Source: Candidatus Dormiibacterota bacterium
GTDB lineage: Bacteria > Patescibacteriota > Saccharimonadia > UBA4664 > DATLOE01
Direction of reading: 5' to 3'
Assembly (NCBI GenBank): GCA_035536395.1
Contig: DATLOE010000003.1
Coordinates: 35,713 to 99,712, forward strand
Length of the DNA: 64,000 bases
The stretch's first letter is position 1; each line of letters begins with the position of its first letter. Below are positions 1 through 64,000 of the stretch, one piece after another. Position numbers and translations under genes: made by a program. The notes under the pieces are model-generated. The model had not been told where the DNA came from. It saw nothing but the letters and a program-made list of their open reading frames with translations, and ran no database searches.

Positions 1-76
1 CTTCAAATACATAAACATTTCGCTCAGCTAGAGCAATCGCCTTTTCGCTGACGTGTGGTGTAAGGAGTAGGCTCAT
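1..76 (-). CDS. rplW: 50S ribosomal protein L23, N-terminal fragment (runs off the window edge)
   Basis: The reverse complement reads MSLLLTPHVSEKAIALAERNVYVFE. Its ATG overlaps the rplD stop as ATGA, and the S10-operon order L3-L4-L23 is kept. Confidence 0.6.
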   Translation of the reverse strand, partial: MSLLLTPHVSEKAIALAERNVYVFE

Positions 77-777
77 TTGGCTTCTCCTGCTGCTACCTTA
101 GTCTTGGTTGCAGCTTTTGGCTGGGCCTTCTTCTCTGATTTTTTAGATTCTCCCAGCCAGTTTTCGATTTTGTCTGCGGCATCAGCCGTAATTACGACAG
201 TGTCGGCATTTAGAATCACAAAAACATTCAGGTAGTTAGCGGCGGAGACGACCAGCTCGGGGATATTACGGGTCGAGCGGTCTATGGCATCGGTTTTCTC
301 GGGCACTACCAAGAGCACTCTGCCGGTAACGCCAATCTTCTGCAGCAGCGCGAGGGCTGTTTTAACTTTGCCATTTCCGCCATCGAATGATTCCAGAATA
401 ATTACTTTCTTATCAGCAGCTTGGGCGCTCAGCGCCTGGCGAATAGCCAACCGGCGAACCTTTTGCGGAAGCTGAACTTTGTGATTCTCCTCGCCTGTTG
501 GGCCAAAAGTTACACCGCCGCCCTTCCAGTGAGGTATGCGGATAGAACCGGCCCTGGCCCGCCCGGTACCCTTCTGTCGCCAAGGTTTACGACCGCCGCC
601 GCGCACTTCGCCGCGGGTCAGCACTTTGGCCTGGGCGCTGCGGCCATTAGCCAGATAGGTGTTGTATGCCAGCTTTAAGAGATCGTGGTTCAGTTCCAGC
701 CCAAAGACTTCTTTGGCTAGCGTTACCTGAGCCTCTTTTTTAGCTCCGGTCTTGGAATATGCGGTTACCTTACTCAC
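73..777 (-). CDS. rplD: 50S ribosomal protein L4
   Basis: The 234 aa ORF carries the L4 hallmark RGGGRKPWRQKGTGRAR and lies directly downstream of rplC with an 8 nt overlap. Confidence 0.95.
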   Translation of the reverse strand: MSKVTAYSKTGAKKEAQVTLAKEVFGLELNHDLLKLAYNTYLANGRSAQAKVLTRGEVRGGGRKPWRQKGTGRARAGSIRIPHWKGGGVTFGPTGEENHKVQLPQKVRRLAIRQALSAQAADKKVIILESFDGGNGKVKTALALLQKIGVTGRVLLVVPEKTDAIDRSTRNIPELVVSAANYLNVFVILNADTVVITADAADKIENWLGESKKSEKKAQPKAATKTKVAAGEAK

Positions 778-1438
778 TTGCAGCCTCCTGGCGCTCAGTC
801 GGCTTGATTAGCTTGATCATTACCAAAGATTTACGCGGACCGGGCACGGCGCCTTTTATAGCTACTAGGTTTTTGTCGGCCTCTACCTGTACTACTTTCA
901 AGTTTTTGACGGTTGTGCGCTCACCGCCCATGCGGCCGGCCATTTTAATACCCTTAAAGACCTTCTGGGGGTAGGCGCCGCCGATAGAGCCGGGCTGGCG
1001 ATGGTTGTGCGAACCGTGGCTCTTGGGGCCGGTAGCAAAATTATGCCGCTTTACGGTACCGGCAAAGCCCTTGCCTTTACTGGTAGAAGTTACCTGCACG
1101 GTGTCACCTGCCTGAAAAATACCGGCGTCTATCTTAGCGCCGACCTTAATCGGCTCTTCACCCTCTACAGCCTCTACGTCAGTTACCGAATCTTCCATCC
1201 GTACCTCACGCAGAACCTGTGGAGTAGCTTCACTAAATGTGGCATGTCCGGCTTGCGGTTTTGCCGGGTTCTTGGCCTTGCCAAGCCCCATCTGAATTGC
1301 CATATAGCCATCTTTTTCGCCGGTCTTTACCTGAGTAACCACACAGGGGCCAGCCTCCAGCACGGTGACGCGCTGAACGTTACCTTCTGCATCGAAGATC
1401 TGTGTCATTCCCAGTTTTCGGCCCAAGATAGCCTTCAT
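770..1438 (-). CDS. rplC: 50S ribosomal protein L3
   Basis: The 222 aa ORF has L3 motifs (MKAILGRKLGMTQIF, FKGIKMAGRMG) and a GGAG ribosome-binding site upstream. Confidence 0.95.
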   Translation of the reverse strand: MKAILGRKLGMTQIFDAEGNVQRVTVLEAGPCVVTQVKTGEKDGYMAIQMGLGKAKNPAKPQAGHATFSEATPQVLREVRMEDSVTDVEAVEGEEPIKVGAKIDAGIFQAGDTVQVTSTSKGKGFAGTVKRHNFATGPKSHGSHNHRQPGSIGGAYPQKVFKGIKMAGRMGGERTTVKNLKVVQVEADKNLVAIKGAVPGPRKSLVMIKLIKPTERQEAASE

Positions 1439-1576
1439 CCCGTTTGTTTTGCTCCTTAAACATATAAAATCCTAGGATTCGATCGGTTTTCCGCCTTTAG
1501 GGCGAAACCCTATCAACTCCTAGTTGGGTTAATGTGTATCTGGTCCGGCGGGCGCCGGATGCATTACTACCAAGTG

Positions 1577-1606
1577 AATATACCAGTAAATATGCTCTCC
1601 TGTCAA
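1577..1606 (-). promoter_or_regulatory. Sigma70-like promoter for rplC (minus-strand sense: TTGACA, 18 nt spacer, TATATT), about 130 nt upstream of the start
   Basis: Read on the minus strand: -35 TTGACA at 1606..1601 and -10 TATATT at 1582..1577. The intervening 5' UTR (1440..1575) contains GC-rich hairpins such as ccggcgggcgccgg. Confidence 0.4.
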
Positions 1607-1633
1607 CAGATATAGCCCAGTTACTTTAACTAT

Positions 1634-1661
1634 TGACAACATAAGCTCTTTAGTGTATAGT
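1634..1661 (+). promoter_or_regulatory. Sigma70-like promoter (TTGACA, 16 nt spacer, TATAGT) for the small plus-strand ORF, which would be leaderless
   Basis: TTGACA at 1634-1639 and TATAGT at 1656-1661, with the first ATG at 1671 only 9 nt downstream. Confidence 0.4.
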
Positions 1662-1670
1662 ATTTGCCAT

Positions 1671-1889
1671 ATGAATACTAATGATTTGTTCTACAATTTA
1701 GAGCGCGCATACGGGCGGATTACAGCTATTAATATAGTCCGCTGGGTTATTGCTTACGTGGTATGGATATTTATCTACACCCAGTTGCCGGAGTCGGTTT
1801 GGGTCGTGCGGCCATTTATGACATTCGTGGCTCAAGTGTTGATAGTAGTTATTATGATCGCGGCTATCGAAAAAGCCCGTAAGATGTAA
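1671..1889 (+). CDS. Small hydrophobic membrane protein (72 aa from the ATG at 1671; the track ORF begins at a GTG at 1653)
   Basis: Two predicted transmembrane segments (VRWVIAYVVWIFIY, VAQVLIVVIMIAAI) and a promoter immediately upstream. No homolog recognised. Confidence 0.4.
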   Translation: MNTNDLFYNLERAYGRITAINIVRWVIAYVVWIFIYTQLPESVWVVRPFMTFVAQVLIVVIMIAAIEKARKM

Positions 1890-1946
1890 CGTCGCCTATC
1901 GTTCGGGTAAAGCAAGAACAAAAGGGTGAGGAGTTTAGAGGTATAC

Positions 1947-3725
1947 TCATGACGCCTTGCCTATTAGTTCGCAGGCAAAATTGGTTGTCCCTGCACCATC
2001 TGCATTCACCGTGGAGCTGTTTCCGCTGCCGATTCCAACATTAACCTGGAAGTAATCAGTTGTGCCGTTAGCTAGGAACGTTCCGGTTGTACTAAGAACC
2101 GGGTTTATGGCCCCGGGAATACCATACCACTCCGCAGCCGCTTTACCGGTGTTGTTATTAACGATAGACCAGCTAACTGTTTGGCTGGCGGCCAGGGTGG
2201 ACATATATATTTGGGCTGAACAGCGATAGTAGCCCTTGATCGTGGGAGTAAACCGGCTGTTGCTGGTATCAAACCAGTTGGATACGTCCCAATCCTCAGC
2301 GTTAAAGGTCACATTCACACCCGCGCCCCCTGGGGTTGGGCTTTGAGAGTTGGTCGTTTTTCTTACACGAAAGCTGCCGGCAGCAAATCCATTAGCATCC
2401 TTGCCGGTTGAGCTCACACTGACACTCTCTGTAGTAATAAACCCGTCTTTATCTATCACAAACTTATCGCCTAGGGAGCCGTTGGTAAGAACCAATAGCT
2501 TAGCCCCAGAGGTGGTTAAGTTGGTATTGGCTTTCAGCTGAAAAGCTATAGTGCTGGCACCATCAGCCTTATTAGAGAACAGTATGCCTCCGGAAGTATC
2601 TACACCCAGTAAGGTAGTCCCCGCCGCATTCTGGACTTGGAAGGCAGTAGTAGAGTTGGCGGCGTTTTTGAATAAAGCGGTACCTTCTCCGGTAAAGTTA
2701 TTAGAAACCACCAGGGAGCCACTGTTAGTTAGTGTGGCAGCGGCTGAACGATATAGGGCAACGTCAATATTTGCGCCTGAATACCAATCTATCTCACTGC
2801 TAGCATCCAGCAGTATGCTAGCTCCTGAGCGCATATCCAGTGCTGGGCCATTGATGTATATGCGGCCACTAAATACTCCGTTGCCTGCTACATCCAGAGT
2901 ATCGGTCGGTGTTTTGCCTATGCCTACCCAGGCGTTAGTGGTGTCGGCCACCAGCAGGTTAGCTCCAGCTGCATTCTGGATTCTGAAGGCAGTGGTAGAG
3001 TCGGCGGCATTACGATGCAGGAGTGTGCCATTGAACCGGTTGTTACCGGTAAAGGTCTGAGGGCCGGTGCCGTTTAGTAGGGCTATGTTAGAGCTTAGTG
3101 CACTATCTGCTACCTTGCCAGCAGTCGAGATGGTGTTTAGCTTAGAGTCAGCTATAGAGCCGGCCAGTTCAGCATTCTCTATCAGCTGGCCGAGTAGAGA
3201 GACGGAAGAGCTTAGTCTGGCGTTATCTAGAGTGCCAGAGGAAAGATTGGTGGCATTAAGGGAGGTAAGGGAGGCACCGGAGCCTGCGAAGGTACCGGCT
3301 TGAACCGTACCTGACACATTGATGTTACCGGTCTCTTGCACTCCTGGGCTGGTGGCCTGGAGTGAGACACAAGTGCCATTGGGGCAGGTGGCAGTACCAC
3401 TGGGGCCTTGGGCACCGGTGGCGCCGGTTGCACCTGTTGGGCCAGTGGCTCCGATTGCACCAGTGACTCCCTGGATGCCTTGTTCCCCTTGTGGGCCGGT
3501 GGAGCCTTGCAGGCCTTGAGATCCCTGGGAGCCTGGCGCACCTTGGAGGCCGGCTGCGCCGGTGAGGCCTATGGGGCCAGCAGTACCGGCTATGCCTTGT
3601 TCACCTCTTGGACCGCGCTCACCGGGGTAGGTTAGGAATTGATCAGCTAGGAGGCCGGCGCCTGAGCTAATGAGGGCGGTGGCTAGGATTAGGGTTAGAA
3701 GTTTGGGGGTGGTTAGGTTCATCAT
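1947..3725 (-). CDS. Membrane-anchored collagen-like (G-X-Y) fibre protein with fibre-type beta repeats and a C1q/TNF-like C-terminal head
   Basis: N-terminal hydrophobic anchor [18 protein letters not shown], then about 75 aa of GxY triplets ([13 protein letters not shown]...), then three copies of the module [17 protein letters not shown]. The C-terminus ([10 protein letters not shown]...[10 protein letters not shown]) resembles BclA/C1q-like domains. Its start overlaps the upstream gene's stop as ATGA. Confidence 0.8.
3098..3395. repeat. About 300 bp near-identical direct repeat, copy 1 (partner at 5581..5880)
   Basis: By eye the nucleotide sequence from cttagtgcactatctgctacc through ggggcaggtggcagt matches copy 2 at about 95%, with 75-85% identity continuing through the GGN collagen-coding region. 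Confidence 0.7.
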
Positions 3726-6316
3726 TCTGCCCTAAAGGTTATGCCATCAAGTGGGAGATACTCTGTAGCGCCAAAGATGTACAATACTTCACCTGCGGAT
3801 CCTGGAGTAAGATTTTTTGATTTAATTACGAAACCACCCAGTATATAGCCAGTACCAGAGCTCCATGAAGCAGTAGAAAACTCCGCATCAGATGTACCAT
3901 CGGGTGCGTACCCTGAAGGCAAAGTGAATATCCTACTAGCTGTTCCCGATGACCGTTTTGCCTGACCTTTAAGGTGAACTACTCCCATAGAATCCTTAAA
4001 GAAGGCAACTGGCCTGTTTGCATCATAATTACCCCAGCCCGTATTAAAGGCCGGCTCTCCGACACCACCTACAAGATGCCAATTTTCCTGCTTAATATAG
4101 CCATCTTTATCTATCGAGAACTTCTCCACTCCATTATTCTTGAGGGATAGCAGTTTAGCACCGGAGGTAGCTAGAGAGACGGTGGTGTTGAAGGTAAAAC
4201 CTACCGCAGTAGCTCCATCTGCTACGCTACTAAATATGCGTGCGTTACTGGTATCAACACCGAATAAGGTAGTCCCAGTTGCATTCTGCACCTGGAAGGC
4301 GGTGGTGGAGTTGGTGGAGTTTTTGAATAAGACTGTCCCCCTGACAGCTAGCTCCTGACCAACCGAGACAGATTGGGTAAAGGTGGCTGGTCCCTGCACT
4401 TGAAGTTGGCCGACCACATTGGTATTGCCCGCCGTCAATTCACCACCCGTCCCGCCTTCAGCCAAGTTTTGGCCGCCCAGACCAACCAGATCAACCGCCC
4501 CACCAATCTTCAGCCGGGAGACTGAGGCATAATAAATAGTGTTTTGAATGCTCTCACCATCATAACCAGCCATTACATAGACCCAGCCATTAGCGATGAT
4601 TGAGCTAGCTGCCCTTCTTGTTGTTGGAAGAGCGGCTAAGTTAGTACTCCAACTGCCTACAGACCCATCGGCATTCAACTTTCCATAGTGGACAGTGGCT
4701 GCGGAATTGCCACCAATTACATACACGTATCCGTCTGCTACTACTGATGAGTGGTTCTCCCGGATAGCAGGCAACGTATTACTATTGGTTGACCAAGCCC
4801 CAGTTGAACCGTCGGCGTTTAACTTTGCGTAGTAAACAGTTGATTGAGCAGCACTGTCGTTTGCACCACCAATCACATAGACATAACCGTTTGCCACAAT
4901 AGAGCTGTGTGAATTTCGAACAGCTGGCAGAGCGTTAGCATTGGTACTCCAGCTGCCAGTGGAGCCATCGGCGTTAAGTTTGGCGTAGTAGACAGTTGAT
5001 TGAGCACTAGCATTAAATCCACCCAATACATATACGTATCCATTTGCAACTACAGAACTGGCAAAACTTCGAGCGGCAGGTAGTGTATTAGAGTTGGTTT
5101 GCCAAGCATCGGTTGAGCCGTCGGCGTTGAGCTTAGCGTAGTAGACAGTAGAGTCTGGTGTGCGCCCACCAATCACGTAAATATATCCATTAGCCACAAC
5201 TGATGTATGGGCTGATCGTACGGCAGGCAAGGCATTCGCATTGGTGGACCAGGTTCCAGCGGATCCATCAGCATTTAGCTTGGCATAATAGACAGTGGAT
5301 TGGGCATTTCCAGATCCAGTCGAATTTTCTCCACCAATCATATACACAAACCCATTAGCAGTGACTGAAGAATGTAACCAGCGGACACCTGGCAAGGCAT
5401 TACTGCCAGTACTCCAACTCTGCAGTTCACCCGAATTTAGTCCGTTAAGAGTTAAATTGCCATTGGTAGTATCTACCTGAAAAAGACTACCTGCCGCTGC
5501 ATTCTGTATCTGGAAGGCGGTCGTGGAATTGGCGGCGTTTCGGTGGAGAAAGGTGCCGTTGAGTAAGGCTACATTGGCACTTAGTGCACTATCTGCTACC
5601 TTGCCGGCAGTCGAGATGGTATTTAGCTTAGAGTCAGCTATAGAGCCGGCCAGTTCAGCATTCTCTATCAGCTGGCCTAAGAGTGAGACGGAAGAGCTTA
5701 GTCTGGCGTTATCTAGAGTGCCAGAGGAAAGATTGGTGGCATTGAGGGAGGTTAGTGAAGCTCCGCTCCCGCTGAAGGAGCCGGCTTGAACCGTACCTGA
5801 CACATTGATATTACCGGTCTCTTGCACCCCTGGGCTTGTGGCCTGGAGTGAAACACAAGTGCCATTGGGGCAGGTGGCAGTGCCGGATGGGCCGGTGGCT
5901 CCGGTTGCACCTGTTGCACCAGTGGCTCCAGTTGCACCAGTGGCTCCCTGGATACCCTGCTCCCCTTGCGGGCCGGTTGAACCTTGGATACCTTGGGCGC
6001 CCTGCTCGCCTGGCGAGCCCTGCAAGCCGGCTGCACCGCTTAGGCCGATGAGGCCAGTGGCTCCCTGGGTACCTTGCTCGCCTTTTGGTCCACGCTCCCC
6101 AGGGTAGGTTAGGTACTGGTCGGCAATGAGACCGCCTGCGGCTCCGACTATGGCAGTTGTAAAGAAGATCATAAGTAGTTGGTTGAAGGAGAGGGAGAGT
6201 ATCCCGGCTTGATTCTTGAGTAACGCAAATAGACCCGTTGGGGGCGGGGTGTTTGGTTGGTGCGAATGCTTCGCAATGGAACCTTTGATGCCTTTTAGGC
6301 CATGAAGGTTAACCAA
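3722..6316 (-). CDS. Membrane-anchored collagen-like fibre protein with a six-blade Kelch-type beta-propeller and a distinct C-terminal domain. The start is uncertain: TTG at 6316 or ATG at 6172.
   Basis: Transmembrane segment [18 protein letters not shown], GxY triplets including (GAT)x5, a shared N-terminal module [30 protein letters not shown], and six repeats of the form [14 protein letters not shown]......P..R......[11 protein letters not shown]. Confidence 0.8.
4530..5450. repeat. Six tandem units of about 150 bp encoding the Kelch blades
   Basis: Repeated DNA units of the form ccaccaatcacata[cg]a[ct]a...cc[ag]tt[ag]gc.ac.a.tga, visible in the sequence and in the protein repeats. Confidence 0.6.
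5581..5880. repeat. About 300 bp near-identical direct repeat, copy 2 (partner at 3098..3395)
   Basis: See copy 1. It encodes the shared module [50 protein letters not shown]. Confidence 0.7.
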
Positions 6317-6357
6317 CCGGATGATAACTCCTCTTTAGTTTTTATTTACTCCACCTT

Positions 6358-6446
6358 GCTTATGCCAAGAACAGGGTGTTTAAGACCCCGAGAAAGCATA
6401 AGCGTGATGTGTAGTAATTATACCGCTTATGCTCAGGGAGTGTAAA
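6358..6446 (-). promoter_or_regulatory. Promoter (TTTACA, 18 nt spacer, TATAAT) plus three copies of the GCTTATGC / GCATAAGC motif upstream of the collagen-fibre operon
   Basis: On the minus strand: -35 TTTACA at 6446..6441 and -10 TATAAT at 6422..6417. Motif copies sit at 6358-6365 (forward), 6396-6403 (reverse) and 6425-6432 (forward, directly abutting the -10). Confidence 0.45.
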
Positions 6447-6455
6447 GGGGTAAAA

Positions 6456-6701
6456 TTAGAATCGCCAAGTGACAGTAATGCCGATACCGAAGAGGCCTAG
6501 CAATGAAGCAATTACAAGTATGGCGTACTCTATTTTGCGATCAATCTGCAGCTTTTCATGACGAACTGCAAGTAAGCCCAGAATCAGGCCGAAGGGCAGC
6601 AGGCGGGCCTCGTTAAAAGCAAACCAAACGCTTCCGATAATGAAGTACAGCAGGATTTTTAAAAAGTAGATGCTATCGAGTTCTTGTTTTACAGGTTTCA
6701 T
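6456..6701 (-). CDS. Small two-TM membrane protein (81 aa from the ATG at 6701; the track ORF extends to 6770)
   Basis: An AGGGG ribosome-binding site precedes the ATG at 6701, and the protein has two hydrophobic helices. The motif copy GCTTATGC lies at 6723-6730, 22 nt upstream. Confidence 0.4.
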   Translation of the reverse strand: MKPVKQELDSIYFLKILLYFIIGSVWFAFNEARLLPFGLILGLLAVRHEKLQIDRKIEYAILVIASLLGLFGIGITVTWRF

Positions 6702-6865
6702 ACCCCTATCTAACCACAAAATGCTTATGCTGTCATCTCCAATGCGCTTATCTTGGCGTTCCCACAACATTCCCCTTGCCCGCCTCAGAAGCTCTTGTTA
6801 ATGCTCCTAATGCCTAACGGCACCTATTGCCTGTAGGATGGAGACAGTAATAAAGGGGGTATGCA

Positions 6866-7089
6866 TGGCAAAAGAACGAGGCAAAATGAGTCGGGCCGAG
6901 GCCGGCAAGCTAGGCGGCGAGGCTACGAGTAAAAAACATGATTCAGAGTTCTACTCTGAGATCGGTCAGAAAGGCGGCCAAGAAAGCGGAGGGAACTTTA
7001 AAAATGACCCCGAGCGGGCCAGGGAGGCCGGCAAGAAAGGCGGCCAGGCATCCACTAGCCGGAGCAGAGAGGATACAGAAGAAATATAG
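6866..7089 (+). CDS. KGG-repeat stress-induced protein (YciG / Con-10-like)
   Basis: MAKERGKMSRAEAGKLGGEATSKK...GQKGGQESGGNF...AGKKGGQAS carries three KGG-type repeats. An AAGGGGG ribosome-binding site sits 6 nt before the ATG at 6866 (the track ORF starts at 6838). Confidence 0.6.
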
Positions 7090-7096
7090 CCTGATA

Positions 7097-7125
7097 AAAG
7101 AGCCCCTTCGGGGGCCTTTTTTATT
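7097..7125 (+). terminator. Rho-independent terminator after the KGG gene
   Basis: Hairpin gagcccc-ttcg-ggggc followed by TTTTTTATTTCTCTCTTT. Confidence 0.6.
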
Positions 7126-7305
7126 TCTCTCTTTAAAACAAAATAACGCCTTTGCTGGAGTGGAGTACAAGGCAGAATCGATATCTAAATAAGTTTATAT
7201 TTTGATGAGATGCAAGGCGGCGCTGAAGCGCGCCAGTGAGCAGTAGCCAAACCTACTGTGAATGCGCACTGGAAGCGCCAACGCCGCAGCTCGCGAAATA
7301 CAAAG

Positions 7306-7752
7306 TTATTGCTTGTAGTAGGAGCGGATTTGGAACAGAATGTACAACCCTATAACCGCGCTCACCAGACCGCTTACAATCTGACCGTTCATAATGCTGT
7401 AAACGAGGTTAACGATGTCACTGTAGAACACTAGGTTCCAGCCGCTCATCTTGCGGGCAAACAGGCCCGGCAGAGCTGCTATCATCAACACTACCTGCAC
7501 AATGAGGGCAATTAAAGCCGCGCCCAAACCGGCGGCTGCTGTAGCTCCCCCGAGGCCAGAAAATGGCAGTACGGCCGCGCCTAAGCCCAGCGCCACTAAG
7601 ATGGCCGGTGCCAGAAGCACTAATATTACGATGTTTATCCATGGAGCGTACTTTACTATCCAGTCTTTAGCGCCTTTGGGGATCTGGAAGGGAGCCTTTG
7701 TTACAAAATAATACTCCATCTTTTGCATGATACCTTGTGATTGCTGGGCCAT
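7306..7752 (-). CDS. 4-TM membrane protein, paralog A (unknown family)
   Basis: 148 aa. Shares with paralog B the features W(I/V)V(K/R)(Y/N)A.W, KGWNL, and a C-terminal QIRSYYK. Confidence 0.55.
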   Translation of the reverse strand: MAQQSQGIMQKMEYYFVTKAPFQIPKGAKDWIVKYAPWINIVILVLLAPAILVALGLGAAVLPFSGLGGATAAAGLGAALIALIVQVVLMIAALPGLFARKMSGWNLVFYSDIVNLVYSIMNGQIVSGLVSAVIGLYILFQIRSYYKQ

Positions 7753-7817
7753 AAGTTTTCCTTTACTTAAGGTTAATTTGCTTTAATTAAAGCACTACGG
7801 CACCCAAAAAGCAATAC

Positions 7818-7826
7818 GCTTATGCT
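7818..7826. promoter_or_regulatory. GCTTATGCT motif copy upstream of paralog A
   Basis: cgCTTATGCTTtg lies about 66 nt upstream of the ATG at 7752 and overlaps the stop of the preceding gene. Confidence 0.35.
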
Positions 7827-8281
7827 TTGTAATAAGAGCGAATTTGGAGCAGTATATAGAAGCTAATGCCGGTTATTACTACAGCCGTTACGTAATGGCC
7901 AAAAACGATATCGTATATTGTATGGGTTATGGCAGCCGCGGCCAGCAGATTCCAGCCCTTCATCTCTCTGCGCTCTAGCGGCTTAATGGCCAGTGCGATC
8001 AATATAAACTGGATGATTAATGCTACCGCCCCGCCGCTTATATCACTGGCTGAACTTGGTATACCCAGAAATGCCAGCGGCAGCTTGTTTATACCCAGCA
8101 CCACGGCCAGCGCTACTACCGGCAGATAGAGAATGGTGAGCAATATGGCTACCCAGTGAGCGTTGCGTACGATCCACTCCTTAGCCCAGAAAGGCAGGCG
8201 GTACCCGCCGCCATCGCTGTAGCCGCGCACGGCTGCCTGACGGCCAGAATTGCCCCGGTTTACCTTGCGTCCGCCCGCCAT
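7820..8281 (-). CDS. 4-TM membrane protein, paralog B
   Basis: 153 aa ending QIRSYYKA. A GAAGGGGAA ribosome-binding site lies inside the end of the upstream micro-ORF. Confidence 0.55.
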   Translation of the reverse strand: MAGGRKVNRGNSGRQAAVRGYSDGGGYRLPFWAKEWIVRNAHWVAILLTILYLPVVALAVVLGINKLPLAFLGIPSSASDISGGAVALIIQFILIALAIKPLERREMKGWNLLAAAAITHTIYDIVFGHYVTAVVITGISFYILLQIRSYYKA

Positions 8282-8284
8282 CTG

Positions 8285-8416
8285 CTATTCCCCTTCGACG
8301 CCCGGCAGATCTACCTTGTGGCCGTTCGTACAGTGGCCATGATTGTCTTGTTCCTGGCAGTCTTCATCTTGGCAGTTTAGAGCTACTTCTTCGCTACATT
8401 CTACGCATTTAGCCAT
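8285..8416 (-). CDS. Cys/His-rich 43 aa micro-protein, a putative zinc-binding peptide (below the ORF-track size cutoff)
   Basis: MAKCVECSEEVALNCQDEDCQEQDNHGHCTNGHKVDLPGVEGE, with 6 Cys and 3 His. A consensus AGGAGG ribosome-binding site sits 6 nt upstream, and its stop is 3 nt from the ATG of paralog B. Confidence 0.45.
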   Translation of the reverse strand: MAKCVECSEEVALNCQDEDCQEQDNHGHCTNGHKVDLPGVEGE

Positions 8417-8442
8417 AAATTCCTCCTGTTAGGTTTATTAAT

Positions 8443-8454
8443 GCTTATGCTTAT
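8443..8454. promoter_or_regulatory. Tandem GCTTAT-GCTTAT motif copy upstream of the micro-protein operon
   Basis: atGCTTATGCTTATat lies 27 nt upstream of the ATG at 8416. Confidence 0.35.
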
Positions 8455-8488
8455 ATTTTAGCACATCTGGTGAATATTTTAGAAAAAG

Positions 8489-9154
8489 TTAGCTCTTAAG
8501 CCGAGAGTACTCGGCAATAAGCTTTACCTTATCCTTAAAGTCAGGGGTCGCGCGCCACTTACTCAGTAGCTGCTTGTCTGTCCTTAGGCTATATGAAGCC
8601 CTAGATTTTTCCGCGCTTAAATCTTTAAGCAGTAAGTCGGTCATTAATTCCATAAATAATCTATTTTGGCCCTTACCAATGTCAACTTTGGATTGCCTAA
8701 TATATTCGATAATATATAAATGCATCAGCTCATGCAGTAGCGGATCTATAAAGTTCGGCCAGTCATAATAAAGATCAATGCGTTTTTTATCCGAGAAAGC
8801 AATATGCGGAGGAATTGCCGACAGGCCAATAATACAAATACCAGAAATTTTTACTGGTACAGTTGCTTCACAAATTTTTATTACTCCCCCTCCGTCTTGA
8901 GTCAGTTGTTTTTGCAACCGATCTTTTGCCTTTGCAAATAAGCCTCTGTTTTGCTTATAAAAGTTATCAAAGTAATCTTCTAGCGGTTTGAGCGCGCTTC
9001 CTTTTGGATAGGTCTGATAAATATTGGCGAGATCAGGATGCCGACTCACTATCACATTATAGTAGCTTAATCCTGACCACTCAGGCATTGAATATCCAAA
9101 TGCCCCTGCCTTAAGCGGGTCAAAATCCTTTGCCAGTTGGATTGTAAACTTCAT
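8489..9154 (-). CDS. Cytoplasmic HExxH-motif protein, a putative zinc metallohydrolase of unknown family
   Basis: 221 aa containing DPLLHELMHLYIIEY. A TATAAT at 9169..9164 lies only about 10 nt upstream of the ATG, so the transcript is probably leaderless. Confidence 0.45.
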   Translation of the reverse strand: MKFTIQLAKDFDPLKAGAFGYSMPEWSGLSYYNVIVSRHPDLANIYQTYPKGSALKPLEDYFDNFYKQNRGLFAKAKDRLQKQLTQDGGGVIKICEATVPVKISGICIIGLSAIPPHIAFSDKKRIDLYYDWPNFIDPLLHELMHLYIIEYIRQSKVDIGKGQNRLFMELMTDLLLKDLSAEKSRASYSLRTDKQLLSKWRATPDFKDKVKLIAEYSRLKS

Positions 9155-9210
9155 AGACCATCTATTATAAAGAAAAATGGCCAGTTTGGAGACATGGCCA
9201 GGTCTTTTTT

Positions 9211-9366
9211 CTACTTGTCCTCCCAGCCAGGGTATATCCGCTCCATGGCCTCGTCGGACTTCTGCTCGTCAGAGGCAGAACCCGGAGGGGAGGAGGGAGA
9301 TGAGGAAGAACCAGAGGAATCCGAGCTCTCTGAGCCCGAGGAACCGCTACTGGACTCTCCGTCCAT
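9211..9366 (-). CDS. Ser/Gly-rich acidic 51 aa micro-ORF (uncertain)
   Basis: MDGESSSGSSGSESSDSSGSSSSPSSPPGSASDEQKSDEAMERIYPGWEDK with AAAGGAG 5 nt upstream of the ATG. It competes with the low-complexity track ORFs 9137..9400 (+) and 9165..9482 (-). Confidence 0.3.
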   Translation of the reverse strand: MDGESSSGSSGSESSDSSGSSSSPSSPPGSASDEQKSDEAMERIYPGWEDK

Positions 9367-9547
9367 TTGCACTCCTTTGTCTGGGCATCCAATTTTTTAA
9401 GCTGCCGGACTATCCGGCCTCTTGTCGTATTGGGCGCCGTTTGATAGGTGCTTGGAGGGGATAGGCAGAGCCTAGACGCCATCTCCGTAGCAGTACGCTA
9501 ACTTATACAACAATTACTGCAATTATTCAATAGATGAGTAGCTATGT

Positions 9548-9886
9548 TTACAAATAAAACGCCAAGATGCCATGTTCGGCAATTTTTTCTCTATAGCCCT
9601 GAAAGCCATAATAAACCTTTTCGGCTTCCTCTAGGGATTCTATACCTGGCATAACCTTGCCAAAATCACCTGATTTATAGATGTCTTCTACAGATTTATA
9701 GTGCCTAATGTCTTTCACGGTCTTTTCGATCGTGTCGCTACCGCATTTGATTACTAACGTATCGCCAACTTCGATTTTCTTAAACTTAACTGTGCCAGCG
9801 CGGGTTTCTACCGTCTTCCGCCCCACCCGAATATCTTCGAACTCATCCTTATCCCCCGCCCTGAATCTTAGAATATGCTTTTTCAT
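9548..9886 (-). CDS. ASCH/PUA-like small domain protein
   Basis: 112 aa beginning MKKHILRFRAGDKDEFEDIRVGRKTVETRAG, a pattern that resembles ASCH domains. Assigned from memory. Confidence 0.4.
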   Translation of the reverse strand: MKKHILRFRAGDKDEFEDIRVGRKTVETRAGTVKFKKIEVGDTLVIKCGSDTIEKTVKDIRHYKSVEDIYKSGDFGKVMPGIESLEEAEKVYYGFQGYREKIAEHGILAFYL

Positions 9887-9922
9887 TTTGCCCCCACTGT
9901 GGATAAATCTATTGTCATAGCG

Positions 9923-9948
9923 CTTATGCTTGCTACAATAAGCATAAG
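9923..9948. promoter_or_regulatory. Perfect 9 bp inverted repeat CTTATGCTT-N8-AAGCATAAG, an operator-like site
   Basis: cgCTTATGCTTgctacaatAAGCATAAGta lies 37-62 nt upstream of the ATG at 9886. Confidence 0.45.
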
Positions 9949-10013
9949 TATAATATTCAGAACTAATGCGAGTGGGGAGTGTAGTTGCTTCCCTCTCGTT
10001 TTTTGATCCTTAA

Positions 10014-10214
10014 CTAGTCGTTAAGAAGATCATTAAGCGAGTCTTTGCCGCGCCGCTCGAGCAGCGTGTCGAGATACATATCAGAGCGAACATTAAAGTC
10101 CACCCCATATTGCTCCTCGATCGTGCGTACGTGGGTATCCCCACGCTTCTCACGAAGCGGGCCTCTGGAGTTTCGGGAGCGGTGACCCCGCATCCCTGGA
10201 GCATCCTTAGCCAT
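10014..10214 (-). CDS. Small hypothetical protein (66 aa from MAKDAPG; the track ORF extends to 10265)
   Basis: A GAAAGG ribosome-binding site precedes the internal ATG, and the protein is basic. The motif copy CTTATGCTTGCTAC lies at 10362-10375. Confidence 0.35.
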   Translation of the reverse strand: MAKDAPGMRGHRSRNSRGPLREKRGDTHVRTIEEQYGVDFNVRSDMYLDTLLERRGKDSLNDLLND

Positions 10215-10361
10215 TGCAAGCCTTTCTAGCCGGTGTCTTAAGGTGTTTATCCGGCCAGTCCTCAACCGAACACCACACCGTAAAGGAGAGAGGCCTCCCC
10301 ACTCACATCAATTCTCAAGGAATGAATACTAGGTTAGCAAAAACTCACGTGTCGCACAATA

Positions 10362-10375
10362 CTTATGCTTGCTAC
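10362..10375. promoter_or_regulatory. Motif copy CTTATGCTTGCTAC
   Basis: A 14 nt stretch identical to 9923-9936. Confidence 0.35.
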
Positions 10376-11058
10376 TTGAGGTAGTTGGGCAAGGCTTGGC
10401 GGTTTGGCAGCCACTTAGTATACCAACCAAGCAGTTCCGGAGGCAAAAGACTGTCATGCAATTCAGTACCGATGAAAGAATGCAATTCGTCAGTAAAATC
10501 AGTAGATCCCGGCAGCACACCCCTATGATGGTATGATGCAGTGCGTTGATCAAACGCCGCTTTGTGCTGACCATACACAATATTTAAATATGGGGTCAGG
10601 CGGTTTCTTTCAGATTCTGAACTAATAAACCACACGTAATGTAGATATTCATGGGCTAAAGTTGCCCTTTGCTCTAATAAATCTCTCTGTAAAATCTCCG
10701 GCGCCAAGTAAATAGTGCCGTCTTTAATAGCGCCATAGGCATGATATGAAGCTGCAAAGCAGCCTGTAGAGCCTGGTGGGCAACCCATTGGAAGAGGGGC
10801 AATCCTAGCCTTTGTTCTTAGTAAATCGTCTCGATTAATACCTAAATCTGCGCCCCACTGCTCAATGCGGCGATCAAGAACAAACTTAGGGTCAATCGGG
10901 AAAGAGCCAAGTCCTATTCTTGGGTTATAGCCTATCTTCTCTCGCACACTCTTGATAAGAGGGTGCTCAATCGCCGTGGGATCCAAGACCAAGCCAATTG
11001 CTAACACGGCAATGATGACTGCAACCTTAAAGCCCGTTTTGAAAACATGCTTTTTCAT
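10372..11058 (-). CDS. Secreted or membrane-anchored HExxH-motif protein, a putative zinc metallopeptidase
   Basis: N-terminal hydrophobic segment VAVIIAVLAIGLVL and the motif TLAHEYLHYVWF. Confidence 0.5.
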   Translation of the reverse strand: MKKHVFKTGFKVAVIIAVLAIGLVLDPTAIEHPLIKSVREKIGYNPRIGLGSFPIDPKFVLDRRIEQWGADLGINRDDLLRTKARIAPLPMGCPPGSTGCFAASYHAYGAIKDGTIYLAPEILQRDLLEQRATLAHEYLHYVWFISSESERNRLTPYLNIVYGQHKAAFDQRTASYHHRGVLPGSTDFTDELHSFIGTELHDSLLPPELLGWYTKWLPNRQALPNYLK

Positions 11059-11071
11059 CTTTTAGAAGTTA

Positions 11072-11839
11072 CTAGCTTTCTTTCTGATCCCAAATAATTA
11101 CTTCTTTGTGCAACTCTTGAACTGACTGAAGATAGAAGAGCATATCGCGAGCAGCTCTCTCGACTACATATCCGCGAAGTGAACGCCAATTTTCAACATT
11201 ATCTTGCGACCAGTCTTTTTCAGGAGAATTCAGTAAGAAAGGAAAAAGATTCACATTTTTCTCTAGTTCGGTTAATGCACGTCTTACTTTGAGCATTTTT
11301 GCATAAACGGTTTTTGGCATCACAGAAGAATAATACTGTAGATTCTCATTGGCTGATTTTCTTAATTCTTCAATATTTTTTATTAGGCTGTCCCACTTGT
11401 CGGGTGGTAGCTTAGTCATAGCTTGACCCAGGTCAATTGCAATTAAATTACTGAGTATAGCCTCTTGTGCAGCTTTAGTGGATTCTTCCTGACGGTCGGT
11501 ATCAATTTTGTATTGGGTTATATCAAAGCCTAAAGGTGATGACACCCAGATGATAAGCGTATTACGAAGTCTTTTCATATCCTCAAGGGCGGATTCCATG
11601 CCCTCGCGAAGGCTAAGCTTATCCTTCCTATCCTTCAGTACCTCGATGAAAAATACGGTGAGCAGGGAGCTAAAGGCGCCGGCAGAGAGGTTAAGGGTCA
11701 TGTCACTCCACCGAAAGTGCTTTTCCTGATAGCCTAATGCCACAAAGAGTCCAACCGACATCACCAAAAGGGCGAGAAAAATAATGATATTAGCACGAGA
11801 GTAAAGGAGCCTGTAAAATTTCCTAAAGGCCCGACGCAT
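11072..11839 (-). CDS. Membrane protein with two N-terminal TM segments and a long cytoplasmic helical region, unknown function
   Basis: 255 aa. Its start is 3 nt downstream of the rpsJ stop, so it is probably co-transcribed with tuf-rpsJ. Confidence 0.5.
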
Positions 11840-11842
11840 ACA

Positions 11843-12184
11843 TTACATCTTAATTTCTATGTCCACCCCAGCGGGGAGGTTCAAATTCATCAGGTTGTCT
11901 ACGGTCTTTGGCGTAGGCTCTGTAATGTCTATTAAGCGCTTATGTGTGCGCATCTCAAACTGTTCCCGCGCTTTCTTAAAAATGTGCGGGCTTTTAATAA
12001 CGGTAGTCACGTTTCTATCTGTCGGCAGCGGAATCGGCCCGGCCACTTTGGCGCCGGTACGAATCGCCGTATCTAGAATCTGCTTGGCAGACTGATCTAT
12101 CACCTTATTGTCATACGCCTTTAAGCGAATGCGTATTCTCTGTTTGGGTGCTTCAGTATTTTCTTTCTTTTTTGCTTCTGCCAA
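11843..12184 (-). CDS. rpsJ: 30S ribosomal protein S10
   Basis: Contains [22 protein letters not shown]...HKRLIDI. Confidence 0.95.
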
Positions 12185-12209
12185 GGTGCTATAGTTCCGT
12201 TATTATCCG

Positions 12210-13388
12210 TTACTTTAAGATCTTACTTACGACACCGGCACCTACTGTGCGTCCGCCTTCGCGAATAGCAAAGCGCAGACCGTCTTCCATGGCAATTGGG
12301 GCAATCAGCTTAACTTTAACGCTGATGTTATCGCCCGGCATGACCATTTCTGTGCCCTCCGGCAGGGTAACCTCGCCGGTAACATCGGTGGTACGAATGT
12401 AGAACTGAGGCTTGTAACCCTTGAAGAATGGGGTGTGACGTCCGCCTTCCTCTTTCTTCAGTACGTATACTTCTGCGTCGAACTCAGTGTGAGGGGTAAT
12501 AGTACCGGGCTTAGCCAGAACCTGGCCGCGCTCAATGTCATCGCGCTCAATACCGCGCAACAGGGCGCCAACGTTATCGCCGGCCTGTGCGTCTGGCAGA
12601 AGCTTCTTGAACATTTCTACCCCGGTAATCACGGTCTTCTTGGTAGCATTAATGCCGACAATTTCGACTTCGTCGTTTACAGCCAGCTTACCGCGCTCAA
12701 TACGGCCGGTAGCAACTGTACCGCGGCCTTTAATAGAGAACACGTCTTCTACCGGCATTAAGAACGGCTTTTCTACATCGCGCTTTGGCTCTGGTACGTA
12801 GGAATCCAGGGCGTCCATAAGGTCGGTAATGCTTTTTTCAGCATCGGCGTCGCCTTCTAGCGCTTTAAGAGCAGAACCCTTAACAATCGGGGTGTCATCG
12901 CCCGGAAAGTCATACTTCTTCAGTAAATCACGGATTTCGAGCTCTACCAGCTCAGCCAGCTCTGGGTCGGCCATATCCATCTTGTTCATGTAAACAATGA
13001 TGTAAGGCACACCAACCTGACGGGCAAGCAGAATGTGCTCGCGGGTCTGGGGCATTGGGCCATCGGCAGCTGAAACCACAAGAATAGCGGCATCCATCTG
13101 GGCGGCTCCGGTAATCATGTTCTTAACGTAGTCGGCGTGGCCTGGGCAGTCTACGTGGGCGTAGTGCCTTTTGTCTGTTTCGTACTCCTGATGAGAAGTA
13201 GCAATAGTAATACCGCGCTCTTTCTCTTCTGGAGCGTTATCAATATCTTCGTATTTGCGGGCCGTAGCCTGACCTGATTTGCTAAGTACGTGTGTAATAG
13301 CGGCTGTCAGGGTAGTTTTGCCGTGGTCAACGTGGCCAATGGTGCCGACATTGATGTGGGGCTTGGTACGTGTAAATGTTTCTGCCAT
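12210..13388 (-). CDS. tuf: Elongation factor Tu
   Basis: Contains [10 protein letters not shown] and DCPGHADY. Length 392 aa. Confidence 0.97.
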
Positions 13389-13501
13389 TTCTTCTCCTTA
13401 TGGGCTGTTTCATTTCAGATTGTTAACCCCGTGAGGACGATCAGCTATCTGAAATGAAGATTTAGTTAACAAAAAATAATGTCCGGTAATCGAACCATTA
13501 A

Positions 13502-13530
13502 ATTATAGGGAGAAGTTCTCCTTTTGTAAA
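13502..13530 (-). promoter_or_regulatory. Consensus sigma70 promoter for tuf (TTTACA, 17 nt spacer, TATAAT)
   Basis: On the minus strand: tttacaaaaggagaacttctccctataat. An about 110 nt 5' UTR follows, containing a 10 bp hairpin at 13411-13420 / 13447-13456. Confidence 0.45.
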
Positions 13531-13547
13531 GGGGGTAAAAAGGAAAA

Positions 13548-13572
13548 GCGGCCCGCTAATTGCGCGAGCCGC
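13548..13572 (-). terminator. Rho-independent terminator after the 143 aa gene
   Basis: On the minus strand: GCGGCTCGC-gcaatta-GCGGGCCGC followed by TTTTCCTTTTT. Confidence 0.5.
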
Positions 13573-14003
13573 TATGTGGCAAACCTTTCTGTACGCTGCC
13601 TGGAGACGACAACCATCTTAATGTACCTATCTGCCAGCTGGGCGTACATTTCCTGCTCCTCCTCAGTAAACCGCTGATTAATGATTATCGGCGCTAAATC
13701 GGCAGTAAATCGGATAGCATACGCCTCTATACTTGGCAGATACTTAAGAATCGCGTGGTGAGCACGCAGGTTTTCATCTAGCTCCGGGTAGTAACAGGTG
13801 CCCAAATTGAGCTTCCCGTACCACATCGCCTCAGCTTCGGGCCGGCCCTCTTTCTTCCACTGCTTTACCTGTTCTAGCATCGGCATAAGATACTGGTGGT
13901 GAATATTACCTCCAGCCGGTATTTCTGTAACGCCTCTCTGTGCCAGTGCACAGCAAAAACCTAGGAAAAAGTGTAGAGTAGGGTGCTCTTCCATGCTCCT
14001 CAC
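13572..14003 (-). CDS. Hypothetical protein (143 aa)
   Basis: An ORF with its own terminator. No recognisable motif. Confidence 0.45.
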   Translation of the reverse strand: MRSMEEHPTLHFFLGFCCALAQRGVTEIPAGGNIHHQYLMPMLEQVKQWKKEGRPEAEAMWYGKLNLGTCYYPELDENLRAHHAILKYLPSIEAYAIRFTADLAPIIINQRFTEEEQEMYAQLADRYIKMVVVSRQRTERFAT

Positions 14004-14149
14004 CTCGCTCGAAAATGTGTATATGCAACCCAGCTTTGTGCTCGGTTGGCTCGATTATAACAGATAAAACCGAAACCTGGCCTTATAGGGTATAATGGGT
14101 TCGATTTGGAATAAACCAAGTTGACCCTCTACAAGCGAAAGCGAGCCGC

Positions 14150-15112
14150 ATGAAGCTCAGAGATATGGAGTTCGGCAATGTCTTCTGTGCTCCGGGTGCT
14201 CGCGGCTTCGGCGGCGAGGGCTACCCGTTCCACAAGGCAGCCCGGCTGCTAGGTATGACCTGGAAAGGCACCACATTCGTAGCCAAAACCATGACCATGA
14301 GAGCCTGTATCGGCAACCTGCCGCTAAAGGGTGACGGGATGACACCGAAAGAGAAGCGGCCGAGGTCGGTTGTAGTTAAGCCATTCAGCGGGCACGTGCT
14401 GAATGCAGCCGGCCTGAGTAATCCGGGTGCGGCCTGGCTGTTTTCCCGAGCTGGGTGGAATAACCTCACGGAGCCTTTCGTGCTCTCCTTTATGGCGGCT
14501 GAGGAAACCCCGGAAGCGCGAATGAATGAGCTGAACCAGTTCGTAACAGTGTTCGAACATTACCTGTACGCACTGAGTGATTTCCAGGCACCGGTGGCGC
14601 TTCAGCTGAACTTCGGTTGCCCAAATATGAGCTTTAGGGCCGACGCACTGCTAGATGAAATCCGCGAAATGCTAGAACTCGCCTCTGGACTGAGCATTCC
14701 CCTGATTGCCAACTTCAGCCCGGTGACGCCAGAGCAGGTAGTTGCCCAGACGGCCTCACACCCGGCTTGTGACGCGCTCTGGATTGCCAACACCGTACCA
14801 TGGGGCTACCCCGAGATCGATTGGCAAAGGATCTTCGGTACAGAAGCTTCACCACTAAGAGAGCAGGGCTTTGAGCAGAGCGGAGGCTTAAGCGGCCCGG
14901 CCTGCCTGCCGCTCACGGCCGCACTGGTTAAGAAAGCCCGGGAGTACGGCATAAGTAAGCCAATCGTAGCCGGCAATGGCATTCAGCGAGCAGAAGACGT
15001 ATTACTGCTGAAGGATGTCGGCGCAGATGCCATAGCGCTTGGTATAGTTGGTATGGTTCGCCCCTGGAGGATGCGCGGCATCATCCGTACTGCAAATGAG
15101 GTGCTCGCCTAA
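14150..15112 (+). CDS. Dihydroorotate dehydrogenase-family (PyrD-like) TIM-barrel flavoenzyme
   Basis: Matches to class 1 DHOD motifs: NAAGLSNPG, NFGCPN, GGLSGP, VAGNGI. Confidence 0.55.
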   Translation: MKLRDMEFGNVFCAPGARGFGGEGYPFHKAARLLGMTWKGTTFVAKTMTMRACIGNLPLKGDGMTPKEKRPRSVVVKPFSGHVLNAAGLSNPGAAWLFSRAGWNNLTEPFVLSFMAAEETPEARMNELNQFVTVFEHYLYALSDFQAPVALQLNFGCPNMSFRADALLDEIREMLELASGLSIPLIANFSPVTPEQVVAQTASHPACDALWIANTVPWGYPEIDWQRIFGTEASPLREQGFEQSGGLSGPACLPLTAALVKKAREYGISKPIVAGNGIQRAEDVLLLKDVGADAIALGIVGMVRPWRMRGIIRTANEVLA

Positions 15113-15155
15113 ATAAAAAAGCCCCTGACTTAGAAGTCGGGGGCTTTCGCCTTTT
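15111..15155. terminator. Bidirectional intrinsic terminator between the convergent PyrD-like gene and fusA
   Basis: gcccctgactt-ag-aagtcgggggc, flanked by an A-run on the 5' side and a T-run on the 3' side. Confidence 0.6.
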
Positions 15156-17235
15156 AAGCCTTGGCTGTGCGCTTACCTATAATTTCTTCAGCCACATTCG
15201 GCGGCACTTCCTCGTAATGATCAAATTCCATCGAGTTCGAGGCCCGGCCTTGGGTCATTGAACGCAGAGTGGTGGTGTAGCCGAACATCTCTGCCAGCGG
15301 CACGAACGCGTCTACCACCTTGGCCTGGCCACGGTCATCCATTTTCTCTATCCGCCCGCGCTTGGAGTTAAGATCACCGATAACATCACCCATAAACTCC
15401 TCGGGTGTTACCACCTCTACCTTCATGACTGGCTCGAGCAGTACCGGGCTGGCCTGCTTTACGCCGGCCTGCAGTGCCATGGAACCGGCAATCTTAAAGG
15501 CCATTTCGCTAGAGTCTACATCGTGGTACGAGCCATCGTAGAGCTTAACGTGCACATCTACCACCGGGTAGCCGGCCAGAACACCATTCTGCAAAGCTTC
15601 TTTTACACCCTGCTCAACTGGGGCAATGTATTCGCGCGGAATATTACCGCCGGTAATAGCGTTCTTGAATTCAAAGCCTGCGCCCGGCTCCTGCGGGGTC
15701 AGCTCCAGCCAGACATGGCCGTACTGGCCGCGGCCGCCGGATTGGCGAATGTACTTGCCTTCGATCTTGGCCGGCTTGCGAATGGTTTCGCGGTAAGCCA
15801 CCTGCGGGCGGCCAATATTGGCCTCTACCTTAAACTCACGCTTCATACGATCTACAATAATATCCAGGTGCAGCTCGCCCATACCAGAAATCAAAGTCTG
15901 GTTGGTTTCGTGATTAGTCGTCATTCTAAATGTCGGATCTTCCTCGGCCAGGCGCTGCAGAGCAATACTCATCTTCTCTTGGTCGGCCTTGGTCTTCGGC
16001 TCGATGGCGATGGAAATAACCGGCTCTGGGAAGGTGATAGATTCCAGTACAATCGGGTGAGCCGGATCGCACAAGGTATTACCAGTAGTGGTAGCCTTAA
16101 GCCCCACGGCGGCGGCGATTTCGCCCGAATAGACCTCGCTGACTTCCTCGCGGTGGTTTGCGTGCATTCTAAGTATTCGCCCCAGCCGCTCCTTTTCGCC
16201 CGTGCTGGAGTTTAGGATATATGAGCCGGATTTTAATACACCCGAGTACACACGGAAAAAAGCCAGCTTACCCACGAACGGGTCGGCGGCGATCTTAAAG
16301 GCCAGGGCAGCAAACGGCTCTTCGTCTGATGCCTTACGGGTAATCTCATCGCCGCTTTTAGGCTCGATACCAGTAATTTCTGGCACATCCAGCGGGCTGG
16401 GCAGGTATGCATTTACGGCATCAAGCAGCTGCTGCACGCCTTTGTTCTTTAGGGCCGAACCACATAATACGGGGTAGATTTCGTTAGCAAGTACCGCCTT
16501 GCGCAGACCGGCCACGATATCTTCAGGACTTAGGTCACCAGCTTCTATGTATTTATCTAGCAAGGCCTCATCGGTCTCGGCTACCCGCTCTACCAAAGTG
16601 TGGCGGTACTCAGCGGCTTTTTCCTTCATGTCTTCTGGAATCTCAGCTTCGTCAAAAACCTTACCGAGGTCGTCTTTAAAGATAATCGCCTTCATATTTA
16701 CTAGGTCTATAATTCCTTTGAATCCACCCTCTGTGCCAATCGGCAGCTGTATGGCTACAGCCTTTTTGCTTAGGCGATCCCAAATGCTTTTAAGGTCGGC
16801 AAAAAAATCGGCACCGGTACGATCGAGCTTGTTTACAAAGCAAATGCGCGGCACTTCATATTTGTCGGCCTGGCGCCAAACGGTTTCTGATTGCGGTTCA
16901 ACACCAGCAACCCCATCAAAAACCGTTACTCCGCCATCTAGCACCCGCAAGCTGCGCTCTACCTCTACGGTAAAATCTACGTGGCCCGGGGTATCGATGA
17001 TGTTAATGCGGTGATCTTGCCAGAAGCAAGTGGTAGCAGCCGAGGTAATAGTAATGCCGCGCTCCTGCTCTTGCTCCATCCAGTCCATGGTGGCTTCACC
17101 CTCATGCACCTCACCGATTTTGTGGGTGCGACCGGTGTAAAACAAAACCCGCTCGGTAACTGTCGTTTTACCGGCGTCGATGTGGGCGATGATGCCTATA
17201 TTCCTGGTTTTTTCTAAGCTATATTCTCTGGCCAT
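15154..17235 (-). CDS. fusA: Elongation factor G
   Basis: 693 aa containing AHIDAGKTT. Confidence 0.97.
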
Positions 17236-17312
17236 GCTTCATAAATTAAAAATGGGCGTCGGCTGACACCTTGAATAGTCTATCTTATATAACCGGTTTA
17301 TTCAATAGAAAA

Positions 17313-17336
17313 GCGGGGTAACAAACGTTACCCCGC
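17313..17336 (-). terminator. Intrinsic terminator (gcggggtaac-aaac-gttaccccgc followed by TTTTCTATT on the minus strand)
   Basis: Seen in the sequence. It lies downstream of the 163 aa gene and upstream of the fusA promoter region. Confidence 0.55.
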
Positions 17337-17342
17337 ATGTAG

Positions 17343-17834
17343 CTAAAAGCGATGGTCTTTTACCTCACGCCCTATTATCTGTACCTTACCGCAGCAGATG
17401 ACAAAATACTTCTTTTCCCAAGTATCACCATCGACACTATCGAAGGTTTGCTCGTACGACCTAATAAGCGGCTGAGACGCTCCGCAGCTAGGGCACTCCT
17501 CGTGCTTAACTTCTGCCAGCGTCTGGACTAGCCGTCTGTTTTCGGCCACCTCTACCTCCTCCGGCAGAAGCAATTCCACCAGCAGAGGGTAGCCATCTGA
17601 GTCCATAAAGGTATAGTGAGCACCATACTTGCCTGGATCTGCGGTATTCCAGCATCTTGGCAATGCCGCCAAGATTTCTTTTATCTCTTTCAGTTCCTGG
17701 GCTCTTTGGTGGGTTTCATTTAGATATGCCTGAGCCTGCCCTCGCTTGTAATTGAGTTCCTCTACTTCAGCCTCGAACTCATCAGACGGGAGCAGGCCTG
17801 TGCCCTGGGCGGTTCTGACAGCTGTAAGGTTCAT
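17343..17834 (-). CDS. Hypothetical protein with a C-terminal Cys cluster (CPSCG...CCG), possibly a zinc ribbon
   Basis: 163 aa. No known family recognised. Confidence 0.45.
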   Translation of the reverse strand: MNLTAVRTAQGTGLLPSDEFEAEVEELNYKRGQAQAYLNETHQRAQELKEIKEILAALPRCWNTADPGKYGAHYTFMDSDGYPLLVELLLPEEVEVAENRRLVQTLAEVKHEECPSCGASQPLIRSYEQTFDSVDGDTWEKKYFVICCGKVQIIGREVKDHRF

Positions 17835-17891
17835 CTTCTCTCCAATCGAAAGTAGGTAGCGACATCATACAGCCTGCGGGTGAGAGGTTCT

Positions 17892-17909
17892 AGTCAAAAC
17901 CTTTTGACT
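17892..17909. promoter_or_regulatory. Perfect palindrome AGTCAAAA-cc-TTTTGACT
   Basis: An 8 bp inverted repeat with a 2 nt spacer, immediately downstream of the wHTH-Nudix gene and upstream of the 163 aa gene. Confidence 0.35.
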
Positions 17910-17912
17910 AAG

Positions 17913-18575
17913 CTAGGCGTAATTCAATTCTGCGAAGAAGCGCTGGCTGGGGTTTTGGGCGAGCAGGTATATTAGATCGGGCACGCTTACAATCAGTTTG
18001 TCGTCTTTAATATCCGCAATATCAGCCCAAAAGCTCTCGCCGGCTTTAACCCTAGCTTTAAGTTTGCCAGACGGGCTCTGCCCGTAAAAGAGGTGGAACA
18101 GAATCTGGCTGACCGGCTCCCCTTCCTCGCAGATAGAAATGTAGCCATCACCGCGGTGTGTGAGCGCAACACTCAAACCTGTCTTTTCCTTAAGTTCGCG
18201 CTCAGCTGCCTCTTTAACACTCTCACCTATGTGCAGCTTACCGTACGGAAAGCCCACCTGGCCGTACAGAGGCTGGCGGCGGCGGCGGAACATCAGCCAC
18301 TGCCCTTCCTCGTTTTGGCAGACGATCAAAGTTACGATTCTAGGCTGCAAACGCGGTTTAAAAAGCTGCAGACTGAACTGGTCGGCCCGCACCTTGCCCT
18401 CTGGTGTCAGCTCATATAGACCATCGTCTGTCTTTTCCACCAAACCCTCTTTTGTCAGCTGGCGCAGGTGGTACATAAAGAGATTACCCTCCACCTCAGC
18501 CGGCTTAAGTTGGGAATAACGCAGCTGGGAGTTGGTGATTAGTTTATGGAAGATGTGTTTTTGCAGACGGTGCAT
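17913..18575 (-). CDS. Nudix hydrolase with an N-terminal winged-helix DNA-binding domain
   Basis: Nudix box GKLHIGESVKEAAERELKEKTGL (G-x5-E-x7-REUxEExGU). The N-terminal 60 aa (HKLITNSQLRYSQL...YHLRQLTKEGLV) resemble a winged helix-turn-helix. Confidence 0.6.
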   Translation of the reverse strand: MHRLQKHIFHKLITNSQLRYSQLKPAEVEGNLFMYHLRQLTKEGLVEKTDDGLYELTPEGKVRADQFSLQLFKPRLQPRIVTLIVCQNEEGQWLMFRRRRQPLYGQVGFPYGKLHIGESVKEAAERELKEKTGLSVALTHRGDGYISICEEGEPVSQILFHLFYGQSPSGKLKARVKAGESFWADIADIKDDKLIVSVPDLIYLLAQNPSQRFFAELNYA

Positions 18576-18620
18576 AATTAATTAATAGTCCTTCGTGCTA
18601 GAGCATACCAGTTAATTATT

Positions 18621-18663
18621 TTTGACTCAAATTTTTTCGACTAGATACTATTTGACTCAAATT
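18621..18663. promoter_or_regulatory. Two perfect 13 nt direct repeats TTTGACTCAAATT, 30 bp apart, in the divergent promoter region
   Basis: Copies at 18621-18633 and 18651-18663. They lie between the wHTH-Nudix gene (-) and the four-gene operon (+). Confidence 0.4.
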
Positions 18664-18710
18664 CTAATATGAGGTCGTTGGGTGAGAAAGCAACTTGAAA
18701 AGGAGCCGAA

Positions 18711-18950
18711 ATGGCAGATACGAACCAACTATCGTTCAGTGCTCTCGAATGCTGGTGCGACGGCCGCCGCGGCCACACGACCGAGGAAGAAACCTCGCCA
18801 TATCTGATGTACTTTAGAGGGTCAGACGGCTATAGGTTTGAAACTGAGTTTGTGGGCCTGCGCCATCTCTGCCCGGCTTGTGTAACGCGTATAAGCGAGA
18901 TGATGTGCTATTACCTAGAGGAGGTGCAGTATGAGCGACTGTATTGCTGA
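18711..18950 (+). CDS. Hypothetical small protein with C-x-C...C-x2-C (79 aa)
   Basis: An AAAGGAG ribosome-binding site; the protein contains ECWCDGRRGH...CPAC. Confidence 0.45.
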   Translation: MADTNQLSFSALECWCDGRRGHTTEEETSPYLMYFRGSDGYRFETEFVGLRHLCPACVTRISEMMCYYLEEVQYERLYC

Positions 18951-19302
18951 AGAAGCTGCCGTTTTGGCAGAAAAAGAACAATGGGTTCAAAATGCTGCCA
19001 GGATAATAAGTGACTGTATCGATAATATCGATATGGAAGTTGCCGTGAGCTCAGCACGATGGGCCTCTCTTTGGCTCGATGACGTAAAGCTGTACGAGCC
19101 GCTGGAAGACAGGGATAGAGCGATAGAGGTAATTAAATCGGCCTTTAGCAGCTCACTTGAGAGAGCAGAGGGAGTTGAGCGTTACCCCACGGGGGTGCCT
19201 TCCATACGAAGCATGATTGCCGCAAAAGAGGCATTCTGCCTAGCGTATGGCAATGAAGCCCAAGGGATGAAAAAGCTCTTAGACGAAGTCTTTGCCGCCT
19301 GA
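18931..19302 (+). CDS. Hypothetical protein (123 aa)
   Basis: Overlaps the upstream gene by 20 nt, suggesting translational coupling. Confidence 0.45.
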   Translation: MSDCIAEEAAVLAEKEQWVQNAARIISDCIDNIDMEVAVSSARWASLWLDDVKLYEPLEDRDRAIEVIKSAFSSSLERAEGVERYPTGVPSIRSMIAAKEAFCLAYGNEAQGMKKLLDEVFAA

Positions 19303-19387
19303 CCTACTCCCGGCCAAGCGTGGCCGGGAGTAATGCACTTAAGCTTGCTACACTACCCGCTTTCCCCTATAACTGCCTCTACAAACC

Positions 19388-19855
19388 TTGACAGTGAAAG
19401 AAGGTAAAATGTCTGGCAAACTTGAGCCAACACGGGTACGCAGCGAAGTGCTGCCAGCCGACCCGCAGCCTGTTTTTGCGCTTGTGCTGAACTTCACTGA
19501 CCTATCCGATGAGCATCTTGCAGAGATTTCGATTCTATCGGGCGGAAGCGATCGCACAATCATTCAGGTTGAACCGGAACTGTTTAATACAGAAAAAGAT
19601 GCAGCCGGTGCATGGCAAAAGCTTTGCAAGCTGCTTGCGCCGTACACCTACGAAATGCTGTTCATTTTGGTGCCTTGGGGATTCAGGGGATTCGAACAGA
19701 TTGTGGAGGCAATCTATCTGGAGCAAGGGCGTGACCCATTCACCTTGATTCAGGTGGGATATTCCGTCTACGAGATGGGTATGGGGATGCGCCTCATAAA
19801 TCAGCCTGGAGCCCTCGAGGTAGGCAGCGGGTCCTTAGAGGAGAAGATTAGATGA
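19388..19855 (+). CDS. Hypothetical protein (155 aa)
   Basis: Preceded by the hairpin ctcccggcc-aagcgt-ggccgggag at 19305-19330. Confidence 0.45.
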   Translation: MTVKEGKMSGKLEPTRVRSEVLPADPQPVFALVLNFTDLSDEHLAEISILSGGSDRTIIQVEPELFNTEKDAAGAWQKLCKLLAPYTYEMLFILVPWGFRGFEQIVEAIYLEQGRDPFTLIQVGYSVYEMGMGMRLINQPGALEVGSGSLEEKIR

Positions 19856-20631
19856 GCCAAGCATACGCCTTTGAGATCCCATACTGTGACGCTGAAATTG
19901 CCGCCAGACTAATTGAGTCTGTTCCACCGGATTGGAGTTGGATCGACGGACAAGTAGATGCTCCTCTGAAAGAAGTTGCGGAAGGATTGGTAGCTAGGGC
20001 CGGGTATAAAATATGCCGTTTCGACAGCATTGCAGTAGTTACCTTGAATGAGGAGGGAGAAAGAAACGATTTCTTCCATTTTTCTAGCGAACAACGCACA
20101 TCAATCCTGATGTACCGCCGGGAAGCCAAGCTTGCGTTGGTCGGCTTGGGTCTTATGCCGTTGTTTGTCAGATTCGATGAAGCCGGTTTTGACCAGCAGG
20201 AGTGCGGAGATATGCCGTTTGAATCTGCCAAGCGAATTGCAAGTGAGTACGTCTGCCGAGGCTATCTGGGTGACCTGTTCTTCCGCAGCGATTGCTACGA
20301 CAATTGCGGTAGCTACAATCCGGAAAGGTGTGATATACACCTTGCGCCCTACACGGCCAGATGGCACAGAATGGAGGGAAGGCCTCCAGTTATTCCTTTT
20401 TCCGAGCTAGAAGCAGCCTACAAAGCCGGCAACCGGCAGCGGATCAAGGATATCAAGGCCAATAACGACCCGCCCAAAGCACAATTCCCCGCACTCATCA
20501 AAATAGAGTGGGAGAAAAAGTATGGCGGCAGACCGGAGAGAATAGCCGGGATACTGGATGCTTGCCGTGAGCTAGGACTAAAAGAACTCGACCCTGAACC
20601 GATTGAATACGGCACTTCATATGCCGAGTAA
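19852..20631 (+). CDS. Hypothetical protein (259 aa), Cys-rich in its central region
   Basis: Its start overlaps the upstream stop as ATGA. A terminator follows. Confidence 0.5.
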   Translation: MSQAYAFEIPYCDAEIAARLIESVPPDWSWIDGQVDAPLKEVAEGLVARAGYKICRFDSIAVVTLNEEGERNDFFHFSSEQRTSILMYRREAKLALVGLGLMPLFVRFDEAGFDQQECGDMPFESAKRIASEYVCRGYLGDLFFRSDCYDNCGSYNPERCDIHLAPYTARWHRMEGRPPVIPFSELEAAYKAGNRQRIKDIKANNDPPKAQFPALIKIEWEKKYGGRPERIAGILDACRELGLKELDPEPIEYGTSYAE

Positions 20632-20635
20632 CGCC

Positions 20636-20680
20636 CTCTTACTGCGAGCGAAAGCCCTCGGTAAGAGGGCTTTTTTTATA
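20636..20680 (+). terminator. Intrinsic terminator (GCCCTCTTAC...GTAAGAGGGC followed by TTTTTTT)
   Basis: A 10 bp stem with an 18 nt loop and a T-run, between the convergent gene ends. Confidence 0.6.
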
Positions 20681-20690
20681 ATTATCTTTA

Positions 20691-21167
20691 CTAGTATCTG
20701 GCGAAGTGAGCGAAGGCTTTATTGGCCTCGGCCATCTTGTGGGTGTCTTCTTTCTTCTTAACGGCGTCGCCAGCGCTGTTGTAGGCATCCATCAGCTCTT
20801 TGGCTAAAATCTTATCGAACGCCCGGCCGCCTTTTGCACGAGCCGCGCCGATTATCCAGATCATAGCGTAGTGAATCTTGCGATCACCCCGGACTTCCAT
20901 TGGTACCTGGTAAGTGGCGCCACCGACCCGCTTGGCCTTGACCTGCACAGATGGAGCGACATTCTTAATTGCGGTTTCAAAAATCTCTACCGGATCCTTC
21001 TTAAGCTGATCACCGGCCTGCTCCATAGCATCGTACAGCAGCTGCTCGGCCAGACGCTTTTTGCCGTCTTGCATGATTTTATTAATCATTTTGGTAACTA
21101 AAACATTCTGATACTTTACATCAGGTATTAATTCTCTCTTAAAAGATTTCGTCTTCTTACGCGGCAT
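20691..21167 (-). CDS. rpsG: 30S ribosomal protein S7
   Basis: 158 aa with S7 motifs. Confidence 0.95.
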   Translation of the reverse strand: MPRKKTKSFKRELIPDVKYQNVLVTKMINKIMQDGKKRLAEQLLYDAMEQAGDQLKKDPVEIFETAIKNVAPSVQVKAKRVGGATYQVPMEVRGDRKIHYAMIWIIGAARAKGGRAFDKILAKELMDAYNSAGDAVKKKEDTHKMAEANKAFAHFARY

Positions 21168-21581
21168 TTACTTTTTTTCCTTCTTGGCACCGTACTTACT
21201 GCGCCCTTGCTTACGGTTAGAAACACCAGCCGCATCGAGCGAGCCACGCACAATCGTATAGCGTACACCGGCTAAGTCTTTAGGGCCGCCGCCGCGAATC
21301 AGTACCACCGAGTGCTCTTGCAGGTTGTGGCCAATTCCGGGAATATAAGCCGTTACCTCCATACCGTTGGTTAACCGTACACGAGCAATCTTACGCAGAG
21401 CCGAGTTCGGCTTACGCGGGGTGGTAGTGCTGACCTTAATGCAGACTCCACGCTTCAGCGGCGAAGGATGCACGTAGCTCCTGCCCTTGAGCGCGTTTAA
21501 GGTCCGGGAAAGGGCCGGCGTTTTGGTCTTCTTCTTTGGATCTTTCCGCGGCTTGCGGATTAGCTGGTTAATGGTTGGCAT
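21168..21581 (-). CDS. rpsL: 30S ribosomal protein S12
   Basis: Begins [10 protein letters not shown] and contains PKKPNSA-like regions. Confidence 0.95.
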
Positions 21582-21624
21582 AGCTGGGATAGTTTCTCAG
21601 ATTTTTACTGGTTTAGTCAACATT

Positions 21625-24600
21625 TTACTTCTTGGCTGCAGCCTTAGCTCTGGTTTTAGGCTTTTTCTTCTCGGCTTCAGCGGCACGGAACCCGGTACCG
21701 ACAGGTATCAGTCGGCCGATAATCACATTCTCTTTTAATCCACGCAGTTTATCGAACTTACCGCGGGTAGCAGCTGCTATCAGCACACGCGTGGTGTCCT
21801 GGAAACTGGCAGCACTCAGGAATGAATCGGACGAAGTAGAAATTTTGGTAATCGGCAGAAGCAGCTGATCGTATGTAGCCACCTTGGCTTTAGCATTCAA
21901 TGCGGCGTTTTCTTCCGTTACACTCATCTTCGGCACAATGTCGCCGGTAACAAACAGAGTTTCGCCCGGATCTTCTACCTGCACCCTCGAGAACATCTGG
22001 CGAATGATTATCTCTATGTGCTTATCGTTAATGGCCTGACCCTGCGAGGAGTAGATAGACTGAACGGAGTCAATTATGTAGGTATGTACGGCCTTTTCGC
22101 CCAACAGCGCTAGCATATCCTGCAGATTCACTGAGCCCTCTGTTAAACGCTGACCGCGGGTAACCAGATCGCCATTAGATACTTGTACCGACTGGTACAC
22201 GGGAACCTGGTGCTCTTTTACGGCTTCGCCGGTGTGGGCCAACAGAATCTTACCGCGCTTCAGTTCTACGGTGCCTTCAATGCGGCTTTTTATAGCTCGC
22301 TTGCCGTCAGCATCAGCAGCCATCACATCGCCCGGCTTCACAATTGCTCCGTCTTTCACCTGGGTTTTGCGGCCGTCTAGCGCGTACTCGGTAACCTTGA
22401 TATTGGCCGGGGTGATTTTAATAATCTTCTTGCCCGACTCTTCGCGAACTTTTACCATACCGTCGATCTCAGACAACACTGCCTGACCTTTCGGTGCGCG
22501 GGCTTCAAAAATCTCCTCTACACGCGGCAGACCGGTGGTAATGTCTTCGCCGCCAGCGGCAGCACCCTTGTGGAAGGTACGCATAGTCAGCTGGGTGCCC
22601 GGCTCACCAATCGACTGGGCGGCAATAACGCCGACCGGCTCGCCCATTTTCACCATCTCACCCCGGGCAAGATCGAGTCCGTAACACTGGCGGCAAATAC
22701 CCCAGAGCGTCTTACAGCCCAAAACGGTGCGGATTTTAACTTCTTCAATTGCTTCATCTGCCACAATGGCGTTTGCCTGAGTATCGCTGATCATTTCGCC
22801 AGCTTTGGCTATTACTTCACCCTTGGCATTCTTAACCGTGGCAGCTGCCACACGACCGGCCAAGCGGTAAGCGAATGTTTCGCCAATGCTTTCAGATTCG
22901 TGTCGGCTGACGATACTGCCCTCCTTGTCGCCGCAGTTTTCTTCGGTAATGAACACATCCTGCGAAACGTCTACCAAACGGCGGGTTAGGTAGCCAGACT
23001 CAGCCGTTTTTAGGGCTGTATCTGTCAGACCCTTACGGGCGCCGTGGGTCGAGGAGAAGTACTCCAGGGTAGAAAAACCCTCTTTGTAGTTGCTCCTAAT
23101 CGGCAGCTCAATAATCTGGCCTGTCGGGTTGTTTACCAGACCCAACATACCCGAGATCTGGTTGACCTGGCTGAGATCTCCGCGGGCACCGGATTCAACG
23201 AACATTCCGATAGTGGCATTGCTTTCATTAATCGCGGCCTCTAGCAGCTCTTTAATCCGCTCATTGGTCTTCTGCCAGACTTCAATCGTGCGGCGATAGC
23301 GCTCCTCATCTGTAATTAGCCCCATGTCGAACTGCTTGCTAATTTCTACCACCTGGCTCTCGCCTTCATCCACCATTTTCTCTTTCTGAGGCGGTACCAC
23401 GAAATCGTCGAAGCCGATCGAAAGGCCCGAAAGCGTTGCATACTTAAAGCCAAGGTCCTTAATATTATCCACGGTCATGGCGGTCAGTTCGCCGCCGCAT
23501 CGTACAAATATTTCCGTTACCAGCTTCTGCAGTTTCTTCTTATTCATAGTTTCATTACGGAATTCTATGGCTTCAGGCAGGATTTCATTGAATATGACGC
23601 GGCCGGCCGTAGTAACTGTTCGTACACCTTCTATTGGAACCGTAATAGTCGTTTGGAGTTTAATAGCGCCCTGCTCGCAAGCGGTGATCGCTTCATCGAA
23701 ATCGGCAAAATGCTTCTGTGGCTCAGGTTCAGAGATGTTGTCGTAGGTCAGGTAGTAACAGCCCAGCACTATATCCTGGCTGGGGTTGACGACAGCTGCT
23801 CCATCGGCCGGCTTCAGCAGGTTTTTGGTTGAAAGCATAATGGTCTTGGCCTCTTCCTGGGCAGCCGCAGAAAGCGGCACGTGGACGGCCATTTGATCGC
23901 CATCAAAGTCGGCATTAAAGGCCGAGCAGACTAGCGGGTGCAGCTGGATAGCCTTGCCTTCAATCAGAATCGGTTTGAAGGCCTGAATACCGAGACGGTG
24001 CAGGGTCGGTGCGCGGTTTAAGAGTACATACTTTTCGGCAATAATCTCTTCCAGCGCGTCCCAGACCTCGTTGCGTGCGCGCTCAATCATCCGGCTAGCG
24101 GATTTCACGTTATGAGCCAGTTCAGCTTCTATCAGCTTGCTCATGACAAACGGCTTGAAGAGCTCGAGAGCCATCATCTTCGGTATGCCGCACTCATCGA
24201 GCTTTAGGTTCGGGCCGGCTACAATTACCGATCGGCCAGAGTAGTCTACTCGCTTACCCAAGAGGTTCTGGCGGAACCGCCCCTGCTTACCTTTAAGCAT
24301 ATCGCTTAGGCTCTTAAGCTTACGACGGCCGCCGGTCGAAGACACGGCGCGCTCGCGGCGAGCGTTGTTATCTATTAAAGCATCTACCGCTTCCTGAAGC
24401 ATACGCTTCTCGTTACGGCGAATGACCTCGGGGGCACCAAGCTCAATCAGGCGCTTCAGGCGATTATTACGGTTGATCACCCGGCGATAGAGATCGTTCA
24501 GGTCCGAAGCCGCAAACCGGCCGCCGGCCAGCTGCACCATTGGGCGCAGGTCAGGCGGAATCACTGGCAAATCGGTAATAACCATCCACTCAGGGCGCAG

Positions 24601-25467
24601 ATTCGCACCCTTCATGCCCTCCAGCATCTTCAGACGCTTAAAGGTTTTTTTACGTTTCTGGCCAACAGACTGCTCGGCTTCTTTAGCGAGCTGCTTTACT
24701 AGTTTTTCGATGTCGATTTCGGCTAGTAGGTTGCGAATGGCTTCAGCGCCGATTTCGGCCCTAAACACATCACCATATTTTAAGTTCAGCTCGCGGTACT
24801 TGGCTTCTGTCAGAAGCTGAAGTTTGGCCAGGCCATCAAGTTCGGTCTTGGCTGAGCTGTAACTAGCTTCGAGGTCAGCCATTTCGCCAGTCCGAGCCTC
24901 GGCCAGCTGAGACTTATCGGCATCTTTGGCGCTGGCCTTGGCCTTAAAGCTTTTTTCGATATCGGCCTTACGAGTCTTGTACTCATTTTCCAGATCGCTA
25001 ATAGCCTGCTTGCGCCGCTCGTCGTCAACTTCAGTTACCAAGTAGCTGGCAAAGTAAACCACTCGCTCTAGATCGCGAATACTCATATTCAGTACCAAGC
25101 CGATACTGGAGGGCGTGCCGCGTAAGAACCAAATGTGAGTTACGGGTACAGCTAGAGCAATGTGGCCCATCCGCTCACGGCGGACTATGCTGCGGGTTAC
25201 GCGAACGCCGCACTTATCACAAACTACGTCCTTGTAGCGGATTCGCTTGTACTTGCCGCAGTAGCATTCCCAATCTTTAGTGGGGCCGAAGATACGCTCA
25301 CAAAACAGTCCGTCTTTTTCAGGCTTCTGGGTGCGGTAGTTGATGGTCTCGGGCTTAATAATCTCACCATGTGACCATTCTAAAATCTGATCGGGTGAAG
25401 CCAGCGCTAATTTAACAGCACTGAACCCACTGGTCATCTGGTCTAATCCTTCTTTTGCGTCTACCAC
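21625..25467 (-). CDS. rpoC: DNA-directed RNA polymerase beta' subunit
   Basis: 1280 aa containing NADFDGDQM and Zn-finger cysteines. Confidence 0.97.
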   Translation of the reverse strand: MVDAKEGLDQMTSGFSAVKLALASPDQILEWSHGEIIKPETINYRTQKPEKDGLFCERIFGPTKDWECYCGKYKRIRYKDVVCDKCGVRVTRSIVRRERMGHIALAVPVTHIWFLRGTPSSIGLVLNMSIRDLERVVYFASYLVTEVDDERRKQAISDLENEYKTRKADIEKSFKAKASAKDADKSQLAEARTGEMADLEASYSSAKTELDGLAKLQLLTEAKYRELNLKYGDVFRAEIGAEAIRNLLAEIDIEKLVKQLAKEAEQSVGQKRKKTFKRLKMLEGMKGANLRPEWMVITDLPVIPPDLRPMVQLAGGRFAASDLNDLYRRVINRNNRLKRLIELGAPEVIRRNEKRMLQEAVDALIDNNARRERAVSSTGGRRKLKSLSDMLKGKQGRFRQNLLGKRVDYSGRSVIVAGPNLKLDECGIPKMMALELFKPFVMSKLIEAELAHNVKSASRMIERARNEVWDALEEIIAEKYVLLNRAPTLHRLGIQAFKPILIEGKAIQLHPLVCSAFNADFDGDQMAVHVPLSAAAQEEAKTIMLSTKNLLKPADGAAVVNPSQDIVLGCYYLTYDNISEPEPQKHFADFDEAITACEQGAIKLQTTITVPIEGVRTVTTAGRVIFNEILPEAIEFRNETMNKKKLQKLVTEIFVRCGGELTAMTVDNIKDLGFKYATLSGLSIGFDDFVVPPQKEKMVDEGESQVVEISKQFDMGLITDEERYRRTIEVWQKTNERIKELLEAAINESNATIGMFVESGARGDLSQVNQISGMLGLVNNPTGQIIELPIRSNYKEGFSTLEYFSSTHGARKGLTDTALKTAESGYLTRRLVDVSQDVFITEENCGDKEGSIVSRHESESIGETFAYRLAGRVAAATVKNAKGEVIAKAGEMISDTQANAIVADEAIEEVKIRTVLGCKTLWGICRQCYGLDLARGEMVKMGEPVGVIAAQSIGEPGTQLTMRTFHKGAAAGGEDITTGLPRVEEIFEARAPKGQAVLSEIDGMVKVREESGKKIIKITPANIKVTEYALDGRKTQVKDGAIVKPGDVMAADADGKRAIKSRIEGTVELKRGKILLAHTGEAVKEHQVPVYQSVQVSNGDLVTRGQRLTEGSVNLQDMLALLGEKAVHTYIIDSVQSIYSSQGQAINDKHIEIIIRQMFSRVQVEDPGETLFVTGDIVPKMSVTEENAALNAKAKVATYDQLLLPITKISTSSDSFLSAASFQDTTRVLIAAATRGKFDKLRGLKENVIIGRLIPVGTGFRAAEAEKKKPKTRAKAAAKK

Positions 25468-25468
25468 C

Positions 25469-28400
25469 TTAAGCCTCTTTCTTTTCTTTAGCAGTTACTT
25501 CGGCTTTTTCAGCCTCTTCAAACTCATCTCCGCCGCCGGCAGCTAGATCCACCAAGGGCATATCAGCTACAGCCTCATCGCCTACTATGAGCTTATCTGT
25601 GCCCAGTTCCTCGACATCGGCGTCCATTTCACCGGCAATCACCTCTTCGGCATCAACTTCCTGGGAAGTTTCGTCACGGATCAGATCTACACCCAGGCTC
25701 AAACTCTGCAGCTCTTTGACCAACACATTGAATGATTCCGGAATGCGCGGGCCCCTAATTTCTTCGCCCTTAATAATCGCCTCATAGGCCTTGGAGCGGC
25801 CAACAACATCATCGGATTTAATTGTTAAGATTTCCTGCAGACTGTGGGCAGCGCCATAGGCTTCTAGTGCCCAGACTTCCATTTCTCCAAACCGCTGACC
25901 GCCGCGCTGAGCCTTACCACCCAAGGGCTGTTGGGTAACCATGGCGTAAGGGCCGGTCGAGCGGGCGTGAATTTTATCATCTATCATGTGATGCAATTTC
26001 AGCATGTAGTTGAAACCGACTGTGGTTCGCTCATGATACGGCTCACCCGTACGGCCATCGTAGAGCTGAGCCTTACCGTCTTCTGGCAGGCCGGCTCGCG
26101 CCAGCTCTTCTTTAATCTTTGTAATGTGGACGCCGTTAAAGACCGGTGAAGCTACTTTGTAACCCAAGAGATTAGCGGCCCAGCCTAAGTGGGTTTCAAA
26201 CACCTGGCCGATATTCATACGCGCGCCCACACCCAACGGATTCAAAATCATATCTACCGGCGTACCGTCTTCCAGGTAAGGCATATCTTCAATCGGCAAT
26301 ACGCGGGCAATCACGCCTTTGTTACCATGACGGCCGGCCATTTTATCGCCGACTGAAATCTTACGCATCTGCGCGATTGAAACATGGAACTGCTGAATAA
26401 CTCCGGCCTGCAGTTCATCGCCGCCTTCGCGCGAGAAGATCTTAACGCCAACGACTTTACCCCGCTCACCGTTTGGCATGCGCAGGCTAGTGTCTTTTAC
26501 ATCTCGGGCTTTTTCGCCAAAAATGGCTCGCAGCAGTTTTTCTTCGCTAGAAAGCTCTTGCTCACCCTTAGGGGTGATTTTGCCGACCAAAATATCTCCG
26601 GCGCTGACTTCGGCGCCAATGCGCACAATGCCGGTTTCATCGAGATCTTTCAGGCTGTCCTCAGAGACATTCGGAATGTCGCGGGTAACGATTTCCGGGC
26701 CCAGCTTAGTATCACGCACATCGATAGTGTAGGTTTCGATATGAATCGAACTGTAACGGTCGTCTTGTACCAGCCGTTGGCTGATAATAATGGCATCTTC
26801 GAAGTTATAACCACCCCAAGACATAAAGGCCACTAGAACGTTCTGGCCCAGGGCCAGCTCGCCGGCATCGGTCGACATGCCATCGGCTAGCAGGTCGCCT
26901 TTTTTAACCTTTTGTCCGGAATGCACGACTGTGCGCTGATGGATGCTGTTGCCTTGGTTGCTGCGCACGAAGTTCAGCAGCTGATAACTCTTTACGCCAG
27001 CTTTAGCGTATTTCACAGTAATCTCGGCGGCTGTAGCGGATTCCACTACTCCGTCTTCCTCAGCCACAATCACCTGACCCGAGTCACGCGCTACAACCTG
27101 CTCCATACCAGTACCGACTGTTGGGGCCTGGGGGCTAACTAAGGCCACGGCCTGCTTCTGCATGTTCGCAGCCATCAAGGCCCGCTTGGCGTCATCGTGC
27201 TCGATAAATGGAATTAGAGCCGTAGAGACGGAAACGATCTGTTGGCTAGAAACATCCATATACTCTACGTTATTGGCGTCCTCTTCTTCGGCTTCACCGC
27301 TACGCCGCACGGATACCCGTGGTTCTACAAAGTAGCCGTCGGGGCCGATTTTGGTGCCGTATTCAGTAATCACTGCGTTTTTTTCATCAGCAGCATCCAT
27401 ATAGACTATACGGCCGGTGACCTTAGCCTTAACAGGCACCTCTTCCAGGCCCAGCTTAGCTAGTCTTTTGGCGGCTGCCGGGCTGATTTTATCGCCGGGT
27501 TTTATAATAGTTTTTTCGCCATCTTTGATGGTGGTTCGGGCGATGTGGCCGGCTGCTTTATCGGGACTGATCCTATTAATAACTTTGCGGTAAGGGGTCT
27601 CTACAAAGCCGTATTCATTCACCTGTGCATAGGTAGAAAGGTTCGATACCAAACCGATGTTGGGGCCTTCTGGGGTTTCAATCGGGCAGATACGGCCGTA
27701 GTGACTGCGGTGTACGTCACGAACCTCAAAGCCGGCGCGCTCGCGGCTGAGACCGCCGGGGCCCATAGCGTTCAGGCGGCGCTTGTGTGAGGTTTCGCTT
27801 AGAGGATTGGTCTGGTCCATGAATTGGCTGAGCTGAGAGGAAGCAAAGAACTCCTTAACACTAGCCACAATAGGACGAACGTTAATCAGCTGGCCGGGAG
27901 TAACAGTAGCGCGGTCGTAAACAGACATTCTGTCTTTAACATTGCGCTCCATACGGACTAAGCCAACCCGGAACTTGGCCTGGATTAATTCACCAACCAT
28001 TTTCAGGCGGCGGTTCTCTAAGTCGTCAATATCGCTGGCCGGACCTTGGCTGTGGTTTAGGCGTACTACCTCGCGAATAACGGCAACCAGATCTTCGGGG
28101 CGCAGAATGCGGTTTTCTACCGTATTTGCGAGCTTAAGGCCCAGGCGCTTGTTTAGCTTATAGCGGCCTACCTTAGAGAAGTCGTAGCGCTTAGGGTCAA
28201 AGAACATGCTTTCTATCAGAGACTTTGAGTTTTCAACTGTGGCCAGATCGCCGGGGCGAATACGTCGGTAAACCTCCATAAAGGCCTCACTCTGGTTAGA
28301 GGATGGGTCTTTATCCAAGGTTTCAGCAATATTCTTGATCTCACCAGTATCAACATCTTTGAACAGTTTTATAATCTCTTCGTCTGAGCTATAGCCAAAG

Positions 28401-28975
28401 GCGCGCAGTAGTGTCGTAACTGGAATTTTGCGCTTGCGGTCGATCTTAACGGAAATTACGCCGTTAGCGGCTGTGTCCATCTCTAGCCAGGCACCGCGGT
28501 CAGGAATAACTTTTGCACCGTACAGGTTGCGCCCACCGGCCGGTTCGGCCATAAAGAAAACCCCAGCCGAACGAACTAGCTGGGATACAATGACTCTCTC
28601 TACACCATTAATAATAAAGGTGCCGCGGTCGGTCATCCATGGATAATCGCCCAGGAATATCTCTTGGTCTTTAATTTCACCAGTCTCTTTGTTCTCAAGC
28701 CTTACCTGGGCTTTTAGCGGCACTTCGTAGGTTACATTCTTAGCTTTTGAAGTTGCAGCATCGTACTTAGGCTCTTCGAAGTGAAAATCCTTAAAGTAGA
28801 GCGCGAGGCTCTTGCCGGTAAAGTCTTCTATTGGGCTGATAGAAGCAAACAGCTCCGCCAGACCTTCACCTATTAACCAGTCGAATGAATCCTTCTGGGC
28901 TTTGATGAGATTCGGCAGAGGTAGAACTTCCTCGGTTTTATTGAAATAACGGCGGGTGGGTTGGGCTGATGCCAA
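25469..28975 (-). CDS. rpoB: DNA-directed RNA polymerase beta subunit (probable TTG start)
   Basis: 1168 aa with an AGGAGA ribosome-binding site 5 nt before the TTG. It has an acidic C-terminal tail. Confidence 0.97.
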
Positions 28976-29145
28976 AAGGCTGTCTCCTCTTTGATTATTA
29001 AATTAACCAAGAGGTATTTATCTAAATCGGCTTCTAGAGCTTTCGCATCCCAGGAAGTAAAGAGATACGAAAGTCCTACACGCAAAAAAAGTAGGCAGGC
29101 GACCCTACTTCGCGATTTAAGCTTCCTCTTGGGTCTAATATTCGC

Positions 29146-30459
29146 TTATTTAGATACTCTTGTCAATAGTTTTCGCCACCAGGGAGCCGGACGCGCTAGA
29201 CGCCCAATTGAGTAGTATTGGAAGATGGCATAAACAGTCAGCACCACCCCTAGGGCCGTAAGCACCTTAGTAACGCTGAAGAGATCAGCCAGGATGCCAG
29301 CAAAAAATACCGGCAGGGTGGCTGCAATATTAACCATCATTCCCAGCGCGCCAAACACCTTACCCCTCGTCTCGTCGGTTGTGGCTTGGTGCAGCATAGT
29401 CTGGGAGGCGGCACTGATCATTGAATGCAGCAGCGCCAATACAAGCAGTAAACCTGCAACCGTCCAGCTCACTACACTGATACTAAAGCCATTGAAGCCG
29501 CCGATATGGCGATAAAGCTGCCCACTAAGACCCAGCATAGTCAGGCCTATGCTGGCCGCTACCAAGCACAAGGCCACAAGCTGCCAAAGGCTAAGACGAC
29601 TGCTCAGATTATTCACTAACATTACCCCCGCTATCAGCCCCAGGCCGGCCGGCAAGAACAACAAGGAGCTTGAATCTGTCAGCGGGATCTTGAGCAGAGC
29701 CAATGACATAGCCGGCGCCAATGCCAGTACGATACCGACTACCGATTGGGTGATAGTAAGCTGTAGAATCGGAAAGTAGAGCTTATGGCTTGCCAGAATC
29801 GTCTGCAGATTCTGCCTGGTTTCGGCCATAACCCTCGAGACATCGTTAGATAGCTTGTGCCTTTTATGGTAGGCGGCCTCCAGCGAAGGCAGCATCAGAT
29901 CAAGCAATGTAGCCGCCAGCCAAAGAATAGCCGCCACCACGTACGGGCCATGCGGGCCTGCCAGCTTTATGGAGAGTGCCGAAGAGCCATAACCGACTAT
30001 GAACGAAGCATACAAGGTTAGTACAAACAGGGCATTGGCCGAGACCAGCAGATTCTTTTTAACCAATCGCGGGATAGAGGCCGCTTCGGCCGGCACAAAG
30101 AACTGGCTGATGGTCGCGATAGCGAAGCTTACAGCCAAGACTAAGAAAAAATTAGTTTCCACTAGAGGGTATGCAAGCACAAGCATAGCCCGGGCAATAT
30201 TAGAAACCACCAGCACCCATTTGCGGTTCCAATAATCAACATAAGCTCCTGCCAGTGGCCCAAACAGAATGGCGGGGATACCAAAGGCCAGCACCAGCAT
30301 TGCCACCGACACGTTAGCGAACTTGGTTTCGGCTGCCAGTTCGAAAACGCGGATGATTAAAGCGAAGAACAGTAAGTTCTGAGCAACCTGAGAGAATATT
30401 TGCGAACCCCAAAGCTTAACGAAGCTTGAGTTGCGCAGCAGCTGCAGATAATTGTTCAC
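29146..30459 (-). CDS. MFS transporter
   Basis: 437 aa with about 12 TM segments and the MFS N-terminal signature. Confidence 0.7.
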   Translation of the reverse strand: MNNYLQLLRNSSFVKLWGSQIFSQVAQNLLFFALIIRVFELAAETKFANVSVAMLVLAFGIPAILFGPLAGAYVDYWNRKWVLVVSNIARAMLVLAYPLVETNFFLVLAVSFAIATISQFFVPAEAASIPRLVKKNLLVSANALFVLTLYASFIVGYGSSALSIKLAGPHGPYVVAAILWLAATLLDLMLPSLEAAYHKRHKLSNDVSRVMAETRQNLQTILASHKLYFPILQLTITQSVVGIVLALAPAMSLALLKIPLTDSSSLLFLPAGLGLIAGVMLVNNLSSRLSLWQLVALCLVAASIGLTMLGLSGQLYRHIGGFNGFSISVVSWTVAGLLLVLALLHSMISAASQTMLHQATTDETRGKVFGALGMMVNIAATLPVFFAGILADLFSVTKVLTALGVVLTVYAIFQYYSIGRLARPAPWWRKLLTRVSK

Positions 30460-30539
30460 CGGTATCCTTAAGTTTATTGATTAAGCTTAATATAGAGCGC
30501 CCACTGCCTGGTGTCGAGTACCTTGAGCCAGATAAGCTC

Positions 30540-31154
30540 TTATCCCCTCTTAACGACTATGTTGTCTATGAGGCCATATTTTTTGGCCTCATCTGCCCCC
30601 ATGTAAAAGTCACGGTCGGTATCCCCGTGAATCTTTTCAATAGGCTGACCTGTGGCGATAGCTAAAATTTTATTAATCCTCTCCCTAAACCCAAGCGCCT
30701 CACGGGCCGAAATTTCTATATCAGCTGTAGTGCCAGAGAATGCTGAAGACGGCTGGTGCATCATTATGCGGGCATTAGCTAGCGCCGAGCGCTTGCCTTT
30801 GGCGCCGCCGGCAAGCAGTACTGCACCCATACTCATGGCCATACCGACGCAAACAGTTGCAACATTGGGCTTAATGAAGTTCATCGTATCAAGTATGGCC
30901 ATACCGGCATACACTGAGCCTCCCGGGCTATTAATGTAGAGCTCGATATCTTTTTTGGGGTCTTCGCTTTCTAAAAAAAGCAGTTGGGCAATAACAAGGT
31001 TGGCAACAGTTTCATCTATCTCGCTGCCTAGGAAGATAATACGTTCTTTCAGCAGGCGAGAATAAATGTCATAGGCCCTCTCGCCCATGGCAGTCTTTTC
31101 TATAACAGTCGGAATTAGAATTTGATTCCTAAGGTTGTTGTCTGACATTGCCAT
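30540..31154 (-). CDS. clpP: ATP-dependent Clp protease proteolytic subunit
   Basis: Contains INSPGGSV and [11 protein letters not shown]. Confidence 0.9.
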
Positions 31155-31197
31155 CTCCTTTTAGCACTCGCTGCTTACGACTGCCAATATTATAAGT

Positions 31198-32475
31198 TTA
31201 TTTGGAGGCGTATTCAACCAAACAGCGGACTGTTTTAGCCGTCATTAAGTGGTTATAAATATCTTCTTTCACCTTCTCGCTCTCCAGCTCTTTCTGCATA
31301 GTGCTATCGGTATAGCGCTGCTTGAGTAGCGTCAGCTCGGCTTCTATTTCCTCCGGGCTTACCTTTAGGTTTTCTCTAGCGGCCACTTCGCGTAGCACTA
31401 AAGCCAATGCCAACCGGCGCTCGGCCTCGGGCTTTAGTTCGGCCTCCATCTCTTCGGCTGTTTTATTCTGCAGCTTAAGGTACTTTTGCATATCCAGGCC
31501 GCTGGTGGCCAATCTCTGCTCTAGCTCGCTCTTGAGTCGATCCACCTGGTGCGAAAGCAAATGCTGAGGCAGGGTAAGCTTGCTCGCTTTTACGATTTCT
31601 TCTAGCAGTTCATTCTCATACTGGCGATTGGCCTCTTGCTCAGCCTCAACCTTCAGCTGATCCTTAATGTCTTTTGTAAGTTCGTCTACGTTCTTAAACG
31701 GGCCGACTTCGGCAGCAAATTTATCGTTAAGCTCCGGCAAGGCAAGTTCTGTAACTTCGTGCAGGGTAATAGCAAACTCCACTGGCTTACCTGCCAGCTC
31801 CTTTTGGTGGTAATCCTTGGGAAAAGTAATGGTAAAGGTTTTTTCGGCTTTTGGCGCTAGACCCACCAGCTCCTCCTCAAAGCCAGGAATAAACTGGTTT
31901 GAGCCAAGCTTTAAGGTGTGGTTTTTGGCGGTCGCCCCCTCCACCGGCTTGCCGTCCTTGGTGCCCGCAAAATCAAACAGCACTTCATCGCCGGTTTTAG
32001 CGGCACGATCAACTTTATTGCGCTTGGCCATGCGGCGGCGGAGATCTTCGATCACTTCCTGCAGTTTGTCGTCTTCTATCTTAACTTGGGGCTTAGCCAT
32101 TTTTATCTTGGTGTAATCGGGCAGTTTTACAGCCGGCAGAATCTCTACCTTGGCCTCAAACTCCAGCTCGGTGTAGGGTACGAATTTTTTAATTTGAATA
32201 TCCGGGTGGCCGATAGCGGCAATCTTGGCATCTTCTAAGGCGTGGCCATAATAGTGATTAATAGCCGTCTGTATCACCTCACTCTGAACGGTGGCAGCAC
32301 CAACCTCGCGCTCCACGATATTGTCGGGAGCTTTACCGGGGCGAAAGCCCGCCGCCTTAACGCCAGCGCGCAAGTGGTTAATGACACCGGTATGCTCTTT
32401 TTTCAGCTGGGTCTCGCTGACTTTGATCAGCAAAGTAACTTCGGTCTCGCTTTTTTTGATGATTTCAGAACTCAT
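31198..32475 (-). CDS. tig: Trigger factor (start taken at MSSEII; the track ORF extends to 32493)
   Basis: PPIase and ribosome-binding domain pattern, immediately upstream of clpP. Confidence 0.85.
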   Translation of the reverse strand: MSSEIIKKSETEVTLLIKVSETQLKKEHTGVINHLRAGVKAAGFRPGKAPDNIVEREVGAATVQSEVIQTAINHYYGHALEDAKIAAIGHPDIQIKKFVPYTELEFEAKVEILPAVKLPDYTKIKMAKPQVKIEDDKLQEVIEDLRRRMAKRNKVDRAAKTGDEVLFDFAGTKDGKPVEGATAKNHTLKLGSNQFIPGFEEELVGLAPKAEKTFTITFPKDYHQKELAGKPVEFAITLHEVTELALPELNDKFAAEVGPFKNVDELTKDIKDQLKVEAEQEANRQYENELLEEIVKASKLTLPQHLLSHQVDRLKSELEQRLATSGLDMQKYLKLQNKTAEEMEAELKPEAERRLALALVLREVAARENLKVSPEEIEAELTLLKQRYTDSTMQKELESEKVKEDIYNHLMTAKTVRCLVEYASK

Positions 32476-32526
32476 AGCTGCGTATTGTAGCAAAGCTAAG
32501 CCAAAATGTCATCGGCACAAAGAAAA

Positions 32527-32551
32527 AGACCCGCACCGTTTTGGTGCGGGT
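32527..32551 (-). terminator. Intrinsic terminator (gacccgcacc-gtttt-ggtgcgggtc followed by TTTTTCTTTG on the minus strand)
   Basis: Seen in the sequence. Position is within about 1 nt. Confidence 0.5.
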
Positions 32552-32944
32552 CTATGCCCTGGCTGGAATAAAGCGGCCATCTGAGAAAAAGCCGTGACTG
32601 CCTTCGCATGGCCTGAAAAACCACTTGTCTTCATTGCAGTCGATCGATTCATAGACCACGCCCATCTCATCGGACTGCAGGTCGTAGCCGATACCGATCG
32701 CAAGATACAAACCGCCCTTTTTGTGCTCCCAGAGCAAGGTCTCAAGCAAGCGTACTGAATAGCGGTAAAAATTATCCCGAACGGTCAGCTTCTCTCGGTC
32801 GATGTCCTCGGTATGAAGGTAAACCAGGTAATCATGATCTGCGCCCTTGTGGACGGCTTGGCGGCTTTTGTTGCCGAACTCAACTGTAACTGTAAAGAAC
32901 AGCAATGATCTGTGCGGCACCTCCATCCTTTCCCTAGTTTTCAA
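32552..32944 (-). CDS. Hypothetical protein (130 aa, TTG start)
   Basis: ORF followed by a terminator. Confidence 0.4.
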   Translation of the reverse strand: MKTRERMEVPHRSLLFFTVTVEFGNKSRQAVHKGADHDYLVYLHTEDIDREKLTVRDNFYRYSVRLLETLLWEHKKGGLYLAIGIGYDLQSDEMGVVYESIDCNEDKWFFRPCEGSHGFFSDGRFIPARA

Positions 32945-33040
32945 GGCCTAGATATTTCACCACAAAGCGATTTTTTAATCAATTGGCGGATTAAAAAGAA
33001 AAAGGCCCAGAGAAAAAGCGTACCTTCTTCCTTGGGCCCG

Positions 33041-33373
33041 TTAGCCTGGAAACATTGAGTTATGATGAGCCTTGCCGGCTCTACGATACTCAATTGCCTC
33101 AGGCGGTACTTCGGCATCTATAAAGCCAGCCTCTATGAGCATATCAATGCTATCCATAGCATTCATGACAAAGTAGGCTTGATCATTTTTTATCAGATCG
33201 TCATTCCTCCAGGGAAGGGAATCCCACGTGTAGCCGATTCTTTCGGCATTGTGACGGGCGAGAGCGAGTACTGCTTTGTTGCGCTTGGTATCACTCTGGC
33301 GAACTGCCTCTATGGCAATCCTAATGGTAGATGAAGCTTCTTGAAAAAAAGACCGATCTACAACTTCTCCCAT
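33041..33373 (-). CDS. Hypothetical protein (110 aa)
   Basis: ORF adjacent to the tRNA 3' side. Confidence 0.4.
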   Translation of the reverse strand: MGEVVDRSFFQEASSTIRIAIEAVRQSDTKRNKAVLALARHNAERIGYTWDSLPWRNDDLIKNDQAYFVMNAMDSIDMLIEAGFIDAEVPPEAIEYRRAGKAHHNSMFPG

Positions 33374-33457
33374 AACCCAACCTTCTTTGTAGATGTGCTA
33401 GAAGTAGACAAGGTTAGTAAACCAGTATAAGAACTGTCTTGCAAGTATAAATCTAAT

Positions 33458-33541
33458 TGGTGGGGATGAAAGGACTTGAACCTTCACGCCTTGCGGCACT
33501 AGTTCCTAAAACTAGCGTGTCTACCATTCCACCACATCCCC
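33458..33541 (-). tRNA. tRNA-Leu (anticodon UAG), class II with a long variable arm and CCA encoded
   Basis: The reverse complement GGGGATGTGGTGGAATGGTAGACACGCTAGTTTTAGGAACTAGTGCCGCAAGGCGTGAAGGTTCAAGTCCTTTCATCCCCACCA folds as a cloverleaf. Acceptor stem GGGGATG/CATCCCC, anticodon loop TTTAGGA, T-loop TTCAAGT. Confidence 0.8.
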
Positions 33542-33544
33542 GCA

Positions 33545-34090
33545 TCAGCTTGAACGGTTGTAGAAACTCAGGGCTGAATCGCCATAAGTTTTTGTCTTTT
33601 CAAGCTCTAATGATTTTACATCAGGAGAGGGCTGCCTGCTAGAGTGCGAAACGACCATTTGCCCACCAGCGAGTAAAAAACCTGCCAGCTGGCCCAGAAT
33701 GCCGACGTCCAGCTTATCGTAAGGCGGATCGGCCGTAATCAGATTATAGCGCGGTGCCGGCTGCTGCTGCTCCGGGAACTTCAGCCACCGCTCTACTCCG
33801 GCCTTATAAAGATGAAAATCGGCCGCCACACCTAGTTCTGAAACGTTCTTTAGAATAACAGCCTGCGCCTGCCCACCCGTCTCTAGCGCGTCCACGCTAC
33901 TGGCGCCACGGCTAAGAGCCTCCAATCCAATCGCCCCACTGCCGGCATACACGTCTAGCACAACAAAACCGGTAACATCTCCCAGGGCATCAAACATAGC
34001 ACCGCGCACTTTGTCGGCCATAGGCCTGGTGGCCATGCCTGCCGGGGCCGACAAACTCCGGCTGCCAAACTTACCGGCTATTATCCTCAC
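33545..34090 (-). CDS. rsmD: 16S rRNA (guanine966-N2)-methyltransferase
   Basis: Begins MRIIAGKFGSR, with VLDVYAGSGAIGLEA and DPPY. Confidence 0.8.
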   Translation of the reverse strand: MRIIAGKFGSRSLSAPAGMATRPMADKVRGAMFDALGDVTGFVVLDVYAGSGAIGLEALSRGASSVDALETGGQAQAVILKNVSELGVAADFHLYKAGVERWLKFPEQQQPAPRYNLITADPPYDKLDVGILGQLAGFLLAGGQMVVSHSSRQPSPDVKSLELEKTKTYGDSALSFYNRSS

Positions 34091-34091
34091 G

Positions 34092-34949
34092 CTAGACCCT
34101 GACTGCTACTCTGGGTGCTGGTTTAGATTTAAGCTTTACGGTAGCGGTTTTCTGCTGAGCTTCAAGGTAGGCCAGCAGCCAAATGACGCCAATCGTATGA
34201 ACCGTTTGCGGCGAGAGACGGTGCTTAACCAATCTAGCCACCCTTGAGTTCCAACCCGTCTCATAAAAGGTTTCGTATATGTGAAGACTGGCAATATCTC
34301 GCGATTCTTGTTTAAAGAACTCGATCGGGCCAATCTGCCTGGCGCGAGCTAATTTTGCCGGATCGAGCTTAACCCGCAGCCGGGTGCCGAACATAGCCAT
34401 GACTACACCCATTTCAAAATTAAAGTGAGTGGTCAGCAGCCCTTTGCCGCCCCAAATAGCCCAGCCTTTCCGGAATATATCACGCGGTGCCTCACCCCGT
34501 ACAAAGACTTTGTGTTTAAAAAAGCTGGAATTGGGGTTTTTTACCTTGGAGGAGTGCTCGGCAATCTTTTCTTCTAGCGGAAAGTGGTGGGCAGGGGTCA
34601 GACCGTCGCAAATGTAATGACCCATCCAGGCCGCCTCAAAAGCCGCCCTTACTAAATCTTCTTTTGCCAAGGCATCAACCAATACTCGGTAATGCCCCAA
34701 GATATTCTCTGGAATCGGCCCCACATCGGTGCTGGGGTTATAGAGATGCCCTGGCTCCTGCCGGCCGGGCGATTTTACCTTTAGACCGTCTGGGCCATTG
34801 ATACCTTCAAAATGCAATATTTGCTTGAGCGGTGGAAATGTATCTTCCTTAAGGTAAGAACGAATCATTTCATAGGCTGCTGTATCGAACTTTTGGTGAA
34901 TGCCAATACTAGAGACCGCCTTGCGTGATGTAACGAATCCTGAATACAT
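34092..34949 (-). CDS. Zinc-dependent phospholipase C / P1-nuclease superfamily protein
   Basis: GHYICDGLTPAHH fits the H-x3-D-x5-H zinc-binding motif of this superfamily (compare HYLGDVNQPMH in B. cereus PLC). Confidence 0.45.
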   Translation of the reverse strand: MYSGFVTSRKAVSSIGIHQKFDTAAYEMIRSYLKEDTFPPLKQILHFEGINGPDGLKVKSPGRQEPGHLYNPSTDVGPIPENILGHYRVLVDALAKEDLVRAAFEAAWMGHYICDGLTPAHHFPLEEKIAEHSSKVKNPNSSFFKHKVFVRGEAPRDIFRKGWAIWGGKGLLTTHFNFEMGVVMAMFGTRLRVKLDPAKLARARQIGPIEFFKQESRDIASLHIYETFYETGWNSRVARLVKHRLSPQTVHTIGVIWLLAYLEAQQKTATVKLKSKPAPRVAVRV

Positions 34950-34959
34950 TTAATGCCCC

Positions 34960-36996
34960 TTAATCGAGCGATGTCATCGCTTTTAAGCGATTGATGCGCT
35001 CTAAAACTATTGGGTATTGTAGCATGGCCTGAGGCTCGGCCACAAAGTCGGCCGTAATGTTACGCACGCTGGCTACCAGCTTCGTATCGCTCAAATCAGC
35101 CAAGCGCAGGTCTAATATGCCGTGCTGCTTTTGGCCGTAAATCTCCCCCGGTCCGCGCAACTCAAGATCAATCTGAGCAAGTCTGAAACCATCCTGGGTC
35201 CTCTCTAGTGCCTGCAAACGGCGAAATGCGTCACCACCCTCAGTACCCGTAAACAGCAAACAGTATGAGCTATGCGTACCGCGCCCGATACGACCTCGCA
35301 GCTGATGCAGAGCGGCCAGGCCAAAACGCTCCGCACCTTCCACTAGCATAATGCTGGCATTGGGGATATCTACTCCAACCTCAATCACACTGGTAGCCAC
35401 CAATATATCAAGCTTGCCATCTGCAAACCGCCCCATAACGGCATCGCGCTCCGCTGGCTTAAGCCTGCCATGCACCACACCAATCCGGCGATGCTTAAAT
35501 GGCCCCTTGGCCAACCTCTCGGCCTCGGCCGTTACGCTTTTGGCCTCTAGTACATGCGAATCTTCAATCAGCGGGCAGACTACAAACATCTGCCGGCCGC
35601 GGGCGAGCTGAGTATCAATGAATTTATACGCACTGTCTCTTTTATCCGGTTCCACCAGCTTAGTGGCCACACTTTTTCGCCCCGGTGGCATTTCATCTAT
35701 AACCGAAATATCCAGATCGCCATACACAGTCAGCGCCAGGCTTCTGGGTATAGGGGTGGCCGTCATGCTTAAAAGGTGCGGCAGGCAGCCGGCTTTAGTT
35801 TTAAGCGTCTGTCGCTGAGACACACCAAAGCGATGTTGCTCGTCTATAATCACCAGCCCCAGGTTGGCAAAACTAACACCCTCTGATAGAAGAGCATGCG
35901 TACCGATAGTAAGATGAGCTGTGCCGCTGGCCAACTGTTTATTTGCTTCTTGCTTGGCTTTAGCCGTTTGACTGCCTACTAGTAGTACCGTCTGGTACCC
36001 CAGCCGTTTTAGTAGGGGTGTCAGCCTGGCAAAATGCTGTTTGGCTAGGATTTCGGTCGGCACCATCAGAGCAGCTTGAAGCCCACCGGCCATTGCCATG
36101 GTAGCAGCCAGGGCCGCTACAGCCGTCTTACCGCTACCTACATCACCCTCTAGCAAGCGATTCATCGGCCGCTCTCCAGACATATCCTGCAGAATCTGCC
36201 AGGCGGCCTTGCGCTGGGCATCGGTTAAATCGAAGTCTTGCGCGGCAGTAAACTTCTTTGCCACGTCAGCATCCAGGGGTATCACAGGAGCCTGCTCAGT
36301 CTTAATTTCACTTTTTATAATTAGGCTAGCGGCAATAACGTAGAACAGTTCTTCAAACGCAAAGCGGCGACGGGCCTGCTCTAATTTCTGCCGACTAGAG
36401 GGCGCGTGGATTTCGGTTAAGGCCTCACCAAATGGCGCAAGCTTACCGGCTTTTAGGATTTCTGCGGGCAGAGTCTCTGGCAGCTCTCTGGCGCGATGCA
36501 AAAGCGGCATAATAAAACCCCTGAGCTGTTTTGAGGTAAGCCCTTCTGTTTCAGGGTAAATCGGCACAATGCGAGCCGTATGCTTTGGGTCACCATTATC
36601 TTCTTCTATAGCCGGGCTTTGCAGTGCCAGGTCACTGTTCTTAAACTCCAGCTTTCCCGAAACAAGCACCCGCTTGCCGGGAGGGAAGCTACGGGTAAGG
36701 TACGGTTGGTTGAACCACACAACCTTTACCGTACCGGTCTCGTCTGTAAGGATTGCCTCGGTAATAGACAGCCGGCGACTGCGCGCCCGGCGGTTAGCAA
36801 TGGCAACCACCTCGGCCCGGAAAGTTACAAGGCCCGGCCGCATTGAGCGGATTGGAATAATATTAGAAAAATCATCATAACGGCGAGGGTAGTGATTCAG
36901 CAGTTCGCCAACAGTTGTAATTTTAAGGCGGGCAAGTCTTTTTACCGCTAGCGGCCCGACACCCTTCAAGGTTTCTACCGAGCGGTCTAAATACAT
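34960..36996 (-). CDS. recG: ATP-dependent DNA helicase RecG
   Basis: 678 aa with GDVGSGKT and DEQHRFG. Confidence 0.9.
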   Translation of the reverse strand: MYLDRSVETLKGVGPLAVKRLARLKITTVGELLNHYPRRYDDFSNIIPIRSMRPGLVTFRAEVVAIANRRARSRRLSITEAILTDETGTVKVVWFNQPYLTRSFPPGKRVLVSGKLEFKNSDLALQSPAIEEDNGDPKHTARIVPIYPETEGLTSKQLRGFIMPLLHRARELPETLPAEILKAGKLAPFGEALTEIHAPSSRQKLEQARRRFAFEELFYVIAASLIIKSEIKTEQAPVIPLDADVAKKFTAAQDFDLTDAQRKAAWQILQDMSGERPMNRLLEGDVGSGKTAVAALAATMAMAGGLQAALMVPTEILAKQHFARLTPLLKRLGYQTVLLVGSQTAKAKQEANKQLASGTAHLTIGTHALLSEGVSFANLGLVIIDEQHRFGVSQRQTLKTKAGCLPHLLSMTATPIPRSLALTVYGDLDISVIDEMPPGRKSVATKLVEPDKRDSAYKFIDTQLARGRQMFVVCPLIEDSHVLEAKSVTAEAERLAKGPFKHRRIGVVHGRLKPAERDAVMGRFADGKLDILVATSVIEVGVDIPNASIMLVEGAERFGLAALHQLRGRIGRGTHSSYCLLFTGTEGGDAFRRLQALERTQDGFRLAQIDLELRGPGEIYGQKQHGILDLRLADLSDTKLVASVRNITADFVAEPQAMLQYPIVLERINRLKAMTSLD

Positions 36997-36997
36997 G

Positions 36998-38164
36998 CTA
37001 GCTCAGGTGCAGTTTGACGAACCGGCGCTTGCCGACCTGAACGATATCACCATCACCTACCTTGACGTTATCCGCGTCTATAGTCTGGCCTGCAATTTTA
37101 ACGCCCTTTTGGCTTATCAGGCGCCTGGCCTCCGATTTACTGCTGGCAAGACCCAACCCAACCAGCAGCTCTGCCGGGTCCCAAGCAGCTTTAGTAATCT
37201 TCTCTTCCGTAATATCCTCGGGGGCCTGTTTATCTCTGAACTGTTTATTAAACCCTTCCTCGGCACCTGCTGCCTCCTTCTCTCCGTGATACTGCCTGAC
37301 TATTTCGCGGGCCAGGGAGGCTTTGGTATCACGCGGATTGGCCCCCGCCGCAATATCGGCTATGACTTGCTTAATTACATTCATAGGAACATCAGTGCAA
37401 AGCTCATAATATGAGCCGACCAAAGCATCTGGCAGGCTCATCACTTTACCGTACATATCAGCAGGCGTATCGGTAATCCCTATGTAGTTTCCAAAGGATT
37501 TGCTCATCTTCTGTACGCCATCAGTACCTACCAGCAAGGGGCACATTACTATCTGCTGTGGCCTCTGCCCCAGTTTTTTCTGCAAATTGCGGGCGGCCAG
37601 CATATTAAAACGCTGATCGGTGCCACCAAACTCCACATCGGCCTCTAGGCATACTGAATCATAGGCCTGCATCAATGGATAGAGGATTTCATGGAGGGAG
37701 ATTTCTACTCCTTGCTTTAAGCGGGTTTTAAAGTCATCGCGCTCGATGATTTGGGCAACTGTAAACTTACCGGCCAGCTCTAGCAATTTTGCTAAGTCGA
37801 GCTTATCTAGCCATTCGCTATTACGCCGTATTTCCGCCTTCTTAAGATCCAGGATTTTACCGACTTGTGCCAGATAAGTCTTGGCATTAGCTTCAATTTC
37901 TTTGTCTGAAAGCACCGGCCGGGTTTTGTTTATACCGGAGGGATCCCCTACTCTGGCAGTCGCGTCTCCGATTAGAAAAATAACCGTATGGCCCTGGTCC
38001 TGAAATTGGCGCAGCTTTCGCAAAACCACGGCATGGCCCAAGTGAATATCGGGGCTAGTGGGGTCTACTCCCAACTTCAATCGCATTTTTTTGCCCTTTA
38101 GGGCACGGGTCAGCTCAGCCTCTGTAATGACTTCGCTGATGCCTCGAGAAATAAGTTCATTCAT
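36998..38164 (-). CDS. tyrS: Tyrosine--tRNA ligase (start taken at MNELISRG; the track ORF extends to 38239)
   Basis: PDIHLGH (the HIGH motif), KMSKS, and a C-terminal S4 domain. Confidence 0.9.
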   Translation of the reverse strand: MNELISRGISEVITEAELTRALKGKKMRLKLGVDPTSPDIHLGHAVVLRKLRQFQDQGHTVIFLIGDATARVGDPSGINKTRPVLSDKEIEANAKTYLAQVGKILDLKKAEIRRNSEWLDKLDLAKLLELAGKFTVAQIIERDDFKTRLKQGVEISLHEILYPLMQAYDSVCLEADVEFGGTDQRFNMLAARNLQKKLGQRPQQIVMCPLLVGTDGVQKMSKSFGNYIGITDTPADMYGKVMSLPDALVGSYYELCTDVPMNVIKQVIADIAAGANPRDTKASLAREIVRQYHGEKEAAGAEEGFNKQFRDKQAPEDITEEKITKAAWDPAELLVGLGLASSKSEARRLISQKGVKIAGQTIDADNVKVGDGDIVQVGKRRFVKLHLS

Positions 38165-38225
38165 TCTAACAATATACCATAAGGAATAACCGGTGGTCTG
38201 GGAACCCAAGAAAACCTCGACTAGA

Positions 38226-38251
38226 GCAAGCGCAAACATTATAATACTGCT
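38226..38251 (+). promoter_or_regulatory. Promoter TCGACT, 17 nt spacer, TATAAT with the ATG 7 nt after the -10, giving a leaderless PBP1A mRNA
   Basis: TATAAT at 38239-38244 and ATG at 38252. The divergent intergenic region is only 12 nt long. Confidence 0.4.
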
Positions 38252-41089
38252 ATGAAAAGACGCAGGGTGCTAAGAGGAGGAGCTAAAGGCTTTAAAGGCC
38301 AGCTCAAACTCTTTTCCACCTCATTTACACCCACTGGATTCAAGCGCTACTGGCTCAACCAAGCTGGTGCTCGCCGCGCGGCCAAGATCGCCGGAGTAGG
38401 TTCTTTATTCCTATTTTTAATTTTTCTTTACTTCGCCAAAGACCTTCCTAGTCCGGGTAAGATCAACGCCCGGATAGGCGCTCAGAACACCCGCTTCTAC
38501 GACCGCACCGGCCAGACATTGATTTACGAAGTGCACGGCGATAAAAACCGAACCGTAATCGCGTTCAACGAAATGCCGGACAATATCAAAAAAGCCACCG
38601 TTGCGATCGAAGATAAGGACTTCTTCAAGCATGGGGCCTTTAGTATTTTCGGTATCGGCCGGGCATTTACAGGTGTAGTTTTCCGTGACCCAAGCAAGGG
38701 CGGAGGCTCAACCATTACCCAGCAGTATGTAAAAAACGCCCTGCTATCCCCAGAGCGCACCCTCTCGCGCAAGGTCAAAGAGCTGATTCTAGCGATTGAA
38801 ATCGAGCAGCTCTATAAGAAAGATGACATTCTAAAGCTCTATTTGAATGAAATTCCATACGGATCGCAATCATATGGTATAAAAGCCGCTACCAATACCT
38901 ACTTCTCTAAAGATGTTGAGGATAGGAAAGTACCAAAGGAGCCGCACGAACTAACATTAGATGAGGCGGCACTGCTGGCCGCTATGCCGCAAGCACCCAC
39001 CTACTACTCGCCTTACGGCAACCATCGCGACGCCTTGATAGCCCGACAGCATCTGGTACTCAGCCGTATGGCAGAGCAAGGCTTTATAACGAATGAAGAG
39101 GCCAAGGCCGCGAAAAGCGTAGACACTCTAAGTAAACTTAACCCCAGGCCGAATATTGCATCTAAATCGAAGGCTCCGCATTTCACCCAGTTCCTGCAAG
39201 AACGGCTGGCGAATAAGTATGGCACACGAGTGGTTGAGCAGGGCGGCCTAAAGGTGATTACCAGCCTAGATTTAGAGAAACAGGCAGCGGCCATTGATGC
39301 GGTTCAGAAAAATATGGGTAATGTCCGTCGACTGGGCGGAAGTAACTCCGCGCTGGTTGCTACCGATCCTAAGAGCGGCGAGATTTTAGCCATGGTTGGC
39401 TCATATGATTACAACGATGAAAAATTTGGCGCCTTTAACGTAGCGGCCGCCCACCGCCAACCCGGCTCGAGCTTTAAACCGCTGGTGTACGCCACAATGT
39501 TCAAAAAAAACTGGGGCCCGGGCAGCACTATGTATGATGTAACAACAGATTTCGGCGGCGGCTACAAACCAGAAAACTATACCGATCGTACTTACGGTGT
39601 TCAATCTGTGCGCGCCTCACTAGCCGGTTCGCTAAACATACCGGCTGTTAAAGCACTATACCTTGCGGGCATCAAAGACAGTCTAACCCAGGCGCGCAAA
39701 ATGGGTATTTCTACCCTGAATAGCGACTCCTCCAAGTATGGCTTAAGCTTGGTTTTGGGTTCAGGCGAGGTCAAGCTGGTAGATATGGCTAACGCCTATG
39801 AGACGTTTGCGAACGGCGGTAAACATTACCCTTCTACCGGTGTGGTTAAGATTACCGATGCCCGAGGACGGACATTGCAAGAATCCAAAAAAGCCCAGCC
39901 TAAAAAAGCACTGGACCCGCAGATTGCTTATTTGATTTCCCACATATTAAGCGATAAAGCCGCCGGGCAGTATATATTTGGCGGAGCATTGCAAACTCCT
40001 GGCTTAAACACCGCTATTAAAACCGGTACGACCGAAAACTATCGAGACGCCTGGACCATGGGCTACACGCCAAGCATAGTAGTGGGCGTCTGGGCCGGTA
40101 ATAACGATAATAAGTCGATGACCAAAGCAGCCAGTGCCGTTTCGGCGCCGGCGTTCAAGAGCTTTATTACAGATAAGCGTGTACAGATTAAGAACGAGCA
40201 GTTCGAAAAGCCAGCCGGTATAAAACAGGTCACACTTGATGCCAATACAGGCGCCCTGCCAACATCGGGAGGCAGCCCAAAGACCCGCACCGATATATTC
40301 CCCTCTTGGTATAAACCAGAAACAGCTGGGGCGGTTAAGACCGGTAAAATAGATAAGGTATCTGGCAAGCTAGCCACTGACTGTACTCCGCCGTCCGCTG
40401 TGCAGGAAGTAACCTCTGGCCAAATGGATGCTGAAATTCCCGCAAGTGACCCAGCTTATAGCCGCTGGAATGGGCCGGTGCAGGCATTGGCAAAAAGCAT
40501 GGGCTTCAGTGCCGGGGGCGGACTGCCGACTGAATCAGACGACGTCCATAAATGCAGCGATACGAAGCCATCGGTAAATTTAACGGTGAGCGGCAACGGG
40601 CCGCTGAACATAAGAGCCGACGTCAGCCAGGGCACTCACGCCGTGAATAATCTTACGATTTACTTCGATGATCAGGTGATATCAACTACCGGCGGAGGCT
40701 CATACGAATTCACTTATAACCCCCCTGCTACCGGCAGCCATACGATTAAAGCCAAAGTGAGCGACACGGCTCTATACGAGGGTACAGATGAGGAGGCGGT
40801 TAATGTTACCAGCACCAGCGGTTTTGAAGGCACAGCCCCGGGTAACGGAGTCGTATTTGGGCCAGGATCTAGTATTAACTTTAGGTGGACTACCGCGGGA
40901 GGTGCAAATAAGTACATTATATCGGTAAGCGGACCAGGCGGTAATCAGAGTAATAATGCCGGTAACTCGACCTCATATACCTTTCCCACGCCCTTCATTC
41001 CGCCCGGTAATTACACATGGTATGTACAGGCCTACCATGGTGGCACCCTGCTTACTCAAACTGTCTTAAGAAGTTTTCAGATCCAATAA
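38252..41089 (+). CDS. Class A penicillin-binding protein (transglycosylase/transpeptidase) with a C-terminal Ig/FN3-like extension
   Basis: GT51 motifs (EDKDFFKHGA, TITQQ), transpeptidase motifs SSFKP and KTGTT, and about 250 aa of beta-rich repeats at the C-terminus. Confidence 0.9.
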   Translation: MKRRRVLRGGAKGFKGQLKLFSTSFTPTGFKRYWLNQAGARRAAKIAGVGSLFLFLIFLYFAKDLPSPGKINARIGAQNTRFYDRTGQTLIYEVHGDKNRTVIAFNEMPDNIKKATVAIEDKDFFKHGAFSIFGIGRAFTGVVFRDPSKGGGSTITQQYVKNALLSPERTLSRKVKELILAIEIEQLYKKDDILKLYLNEIPYGSQSYGIKAATNTYFSKDVEDRKVPKEPHELTLDEAALLAAMPQAPTYYSPYGNHRDALIARQHLVLSRMAEQGFITNEEAKAAKSVDTLSKLNPRPNIASKSKAPHFTQFLQERLANKYGTRVVEQGGLKVITSLDLEKQAAAIDAVQKNMGNVRRLGGSNSALVATDPKSGEILAMVGSYDYNDEKFGAFNVAAAHRQPGSSFKPLVYATMFKKNWGPGSTMYDVTTDFGGGYKPENYTDRTYGVQSVRASLAGSLNIPAVKALYLAGIKDSLTQARKMGISTLNSDSSKYGLSLVLGSGEVKLVDMANAYETFANGGKHYPSTGVVKITDARGRTLQESKKAQPKKALDPQIAYLISHILSDKAAGQYIFGGALQTPGLNTAIKTGTTENYRDAWTMGYTPSIVVGVWAGNNDNKSMTKAASAVSAPAFKSFITDKRVQIKNEQFEKPAGIKQVTLDANTGALPTSGGSPKTRTDIFPSWYKPETAGAVKTGKIDKVSGKLATDCTPPSAVQEVTSGQMDAEIPASDPAYSRWNGPVQALAKSMGFSAGGGLPTESDDVHKCSDTKPSVNLTVSGNGPLNIRADVSQGTHAVNNLTIYFDDQVISTTGGGSYEFTYNPPATGSHTIKAKVSDTALYEGTDEEAVNVTSTSGFEGTAPGNGVVFGPGSSINFRWTTAGGANKYIISVSGPGGNQSNNAGNSTSYTFPTPFIPPGNYTWYVQAYHGGTLLTQTVLRSFQIQ

Positions 41090-41100
41090 TTTCATGGTGG

Positions 41101-41931
41101 TTAGGCGGTTAACTCTACTAAGTCGTCTTCTATATTTCGATTTGTGCGATGGCGGTTTTTAGCGCCACTGGCTTGTGGGCGCTGGCCACGCTGCCGACTG
41201 TGCCGTTTAGGGGGCTGGCCGCTATCAGATTTAACCGGTACCGCAAACAGCATTTTGCCGGCTACGGTTTGGAATACGCGGGTAATCTCTACTAGCAACT
41301 CCTGGCCAATCAGCCTATCGCCGCGGTCGATTACAATCATAGTTCCGTCAGACAGATAGCCTACCCCCTGCCCCTTCTCTTTGCCGGCCTGCACTACTTT
41401 TACCATCATCTGCTCGCCAGGAAGTACGACTGGACGGATAGCGTTTGAAAGCTCATTAATATTAAGCACCCTGACGCCTTCGATCTGGGCTACCCGATTC
41501 AAGTTGTAATCGGTAGTTAATATTTGTGTACCTAGCTTTCTGGCTAGATGCACCAGCTTGGCATCTACCTCTTCTACATCCTCAGGGTCATCTTCTATAA
41601 TTTCTAAATGCACACCCTCGGCCGTCTTAATGGTATTAAGCATTTCCAGCCCTCTGCGCCCGCGACTGCGGCGCAGGCTATCGCTAGAATCGGCAATATT
41701 CTGTAATTCCGCCAGAATAAATCTCGGCACCAGCAGCTTACCGGGCACAAAACCGGCTCGCGCTATATCTGCAATCCGGCCATCTATAATCACCGATGTA
41801 TCTACTAGAATCTCTGATGCAGCCAATAGATTAGGGTTTACTGCCGCGTTTCTAGCTGCTATTGCCTTAGCTGCAATGGCCGCGCTTAGCATTGCGGCAA
41901 AAGCAAGCAGGCCAATTAAAAATAATTCCAT
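41101..41931 (-). CDS. PIN/TRAM-domain membrane protein (YacL-like)
   Basis: N-terminal TM segments, the PIN signature [11 protein letters not shown], and a C-terminal TRAM-like beta region. Adjacent to radA, as in Bacillus. Confidence 0.6.
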
Positions 41932-41949
41932 ATTAATTTCCTATTTAGT

Positions 41950-43275
41950 TTAATGTAGGGCAGTTTCTACGGCTTGGGCGATATTCGCTACTTGGCCGGT
42001 GCGGCCTTTTACCTTAGATAGCGGCATTAGAGCCGACTTAAAGCCCAGTTTCCTAGATTCAGCTATGCGGGATTCCACATTACTGACAGACCGTATCTCT
42101 CCGCTTAAACCGACTTCGCCAAATGCTATGAGATTATGGGCAACCGGCTGATTCTTATACGCAGACGCGATTGCTAAAATAATTGCCAGATCGGCGGCCG
42201 GTTCGGTGATCTTCAGTCCGCCAACGATGTTAACATAAATGTCCTGATCACTCAAATTCAGCCCAGTACGCTTCTGCAAGACCGCTACCAAGACATTTAG
42301 GCGGTTAATATCAAAGCCAGCTGCAGTTCGCTTGGGGTAGCCGAAGGGACTTTTGGATACCAGTGCCTGGACCTCGACCAGTAGGGGGCGGGTTCCTTCC
42401 AGCGTGGCCAGCACCACCGAGCCAGGCGCTGTTTGGCGTTCTGCCAGTAACGCTTCCGAAGGGTTTGGTACCGGTACAAGCCCAGAATCACGCATTTCAA
42501 AAATGCCAACCTCGCTAACGGCTCCAAAGCGATTCTTTACCCCCCTTAAGGCTTTAAAGGTACCGTAGCGGCTGCCTTCCAGGTAAATAACCACATCTAC
42601 TAGATGCTCTAGAATCTTCGGCCCGGCAATCAACCCCTCTTTGGTTACATGGCCTATTATCAGTACAGCCGTATGGGTGCGCTTGGCTACCTGTTGCAGT
42701 ATCTGGGCGCTGGCGGTAATCTGCCCGGCCGTACCAGGGCTGCCCGTCAGGCTTTCTACCCCCAAAGTCTGTATGGAATCTATTATAACCAAATCGTACT
42801 GCCCGGCTGCAATCGTAGCGACTATCTGCTCAGCTCCGGTTTCTGTGAGCAAATCCAGGTTAATATCTGCCAGCTTAAGGCGCTCCGAGCGCAGCTTTAT
42901 CTGGCTGGCCGACTCCTCGCCGCTCACGTATAGTACGGTACTGCCAGCGGCCACCCTGGCTGCTACCTGTAGCACCAGGGTCGATTTGCCCACGCCTGGA
43001 TCGCCCGAAAGCAACATGACCGAGCCGGGTACGATGCCGCCGCCCAAGACTTGATTTACTTCCGGTATGCCGGTATCGATCCGCGGCATCTTAGCAGATG
43101 ATATAGAGGCCAGTCTTTCGGGCTTTAGGGCCGTCGCTCCCGCAAACCGGCTGGAGCTGGCCGGCACCTGTTCAAGCAGGCTGTTCCAGCGGCCGCACTC
43201 TACGCACTTGCCGCTCCATTTGGAATAACGAGCACCGCATTCCTCGCATACAAATTGAGTTAAGGTCTTAGCCAT
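41950..43275 (-). CDS. radA: DNA repair protein RadA/Sms
   Basis: N-terminal zinc finger CEECG...CVECG, Walker A GDPGVGKST, and a Lon-like C-terminus. Confidence 0.92.
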   Translation of the reverse strand: MAKTLTQFVCEECGARYSKWSGKCVECGRWNSLLEQVPASSSRFAGATALKPERLASISSAKMPRIDTGIPEVNQVLGGGIVPGSVMLLSGDPGVGKSTLVLQVAARVAAGSTVLYVSGEESASQIKLRSERLKLADINLDLLTETGAEQIVATIAAGQYDLVIIDSIQTLGVESLTGSPGTAGQITASAQILQQVAKRTHTAVLIIGHVTKEGLIAGPKILEHLVDVVIYLEGSRYGTFKALRGVKNRFGAVSEVGIFEMRDSGLVPVPNPSEALLAERQTAPGSVVLATLEGTRPLLVEVQALVSKSPFGYPKRTAAGFDINRLNVLVAVLQKRTGLNLSDQDIYVNIVGGLKITEPAADLAIILAIASAYKNQPVAHNLIAFGEVGLSGEIRSVSNVESRIAESRKLGFKSALMPLSKVKGRTGQVANIAQAVETALH

Positions 43276-43324
43276 AACCGAATTGTATCATAAAAACCGA
43301 ACAAAAAGCAAACAGTTTATTTAT

Positions 43325-45805
43325 TTAAGATTTAATCTTGGCCAAAGCCTTTAGAATGAGCTGGCCGTCCTTAGCGGCCACGGCAATCGTATCGCCCTCT
43401 TTAAACTCGCCGCTCAATAAGCCGACAGCCAGCGGATCCTCAATGTAATCCTGAATCGCCCGGCGCATCGGGCGGGCGCCTTGCTCGATGTTGTAACCTT
43501 TCTCTATCAAGAAATCTTTTGCCGATGGCTGGACCTTAATAATAAGATTCTGTTCACCCAAGCGCTTGCCTAAATCATCTAACTGCAGCGCCAGGATTTT
43601 CTTAATATCCAGCTTAGAGAGCGGTTTGAATACTATAGTGTCATCGATACGGTTAAGGAACTCGGGGCGGAAGGTCTTCTTTAATGATTCCAGCACCTGC
43701 TCCTTAACCTCCTCGTGGCGCTCCTGCAGCAGTTTTTCTTCAGCGGGAGTGTCGGTCTTAAAGCCCAGACGCGCCGCCTGCCGCAAATTCTCAGCCCCCA
43801 CATTGGAGGTCATAATAATCACCGTATTGCGGAAATCGATCCTGCGCCCCTTGGCATCTGATACATAGCCGTCCTCCAGAATCTGCAGCAGCATATTAAA
43901 CACATCTGGGTGGGCTTTTTCTATCTCATCAAACAGTACTAGACTGTAAGGCTTGCGGCGTACCACTTCTGTTAGCTGGCCACCATCATCATAGCCGACA
44001 TATCCGGCCGGAGCGCCGACCAAACGGGCGACATTATGCTTTTCCATAAACTCACTCATATCGATCTTTACCAGTGCGTCGCGACTGTTAAATATCTCAT
44101 CGCTCAGCACTCTAGCCAGCTCGGTCTTACCGACACCGGTTGGACCCAGGAATATAAATGATCCAATCGGGCGGCGCGCGTCGCTAATACCGGTACGGCT
44201 GCGGCGGATCGATTTAGCTATGGCTGCCACGGCCTCACTCTGCCCCACTACGCGCTTAGCCAGAGACTGGTCGAGCTTTACTAGGTTTTGGATCTCGGTA
44301 TTTATCAGCCGTGTCACCGGTACGCCCGTCATCACGCTAATTACCTGGGCTATCTCATGAGCCGTAATCCTAAGCGACTCGCGGCCCACGCCTTCTTTAG
44401 CCTGCATTGCCTGTATCTTCTGCTCTAGTTGGCTGGCTTTAGTCTTAAGTTTTGCGGCCATCTCAAAATCTTCCTCATTCACCGATTCTTCAATTTCATT
44501 CTGAATAGAGGCCATTTGCTTCTGCAGGCCTCGCAAGGGCTTACTGGAAGCACCGCGCTTAATTCGCACCAGAGAAGCCGCCTCATCTATCAAATCAATG
44601 GCTTTATCTGGCAGAAAACGGTCGGCAACATAACGCTGGGCTAGCTTGGCGGCATGTGCAATAGCATCATCGGTAATTTCTACCCGATGGTGCTCCTCAT
44701 ACTTAGCTCTCAGTCCCTGCAGAACTTCAATAGTTTCCTCTACTGAAGCCTCTGGTACCTGCACCGACTGGAATCGGCGCTCCAAAGCTGAATCCTTCTC
44801 TATGTGTTTACGGTATTCCTCAATCGTGGTAGCACCAACTACCTGGATGTCTCCGCGACTTAAGGCCGGCTTCAAAATGTTAGCGGCATCAATCGCGCCC
44901 TCGGCCGCTCCGGCGCCAACTACCGTATGCAGCTCATCTATGAATAATATGACGTCGCGGTTAGCCTTGGTTTCATCCAGTAGCTTTTTGAGCCGCTCTT
45001 CGAATTCGCCTCGGTATTTGGTACCGGCAATCACACTGGCCAGATCGAGCATAATAATCCGTTTGCCCTGCAGCATCTCTGGTACTTCTTCGGTAACTAC
45101 CTTCTGGGCCAAGCCCTCGACAATGGCGGTCTTGCCGACTCCTGGCTCGCCGATCAGCACCGGATTATTCTTACTGCGGCGGTTGAGAATAGTAATTACC
45201 CGGCCAATCTCTGTCTCACGCCCAATTACAGGATCTAGCTTGCCCTCCACTGCTGCCGCTGTTAAATCCACCCCAAAGCTGTCTAGTGCCGGCGTCTTGG
45301 TTTTGGGCTTTTTGGTGGTGGCCGAAGAAGTTTTGGTGGCTTCTTCGCCCGAGAAGAACTGCTGGTTACTCAAGTAGCCTTCCAGCTCGACGCGAACAAT
45401 AGACGGATCGACCTTGATGTCTTTTAAGAGAGCGTTGGCCCGGGCATTTTTCTGGCTAAGGATCGCGAACAGGATATGTTCAGTGCCCGAATAGGGCTGG
45501 CCGAAATCACGGGCTACCCGCCAAGAGTAAGTTAAGGTAGCCTTGGCCGTTTCTGAAAGTCCCTTGTGACTGGTTTTAGGAAGCAGAGACGGGGAGTAGC
45601 TCATTATTTCTTGGGCTTTATCCATAGTCACTCCGGAATTGCGCAAAATCTTGGCACCAATCGAACTCTCTTGCTGCAGTACGCCCAGCAAGATGTGTTC
45701 TGTACCAATGTAGCTAGAGGCCATAGCCCTAGCTATGATATCGGCATTTTCCAGACTTTTTTTTGCGTTCTCGGTGAACCTGTCGAACTGTGCTCCAAGA
45801 TCCAT
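43325..45805 (-). CDS. clpC: Clp ATPase ClpC (two AAA+ modules with a Clp_N repeat)
   Basis: 826 aa with GEPGVGKT and GPTGVGKT. Confidence 0.88.
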
Positions 45806-45893
45806 TTTGCCGTTCCCTACTTATACACTTCCATTTTAGCATCTAACTGCCAGGGTGAATCAGTATTTTAAACAAAACTTCGAGGCAAACTGC

Positions 45894-47204
45894 CTATTCT
45901 TTGGGTGCATCTGCCTCTGATGCTGCAGGCTCTTGGCCTAGCGCTTCGGCTGTCTCTTCTTCTAATTCAGGTGTCTCTGCCTGCTCAGGTGCCTCTTCTG
46001 CTGTTGGCGCCTCAGTCGAAGTTTCATCCGCGATCTGCTGCTCTACAGCCTCAATCAAAGAGCCTTCCAGATCCTTACGGCGGGCAGACTTCTTTTCGGT
46101 GGCGGCTTCGGCCACAGCCTCTACCTTAGATTCATCAGCACTCACAATATCAATATTCCAATTCGTTAATTTAGCGGCCAAGCGCACGTTTTGGCCTTGT
46201 TTACCAATAGCCAGAGAAAGCTGGTCTTCAGGCACTTTTACAGTCGCCTTGTTCTCCTTCTCATCCAGTTCCACACTAATAACCTTGGTCGGAGAAAGCG
46301 CGTTTATAATGTAGGTTTTGGGGTCTTCGTCGTAGAGAATAATATCTATCTTCTCCTCGCCCAGCTCACCCATCACTGCCTGCACCCGGGCGCCCCTGCC
46401 CCCCACAAACGTACCGACCGCGTCCACACCATCGGTATTAGAGAGTACGGCCACCTTACTTCTGGTGCCGGCCTCGCGGGCTACGCCTTTAATTTCAACT
46501 GCGCCGGATTCCAGCTCGGGCACTTCCATCTCAAAAAGCGCCTTCACAATATTAGGATGCGCCCGAGAGAGAACAATCTGCGGGCCGCGGCTGGTCTGCT
46601 CTACCCGCACTACGTAAACTTTAACCCGCTGCCCGTTGTAGTAACGCTCACCCGGAATCTGCTCGGAAGCAAACAGCACACCGAGCGATTTACCGAGATC
46701 CACGTATACAATGTTGCCATCTACTCGCTGCACGACACCGTTTAAGACGGTCTCTTCTTTATCTTTATACTCGTTAAAGACGATCTCGCGCTCGGCTTCT
46801 CGTAGACGCTGAATAATTACCTGTTTAGCGGTCTGAGCTGCCACCCGGCCGAAATCCTTCGGGTGCTCCTCATACTCTACGGTATTCGGCTCTTCTTCGC
46901 CGTCGGCCGAGGTCTTAACGCCAACCTTGGCATCCTTATCGTGCTTTTTAGCCTCTTCCAGGCTGATTTGCAGGTGAGGGTTTTCCACCTCTTCAGCGGT
47001 TTTTACAATCTCTTTGGTTACGTAAACCTGTACCGAGCCGTCTTTTTCGTTTAATCTAGTGCGCACCACTTGGTCTTTATCGCCGTAATCCTTCTTATAG
47101 GCGGCGGCCAAGGCGGCCTCTACTGTTTCTACTACCAGCTCACGCGGCAGGTTCTTTTCTTCTGTTAAGAGATCGATAGCTTTTAGAAAGTTAACTTGTT
47201 CCAT
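45894..47204 (-). CDS. nusA: Transcription termination/antitermination factor NusA with an acidic C-terminal extension (start taken at MEQVNF; the track ORF extends to 47258)
   Basis: S1 and KH domains. An AAGGAAAA ribosome-binding site precedes the internal ATG, and a TTGACT, 17 nt spacer, TACAAT promoter lies at about 47262-47290. Confidence 0.88.
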   Translation of the reverse strand: MEQVNFLKAIDLLTEEKNLPRELVVETVEAALAAAYKKDYGDKDQVVRTRLNEKDGSVQVYVTKEIVKTAEEVENPHLQISLEEAKKHDKDAKVGVKTSADGEEEPNTVEYEEHPKDFGRVAAQTAKQVIIQRLREAEREIVFNEYKDKEETVLNGVVQRVDGNIVYVDLGKSLGVLFASEQIPGERYYNGQRVKVYVVRVEQTSRGPQIVLSRAHPNIVKALFEMEVPELESGAVEIKGVAREAGTRSKVAVLSNTDGVDAVGTFVGGRGARVQAVMGELGEEKIDIILYDEDPKTYIINALSPTKVISVELDEKENKATVKVPEDQLSLAIGKQGQNVRLAAKLTNWNIDIVSADESKVEAVAEAATEKKSARRKDLEGSLIEAVEQQIADETSTEAPTAEEAPEQAETPELEEETAEALGQEPAASEADAPKE

Positions 47205-47300
47205 ATTTTCCTTATTTTTTGATGAAAAAAGCCGGTTGGGAACCGACTGAAAGTGCAATTATTGTAAATAAAAACAGCTATTTAGTCAAGGAAAGGAAAA

Positions 47301-47324
47301 CCCCGCTCCGGTTAAGGAGCGGGG
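47301..47324 (-). terminator. Intrinsic terminator (ccccgctcc-ggttaa-ggagcgggg followed by TTTCCTTTCCTT on the minus strand)
   Basis: Seen in the sequence. Confidence 0.5.
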
Positions 47325-47334
47325 TTATACCGCC

Positions 47335-47661
47335 TTATGCGTTGCTTGCGCCCCTCTGGGGCTTAATCGCGCGCAAATTGCGGCTGGTATCACGGGCCGG
47401 CATCTCTGCCGTTTCTGTGTGGGGCACTTCCCCACCCTCTGCCCGCTTGATGTCCTGCTTGAGCAGGTACTGCTTGCACACAGCGATCATCAAGATGAGC
47501 GACCCGATGGTCATGCCGATCCACCCTATAGGGTCTTGCAGGTTGCGATCGAGCCCCACGGGAGCCTGAGCCGCAACCACAGCCGACACGATCAAGACGA
47601 TCATGCCGATCAGAAAGAACAAGCGGGTGAGACCCAGCTGGCGCCGAAGACTCATGCACAA
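47335..47661 (-). CDS. Small two-TM membrane protein, hypothetical
   Basis: 108 aa. Overlapping alternative-frame ORFs are probably GC-driven artefacts. Confidence 0.4.
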   Translation of the reverse strand: MCMSLRRQLGLTRLFFLIGMIVLIVSAVVAAQAPVGLDRNLQDPIGWIGMTIGSLILMIAVCKQYLLKQDIKRAEGGEVPHTETAEMPARDTSRNLRAIKPQRGASNA

Positions 47662-47745
47662 CCTCCTGGTACGGGTTTAGAGGGAGCGTTAAGCTGTTAA
47701 CTCAACGCGAAAAGTATACCAGTAAAGCTTATGTTTGTCAATAGC

Positions 47746-48090
47746 CTAGAGAGCATTTGGCAGGTACTCTACAGATAGGGAGCCCCCATCTGGAGCCACA
47801 GATGCAATATCTACCTGATAATCACCTGTAAAGCCGTTTTTAGCCACCCAAGCGGTGGCTGCCCTTCTGAGGCGCCGGGTTTTATCAGGTGTAATGTATT
47901 CGAATCCGGTGCCGTAAGCAGCCGATTTGCGGTATTTAACTTCTACAAAACTTACCACTTTGCCCCTTCTAGCCACTATGTCTATTTCGCAAAAAGGCGT
48001 CCGCCAGTTGCGGTCCAGCACCTTATAGCCTTTTTGTTCAAGCCAATCAGCTACACAATCTTCAGCTTTTTTGCCAATCTCAACCGACAA
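47746..48090 (-). CDS. yraN: UPF0102/YraN-family endonuclease-like protein
   Basis: 114 aa. Overlaps rnhB by 11 nt, a conserved rnhB-yraN arrangement. Confidence 0.7.
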   Translation of the reverse strand: MSVEIGKKAEDCVADWLEQKGYKVLDRNWRTPFCEIDIVARRGKVVSFVEVKYRKSAAYGTGFEYITPDKTRRLRRAATAWVAKNGFTGDYQVDIASVAPDGGSLSVEYLPNAL

Positions 48091-48703
48091 GGCTAAGTTC
48101 CCTCACCGGCTGGTAAGAGTACCGGTGCAGCGGGCTGGGGCCGTACTGCGCAAGAGCCGCCCGGTGGAATTTAGTACCGTAGCCTTTGTGGCCTGCAAAA
48201 CCGTATAGGTGGTACGTGCGATGCAGTAGCTCCATATATGAATCACGTGCGACTTTCGCGATAATCGATGCGGCCGCTACACACAGGCAGCTGCCATCAG
48301 CGCCAACTATAGCCCTGGAGCTGTATGCACCAGAGAGGTAATTGTGGTTGCCATCCAGAAGTACGGCATCAATACCGTTGCCTAAGCTTGCAAGCGCGCG
48401 CTTGCCAGAAGTGGTAACTGCCCATGTTAAACCCGATTTATCGAGCTCACCATTTGCCACCCACCCGACACCTATAGCAAGAGCCGTACGCTTAATGGCC
48501 TCTGCGGCCTTATGCCTCTCCTCATGTGTTAGCAGTTTAGAGTCGGCCACCATAGGCAGATCGCAATCCTCCGGTAGAATTACGGCCGCAGCCGTAACCG
48601 GCCCGGCTAGTGCACCTCTGCCTACCTCATCTATCCCCACCACATACCGATGACCTGCCTGCCAAAGCTCCGTTTCTGCCTGCCTGGTTGGCGTAATTTT
48701 CAT
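48080..48703 (-). CDS. rnhB: Ribonuclease HII
   Basis: Contains GIDEVGRGALAGPV and DSK. Confidence 0.9.
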   Translation of the reverse strand: MKITPTRQAETELWQAGHRYVVGIDEVGRGALAGPVTAAAVILPEDCDLPMVADSKLLTHEERHKAAEAIKRTALAIGVGWVANGELDKSGLTWAVTTSGKRALASLGNGIDAVLLDGNHNYLSGAYSSRAIVGADGSCLCVAAASIIAKVARDSYMELLHRTYHLYGFAGHKGYGTKFHRAALAQYGPSPLHRYSYQPVRELSLVG

Positions 48704-48739
48704 ACACCAAGAATAACAAATTTAGAAAAGTTTAAATAA

Positions 48740-49357
48740 TTACTGTTTGTTGGGCTCAGCTTCGCTGACGCCTTCTGCGGTTTCTTCGTCGCTCAGTGTC
48801 TCTTCGTCGGGGTTAGCGGGATCAGCTTTTGGCTCCTCAGCAGCAGCCTCCTTGCCTTCGTCCTTGGCTACTTCTTCGGTTGATTCCTCGGGCTTTATGT
48901 CCTCAGCCGCGCCGGTATCAAGCTCGGTAACTTCGGCATCTTTACTCTCAGCTAGCGGATCTTCTTTAACATCCTTAACTACCGGCGATTGGTTAACGGC
49001 CGCTTTATCAAACGCCACCTCTTGCAAACGGGCCGACTTACCGCGGCGCTCGCGCAGGTAGCTCAGGAAATTACGGCGCACCTTGGCCCGGCGCACGATC
49101 TCAATTTTCGTAACATTAGGAGAGTGCAGCAAGAACGTCTTTTCTACCCCTATGCCGCTGGCTATCCGGCGCACGGTAACGCAGGCCGAAAGTTCGCCCA
49201 GGCGGTGGGTGCGTATTACAACGCCTTCGAATATCTGCACACGCTGCTTGGCGCCCTCACGAATCATCTGGTGTACGCGCACGGTATCGCCCGACCTTAC
49301 GGGAGAGATGGCCGGTTTGCGCTGAGCGGTTTCTAATTCTTTAATTAAGGGATGCAT
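48740..49357 (-). CDS. rplS: 50S ribosomal protein L19 with an about 90 aa acidic C-terminal extension
   Basis: An L19 core of about 115 aa, followed by a tail rich in E, A, K, D, T. Confidence 0.9.
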   Translation of the reverse strand: MHPLIKELETAQRKPAISPVRSGDTVRVHQMIREGAKQRVQIFEGVVIRTHRLGELSACVTVRRIASGIGVEKTFLLHSPNVTKIEIVRRAKVRRNFLSYLRERRGKSARLQEVAFDKAAVNQSPVVKDVKEDPLAESKDAEVTELDTGAAEDIKPEESTEEVAKDEGKEAAAEEPKADPANPDEETLSDEETAEGVSEAEPNKQ

Positions 49358-49391
49358 AACTTGGGTACTTTAGCATAGCTCTATCTGTTAA

Positions 49392-52300
49392 TCAAGCCTG
49401 GAAGCGAGCAATCTCACCATCAGCAATTGCCTCTTTCAGCTCCTGAACCAGATTGCTATCGAACGTGACTTTAAAAGGTAGTATCAGCTTTTTGGGCGGA
49501 TCACCCGGCAGTACCAGACAGGTGGGGTTGGCACCCGGATATTTCATTAGAATATCTTTAATTGTGGTCAGAATGCCGGTATCGGTCATTTTGGCTAGAC
49601 GAATTACCAACACCTCAGGCTTTGCCTTTACTTCCGCTTCGGGCGGCTTGGCTTCGGCCTTGGGCTTAGCAGAAGGTTTATGACTTTTAGCCGCGTCGTA
49701 ATCTATCAGTTCGGCCCGATCTACCATTACCTTTATCTCTGTACCCACTCGCCCGTCGCGGTCTTTGGTGCTGATCTTACCGGCTACCTTAATAACCTTA
49801 TCTGCCTCCCACAAATCCGGTTGGGCCTCGTATGCACGGGGGAACACAATCAGTTCCAGGCTCTCCCCGCTCTTATCCTCTAGACCCACAAAGGCCATCA
49901 TGGCATTATTTTTTGTCGTAATCTTACGCACCGTCGTAATAATACCGCCGATGGTCACAGCCTTACCCTCCATTTCTACCGTCAGGACTTTGATTGGCAC
50001 AGTGTGGTCTGTAAGGTAGGCCTCGTAATCATCCAGGGGGTGGTGCGAAAGGTAGAGTCCTAATAGCTCCTTCTCCCAGCTCAGCTGCTCACGGGGTGAA
50101 AGGGTCTCGGGCGGCAGATCCATACGCAGAGCAGGAGCGGCGTCCTCGATACCCAGCGAACCGAAAATGTCGATCTGCCCAGAGAGCGCGTTCTTCTGCG
50201 CTTTGGAGGCATACGACATAATGGAATCCAGGTTGTGCAGTAGCTGGCCGCGCTCACCGAAATCGTCCATGGCGCCGGATTTTATCAAACTCTCCCAAAC
50301 CTTACGGTTTGTTTCTGTAACCGGCACCCTTTTGGCAAAATCTTCGATCGATTTAAAACGCTCAGCCTCGCGTACCGCTAGAATCGCCTCGATTGCACCT
50401 GTACCGACATTCTTAATAGCACTCAGGCCAAAGCGAATATCGCCTGTTTCTGGGATAACGCCGAATTCCAGGAAACTCTCATTAACACTTGGCGGCAGGA
50501 TCTTAATGCCCATCCGCTGGCACTCGGCCACTTCTATTGCAATGCGGTCTATATCGCCATGGTCACTCGTCATAAGGGCTGCCATAAAAGCGGCCGGGTA
50601 GTGGGCTTTTAGGTAGGCTGTTTGGTAGGCGATCATAGCGTAGCAGGCGGCATGCGATTTATTAAAGCAGTAGGCGGCAAAGTCTTCGAGATTGAGCCAA
50701 AAATCCTCCACTACCTGGCGATCGACTTGAGAGACCTTAATAGCCCCCTCTATGAACTCGGTTTTCATCTTGGCCATGACAGAAGGAATCTTTTTACCAA
50801 TGGCTTTGCGCAGAGTGTCGGCCTGGCCGCCAGTAAAACCACTCATTTCCTTAGCAATCTGCATTACCTGCTCTTGGTAGACCACCACACCGTATGTACT
50901 CTTCAGGGCCGATTCCATAGTAGGATGCAAGTACTCAATTTGGCGCCGGCCATGCTTACGGGCAATAAAATCATCGATCCACTGCATAGGGCCGGGGCGG
51001 TAAAGTGCCACCATGGCCACAATGTCATCGAAGCGGTTTGGCTTAAGTTCGCGAATATAGCGCTTCATGCCGGCTGATTCCAGCTGGAACACACCGGTGG
51101 TATCGCCGCGGGCCAGTAGCTCATAGGTTTTAATATCATCAATCGGTATTTCAGCGATATCTATATTAGTATTATGAACCCTCTTAACTATTCTAAGCGT
51201 ATTCTTAATAATCGTGAGGTTGGAGAGGCCCAAGAAATCCATCTTTAAGAGGCCAAGGTCTTCTATTGGCCACATATCATACTGGGTGGAAGTGCCGCCC
51301 TTTTGCGCCCTTTGCAATGGTGTGTATTTGGTGATTTCATCCGGCGCTATTACCACACCGGCTGCATGCACGCCGTTAGAGCGAATAGTGCCCTCCAGTC
51401 GGCTGGCTAGATCGATCAAGCGTTTGGCCCGAGGGTTAGATTCGTACTCGGCCCTAAACTCCGGATTATCCTTGGCCGATTTCAAAAGCGGCACGTGCCG
51501 GCCCTGTACCGGCTGGGGTACTAGTTTAGCAATTGCATCGACCTCAGCGTAAGCCATGCCCAGTGCACGGCCGGTATCGCGCACGGCGGCGCGGGCGGCC
51601 ATGGTGCCGAAGGTAATAATCTGCGCCACCCTATCCTGGCCGTACTTTTCTGTCACATAGGCAATCACCTCACCGCGCCGGGTATCCTGCATATCAATAT
51701 CTATATCAGGCATGCTGATACGATCGGGGTTCAAAAACCGCTCAAACAGCAAATTGAACTTGAGCGGATCGAGGTCTGTGATATTTAGGCCATATGCGAT
51801 TATAGAACCGGCTGCCGAACCGCGCCCTGGGCCGAAGATGATTCCCCTGTTTTTCCCCCAGTTAATAAAATCGGCTACGATCAAAAAGTAGCTTTCAAAA
51901 CCCATCTTACTAATAACACCCAGCTCATAATCGGCCCGCTCCACTACCTCTTTGGGCAGAGCCTTGCGGGCTTTGGCCTCTGTTACCAAACCTGTATCTT
52001 CTTTGGCTATGCCGCCATAGCGCCACATAAGCCCCTGCCAGCACAGTTCGCTTAAGTACTCGCCTTCGGTCTGCTTGGTAGGCACTTCAAAGTGCGGCAG
52101 TAAGATCTTGCCCAGTTCTAGTTCGACATTGCATTTTTCTGCAATAACCGCGGTATTGGCTATGGCCTCAGAGAGGTGTTGCCAGCGCTCTGCGATCTCC
52201 TCGGGCGAGGAAACGAACAGGGCCATTTCCATCTCCATTCGGTCGGTATCGCCAATGGTGCGGCCGGTCTGCACGCACAGCAGTATCTCGTGCGCCTCGC

Positions 52301-52982
52301 GATCAAGTTCATTGGTATAGTGGCTGTCGGCCGTAACCACCAGCGGCACGTTGGTCTTTTTGCTAAGTTCGATCAGCCCTTTATTAATCTGCTTCTGCGG
52401 CTCCCACTCCTCATGGTCTTGCAGCTCCAAGTAGTAATCTTCGCCAAAGGTCTCCTTGTACCAATTAATAGTATCTTCGGCCTCCTTCATAGAGCCATTC
52501 AGGATATGTCGGGCAACCTCACCCGAAGCACAGCCAGAGAGTGCTATGAGACCCTCTTTGTATTTAGCCAGCAGCGGGCGATCGATGCGAGGGCGGTAAT
52601 AAAAACCCTCCAGGTGGGCCATGGTGGAAAGACGCATTAAATTCAAATAGCCCTGGTAGTTCTTGGCTAGTAGAATTAAGTGGTAGGGGTTGGAATCGAG
52701 CCGGCTCTGCTTATCGCCCATACCGCGCACGGCTACATAGGCCTCCATGCCAATGATGGGTTTAATGTCCCGGGCCTTGGCCTCCTTGTAGAATTCCACA
52801 GTACCGCTCATATTTCCATGATCGGTCAGAGCCACAGCGCTCATCCCCTGCTCTTTTACCCTATCAAGCATTTGCGGAACCTTCTGCAGCCCATCCAGAA
52901 GGCTGTAGTGACTATGGTTATGAAGATGAACAAACCCTACTGGCGCCTTAGTTTTAGGCGCCGCTGCTGTGGCTTTAGTCAC
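49392..52982 (-). CDS. dnaE: DNA polymerase III alpha subunit
   Basis: 1196 aa beginning with the PHP domain FVHLHNHSHYSLLDG. Confidence 0.95.
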   Translation of the reverse strand: MTKATAAAPKTKAPVGFVHLHNHSHYSLLDGLQKVPQMLDRVKEQGMSAVALTDHGNMSGTVEFYKEAKARDIKPIIGMEAYVAVRGMGDKQSRLDSNPYHLILLAKNYQGYLNLMRLSTMAHLEGFYYRPRIDRPLLAKYKEGLIALSGCASGEVARHILNGSMKEAEDTINWYKETFGEDYYLELQDHEEWEPQKQINKGLIELSKKTNVPLVVTADSHYTNELDREAHEILLCVQTGRTIGDTDRMEMEMALFVSSPEEIAERWQHLSEAIANTAVIAEKCNVELELGKILLPHFEVPTKQTEGEYLSELCWQGLMWRYGGIAKEDTGLVTEAKARKALPKEVVERADYELGVISKMGFESYFLIVADFINWGKNRGIIFGPGRGSAAGSIIAYGLNITDLDPLKFNLLFERFLNPDRISMPDIDIDMQDTRRGEVIAYVTEKYGQDRVAQIITFGTMAARAAVRDTGRALGMAYAEVDAIAKLVPQPVQGRHVPLLKSAKDNPEFRAEYESNPRAKRLIDLASRLEGTIRSNGVHAAGVVIAPDEITKYTPLQRAQKGGTSTQYDMWPIEDLGLLKMDFLGLSNLTIIKNTLRIVKRVHNTNIDIAEIPIDDIKTYELLARGDTTGVFQLESAGMKRYIRELKPNRFDDIVAMVALYRPGPMQWIDDFIARKHGRRQIEYLHPTMESALKSTYGVVVYQEQVMQIAKEMSGFTGGQADTLRKAIGKKIPSVMAKMKTEFIEGAIKVSQVDRQVVEDFWLNLEDFAAYCFNKSHAACYAMIAYQTAYLKAHYPAAFMAALMTSDHGDIDRIAIEVAECQRMGIKILPPSVNESFLEFGVIPETGDIRFGLSAIKNVGTGAIEAILAVREAERFKSIEDFAKRVPVTETNRKVWESLIKSGAMDDFGERGQLLHNLDSIMSYASKAQKNALSGQIDIFGSLGIEDAAPALRMDLPPETLSPREQLSWEKELLGLYLSHHPLDDYEAYLTDHTVPIKVLTVEMEGKAVTIGGIITTVRKITTKNNAMMAFVGLEDKSGESLELIVFPRAYEAQPDLWEADKVIKVAGKISTKDRDGRVGTEIKVMVDRAELIDYDAAKSHKPSAKPKAEAKPPEAEVKAKPEVLVIRLAKMTDTGILTTIKDILMKYPGANPTCLVLPGDPPKKLILPFKVTFDSNLVQELKEAIADGEIARFQA

Positions 52983-53038
52983 TTTGGTCCCCTTTCGTTA
53001 CGCTAATTTTAGCATAACCATAATGAGTACAAAAGACG

Positions 53039-53344
53039 CTAACGCTGAATTGTTTGGACTAGGTCTTTAAAGAACTGGCCGATTACTGGCAGGGCGCCGG
53101 CCAGATCAAGTACATATAAAAGCAGAGCTATCATTACCGTAGCGCCTATAACACCGCCGAAGCCGGTAAGCAGGCCTCGTACAAAGGCACCCCAAATCTG
53201 CCGGCGCGTGTTGCCCAAGAGATTGATGTAATCGTTCACCAAGGTCGATTCTATTGCCCGACCCAGCTTCTCGTAATCCTCGGCCGAAGGCCTACTTTTT
53301 CTTGTCAGATCGCTTTTCATCAATCGCCTTATCGCGGGCTGCAC
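53039..53344 (-). CDS. Small membrane protein, hypothetical (overlaps the upstream gene end; start uncertain)
   Basis: One or two TM segments. Confidence 0.35.
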   Translation of the reverse strand: MQPAIRRLMKSDLTRKSRPSAEDYEKLGRAIESTLVNDYINLLGNTRRQIWGAFVRGLLTGFGGVIGATVMIALLLYVLDLAGALPVIGQFFKDLVQTIQR

Positions 53345-53771
53345 GGATAATCTGCCGGGTTGTCTTTTCTAACTCATTCATAATAGCCGTTCCTTCATTT
53401 ACCAGCCTTTTTACATCTGTCATGGTTTCGTCTTTGGCTTGGTTACTGATTTTGCCCAGGCGTCCGGCTGAATCCTTAAGATCCTGCTTTAAGATTTCGG
53501 CTTTAGTGATTAAACGCTGACTTTCCTCATAAGCCTCGCCCTTCAGGTCTTTAGCGGCACTTTTAAGGCTGTCTATCCGCCCGTTTAAATCTCCCTCCAG
53601 CTCAAGTAGCTTTTGATCCATGTCCTTTTTTATCTTTTTTGCTTGGTCTTTAAGATCGGCCTGAGTCTCCTTGCCGCTTTTCGGTGCTAGCAGTAAAGCC
53701 GCTACCGAACCGACTATAGCACCAAACAATGTGCCCTTAATTAATCCTCTGCCATGTCCCTTTTTCCCCAT
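53292..53771 (-). CDS. YtxH-like stress protein
   Basis: N-terminal GAIVGSVAALLLAPKSGKETQ followed by a long charged helical region. Confidence 0.55.
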   Translation of the reverse strand: MGKKGHGRGLIKGTLFGAIVGSVAALLLAPKSGKETQADLKDQAKKIKKDMDQKLLELEGDLNGRIDSLKSAAKDLKGEAYEESQRLITKAEILKQDLKDSAGRLGKISNQAKDETMTDVKRLVNEGTAIMNELEKTTRQIIRAARDKAIDEKRSDKKK

Positions 53772-54031
53772 TATTTCCTCCCTTTCATTTTTGATTTAAC
53801 TTTATTAAGCATCACGCCGCTAAGAGCCGAAAGTGCCGCCGGTACCAGCTTACGCCCGGCATATTTAAGAGCCTCACCCATATTCTCGGTGGTCTCATCT
53901 AGCCGTTGGGTTACCCTCCGGATGTTGAGTAGTATCTTTACCAGTACGAACGAAACTATAATGCCCATTATAACCAGAATTAAAAATCCGATACTTAGTA
54001 AAATTACCAAAACTGTTTGTGTATCTTGCAT
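53771..54031 (-). CDS. DUF948-like small membrane protein (tentative)
   Basis: 86 aa with an N-terminal TM segment and a helical tail. Sits next to the YtxH-like gene, as in the Bacillus ytxG-ytxH arrangement. Confidence 0.4.
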   Translation of the reverse strand: MQDTQTVLVILLSIGFLILVIMGIIVSFVLVKILLNIRRVTQRLDETTENMGEALKYAGRKLVPAALSALSGVMLNKVKSKMKGRK

Positions 54032-54112
54032 AGGGGTCTCTTATTATGGCTTTATTATCGGATTTATTGGAGCCGGTTGCAAGCTTTAACGGTTATAAAA
54101 TCAATAAACCGT

Positions 54113-54673
54113 TTATTCTAGATCTTTTTTCTTGGCGACCAACACCCACTGCTGCCGTTCAATTACAGCATTCGGAAATATGTGCAGGCGGCCATCTTTA
54201 GTGCGCAGCCTGGTGCGGCGCATATCCATGCTCTCAACTATCCCCTCTACTTGCTCTTCTGGCTTAGAGGCACCCACAATCACTTGGTCTCCGACGTTAA
54301 AATCGCGATCGCGGGCCAGATCGATTCCGCCCAGCACGTCTGACACCAAGTTAGAAGAGCCTGTACCCAGCGCCAGGCCAATGGCACCGATTGCGAGCGA
54401 GAAGATCAAAGCCAGATTGTTTAAGTTTAGAGACTGGAGAACGATAATCACCAGACCCACCATTAGTAGCGCGTTTATCAGCGAGCCTAGGATTCCCTTG
54501 AGGCCGCGCGGCATTCTTACAAACCCCATCAGCCAAGAGGCTATCCACGAAAGCAGCCTTATTACCAGCAGACCTATTAGCAGGGTAGCCAAGGCGCTGG
54601 GCAGCTTGGGTATAATGTCGTTTAAATTGTTAGTCAGCGGTCCAAACAGATTTACGAGCGACAAATCAAACAC
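54113..54673 (-). CDS. Short MscS-family mechanosensitive channel homolog
   Basis: Contains SN.VSDVLGGIDLARDRDFNVGDQVIV...EGIVESMDMRRTRLRTKDGRLHIFPN. Confidence 0.6.
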   Translation of the reverse strand: MFDLSLVNLFGPLTNNLNDIIPKLPSALATLLIGLLVIRLLSWIASWLMGFVRMPRGLKGILGSLINALLMVGLVIIVLQSLNLNNLALIFSLAIGAIGLALGTGSSNLVSDVLGGIDLARDRDFNVGDQVIVGASKPEEQVEGIVESMDMRRTRLRTKDGRLHIFPNAVIERQQWVLVAKKKDLE

Positions 54674-56091
54674 TACTTATCTCCTAACTTTTTCTTGATT
54701 ATATCATTAACCATTGGCGGATTGGCCTGCCCCTTCGATTCTTTCATAACTTGGCCGACTAAAAATCCAAGCACCTTCTCATCTCCAGATTTATATTGCT
54801 GCACCGGCTTAGGATTGTTTTTTATGACTTGTTCGACAATCGTCTGTAACTCCCCTTCATCCGATACCTGCAGGTAGCCATGCTTCTCAGCTAGCTCTTC
54901 GGGGTCAGCGGAATCCTCGTGCATGAGAATAAAAATGTTTTTTGCATTAGTACTGCTCACTATCCCATCTTCGAACATATCGGCCAGTTGGGCTAGGCGC
55001 TTAGCATCCGGGGTCTTGCCTCTGAATTCGTCATTAAACTGATTGGCCACCCAGTTGATGATGTGAATTATCCGCTTCGGGTCCTGAGTATGCTGGCGGC
55101 TTTCAAAGACTTTTTCGGCCAGCAGTGCCTCTTCCACCAAGAACTCCACATCCTGCTTCTTAACCTCAAGCTCTGCCAGTGTACTGCGCACATCATTCGG
55201 CATTATATCCGGCAAACCAGCCTTGGCTTTAGCCAGCATTGCATCAGTCACCACAATCGGTGGCAGGTCGGGTTCTGGGAAGTAGCGGTAATCGTGGGCT
55301 TCCTCCTTACTGCGCTGGCTAAACGTAATCTGTTTATCCTCATTCCAACCGCGTGTCTCCTGCTCGACTTTGCCACCTGAATCCAGCACCTCGGCTTGGC
55401 GCCCCGCTTCATACTCCACCACGCCATACACCGCGCGGAAGGAGTTGAGATTTTTAATTTCAGCGCGAGTGCCCAGCTCTTTACTGCCGGCCAGCCTTAG
55501 GCTGATGTTTACATCAAATCTCATGTTGCCGTAGTAGAGATCACAATCGCTCACCCCAGCGTAACGCATTAGATGGTAGAGCTCCTGGGCGTAGGCCTTG
55601 GCCTCACCAGCCGTGCGCATATCGGGCTCAGAGACGATTTCCATCAGCGGGGTGCCGGCGCGGTTCAGATCTACCAGCGAATAATCTTTGCCCGGCGGAT
55701 GAACCAGCTTACCGGCATCGGCCTCCAAATGGGCGCGGGTAACACCGACTGTTTTGCCTCCGGGCAGTTCCACCTTGCCCTTCCCCACAATTGGCTCGTC
55801 GTATTGTGTGATCTGGTAATTACTCGGGTTGTCGGGATAAAAGTAATTTTTACGATCGAACTTGGTCTGCTTGGGAATCTCACCATTCAAAGCCAGGCCG
55901 GCCCGAATAGCCAACTCCACCGCTTTTCCGTTTAGCACCGGTAGCGAACCGGGTAGGGCGGCACAGACCGGGCAGATGTTTACATTCGGCTCAGCTTCGC
56001 GCGAATCATTATCGCACCCGCAGAACAGCTTGCTTTTAGTGGCTAACTGCACGTGCGTTTCTATGCCGATTACTGCCTCATACTTACTCAT
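54673..56091 (-). CDS. gatB: Asp/Glu-tRNA amidotransferase subunit B
   Basis: Begins YEAVIGIETHVQL. Confidence 0.95.
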   Translation of the reverse strand: MSKYEAVIGIETHVQLATKSKLFCGCDNDSREAEPNVNICPVCAALPGSLPVLNGKAVELAIRAGLALNGEIPKQTKFDRKNYFYPDNPSNYQITQYDEPIVGKGKVELPGGKTVGVTRAHLEADAGKLVHPPGKDYSLVDLNRAGTPLMEIVSEPDMRTAGEAKAYAQELYHLMRYAGVSDCDLYYGNMRFDVNISLRLAGSKELGTRAEIKNLNSFRAVYGVVEYEAGRQAEVLDSGGKVEQETRGWNEDKQITFSQRSKEEAHDYRYFPEPDLPPIVVTDAMLAKAKAGLPDIMPNDVRSTLAELEVKKQDVEFLVEEALLAEKVFESRQHTQDPKRIIHIINWVANQFNDEFRGKTPDAKRLAQLADMFEDGIVSSTNAKNIFILMHEDSADPEELAEKHGYLQVSDEGELQTIVEQVIKNNPKPVQQYKSGDEKVLGFLVGQVMKESKGQANPPMVNDIIKKKLGDK

Positions 56092-56531
56092 TACAGCGCC
56101 TCCAAATCTTTCAGGCCGCCCTCAAAACCCTGCAGAGCTTCCCGGGCTTGAGTCGGCACCAGGTCAAACCCGACTTCGTGCACCAAGACGTTGCGCAGTT
56201 TATGAGCCTCCCACACCGCATTGCGGTTCTTCAAATTCTTCTGGGCAATTTTGAGGCGGTCGGCCATTGTCTGACCCGCGTAGCCCTGCTGCTTCATCAC
56301 GTAATCCAGAAGCTTATCGGCTTCCATCACCGCATGGCGGATGTCATTACCATTGCCTTTTGCAAGCTCTGTAATCGTCTGCCAGCGGCTAGCCACTAGC
56401 GCACGATCAACATGTCCAACCTGCCCGGCCCGGCCGCGCTTTTTTACAGATTTGGCCGGAGTGCGCACGGTAATAACGGCAAAGAGCAGTATAGCCACTG
56501 CCAGCACGATAATCAGAAAAGTCAGTGTCAT
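56091..56531 (-). CDS. Membrane-anchored helical protein of unknown function, embedded in gatCAB
   Basis: 146 aa with an N-terminal TM segment. Its start overlaps the gatA stop as ATGA, and its stop overlaps the gatB start as TAATG. Confidence 0.55.
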   Translation of the reverse strand: MTLTFLIIVLAVAILLFAVITVRTPAKSVKKRGRAGQVGHVDRALVASRWQTITELAKGNGNDIRHAVMEADKLLDYVMKQQGYAGQTMADRLKIAQKNLKNRNAVWEAHKLRNVLVHEVGFDLVPTQAREALQGFEGGLKDLEAL

Positions 56532-57952
56532 TTCTCCCCCTGTAGCAGCTTCTCTATAGACGAGGCGGCCGAGAGCAGAGTCGCGTCTTTTTTCTGCGAT
56601 GCCACAATCTGCAAGCCAATCGGTAGTTCATTTGACGGCAAAGGAATGCTAATGGCCGGCACCCCCACCAAATTAACCGCCACGGTATTCACGTCTGATT
56701 GGTACATTGAAAGCGGATCGGCTTTTTCGCCCAGACCAAAAGCGGTGGTAGGCGCGGTAGGGCTTATTAAAACATCAAACTTTTTAAACGCCTCTTCGAA
56801 CTCACGAATAACGACCGTGCGGACTTTCTGCGCCTGCTTGTAGTAGGCCTCATAGTAGCCGCTAGAGAGCACATAAGTACCTATTAATATCCTCCGCTTG
56901 GCTTCGGTGCCAAAGCCCTCATCGCGGCTCAGCTGATAGGTTTCGGCCAAGGTATTGGCATTAGGTGAACTGTGGCCATAGCGAATGCCATCGTAGCGCG
57001 CCAAATTAGAACTGACCTCGGCCGGTACTAGAATGTAGTAACAAGCCAGCGCCAGCTCAACCGAGGGCAGGCTGATCTCGCTAACCTCGGCACCAGTTGC
57101 TTTAAGTGCATCGATTGCCTTAAGTGTCTGCTTTTTAACATCTGGGTCTGTACCTTTGGCGATGTATTCTTTGATCAGACCGATTTTAAGGCCTTTCACG
57201 CCCGAAGGTTTGCCGGTATAAGTTTCTTCTCTTTCAATCGTAGTGGCATCCAGCGCGTCTCGGCCGGCTATTACATCCAGCACCAGTGCCGCATCTTCCG
57301 TAGTGCGAGCCAGCGGGCCGATGACGTCTACCGAGCTGCCCATGGCCACCACACCGTAACGCGACACCAAGCCGTAAGTCGGCTTCAGCCCCACCACTCC
57401 ACAGAAAGCTGCCGGCTGGCGGATTGAGCCGCCGGTATCCGTGCCAAGCGCAAAGCTGCACAGGCCCAGTGCCACGGCCGAGGCTGAGCCGCCCGAAGAA
57501 CCGCCGGGTACTTTTTGTTGGTTAACGGGATTTTTGGTGGGGCCAAAATCACTATTCTCGGTACTGGAGCCGTGGGCAAAGGCATCCAGGTTGGCTTTGG
57601 CTACCATAATCGCCCCTTCGGCGCTGAGTTTCTTAACGGCGGTTGCCTGATAGGGTGCCTTGAATGGTTTAAGGATATTACTGCCGGCCGTAGTGTGGGT
57701 ATGGAAGGTAAGAAAATTATCTTTAGCTATAAATGGCACACCGGCTAGTAGACCCACCTGCTTGCCGCTTGCAACTTGACCGTCAACCCACTTGGCCCAC
57801 TCCAGAGCCGTCGGGTTTATTTCTAAAACAGCATGAAAATTCTCGTTGGCCTTAATAGCTTCCAGGCAGTGCTGCACCAAATCGACGGCTTTAATTTTGC
57901 CCGCCTGCACGTCGGCCGCAATATCCGCAATCGGGCGTTTGATATCTATCAC
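56528..57952 (-). CDS. gatA: Glutamyl-tRNA(Gln) amidotransferase subunit A
   Basis: Amidase signature GGSSGGSA. Confidence 0.95.
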   Translation of the reverse strand: MIDIKRPIADIAADVQAGKIKAVDLVQHCLEAIKANENFHAVLEINPTALEWAKWVDGQVASGKQVGLLAGVPFIAKDNFLTFHTHTTAGSNILKPFKAPYQATAVKKLSAEGAIMVAKANLDAFAHGSSTENSDFGPTKNPVNQQKVPGGSSGGSASAVALGLCSFALGTDTGGSIRQPAAFCGVVGLKPTYGLVSRYGVVAMGSSVDVIGPLARTTEDAALVLDVIAGRDALDATTIEREETYTGKPSGVKGLKIGLIKEYIAKGTDPDVKKQTLKAIDALKATGAEVSEISLPSVELALACYYILVPAEVSSNLARYDGIRYGHSSPNANTLAETYQLSRDEGFGTEAKRRILIGTYVLSSGYYEAYYKQAQKVRTVVIREFEEAFKKFDVLISPTAPTTAFGLGEKADPLSMYQSDVNTVAVNLVGVPAISIPLPSNELPIGLQIVASQKKDATLLSAASSIEKLLQGEK

Positions 57953-58245
57953 TCCAGCACCCGTTTGACTTTAAAGTAGCCCTTTTCTTGTTGTGGCGCA
58001 TTGGCCAGCATGTCTTCACGCTTCGGACTCTGCTTTACCACATCTTCCCGCCAGACATCGGTGAGGCCGGTTACTTGGTTGGTCGGCGGAACGCCCTTAG
58101 TATCTGCCTTTTGCAGCTGCTCCACAAAGCCCACGATTTTACCTAGCTCGCGGCTGAGCGGCTCTATCTCCTCATCTTTTAAACCTATTTGAGCCAGAGC
58201 GGCGACTCGCTGGACTTCTTCGGGTGTAATTTTTGACATATGCAT
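57949..58245 (-). CDS. gatC: Amidotransferase subunit C
   Basis: 98 aa. Overlaps gatA as ATGA. Confidence 0.85.
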   Translation of the reverse strand: MHMSKITPEEVQRVAALAQIGLKDEEIEPLSRELGKIVGFVEQLQKADTKGVPPTNQVTGLTDVWREDVVKQSPKREDMLANAPQQEKGYFKVKRVLE

Positions 58246-58318
58246 ATTGTAACCACTTTAACTGGTAGGGGCAAAAGCCTTACCGTCGGGCGATCAGCCG
58301 GGTACGATAATCCGGTTT

Positions 58319-60334
58319 TTATTTTTCCAATATTTTTAGCAGCTGTTTTTCATTAATCTGCACGGTGCCGTATTTTTCGGCCTGGGCGATTTTATTCGCC
58401 CCCGGATCTTCCCCCACCACCAAGTAGTCGGTTTCTTTGGTGAGGCTATTCTGCAGTTTGCCGCCTAAGGCCTCTATCCTTTCGCCTCCCGCCTCACGGC
58501 TGAATGCCGCAAGTGTACCGGTAATCACGAAGTTCTTGCCATTCAGCGGCCCCTCTACCTTCTCTATGGGCTGAGGCTGTACACCGTTTGTGAACAGTTT
58601 ATCCAAAAACCGTTGGTGGCGTTCGCTCTGCAGCCAATCATAAACACTTTTTGCTACCACATTACCGATGCCGGGCACTGCTTCCAGCTTTTCAACTGTG
58701 ACACTACAGAAGTTTTCGGGCCTGACAAAATGCGTTGCCAGATCGGCTGCCGTCTGTGCCCCGACATGGCGGATTCCCAGGGCGTAGATAAAGCGATCGA
58801 ACGGTACCTTCTTCCTGGACTGGATACTGTTCACCAAATTGCCGGCCGAAATTTCGGCAAACCGCTCCAGTGCTAAGAGGTCACTCTCTTTCAGTGTAAA
58901 CAGATCGGCCGCGTCCTTTATTAACCCTGTATCCAGCAGCACGTCTACAATCTTCTCCCCCAAGCCTTCAATATCAAAGGCGGCCTTGGAGGCAAAGTGG
59001 ATGATGCGCCCACGCCCTAATGCCGGGCAGTCGAAGTTCACGCAGCGCCACACGGCTTCCTCGGGCTTTTTGAATAGCGCCTTGCCGCAAACCGGACAAT
59101 CTTTGGGCATTACAAATTTCTTTTCCTTACCTGTGCGCAATTTAGGCAGCGGCGCCACTACCTCTGGAATCACATCTCCGGCTTTCTGGATAATCACGGT
59201 ATCCCCAATGCGAATGTCTTTACGGGCAATCTCGCTCTCATTATGCAACGTGGCCATCTGCACGGTAGAGCCGGCTACCACCGTCGGCTCCATAACAGCA
59301 AAGGGAGTTGCTGCACCGGTGCGGCCCATACTTACCATAATATTCTTAATTTTGGTTGTGGCCTGCTCAGCCGGGAACTTGTAGGCGATAGCTCCCCTGG
59401 GTGCCTTACCTACTACCCCAAGGCGGCGGTAGGCATCTTGATCGTTAACCGTTGCCACCAAACCGTCTGTCAGGTAGGGCAACTCTTTGCGCTTTTCTTC
59501 CCACTTGCGGGCAAATTCCATAATTCCTTCTATACCGCGCACCAACTGGCTATGGGGCTCAACTTTAAAGCCAAGCTTAGCGGCCAGCGCATGTTCGGCA
59601 GCGTGAGTGGTTACACCCGACAGCGGAGTAGCTATGGCATAAACATGAAAGCACAGCGGGCGGGCAGCCACTAGCCTTGGGTCTAGCTGCCGAATAGTAC
59701 CGGCGGCAGTATTGCGCGGATTGGCGAATAGCGCCAGGCCGGCTTTCTCTCTAGCCTGGTTCAGCGCCTCAAAGGTCTTCTTATACATTAAAACCTCACC
59801 CCGGATTTCAAGCCTTCCCTTATAAACTTCATCGGGTACAGCGCTATCATGTCGTAGCCGCAGCGGAATCTGCTCGATTGTGCGCAGGTTCGGCGTAACA
59901 TCCTCACCCACCCGGCCATCACCCCTGGTTAGCCCGCGTACCAGCACACCATTCTCATAAATAAGCGTAGCCGCCAGACCATCCATTTTCAGCTCGGCAT
60001 AAAACTCTTCTCTAAAATCCGGTTCCAGCTTCTTTATACGGGTTATCCAGGCCTCGGTCTCTTCCTGGCTAAAGACATCGTTCAAACTCAGCATTGGCAT
60101 CTGGTGGGCGACGCTTGCGAACTTGGGCGAGGGCTGACCAGCTACCCGCTGAGTTGGGGAATCGGAAGTAATCAGATCGGGATGCTCCCGCTCCAGCTGC
60201 TGCAGCTCATGCTTAAGACTATCGGCCGCCGCCTCGCTCATAATCGATTTATCGTGCACATGGTACTGGTAGCGATAATCGTTAATCTGCTCCCGCAGCT
60301 TGGCTACCCGCTCTTTGGCCTGTTCGCGGGTCAT
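58319..60334 (-). CDS. ligA: NAD-dependent DNA ligase (start taken at MTREQAKERV; the track ORF extends to 60424)
   Basis: Active-site lysine in the KMDG-type motif (AELKMDGLA), a zinc finger CPVCG, and a BRCT C-terminus. Confidence 0.92.
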   Translation of the reverse strand: MTREQAKERVAKLREQINDYRYQYHVHDKSIMSEAAADSLKHELQQLEREHPDLITSDSPTQRVAGQPSPKFASVAHQMPMLSLNDVFSQEETEAWITRIKKLEPDFREEFYAELKMDGLAATLIYENGVLVRGLTRGDGRVGEDVTPNLRTIEQIPLRLRHDSAVPDEVYKGRLEIRGEVLMYKKTFEALNQAREKAGLALFANPRNTAAGTIRQLDPRLVAARPLCFHVYAIATPLSGVTTHAAEHALAAKLGFKVEPHSQLVRGIEGIMEFARKWEEKRKELPYLTDGLVATVNDQDAYRRLGVVGKAPRGAIAYKFPAEQATTKIKNIMVSMGRTGAATPFAVMEPTVVAGSTVQMATLHNESEIARKDIRIGDTVIIQKAGDVIPEVVAPLPKLRTGKEKKFVMPKDCPVCGKALFKKPEEAVWRCVNFDCPALGRGRIIHFASKAAFDIEGLGEKIVDVLLDTGLIKDAADLFTLKESDLLALERFAEISAGNLVNSIQSRKKVPFDRFIYALGIRHVGAQTAADLATHFVRPENFCSVTVEKLEAVPGIGNVVAKSVYDWLQSERHQRFLDKLFTNGVQPQPIEKVEGPLNGKNFVITGTLAAFSREAGGERIEALGGKLQNSLTKETDYLVVGEDPGANKIAQAEKYGTVQINEKQLLKILEK

Positions 60335-61107
60335 TTTAATTCCCTGTAGAGCCGGTGAAGGTATAGAGTTGAGGGCGGCAGAACCGCCAGCGCCAAAAGA
60401 ATCTGCAGAATAATTGCCGGCCAAGCTTCGCCTGCAATCGCAGATAACCCCAGCAGGGCGGTTGAGAGCAAGGCGATAATTAGAAGCATAACGGCGGCCA
60501 GAGCCAGTACGCGACTCATCACCTGCCAGAGGCGGCCACCCACTAGTGCCCGGCTCGATTTCAGTGCTTCAATCGGCCCCTGTTTGGTTTCTGACACAAT
60601 GAAGATACTGAATATTGCCTGGCTGACCAAGAGCAGACTGGGCAGTGCCAGTACAATTGCCAGCAGCCCCAGCATCAGCTTTTCCGCACCGGTCATTAGT
60701 CCGGAAGGCTCGGTAATTCCTAAGTTAAATATCAGCAGGCCGAGCGTGAGAGGCAGCATTATGGCGAAGAATACGAAGCCCAAGAGAATCGTCCGCACTA
60801 GCATAGATGAGCCCTCGTAGTAGGCCTGTTTGATAGTTGCTCGTTTGCGGTTTTTTGCGACAACGGCCCACAACAGCGCGGCATTCATAATTACATTGGC
60901 AATCGTAAGGTAGGCCGAAAGCACCGTGTCGGCTGTAGGGTCGGCAACTAGACTGGCTACTATTGCTACCGGCACCGTTACAAGCAAAATAATACCGGTC
61001 AGTAAGCGCCAATTCTCTCGGTAGTCTCCAAGTGCGCTCCGCATTAATTGCCGGAACCCGGGCAGGGGTTCGGGAGCGGCAATAAGTCGGGATAGGCGAG
61101 CAAACAT
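60331..61107 (-). CDS. Polytopic membrane protein, hypothetical
   Basis: 258 aa with about 6 TM segments. Translationally coupled to ligA and htpX. Confidence 0.5.
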   Translation of the reverse strand: MFARLSRLIAAPEPLPGFRQLMRSALGDYRENWRLLTGIILLVTVPVAIVASLVADPTADTVLSAYLTIANVIMNAALLWAVVAKNRKRATIKQAYYEGSSMLVRTILLGFVFFAIMLPLTLGLLIFNLGITEPSGLMTGAEKLMLGLLAIVLALPSLLLVSQAIFSIFIVSETKQGPIEALKSSRALVGGRLWQVMSRVLALAAVMLLIIALLSTALLGLSAIAGEAWPAIILQILLALAVLPPSTLYLHRLYRELK

Positions 61108-61997
61108 TACGGCTTGTGCTCCATCGCACGGAGTTTAGCAATACGGTCTTCTGCCGGCGGATGAGTGCTGAACAGGCGCGCAATACCACCGGTAACCCCT
61201 TTACCCGGCCCGAACGGGCTTGCGATGTAGAGGTGGGCGGTAGCGGTAGAGGCATGGTGCACCGGCTCATGAGCGGCTGATATCTTCTCTAGCGCGCTAG
61301 CCAGACCTTCCGGATAACGTGTCAAGAGAGCGGCTGTAGCATCGGCCAGGTACTCGCGGCGGCGCGAAACAGCGAGCTGGATGACGGTCGCAATGAGTGG
61401 AGCCAGCAGCGCCATGACGATTCCGACTATGAAGAATATCGGGTTAGGGCTGCTGTCTTCCTCACCGCCAAAGAAATTGGCATGGAAGAAGAAATCACTT
61501 AGCAAGGAGATAATACTGACCAGCGCAGCCGTCACGCTCATCAGACGGATGTCGTAATTACCAATGTGAGCCATTTCGTGTGCCAGTACGCCCTCCACCT
61601 CTTCATCTTCCAGCCGCTCAATCAAACCGGTCGTTACCGCCACCACGGCATTATTCGGATTGCGTCCGGTTGCAAATGCGTTGGGTGCCGGATCGTCAAT
61701 CAAATATACCTTAGGCATCGGCAGGCCGGCAGTAATGGAGAGATTTTCTACCATTCGATAGAGCTGGGGCGCGTCTTTTTTAGCTATCGGGTGTGCGCCA
61801 GACATACCAAGCGCGATTTTGGCCGACATGAAGTAGGTAACAATCGAGTACACCAAAGCGCCTATGCCCACGAAATAAAAGATTCCAGGATTAGAGTAGC
61901 CCTGGGCAAAGATGTAGCCAATAGTAGAAACGAAGGCCACGAATACGGCCATTAGCAAGAACGTCTTACGTTTGTTGGCGGCAATCTGGCTATACAT
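61107..61997 (-). CDS. htpX: M48 zinc metalloprotease HtpX
   Basis: Contains HEMAHIGNYD. Confidence 0.85.
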   Translation of the reverse strand: MYSQIAANKRKTFLLMAVFVAFVSTIGYIFAQGYSNPGIFYFVGIGALVYSIVTYFMSAKIALGMSGAHPIAKKDAPQLYRMVENLSITAGLPMPKVYLIDDPAPNAFATGRNPNNAVVAVTTGLIERLEDEEVEGVLAHEMAHIGNYDIRLMSVTAALVSIISLLSDFFFHANFFGGEEDSSPNPIFFIVGIVMALLAPLIATVIQLAVSRRREYLADATAALLTRYPEGLASALEKISAAHEPVHHASTATAHLYIASPFGPGKGVTGGIARLFSTHPPAEDRIAKLRAMEHKP

Positions 61998-62554
61998 TAT
62001 GCCTCCTGGTTACTACTTACGGGTGGTGGCGCTGGCATTGGGGCGGGAGCAGGCTGCAAATTCACCGCATGCATATTACCAGAAATATCGGTGACTCGCG
62101 GAGGCTCGGGTGCAAGTGGAGGAGTTGGAGTAGGTTCCGGCTGCGGTTCAGCTTGGCTAGGTACATCGGGCTCATTCGGCTCCGAGACCGGTTCTTCTGT
62201 TGCCTCCTCGGCCACCTCCGGTTCTGGTTCTGGTTCAGACTCAGTAAATTTGTCTGATTGCATTCTGGCAAGCAGGGCTTCTGCCTGCTGACCCAAGCTG
62301 CCGGTATCAATTGCCGGGAAGGTCTTATGCACCAGCTCCAGCTCGGCAGCTAGAGCCACTACCGCATCGGTACTGGCTTTGCGTTCGGCGGCCAGATCCT
62401 GAGCCACACAGACGGGAATAGCCACGGCCGATTCGCGCAGACGCTGCAATAATGGGTCGTTATCCTGGCGGGTAAACTCATCGCACAGCTTACTGAGGCT
62501 TTGGCTAAGTTTTACTGCCTCCTGCCAAGCGTAAGTTTTCTTAACTTCTTCCAT
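61997..62554 (-). CDS. Hypothetical protein with a Pro/Glu-rich C-terminal half
   Basis: 185 aa with (EP)n and PAPAP tracts. Confidence 0.45.
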   Translation of the reverse strand: MEEVKKTYAWQEAVKLSQSLSKLCDEFTRQDNDPLLQRLRESAVAIPVCVAQDLAAERKASTDAVVALAAELELVHKTFPAIDTGSLGQQAEALLARMQSDKFTESEPEPEPEVAEEATEEPVSEPNEPDVPSQAEPQPEPTPTPPLAPEPPRVTDISGNMHAVNLQPAPAPMPAPPPVSSNQEA

Positions 62555-62562
62555 GCTCGTCC

Positions 62563-63120
62563 TTAACTAAAGTTAACTTCGGTTGGCTTTTCGATTACGG
62601 CTTGATCTTCAACTTCAAAGAATGAGCGCGGCTTAAAGCCCAGCATGCCGGCAAATAGATTCGTGGGGAATACACCTAGTTTGATGTTTAGATCTCGCAC
62701 ATTGCCGTTATAAAAGCGGCGGGCAGCCTGAATCTTATTCTCTGTATCTACCAGTTCATCCTGCAGTTCCTGAAAATTACTGCTGGCTTTTAGCTCTGGG
62801 TAATCCTCAGCGACGGCAAACAGGCTCTTTAGGGTTGATGACAGTTGGTTTTCGGCCTCGGCTTTATGCGCTACGTCATTAGTACCCATGGCTGCCGAGC
62901 GAGCGGCTGTGACGTTTTCGAACACCTTTGATTCATGCTTGGCATAACCCTTAACAGCGTTTACCAGATTAGGTATTAGATCGTAACGCCGCTTCAGCTG
63001 GATGTTTATATCGCTCCAGGCCTCGTCTGTCCTGAGCTTAGCCATTACCAAGCTGTTATAAGTAAACCAGACGAACAGTATTACGATTGCTACTATGCCT
63101 AAAATAATCCAGAGTGTCAT
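62563..63120 (-). CDS. lemA: LemA-family protein
   Basis: N-terminal TM segment followed by the conserved LemA region (RRYDLIPNLVNAVKGYAKHE). Confidence 0.85.
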   Translation of the reverse strand: MTLWIILGIVAIVILFVWFTYNSLVMAKLRTDEAWSDINIQLKRRYDLIPNLVNAVKGYAKHESKVFENVTAARSAAMGTNDVAHKAEAENQLSSTLKSLFAVAEDYPELKASSNFQELQDELVDTENKIQAARRFYNGNVRDLNIKLGVFPTNLFAGMLGFKPRSFFEVEDQAVIEKPTEVNFS

Positions 63121-63142
63121 TTTTATTCCCTTATTTAAGATA

Positions 63143-63152
63143 ATTATACCAT
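63143..63152 (-). promoter_or_regulatory. Extended -10 promoter (TGGTATAAT) for lemA
   Basis: Minus-strand sense ggTATAAT with a TG at -14. Confidence 0.35.
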
Positions 63153-63183
63153 ACCAACAGGTTCAAAAAAGCTAAAAAGTTAA

Positions 63184-63206
63184 AGCGGCCTCTTACGAGA
63201 CCGCTT
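63184..63206 (-). terminator. Intrinsic terminator (agcggtctc-gtaa-gaggccgct followed by a T-rich tract on the minus strand)
   Basis: Seen in the sequence. Confidence 0.5.
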
Positions 63207-63236
63207 AGGTGCTGCGGGAAATGATGCTCAAGCGAA

Positions 63237-63539
63237 CTAGTTCGATATTGCATCGTACTGCAGTAGGTGCAGCTCTTCGCGTACTTGAGCTCTAAGCTCA
63301 TCGGTACTGAGTTTGGTCGAAAACGTCAAGCTTCCCATGGCCCTGTCTTCGGCAAGTTTCAAGAACTTGTTCAAGTCCCTTTCCGAGATCAGGATCTCCT
63401 CCCTCAAGCCGGCTCCAGATCGGCTGCAGTAGGCTTCCCACGCAAGGGCTGCATCGTTGTAGCGGATGCGAAAGGCAACCAGCTTCTTGCTGCTCTTGGT
63501 CAAAACCGCCATGTCAATCTCCCCTTTTTTGTATCTCAA
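63237..63539 (-). CDS. Hypothetical small protein (100 aa)
   Basis: ORF followed by a terminator. Confidence 0.4.
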   Translation of the reverse strand: MRYKKGEIDMAVLTKSSKKLVAFRIRYNDAALAWEAYCSRSGAGLREEILISERDLNKFLKLAEDRAMGSLTFSTKLSTDELRAQVREELHLLQYDAISN

Positions 63540-63650
63540 AAGTTTTGGTTTACAGGCTAGGCTACTCCAACGTAAGTACTATTGCAAGCCCAGGAAGCAC
63601 TCTCCAAATGAAAAAGCGGCCCTCCTAATGAGAGCCGCTTGAAAAGCTGG

Positions 63651-64000
63651 CTACTGAGGCCACTCGTGACGGTTACTCAAGCTGTGACATCTTGGCCAAC
63701 GCTCATCTCCGAAATACTCTTTCGTCATGCCGCACTTTCGGCAGCGGCCACTCTCTGCGAAAACATCCTCGATATTTACCGACTTCCTCTCATCCCCATC
63801 TGGTGCCAACCGGTACCCCTCAATGACTACTCCCCGTCCATGTTCGCGGTAGATCATTTGAGTGCGAATACCGCGACGGGAAAGCTCACGAAGGCCTCCA
63901 GCCCAAAATAGCTGGTCGTTTCGCGAAGCAACGTAGGGAATCACTCCGGTGGCAATTCCAAGATCACGAGAGGTTTGATGGTCTACATACGCGGAACGTA
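63651..64000 (-). CDS. Hypothetical protein, partial (continues past the window end)
   Basis: Open reading frame continues beyond position 64000. Confidence 0.35.
   Translation of the reverse strand, partial: RSAYVDHQTSRDLGIATGVIPYVASRNDQLFWAGGLRELSRRGIRTQMIYREHGRGVVIEGYRLAPDGDERKSVNIEDVFAESGRCRKCGMTKEYFGDERWPRCHSLSNRHEWPQ

What the first reader, a model, noticed from the sequence alone, without database searches (positions are those of the whole stretch)
6340..10380. Recurrent operator-like motif CTTATGCTT / AAGCATAAG in the promoter regions of at least six island transcription units
The core GCTTATGC, often extended to CTTATGCTT(G), occurs at 6358, 6396 (reverse), 6425, 6723, 7818, 8443 plus 8449 (tandem), 9923, 9940 (reverse) and 10362. 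The copy pair at 9923-9948 is a perfect 9 bp inverted repeat with an 8 bp spacer, which is the classic footprint of a dimeric transcription factor. Three copies in alternating orientation sit upstream of the collagen-fibre operon, one of them abutting the -10. All copies lie within 20-110 nt upstream of minus-strand gene starts in the island. I did not see the motif in the core-gene intergenic regions of this window. This suggests a dedicated regulon controlled by an unidentified regulator, which may be encoded elsewhere.
Basis: seen in the sequence. Interest (0 to 1): 0.75.

Follow-up and report, generated by a model that had tools for sequence, protein, structure and literature searches.

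The report
Conserved AGCATAAGC promoter box, Saccharimonadia island
A 9-base DNA word (AGCATAAGC) sits inside or next to the promoters of about ten small envelope, stress and surface-fibre genes in this candidate-phylum bacterium and is kept unchanged in the same promoters of related genomes, so it is almost certainly a binding site for a still unknown gene regulator.

Summary
AGCATAAGC occurs 6 times exactly (about 0.5-0.9 expected), only between 6395 and 9930 and only between genes. The window is a Saccharimonadia (Patescibacteria) ribosomal-protein cluster with a 10-kb insertion between rpsJ and rplC. Related genomes (EF-G 77-83% identical) carry insertions at the same spot. There the box is invariant in orthologous promoters while the flanks diverge, typically as TTGCnn-N6-AGCATAAGC-N2-TATtAT. 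Housekeeping promoters (tuf, rplC) lack it. Across all sites the box takes several positions: just upstream of the -10, just after the -35, upstream of the -35, over the start site, or in a leader. It occurs in both orientations. This favours an autonomous protein-binding site that overlaps core promoters, most likely a repressor operator, over an element read by RNA polymerase. The 9-N8-9 inverted repeat is conserved in one relative, but with a spacing 2 bp shorter. Its arms flank the -10 of a plus-strand promoter, so a rigid dimer footprint is not shown. No regulator was found in the window. The motif appears undescribed. It is a new member of a known kind.

The parts
6425..6433 (-). Box AGCATAAGC in the spacer of the collagen-operon promoter, 2 nt upstream of the -10
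   Evidence: TTTACA (6446-6441) - 18 nt - TATAAT (6422-6417), 11 of 12 consensus matches.
6395..6403 (+). Box in reverse orientation, about +8 to +16 of the collagen-operon transcript. It forms the 5' arm of the leader hairpin.
6358..6366 (-). Box gGCATAAGC in the collagen-operon leader. It forms the 3' arm of the leader hairpin (pairs with 6395-6403).
   Evidence: MFE -25.5 kcal/mol, z = -3.6, 0 of 200 shuffles fold as well.
6723..6731 (-). Box directly after the -35-like ATGACA (6736-6731), upstream of the 81-aa membrane protein gene 6456-6701. A degenerate second copy, AGATAAGC, lies at 6745-6752.
   Evidence: The putative -10 TTAGAT is at 6713-6708.
7818..7826 (-). Box overlapping the TAA stop codon of membrane paralogue A (7820-8281), 66 nt upstream of paralogue B (7306-7752). 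The decayed orthologous promoter lies at about 7770-7795.
8443..8451 (-). Box in the promoter of the Cys-rich 43-aa ORF (8285-8416) and paralogue A. This is the orthologous position of the invariant box in relatives.
   Evidence: alignment A2: the nine columns of AGCATAAGC are invariant in 6 sequences.
9922..9930 (-). Box forming the left arm of the inverted repeat. It lies in the spacer of the + strand promoter, ending 2-3 nt before its -10, and 37 nt upstream of the ASCH gene start (9886).
9940..9949 (+). Box AAGCATAAGT forming the right arm of the inverted repeat. It starts right after the -10 of the + strand promoter and overlaps its start site.
9912..9939 (+). Sigma-70-like promoter TTGTCA-16-TGcTACAAT whose -10 lies in the spacer of the inverted repeat
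   Evidence: 10 of 12 matches plus TG. The -35 TTGTCA and the arm layout are conserved in L158.
10361..10370 (-). Box AAGCATAAGT abutting the conserved TATTGTGCGACAC, directly after the stop codon of the 228-aa gene. It marks the 5' edge of the module carrying the 66-aa gene (10014-10214).
   Evidence: L158 has AAGCGTAAG-N5-TATTGTGCGACAC.
1633..1661 (+). Promoter TTGACA-17-TATAGT with the variant box AACATAAGC (1638-1646) directly after the -35. It drives a small membrane-protein ORF (about 1672-1889).
47713..47741 (-). Promoter TTGACA-17-TATACT with the variant box AACATAAGC (47727-47735) after the -35. It drives the orphan 106-aa membrane protein gene 47335-47655, outside the island.
1440..11840 (-). 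Insertion between rplC (770-1438) and rpsJ (11843-12184) that holds most boxes. Its genes are two collagen-like proteins, small membrane proteins, a KGG stress protein (+ strand), an ASCH protein, two HExxH proteins and the 66-aa protein.
   Evidence: The same hot spot is occupied in relatives.

Best explanation
AGCATAAGC is the recognition site of a lineage-specific, sequence-specific DNA-binding regulator. The regulator is not encoded in this window. One box is one binding unit.

In nearly all targets the box lies inside or against a sigma-70-type core promoter: between the -35 and the -10, flanking the -10, over the start site, or just upstream of the -35. Occupancy would therefore exclude RNA polymerase, which makes the regulator most likely a repressor. 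Extra boxes at the collagen-operon leader and around the -10 at 9934-9939 would serve as auxiliary or cooperative operators.

The regulon covers small envelope and stress genes: an aquaporin (in relatives), a conserved pair of membrane-protein paralogues with a Cys-rich micro-ORF, small membrane proteins, collagen-like surface fibres, a widely conserved 66-aa protein, and probably KGG.

Shown: recurrence, clustering, intergenic location, conservation in orthologous promoters, and position relative to the promoter hexamers. Inferred: that a protein binds, that it represses, and which signal it answers.
For: 1. Enrichment and clustering. All exact copies are intergenic (P = 6e-13).

2. Phylogenetic footprint. 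In orthologous promoters of the Cys-rich/paralogue-A operon from 6 sequences, the nine columns of AGCATAAGC are invariant, while mean column identity is 57%. Relatives have EF-Tu 79% and EF-G 77-83% identical to the window's.

3. The box is embedded in promoter-like hexamers. The pattern GC[AT]T[AT]AG-N3-TAnnnT is found 18 times against 1.7 in shuffles, and 15 of the 18 (11 distinct promoters once the near-identical contigs L153/L154/L155 are merged) lie 25-75 nt upstream of same-strand start codons. The pattern -35 hexamer + 0-2 nt + box is found 6 times against 0.42.

4. Position and orientation vary. The box is found forward next to the -10 (W 6425, 8443; L001, L003, L152-L155). It is found forward next to the -35 (W 6723, 1638, 47727; L065 533, 5111). 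It is found reversed next to the -10 (W 9923 for the + strand promoter; L158; L156 6734). It is found upstream of the -35 (L156 6757, promoter TTGACA-17-TAGAAT, 11 of 12). It is found over the start site or in a leader (W 9940, 6395, 6358). Sources.

5. Housekeeping promoters of the same genomes (tuf, rplC) are canonical and lack the box.

6. More distant Saccharibacteria with the same membrane-protein gene lack the box. This fits a regulator and site that co-evolved within one lineage.
Against: No candidate regulator was found. Pfam scans of essentially all window ORFs gave only a wHTH-NUDIX protein, which has its own different palindromic operator.

The conserved block is short (9 bp) and asymmetric, which is unusual for dimeric helix-turn-helix repressors.

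In the relatives the box has one rigid position and orientation (TTGCnn-N6-box-N2-TATtAT in about 9 distinct promoters). That is what a polymerase-read element or a copied promoter module would also give.

The promoter hexamers and start sites are predicted, not mapped. Several window sites (7818, 9922 for the ASCH gene, 10361) have no convincing -35.

Only about 170-450 kb of clade sequence could be examined, not whole genomes.
Confidence: 0.5

Rival explanations
1. The box is a promoter-specificity element read by the transcription machinery itself. This could be an unusually long extended -10 / spacer element, recognised by an alternative or specialised sigma factor or by an RNAP-bound accessory factor. 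It would define a stress/envelope promoter class (positive control rather than repression).
For: In relatives, about 9 distinct promoters of unrelated genes (MIP, Cys-rich ORF + paralogue A, paralogue B) share one rigid architecture and orientation: (G)TTGCnn-N6-AGCATAAG-N3-TAT(T/G)AT. Their -35 is consistently TTGC.., unlike the housekeeping TTGACA/TTTACA. The target genes (KGG, aquaporin, membrane proteins) resemble general-stress regulons that are sigma-controlled elsewhere (established knowledge for SigB and RpoS).
Against: The box also occurs 5-7 bp further upstream, next to consensus -35 hexamers. It occurs in reverse orientation next to -10 hexamers (W 9923, L158, L156). It occurs upstream of a -35 (L156 6757) and in transcribed leaders (W 6395, 6358). 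A polymerase-read element should have one position and one orientation. No sigma factor gene is in the window.
Confidence: 0.25
2. There is no common regulator. The box is a hitch-hiking piece of a promoter module that has been copied or recombined between transcription units in the rpsJ-rplC hot spot. It may itself serve as a junction or recombination site between gene cassettes.
For: The module of box, TATTGTGCGACAC, leader, 66-aa gene, terminator, inverted repeat, TGACAAT and TTATCCACAG is found at a different locus in L158 (after fusA). Homology begins exactly at the upstream box. A 14-nt exact repeat CTTATGCTTGCTAC occurs at 9923 and 10362, and a 12-nt perfect inverted repeat brackets the 66-aa gene. 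Block 8489-11839 has 44% GC against 51-52% in core genes.
Against: Similarity between copies ends within 9-14 nt. Flanks of non-orthologous promoters are unrelated. The box is invariant at 77-83% EF-G divergence while neighbouring bases drift, which needs selection on the box itself. There is no integrase, recombinase or transposase in the window (Pfam calls), no target-site duplications, and no dif-like 11-6-11 or attC architecture.
Confidence: 0.1
3. The element acts at the RNA level. Paired copies would form stem-loops that stabilise or process transcripts (5' leader hairpin, intergenic hairpin).
For: The collagen-operon leader folds with the two copies 6395-6403 and 6358-6366 as the stem (z = -3.6). 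The inverted repeat 9923-9948 can form a 9-bp stem, and its arms are conserved with a different loop in L158.
Against: Most sites are single copies with no partner. In the relatives the box lies between well-spaced -35 and -10 hexamers and so would not be transcribed. The inverted repeat has no U-tract. There is no Rfam match. The stem arms are identical to the DNA motif, so no compensatory change can be scored.
Confidence: 0.07

Closest known systems
Repressor operators that overlap core promoters and define small regulons (LexA SOS boxes, CtsR and HrcA/CIRCE operators, Fur boxes)
   Same: A short conserved word recurs in or against the -35/-10 hexamers of several unlinked transcription units. 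It is conserved upstream of orthologous genes, multiple copies occur at some promoters, and the regulator can be encoded elsewhere.
   Different: Those operators are 14-27 bp palindromes or tandem heptads with fixed internal spacing. Here the conserved unit is a single asymmetric 9-mer, and paired copies have variable spacing. The sequence matches none of those consensus sites (recalled from memory, not tested against a motif database).
RDRM, the operator of the XRE-family repressor DdrO (controlled by the IrrE/PprI protease) in Deinococcus
   Same: The half-site TTATGYY / RRCATAA (consensus core TATGYYHTTARCRKA; PMC8533742) reads like the box (TTATGCT / AGCATAA). RDRM sites also sit around the -35/-10 and from about -50 to +20 of start sites. 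In other phyla, homologues of the 66-aa gene lie next to S24/LexA-like or HTH_3 + M78 genes.
   Different: RDRM is a 17-bp palindrome with about 3 bp between the half-sites. Here the arms are 8-10 bp apart in the one conserved inverted repeat, and most sites are single. No XRE/M78 pair is present in the window. The resemblance is a lead only.
Extended -10 (TGn) and the '-16 region' (TRTG) promoter elements of Gram-positive bacteria
   Same: In class-A promoters the box occupies about -23 to -15, directly upstream of the -10, in a fixed orientation. -35 hexamers are sometimes weak.
   Different: It is 9 bp long rather than 2-4 bp. Housekeeping promoters of the same genomes use the ordinary TGn instead. 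The box is also found at other positions and in reverse.
Factor-dependent promoter boxes that replace or supplement the -35 (phage T4 MotA box; mycobacterial PafBC / RecA-NDp element)
   Same: An asymmetric box lies at a set distance upstream of a good -10 and defines a co-regulated promoter class.
   Different: Those boxes sit about 8-13 bp upstream of the -10 and replace the -35. Here the box is 2-3 bp from the -10 and a -35-like TTGC is usually still present. No such factor was identified.

Membership tests
Palindromic operator of a dimeric HTH repressor | Two inverted half-sites at a fixed centre-to-centre distance in most sites | tested here: not met
   One 9-N8-9 inverted repeat among 9 window copies. 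L158 keeps it with a core spacing of 8 instead of 10 nt. Other pairs are 15, 21 and 28 nt apart. Twelve or more promoters in relatives have a single box.
Palindromic operator of a dimeric HTH repressor | Sites overlap or abut core promoter elements of the target genes | tested here: met
   (predicted hexamers; no TSS data).
Palindromic operator of a dimeric HTH repressor | Site conserved upstream of orthologous genes across species | tested here: met
   Alignment A2. Paralogue-B promoters.
Palindromic operator of a dimeric HTH repressor | A cognate DNA-binding regulator, often nearby or autoregulated | tested here: inconclusive
   No fitting regulator among the window ORFs (Pfam).
RDRM / DdrO-IrrE regulon | 17-bp palindrome TTATGYY-N3-RRCATAA | tested here: not met
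   The half-site matches, but no partner half-site occurs at N3 for any box (inspection). The inverted-repeat spacing is 8-10 nt.
RDRM / DdrO-IrrE regulon | An XRE repressor plus an M78 (IrrE/ImmA) metalloprotease gene pair | tested here: not met
   Neither is in the window. The two HExxH proteins give no M78 hit even at E <= 10. The rest of the genome is unknown.
Polymerase-read promoter element (extended -10 type or alternative-sigma promoter) | A single orientation and a fixed distance to the -10 (and -35) at all functional sites | tested here: inconclusive
   Met for 15 class-A hits (11 distinct promoters). Not met for class-B sites, reversed copies and leader copies.
Polymerase-read promoter element (extended -10 type or alternative-sigma promoter) | A dedicated sigma or RNAP-associated factor whose presence co-varies with the motif | not testable with these tools
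   Whole genomes of the clade could not be retrieved.
REP / MITE-like intergenic repeats | Units of 20 nt or more, with an extended imperfect palindrome or terminal inverted repeats, and similarity that continues into the flanks | tested here: not met
   Repeat families stop at 9-14 nt (D2, D5, D8, D16).
Site-specific recombination sites (dif/Xer, integron attC) | An 11-6-11 or attC architecture plus a recombinase gene | tested here: not met
   No such architecture. No integrase or recombinase domains in the window (Pfam calls).
Known RNA families | A match to an Rfam covariance model | tested here: not met
   Only one tRNA in the window. Nothing at 6200-10500 above noise, and nothing in L001, L003, L152, L156 or L158.

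The most novel reading that the evidence does not exclude
The box is not a classical operator. It would be the address label of a portable promoter system specific to this CPR lineage: a 9-bp element read by an RNAP-associated factor (sigma-adaptation type) that also marks the junctions at which promoter-gene modules are shuffled into the rpsJ-rplC hot spot. That would explain why newly acquired low-GC genes and a relocated 66-aa-gene module all carry it.
Probability: 0.1. Interest if true: 0.75.

Novelty: new member of a known kind. Interest (0 to 1): 0.5.

Why it matters
Almost nothing is known about transcriptional regulation in Saccharibacteria and other Patescibacteria. These organisms have tiny genomes, few regulators and an epibiotic lifestyle.

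A conserved, promoter-embedded box shared by aquaporin, membrane-protein, stress-protein and collagen-like surface-fibre genes gives a concrete, testable regulon. A defined 9-bp bait can be used to fish out the regulator. The regulon may bear on how these cells remodel their envelope or attachment structures.

The work also documents the rpsJ-rplC junction as a conserved insertion hot spot whose cargo is wired into one control circuit.

The kind of thing found, a transcription-factor or promoter box that defines a regulon, is ordinary.

Tried and rejected
- **Chance:** rejected.
- **Phage origin or phage promoter:** two IMG/VR scans were run. The full class-A promoter pattern gave one hit inside a coding region. 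The inverted repeat gave none.
- **Known RNA family, riboswitch or terminator:** no Rfam hits. The inverted repeat has no U-tract.
- **The 66-aa protein flanked by boxes as the regulator:** it belongs to a widely conserved family (138 hits, 65-82% identity, several phyla), and homologues in other phyla lack the motif, so it is unlikely.
- **The Cys-rich micro-ORF as the regulator:** it is basic in relatives but acidic here, so this is unsupported.
- **The wHTH-NUDIX protein (17913-18575) as the regulator:** it has its own different palindromic operator.
- **Conservation of the class-B promoter at 47741:** the gene is an orphan, so no orthologous promoter exists to compare.
- **Getting more of the source genome:** look-ups returned only overlapping sequence.
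- **Wider family survey:** the genome and metagenome scans with the membrane protein mostly returned Acidobacteriota and other high-GC loci without the motif.
- **Literature:** no paper mentions the motif or a Saccharibacteria regulon.
- **Sporulation-sigma, ECF, sigma-28 or ComX-type promoter readings:** considered and dropped, because the spacing to TTGC and to TATtAT fits only a sigma-70-type 17-bp spacer.
- **My early guess that L158 was the closest relative:** wrong. EF-G identity is 80%, against 83% for L003.

Full report
**Setting**

The window is a minus-strand str/S10 ribosomal cluster. It holds rplD (73-777), rplC (770-1438), rpsJ (11843-12184), tuf (12210-13388), fusA (15154-17235), rpoC and rpoB. 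About 10.4 kb is inserted between rplC and rpsJ.

The insertion encodes:
- two collagen-like proteins, one with Kelch repeats;
- an 81-aa membrane protein;
- a plus-strand KGG stress protein;
- two paralogous 148/153-aa membrane proteins preceded by a 43-aa Cys-rich ORF;
- two HExxH proteins, an ASCH protein and a 66-aa protein.

The exact 148-aa protein is on record from an NCBI MAG labelled Dormibacteraeota. Its nearest relatives, and the synteny, are Saccharimonadia / Patescibacteria. EF-Tu is 79% and EF-G 77-83% identical to those relatives.

**Observation**

On the gene strand the motif reads a-AGCATAAG-C. There are six exact 9-mers, all between 6395 and 9930.

- The 9-mer CTTATGCTT occurs 6 times against 0.89 in shuffles.
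- The 8-mer count alone (7 against 4.5) is not significant, but all seven copies lie in 3.6 kb and between genes.
- Across eight clade loci, 14 of 17 exact 8-mers lie in the 8.6% of sequence not covered by ORF calls (P = 6e-13). The other three lie in spurious ORFs.
- It is the top intergenic 8-mer of the window.
- The 9-N8-9 inverted repeat at 9923-9948 is perfect.

**Relatives**

Relatives reached through the 148-aa protein (L001; L002, which is the same as L003; L152; L153-L155; L156) have insertions at the same rpsJ-rplC junction. Their cargo overlaps that of the window: MIP aquaporin, DUF308, the Cys-rich ORF, the two paralogues, RarA, the 81-aa membrane protein and a large surface protein.

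In these relatives the promoters of the MIP gene, of the Cys-rich ORF + paralogue A, and of paralogue B read TTGCnn-N6-AGCATAAG(C)-N2/3-TAT(T/G)AT.
- A regular expression for box + N3 + TAnnnT gives 18 hits against 1.7 in shuffles. Fifteen of them (11 distinct promoters, because the near-identical contigs L153, L154 and L155 repeat the same ones) lie 25-75 nt upstream of same-strand start codons.
- In the alignment of orthologous promoters the nine box columns are invariant, while mean column identity is 57%.
- Housekeeping promoters of the same genomes lack the box. These are rplC (TTGACA..cTGaTATAGT) and tuf (TTTACA-17-TATAMT).
- More distant Saccharibacteria and the many Acidobacteriota homologues lack it.

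The box is therefore a selected, lineage-specific cis element tied to promoters.

**Position and orientation**

Position relative to the promoter hexamers is not unique.
- **Class A.** Forward box 2-3 nt upstream of the -10. Examples are W 6425 (TTTACA-18-TATAAT, 11 of 12), W 8443 and all class-A promoters in relatives.
- **Class B.** Forward box 0-2 nt after a -35 hexamer. Examples are W 6723, W 7818, the variants at W 1638 (TTGACA-17-TATAGT) and W 47727 (TTGACA-17-TATACT), and L065 533 and 5111. This pattern is found 6 times against 0.42.
- **Reverse orientation next to a -10.** Examples are W 9923 relative to the plus-strand promoter TTGTCA-16-TGcTACAAT, the same layout in L158, and the variant at L156 6734 inside TTGACA-17-TAGAAT.
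- **Upstream of a -35.** L156 6757.
- **Over the start site or in a leader.** W 9940, 6395, 6358.

An element read by RNA polymerase should have one position and one orientation. A protein-binding site that blocks the promoter need not. This is the main reason I favour a regulator site, probably a repressor operator. The rigid class-A architecture in relatives keeps the polymerase/sigma reading alive.

**The inverted repeat**

L158 (EF-G 80% identical) carries a homologous module after fusA. In order, it holds:
- the variant box AAGCGTAAG;
- TATTGTGCGACAC;
- a leader of about 130 nt;
- the 66-aa gene;
- a terminator hairpin;
- CCTTATGCTT-gaacgtt-AGCATAAGC;
- GTGACAAT;
- TTATCCACAG.

This is the same order as window 10370-9899. 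The arms are conserved. The spacer differs in sequence, and the core-to-core distance is 8 nt instead of 10. The downstream gene also differs.

Read on the opposite strand, the conserved TGACAA is a -35 (TTGTCA) and the -10 lies in the spacer of the inverted repeat, so the two arms bracket the -10. In the window that promoter points at the strong hairpin and U6 tract at 9968-10005 (z = -4.0). This predicts a plus-strand RNA of about 57 nt, antisense to the 3' end of the 66-aa gene. The same hairpin is also the sense terminator, and L158 has a sense U-tail.

The inverted repeat is therefore functional and looks like an operator. It appears to control a plus-strand promoter, and its spacing is not rigid.

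**Collagen operon**

Three boxes are present. One is in the promoter spacer. One is reversed at about +8 to +16. One is forward about 38 nt further on. The last two pair in the leader RNA (z = -3.6). This could reflect auxiliary operators, an RNA stem, or both.

**Search for the regulator**

Pfam scans of the window ORFs found no fitting DNA-binding protein. The wHTH-NUDIX protein has its own palindrome.

The 66-aa protein is a widely conserved family. In other phyla its homologues lie next to S24/LexA-like or HTH_3 + M78 genes but lack the box.

The box resembles the half-site of the Deinococcus DdrO operator RDRM (TATGYYHTTARCRKA; PMC8533742). The half-site spacing differs, and no XRE/M78 pair is present. 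I treat this as a lead only.

**Known families and literature**

There is no Rfam match, no phage link and no literature on the motif.

**Verdict**

The best explanation is a 9-bp binding site of an unidentified lineage-specific regulator that overlaps core promoters of an envelope/stress/surface regulon, most likely repressive (confidence 0.5). The rivals are:
- a polymerase- or sigma-read promoter element (0.25);
- a copied promoter module or cassette junction without a shared regulator (0.1);
- an RNA-level stem element (0.07).

It is a new member of a known kind. Interest is moderate, because regulation in Patescibacteria is essentially uncharted and the box gives a direct experimental handle.

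Noticed in passing
window 1440-11840; L001, L002/L003, L152-L156: The rpsJ-rplC junction, normally contiguous in the S10 operon, is a conserved insertion hot spot in this Saccharimonadia clade. The cargo is variable (MIP, DUF308, membrane paralogues, RarA, surface proteins, and in L155 a group-II-intron-type reverse transcriptase). rplC has its own strong promoter downstream of the insertion.
   Followed up: partly
window 9946-10005 (+): A plus-strand RNA of about 57 nt is predicted. It would start at the promoter TTGTCA-16-TGcTACAAT (9912-9939) and end at a strong hairpin plus U6 (z = -4.0), antisense to the 3' end of the 66-aa gene. The -35 and the hairpin are conserved in L158, but the L158 -10 is weak (TAACGT).
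   Followed up: partly
window 9899-9907 (- strand TTATCCACA); L158 3798-3806: A perfect DnaA-box consensus, TTATCCACA(G), is conserved in both genomes. It lies 4-5 nt from the TTGTCA -35 of the plus-strand promoter. Its function is unknown.
   Followed up: no
window 9956-9979 / 10295-10318 and 9940-9951 / 10359-10370: A 24-nt inverted repeat (83%) and a 12-nt perfect one bracket the 66-aa gene. The leader segment GTGAGTGGGGAG is complementary to the descending arm of the terminator, and this is also true in L158. Possible readings are long-range 5'/3' pairing or cassette ends. The L158 leader also has a terminator-like hairpin (3388-3406).
   Followed up: partly
window 18623-18665: Two copies of the palindrome TTTGAcTCAAA(TT), 28 nt apart, lie in the divergent region upstream of the wHTH-NUDIX gene (17913-18575). 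This is a likely autoregulatory operator of that protein and is unrelated to the AGCATAAGC box.
   Followed up: no
window 10014-10214 (-): The 66-aa protein (MAKDAPGMRG...KRGDTHV.TIE..YGVDF.VRSDM.LDTLL) belongs to a highly conserved small-protein family with no Pfam model. It has 138 hits at 65-82% identity across phyla. In three unrelated loci it lies next to S24/LexA-like or HTH_3 (+/- M78) regulator genes, which hints at a stress- or damage-inducible gene.
   Followed up: partly
window 8285-8416 (-); L003, L152: A conserved Cys/His-rich micro-ORF (CxxC...C...C...HGHC..GH, about 40 aa) always precedes membrane paralogue A behind the best-conserved box. It is basic in relatives and acidic here.
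   Followed up: no
window 7770-7795 (-): This is a remnant of the orthologous class-A promoter of paralogue B (GTGCTT-taatta-AAGCAAA, with the -10 lost). A fresh exact box lies 30 nt upstream, overlapping the stop codon of paralogue A.
   Followed up: partly
window 8489-11839: This block has 44% GC against 51-52% in core genes and is absent from relatives' islands. It was probably acquired recently, yet it carries three boxes.
   Followed up: partly
L156 6680-6756 (-): The strong promoter TTGACA-17-TAGAAT upstream of a transglycosylase (Rpf-like) gene is followed within about 12 nt of the predicted start by a terminator-like hairpin plus a T-run. This may be a leader attenuator. There is no Rfam match.
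   Followed up: partly

Follow-up and report, generated by a model that had tools for sequence, protein, structure and literature searches.

A putative nucleotide-sensing winged-helix/Nudix regulator and its variable neighbours at the rpsG/fusA junction of a Candidatus Dormiibacterota genome

In NrtR, perturbation of the Nudix signature goes along with lost hydrolysis, and ADP-ribose is the effector that releases the protein from DNA (Rodionov et al., 2008; PMC2330246). The window analysed here, a 64-kb stretch of a Candidatus Dormiibacterota genome, encodes another fusion of a winged helix with a Nudix domain. The gene lies in a 3,455-bp block (17236-20690) that splits the minus-strand str genes, with rpsL and rpsG on one side and fusA on the other. 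We think it probable, if modestly so, that the block combines three layers (regulator, cargo and orphans) in a mosaic and is not one inserted module.

Organisation of the block

The original prediction placed about 3.4 kb between rpsG and fusA. This is the case, and the interval contains six plausible genes. The features of the region are:

15154-17235, minus strand: fusA (EF-G), a 693-aa ORF, flank downstream of the block
17313-17336, minus strand: intrinsic terminator that ends the Nudix-P163 unit, just upstream of fusA
17343-17834, minus strand: P163, 163 aa, with an N-terminal coiled-coil-like region and a C-terminal, zinc-ribbon-like Cys cluster (CPSC...CC)
17890-17909: AT-rich palindrome TAGTCAAAA-CC-TTTTGACTA in the gap from the Nudix stop to the P163 start
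17913-18575, minus strand: winged-helix/Nudix protein (wHTH-Nudix), 220 aa, putative nucleotide-sensing autorepressor
18622-18660: putative operator cassette of three sites within the divergent promoter region, spaced 15 bp from centre to centre
18622-18630: palindrome TTGACTCAA, first exact site
18637-18645: degenerate middle site TCGACTAGA, between both palindromes
18652-18660: palindrome TTGACTCAA, second exact site
18711-18950, plus strand: P79, 79 aa, Cys-rich (CxC...CxxC), the first ORF behind the putatively regulated promoter
18931-19302, plus strand: P123, 123 aa, mostly helical by composition, overlapping P79 by 20 nt
19305-19332, plus strand: perfect 12-bp GC-rich stem-loop between P123 and P148 (inverted repeat I17)
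19409-19855, plus strand: P148, partner of P259, 148 aa from the NCBI start ATG at 19409
19852-20631, plus strand: P259, 259 aa, second gene of a portable two-gene module
20650-20674: strong hairpin terminator between the convergent P259 and rpsG (scan and RNA fold)
20691-21167, minus strand: rpsG (ribosomal protein S7), a 158-aa ORF, flank upstream of the block
21168-21581, minus strand: rpsL, the str gene beyond rpsG

The Pfam Ribosomal_S7 match of rpsG is recorded on an identical Logan contig, and the gene is 71-75% identical to rpsG of genomes L024 and L025. The fusA gene is elongation factor G by NCBI name, with 71% identity to fusA of L025. Further accessory blocks occur in the same window, at fusA|tuf and rpsJ|rplC.

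All six ORFs of the block are annotated as genes by NCBI (VNA68_00675 to VNA68_00700). With a codon model for which 18 large genes of the window were the training set, we found that the proper frame of each of the six beats the other five frames. P79, which has an AAGGAG ribosome-binding site 5 nt upstream, scores lowest (-0.04), yet this is the best of its own six frames. P259 scores 0.10, under the lowest training gene (0.14). Scores for P123 (0.13 vs -0.16 for the best other frame) and P163 (0.19 vs -0.18) are clearly in-frame. GC skew turns positive over the plus-strand ORFs and follows the coding strand, and the GC content of the block (0.46-0.53) is like that of its flanks.

Pfam, NCBIfam, PHROG and PADLOC searches returned no match for the five proteins other than the 220-aa protein, in line with the prediction that the four plus-strand ORFs lack recognisable domains. 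For P163 there are only weak zinc-ribbon-type matches (e.g., Lar_restr_allev, E=0.13). All six block proteins are singletons at 90% identity. P79, P123 and P163 have no homologs in related loci by tblastn, and are lineage-specific orphans. P163 is probably co-transcribed with the Nudix gene; it is absent in L018, and an ABC-F gene takes its place in L024, L025 and L028.

Both terminators are real hairpins. The one at 20650-20674 (-25.7 kcal/mol, z=-5.5) is followed by U7 on the plus strand and, by eye, by a short U-run only on the minus strand; it is probably bidirectional. The terminator reading from 17336 to 17313 has a 10-bp stem with 7 GC pairs (-19.5 kcal/mol, z=-4.8). The stem-loop at 19305-19332 is as stable as the first of these (-25.7 kcal/mol, z=-3.5) and is without a U-tract, so it is possibly a partial terminator or an RNA-stabilising hairpin that splits the predicted operon in two. 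It is followed at about 19346-19374 by a weak promoter-like match (TTGCTA-17-TATAAC), which was noticed by eye and fails the -10 rule of the scan. Together, the hairpin and this match may uncouple P148-P259 from the regulated promoter, and they speak against treating the four plus-strand ORFs as one unit, as had been proposed.

The winged-helix/Nudix protein and its palindrome

Pfam matches bear out the domain order predicted for the 220-aa protein, which is the reverse of that in NrtR. Residues of about 4-72 are weakly matched by several winged-helix families, and residues 79-190 by NUDIX (E=1.1e-12; 48.6 bits, cut-off 21.1). We recovered 15 orthologs, with 36-65% identity. The gene occupies the rpsG/fusA position in four divergent genomes (the window, L018, L025 and L024). 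In L018 it lies after rpsG and is directly followed by fusA, in L025 the order is rpsG-88aa-Nudix-ABC-F-fusA-tuf, and in L024 it comes after rpsG on a contig that stops short of fusA. RpoC is only 61-67% identical among the genomes that share this position; thus, the Nudix gene is an ancient part of the locus. By sequence comparison it appears to be old, conserved in the lineage and vertically inherited, and the idea that the block arrived as a single accessory insertion does not hold.

The Nudix box G-x5-E-x7-R-E-L-x-E-K-x-G and the recognition-helix motif M-Y-H-L are invariant in all 14 aligned family members. Eight of the nine Nudix-box signature positions are intact, and throughout the alignment Lys replaces the second Glu of the EE pair (REL-x-E-K). 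We take the replaced position to be that of MutT Glu57, among the most critical catalytic residues by MutT mutagenesis. Variant Nudix boxes occur in some active Nudix enzymes, and one Glu-to-Lys change is no proof of lost catalysis. The invariant defect nevertheless seems to fit a sensor better than an enzyme. We predict that the Nudix domain is probably disabled and that hydrolysis of its ligand is inefficient. The solved structures nearest to the Nudix part are of the MutT/MTH1 type (E 3e-10 to 1e-7) and not ADP-ribose pyrophosphatases, which does not favour the ADP-ribose signalling suggested earlier; the match to AraR of the NrtR family (5bs6, 1.7e-5) is detectable and weak. Elsewhere, the gene is divergent from HD_3/YfbR-like (L031 and L032) or NT5C-like HAD (L021) partners.

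The Nudix gene and P79 are separated by a divergent region of 135 bp. It contains both exact copies of TTGASTCAA present in the window, at 18622 and 18652. The palindrome TTGA(G/C)TCAA occurs upstream of all 16 family genes, including that of the window (exact in 13, with one mismatch in three), at distances from the start codon that vary from -18 to -81. The upstream sequences (4,352 bp) contain 18 exact sites, as against 2 in 310,709 bp elsewhere, an enrichment of about 640-fold (Poisson P about 1e-44), a figure that overstates independence because the loci share descent. TCAA is invariant, the T/A flanks are mirrored, and at the centre stands G or C, in either orientation. Pairs of palindromes 30-31 bp apart are found in the window, in L018 (two pairs) and in L023, and exact copies of the middle element TCGACTAGA are present in the window, L023, L026 and L034. 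L018 has a palindrome-GACTAGA-palindrome cassette before its own divergent operon. The AT-rich palindrome at 17890-17909 includes two operator-like half-sites facing outward, with a TTTGACTAA match; it is weak as RNA (-7.9 kcal/mol, z=-1.5) and has no equivalent in L018.

The palindrome may also have a promoter function. The first copy reads as a -35 box on both strands, as TTGACT-16/18-GATACT/TACTAT on the plus strand and, by eye, as TTGAGT-17-TATGCT on the minus strand. In several orthologs TATGCT follows the left half (TTGACT or TTGAGT) after 16-17 nt, at the distance expected of a -35 box, and part of the conservation could be promoter conservation. This spacing would suit an explanation that we regard as unlikely, in which the protein is mainly an active MutT-type housekeeping pyrophosphohydrolase, the winged helix has another use or serves autoregulation only, the palindrome is the -35 of a strong promoter and the plus-strand ORFs are expressed independently. 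The clean NUDIX match, the mostly intact box and the kinship with true enzymes (MutT, MTH1) are also as expected for such an enzyme, and the hairpin and promoter-like match ahead of P148 would allow independent expression. However, the conservation is symmetric and extends beyond the -35 hexamer, tandem sites keep a fixed spacing of 15 or 30-31 bp while the distance to the start codon varies, no other gene of the window uses the exact palindrome, and Lys stands at the second Glu in every aligned member.

Under the preferred mosaic reading, the first layer is the winged-helix/Nudix protein, often found at rpsG/fusA and oriented like the str genes, which would act as a dimeric repressor. Through the invariant recognition helix (NLFMYHL), it is predicted to bind TTGA(G/C)TCAA. 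The three sites, 15 bp apart, would cover the -35 box shared by the back-to-back promoters, along with the likely transcription start of the plus-strand promoter, and a bound protein would therefore silence both transcripts. The transcripts concerned would be its own (Nudix and P163) and the divergent P79-P123 transcript, which possibly reads through the hairpin into P148-P259. The MutT/MTH1-like domain may serve as a sensor that no longer hydrolyses its ligand efficiently. By the logic of NrtR, binding of a nucleoside di- or triphosphate derivative could result in release from DNA. Given that the divergent partners in other genomes are predicted 5'-deoxynucleotidases (HD YfbR-like or HAD NT5C-like), we consider a signal linked to the (deoxy)nucleotide pool the most likely. 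Thus, we infer, with good support from the sequence comparisons, a self-repressing, nucleotide-sensing regulator that would also control the plus-strand genes. Of the nucleotide-sensing regulator of an uncharacterised operon originally predicted, the transcription factor-like part is retained (the palindrome at 16 of 16 genes, the invariant Nudix-box defect) and the notion of one module is not.

The P148-P259 pair and the origin of the block

The second layer may be P148-P259, a portable, translationally coupled module that would have landed behind the regulated promoter; the third would be the lineage-specific orphans P79, P123 and P163. The stop of P148 and the start of P259 share 4 nt (ATGA); an alternative P148 start, TTG at 19388, would give 155 aa. 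Homologs of P148 (24-32% identity) adjoin P259 homologs in L003, L008 and L020, where, as in the window, the two genes touch or overlap by up to 8 nt. In L018 the pair is present with its order swapped, the P148 homolog coming after that of P259. The pair is mobile. It recurs in five unrelated contexts, three of them without the regulator, and is the only part of the proposed four-gene operon to recur. The window and L003 are syntenic across PBP-PIN-RadA-ClpC-NusA (57-77% identity). Between radA and clpC, L003 has an island of five genes that includes the pair, and the window just a gap of 49 nt. We looked for the operator next to the pair in L003, L008 and L020 and found none; thus, if regulator and pair are functionally linked, the link is local at best.

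The P259 family comprises 143 representative clusters at E<1e-3 (4 at E<1e-30). A Pfam search of 75 members gave no hit, nor did a PDB sequence search. The AF2 model of P259 is confident (pLDDT 95, pTM 0.89), and Foldseek against PDB and BFVD found nothing at E<=1e-3 (best PDB 1.5e-3, TM 0.25). Conservation in at least 90% of members is confined to Pro, Trp, Gly, Leu, Phe and Tyr residues, with no catalytic-type or charged residues among the conserved positions. P259 is a non-enzyme-like alpha/beta protein of an unannotated family. The long subfamily, which has a helical insert of roughly 40 residues, is the one accompanied by the P148 partner. Two of six long-subfamily loci adjoin the regulator, both at the same chromosomal spot, and shared ancestry could explain this as well as selection. 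The P148 model has an alternating beta/alpha pattern and is too poor for a fold claim (pLDDT 48.7). P148 and P259 probably form a complex.

We regard as improbable a recent horizontal acquisition of the entire 3.4 kb as an island, with small ORFs that are partly annotation noise. The singleton status of all six proteins, the three orphans, the below-average codon scores of P259 and P79 and the other accessory blocks in the window are compatible with this. Against it, the Nudix gene is at the same junction in genomes with divergent RpoC, base composition matches the flanks, five of the six ORFs have a clear in-frame codon signal, and the skew follows the coding strand. We searched the block for an integrase, a flanking tRNA and long flanking repeats, and found none.

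Several regulator families are known beside diverse defence systems. Least probable of all, and very improbable, is a defence or conflict island in which a nucleotide- or ADP-ribose-sensing regulator switches on an anti-phage or toxin-immunity system of plus-strand ORFs: the cargo beside the conserved regulator is variable and consists of small fast-evolving orphans and a coupled pair, and the regulator has weak PADLOC matches (PDC-S07, 3.7e-8, Nudix part; WH_III-A, 9e-4; AbiEi, 0.04), but none of the five unknown proteins matches PADLOC or PHROGs, the block has no nuclease, ATPase, TIR, SIR2 or similar effector, P259 lacks conserved catalytic-type residues and its relatives sit among housekeeping genes (dus, gltX, clpC, radA, csrA) instead of defence islands, and elsewhere the regulator is divergent from enzymes of nucleotide metabolism. 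By tblastn, P259 has no match in phage or plasmid records and P163 none in phage records, and scans of viral contigs were negative for P259, P163, P123 and the regulator. Nothing points to a defence, phage or plasmid origin, and the suggested defence role is not supported.

Comparison with known systems

The triphosphate tunnel metalloenzyme/CYTH fold is the weakest lead, and concerns P259. For the model of this protein, Foldseek placed a Vtc4-containing complex (7ytj_E, E=1.5e-3) and the CYTH protein 1yem (E about 1.4) at the top of its PDB hits. We rejected membership because there is no real superposition (TM 0.21-0.25, rmsd 14-19 angstroms) and because the family conserves neither ExExK on the first strand nor any charged residues.

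The regulator varies a known type in a new way and does not amount to a new system. As in TetR-tetA, regulator and cargo are back-to-back across a short intergenic region with putative operators overlapping both promoters. The protein family is a different one, the cargo varies between genomes, and control of the cargo in the window is suggested by site positions alone. With MutT/MTH1-type hydrolases (PF00293) the protein shares a match well above the Pfam cut-off, the conserved G-x5-E-x7-R-E-U-x-E and the best solved relatives; unlike them, it has Lys for the second Glu of the EE pair, an N-terminal winged helix and a conserved upstream operator-like palindrome.

NrtR likewise joins a Nudix-fold domain with a perturbed signature to a winged helix, and has palindromic operators upstream of its own and neighbouring genes. 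By analogy, a nucleotide-derived ligand would be expected to weaken DNA binding in both. In the window protein, however, the winged helix is N-terminal and the Nudix part is nearer to MutT/MTH1 than to ADP-ribose pyrophosphatases. The putative operator TTGA(G/C)TCAA is a different motif, short and repeated in tandem every 15/30 bp. Instead of NAD genes, the neighbours are predicted 5'-deoxynucleotidases, an ABC-F gene, orphans or P148-P259.

Gene content of the rpsG-fusA interval

The str genes are encoded on the minus strand in the order rpoC, rpsL, rpsG, a 3,455-bp block and fusA, so the roughly 3.4-kb separation of rpsG from fusA in the original prediction stands, as do the six ORFs listed for it. 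These are P79, P123, P148 and P259 on the plus strand (named for their lengths in amino acids; P148 is 155 aa if the upstream TTG at 19388 is used rather than the NCBI start) and, on the minus strand, P163 and a 220-aa protein with a winged helix and a Nudix domain (a putative transcription factor, hereafter the regulator). All six are annotated by NCBI (VNA68_00675 to VNA68_00700), in a MAG that carries the label Candidatus Dormibacteraeota, and there is an identical Logan contig of 6.2 kb.

Features in and beside the block
15154-17235, minus: fusA
17890-17909: perfect AT-rich palindrome, TAGTCAAAA-CC-TTTTGACTA, between the Nudix stop and the P163 start
18637-18645: degenerate middle site TCGACTAGA, exactly midway between two exact palindromes
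19305-19332: perfect 12-bp hairpin without a U-tract, after P123 (fold -25.7 kcal/mol)
20691-21167, minus: rpsG
21168-21581, minus: rpsL

Under a codon model trained on 18 large genes of the window, the ORF's own frame scores best among the six frames in 6/6 cases, the weakest score being that of the 79-aa ORF. Across the ORFs of the plus strand, GC skew switches to positive. At 90% identity each of the six proteins is a singleton, and the five other than the regulator have no recognisable domains, as originally described (5/5 without a match in Pfam, NCBIfam, PHROGs and PADLOC).

P79 and P123 overlap by 20 nt, and P148 and P259 by 4 nt. A weak promoter-like match, read by eye from the sequence, lies downstream of the hairpin at 19305-19332. 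The predicted bounding terminator is borne out by two hairpins (-25.7 and -19.5 kcal/mol) that both fold far better than shuffled sequence. We infer that the Nudix gene and P163, which are 78 nt apart, form one transcription unit ending at a terminator at 17336-17313, and that the P148-P259 unit ends at a strong terminator at 20650-20674; the latter is oriented towards rpsG and probably terminates the rpsL-rpsG transcript as well. With this layout, fusA and tuf would need promoters of their own; the best promoter match of the region is immediately upstream of tuf. An Rfam search of 12-22 kb returned nothing relevant.

The block is not the only accessory material. A second block (13389-15153) lies between fusA and tuf, genes that follow one another directly in L025, a related locus from another genome or metagenome. 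About 10.4 kb of non-ribosomal genes (1439-11842) lie between rpsJ (11843-12184) and rplC (770-1438), including several ORFs without a family and two collagen-repeat proteins of 592 aa and 864 aa, the latter with a Kelch propeller. Because of this stretch and the other accessory blocks, the str/S10 supercluster is broken at at least three junctions.

Genes in the other accessory blocks
9548-9886: ASCH-domain protein, rpsJ-rplC stretch
13572-14003, minus: 143-aa orphan, fusA-tuf block
14150-15112, plus: 320-aa protein with a weak dihydroorotate-dehydrogenase-like match (Pfam DHO_dh, 1e-8, far below NCBIfam equivalog cut-offs), fusA-tuf block

The putative winged helix-Nudix regulator and its candidate operator

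The predicted fusion of a winged helix to the N-terminus of a Nudix domain, the reverse of the order in NrtR, agrees with the Pfam positions: NUDIX (PF00293) matches residues 79-190 (E=1.1e-12, 48.6 bits against a curated cut-off of 21.1), and several weak winged-helix matches cover residues ~4-72. Residues G112, E118, R126, E127, L128, E130, G133 and L134 match the Nudix box. At position 131, where the box has the second Glu of its EE pair, 14/14 aligned family members carry Lys, and all of them read G-x5-E-x7-R-E-L-x-E-K-x-G; the complete box, G-x5-E-x7-R-E-U-x-E-E-x-G-U, is not present. Conservation among aligned members extends to the predicted recognition helix, NLFMYHL. A PDB profile search ranks MutT/MTH1 first (E 3e-10 to 1e-7), ahead of AraR of the NrtR family (1.7e-5) and the ADP-ribose pyrophosphatases (4e-5 to 5e-4), and found no solved chain that spans both winged helix and Nudix domain. 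In NrtR, a perturbed Nudix signature accompanies loss of hydrolysis (PMC2330246). By analogy, the Nudix domain of the regulator would be a non-catalytic or poorly catalytic sensor.

A different genome (L018), with an RpsG ~70% identical to that of the window (two sequences compared by eye), encodes rpoB-rpoC-rpsL-rpsG, a plus-strand four-gene set, a minus-strand ortholog of the regulator (47% identity) and then fusA directly. Within its four-gene set are a P148-like gene and a homolog of P259 (36% identity). Scanning metagenomes with the Nudix alignment recovered 15 further orthologs (40-65% identity).

Gene order at further regulator loci
L025: rpsG, 88-aa ORF, Nudix, ABC-F, fusA, tuf
L024: rpsG, two small opposite-strand ORFs, Nudix, ABC-F
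L028: Nudix, ABC-F
L021, L022, L027, L029, L031, L032: regulator gene located elsewhere

Because the 15 further loci encode no relatives of P79, P123, P148, P259 or P163, the regulator is the conserved element of the rpsG-fusA junction, and the material around it varies. In three loci the regulator gene is followed by one for an ABC-F-type ATPase (L025 3809-6132, L024 4132-6020, L028 67-2233); in L025 the genes overlap by 7 nt and form a two-gene unit between rpsG and fusA. A regulator/ABC-F pair within the str operon is possibly the ancestral arrangement. P163 occupies the ABC-F position in the window.

The divergent partner of the regulator is an HD_3/YfbR-like 5'-deoxynucleotidase in L031 and L032 and an NT5C-like HAD nucleotidase in L021. 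From these nucleotidase partners, the (deoxy)nucleotide pool is the likely signal. The neighbours examined comprise HD or HAD deoxynucleotidases, ABC-F, RNase H, leuS, orphans and P148/P259; homologs of the ABC-F, HD, HAD and RNase H partner proteins are absent from the 64-kb window.

The palindrome TTGA(G/C)TCAA, a putative operator, lies 18-81 nt upstream of the start codon in 16/16 family genes including that of the window (exact in 13, one mismatch in 3). Exact sites number 18 within the 4,352 bp upstream of the Nudix genes, compared with 2 in the remaining 310,709 bp of the sequence analysed, an enrichment whose nominal P of ~1e-44 is too optimistic because the loci are related by descent. 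The intergenic sequence around the site has diverged among loci and the 9-mer is unchanged. The only exact palindromes in the window, at 18622 and 18652, are both inside the 135-bp divergent region, and the middle site between them, TCGACTAGA, recurs exactly in L023, L026 and L034. L018 has one palindrome pair beside the Nudix gene and a second cassette, palindrome-GACTAGA-palindrome, beside the divergent operon.

The first palindrome of the window provides a -35-like hexamer on either strand. On the plus strand TTGACT stands 16 or 18 nt before GATACT or TACTAT; the minus strand reads TTGAGT-17-TATGCT, an arrangement shared by several orthologs. On the plus strand, the transcription start would fall within the second palindrome, and such a layout would be classic for a repressor of two back-to-back promoters. 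That the protein is instead an active MutT-like enzyme and the palindrome merely a conserved promoter seems unlikely given the symmetry of the site, the tandem spacing and the variable distance to the start codon. Support for a regulator, as originally predicted, is comparative in kind.

Several other operator-like sequences were identified. A second exact copy of TCGACTAGA (38217-38225), close to where a 413-aa gene and the PBP gene start divergently, has no palindrome beside it and is therefore treated as probable chance. A one-mismatch operator copy, TTTAGTCAA, lies at 21612-21620 in the 43-nt rpoC-rpsL spacer; it reads TTGACTAAA on the minus strand, and so could be no more than the -35 box of the promoter of rpsL. 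Palindromes with one mismatch show no enrichment across the window (11 against an expected 9.8). Two outward-oriented operator-like half-sites lie within the palindrome at 17890-17909, which forms only a weak RNA hairpin (-7.9 kcal/mol) and may be either one more binding site or a chance occurrence.

The P148-P259 pair

A conserved four-gene operon was not borne out: only P148-like and P259-like genes co-occur. They are directly adjacent in four other settings (L003, L008, L018 and L020), touching or overlapping by at most 8 nt in L003, L008 and L020 and swapped in order in L018. The window and L003 are syntenic over PBP-PIN-RadA-ClpC-NusA...RNaseHII-L19 (47-77% identity).

The radA-clpC junction in L003 and the window
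L003, 7254-10792: five-gene island that includes the pair
Window, 43276-43324: 49-nt gap

The pair is therefore portable, and is tied neither to rpsG-fusA nor to the Nudix gene. The L003 island encodes a 159-aa Cys-rich protein, a 253-aa alpha/beta hydrolase, a 236-aa Cys-containing protein and the P148-like and P259-like proteins; the same hydrolase (62% identity) is encoded upstream of the pair in L008. Small Cys-rich, possibly zinc-ribbon, proteins recur upstream of the pair: Cys-rich P79 is the first gene behind the operators in the window, the 236-aa protein precedes the pair in L003, and the first gene behind the operator cassette of L018 (1325-2163) encodes a 164-aa Cys-rich protein with winged-helix-like ends. 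No sequence similarity is detectable among these three.

An exhaustive HMMER search recovered P259 homologs in 143 representative clusters (4 below 1e-30, most ~200 aa), making P259 an unannotated family of at least 143 clusters. Relatives with a P148 partner all belong to a long subfamily (237-268 aa) with an extra helical segment, and the short relatives of ~200 aa (L012 to L015 and L036) lack this partner. A genome scan with the P259 alignment returned two distant solo homologs only, and metagenome and viral scans with the same alignment returned no match. One distant homolog is from a MAG labelled Saccharibacteria and another from a MAG labelled Gammaproteobacteria; the syntenic relatives of the window are unlabelled metagenome contigs. 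The Candidatus Saccharibacteria-labelled MAG L013 encodes two paralogs (6896-7585 and 8043-8669) ~450 bp apart with an opposite-strand ORF between, neither with a P148-like partner. Some relatives of 333-346 aa (P0018, P0022, P0029, P0057 and P0106; L036 5573-6580) carry a conserved N-terminal extension of ~125 residues that matches nothing in Pfam and does not resemble P148, and whose pattern looks like a helical, possibly winged-helix-like, domain.

No Pfam match was found in 75 members of the P259 family and no PDB sequence match for P259. The residues conserved family-wide are Pro, Trp, Gly, Leu, Phe and Tyr, a pattern more in keeping with a scaffold or binding protein than with an enzyme. 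The predicted fold is confident (pLDDT 95, pTM 0.89) and Foldseek found no significant match in PDB or BFVD, which makes P259 a reasonable target for structure determination. A triphosphate tunnel metalloenzyme (CYTH) was considered and rejected, as the model does not superpose on the eight-stranded tunnel fold (best Foldseek TM-score 0.25, rmsd 19 angstroms); lacking in the family is any conserved acidic or basic motif, including the ExExK of CYTH. Profile comparison of thirds of P259 identified no internal repeats. The P148 model, from a four-sequence alignment, is too poor to use (pLDDT 48.7).

A role in defence or conflict, suggested originally, is not supported. At E<=1, PADLOC-DB 2.0 has no match to P79, P123, P148/155, P259 or P163, and the matches in the block are generic ones to the Nudix and winged-helix parts of the regulator; PHROGs likewise has none for the cargo. 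The neighbours of the relatives are housekeeping genes. Searches with tblastn found no match to P259 in phages or plasmids or to P163 in phages, and scans of viral contigs found none to P259, P163, P123 or the regulator. For the Nudix gene, conservation of position contradicts a recent island, and the base composition of the block is unremarkable, with no long flanking direct repeats and no tRNA as integration scars.

It is a long shot, but the regulator, as a nucleotide-sensing repressor within the str operon, could serve as a fixed docking site that repeatedly captures variable cargo behind its operator-controlled divergent promoter. P148-P259 would then be a new effector system, for conflict or nucleotide salvage, that responds to a nucleotide signal and is switched on by a disturbed (deoxy)nucleotide pool, for example during phage infection.

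Significance and comparison with NrtR

The locus shows that resident and accessory genes can break up a nearly universal operon, rpsL-rpsG-fusA-tuf, into separate transcription units, and it may bear on nucleotide-pool sensing in a little-studied lineage. Current understanding is not overturned; the value lies in new family definitions and a testable regulon. In the literature searched, we found no description of a family that combines an N-terminal winged helix with a C-terminal Nudix domain. If the regulator functions as proposed, it would represent a second class of Nudix-based transcription factor, assembled independently of the first, with a winged helix in front, a MutT-like sensor behind and a defined operator, TTGA(G/C)TCAA.

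The known counterpart is NrtR, as defined in PMC2330246, in which ADP-ribose is the effector that releases DNA (PMC2330246). The two share a perturbed Nudix signature, which in the regulator is R-E-L-x-E-K in place of R-E-U-x-E-E in 14/14 aligned members. The Nudix domain of NrtR is a homolog of ADP-ribose pyrophosphatase, whereas that of the regulator is closest to MutT/MTH1, and the domain order is reversed. NrtR operators lie upstream of NAD-metabolism genes; no such gene was identified among the regulator neighbours examined. On domain order, Nudix subgroup, operator and neighbours, the regulator falls outside the NrtR family, although it would work in a similar way.
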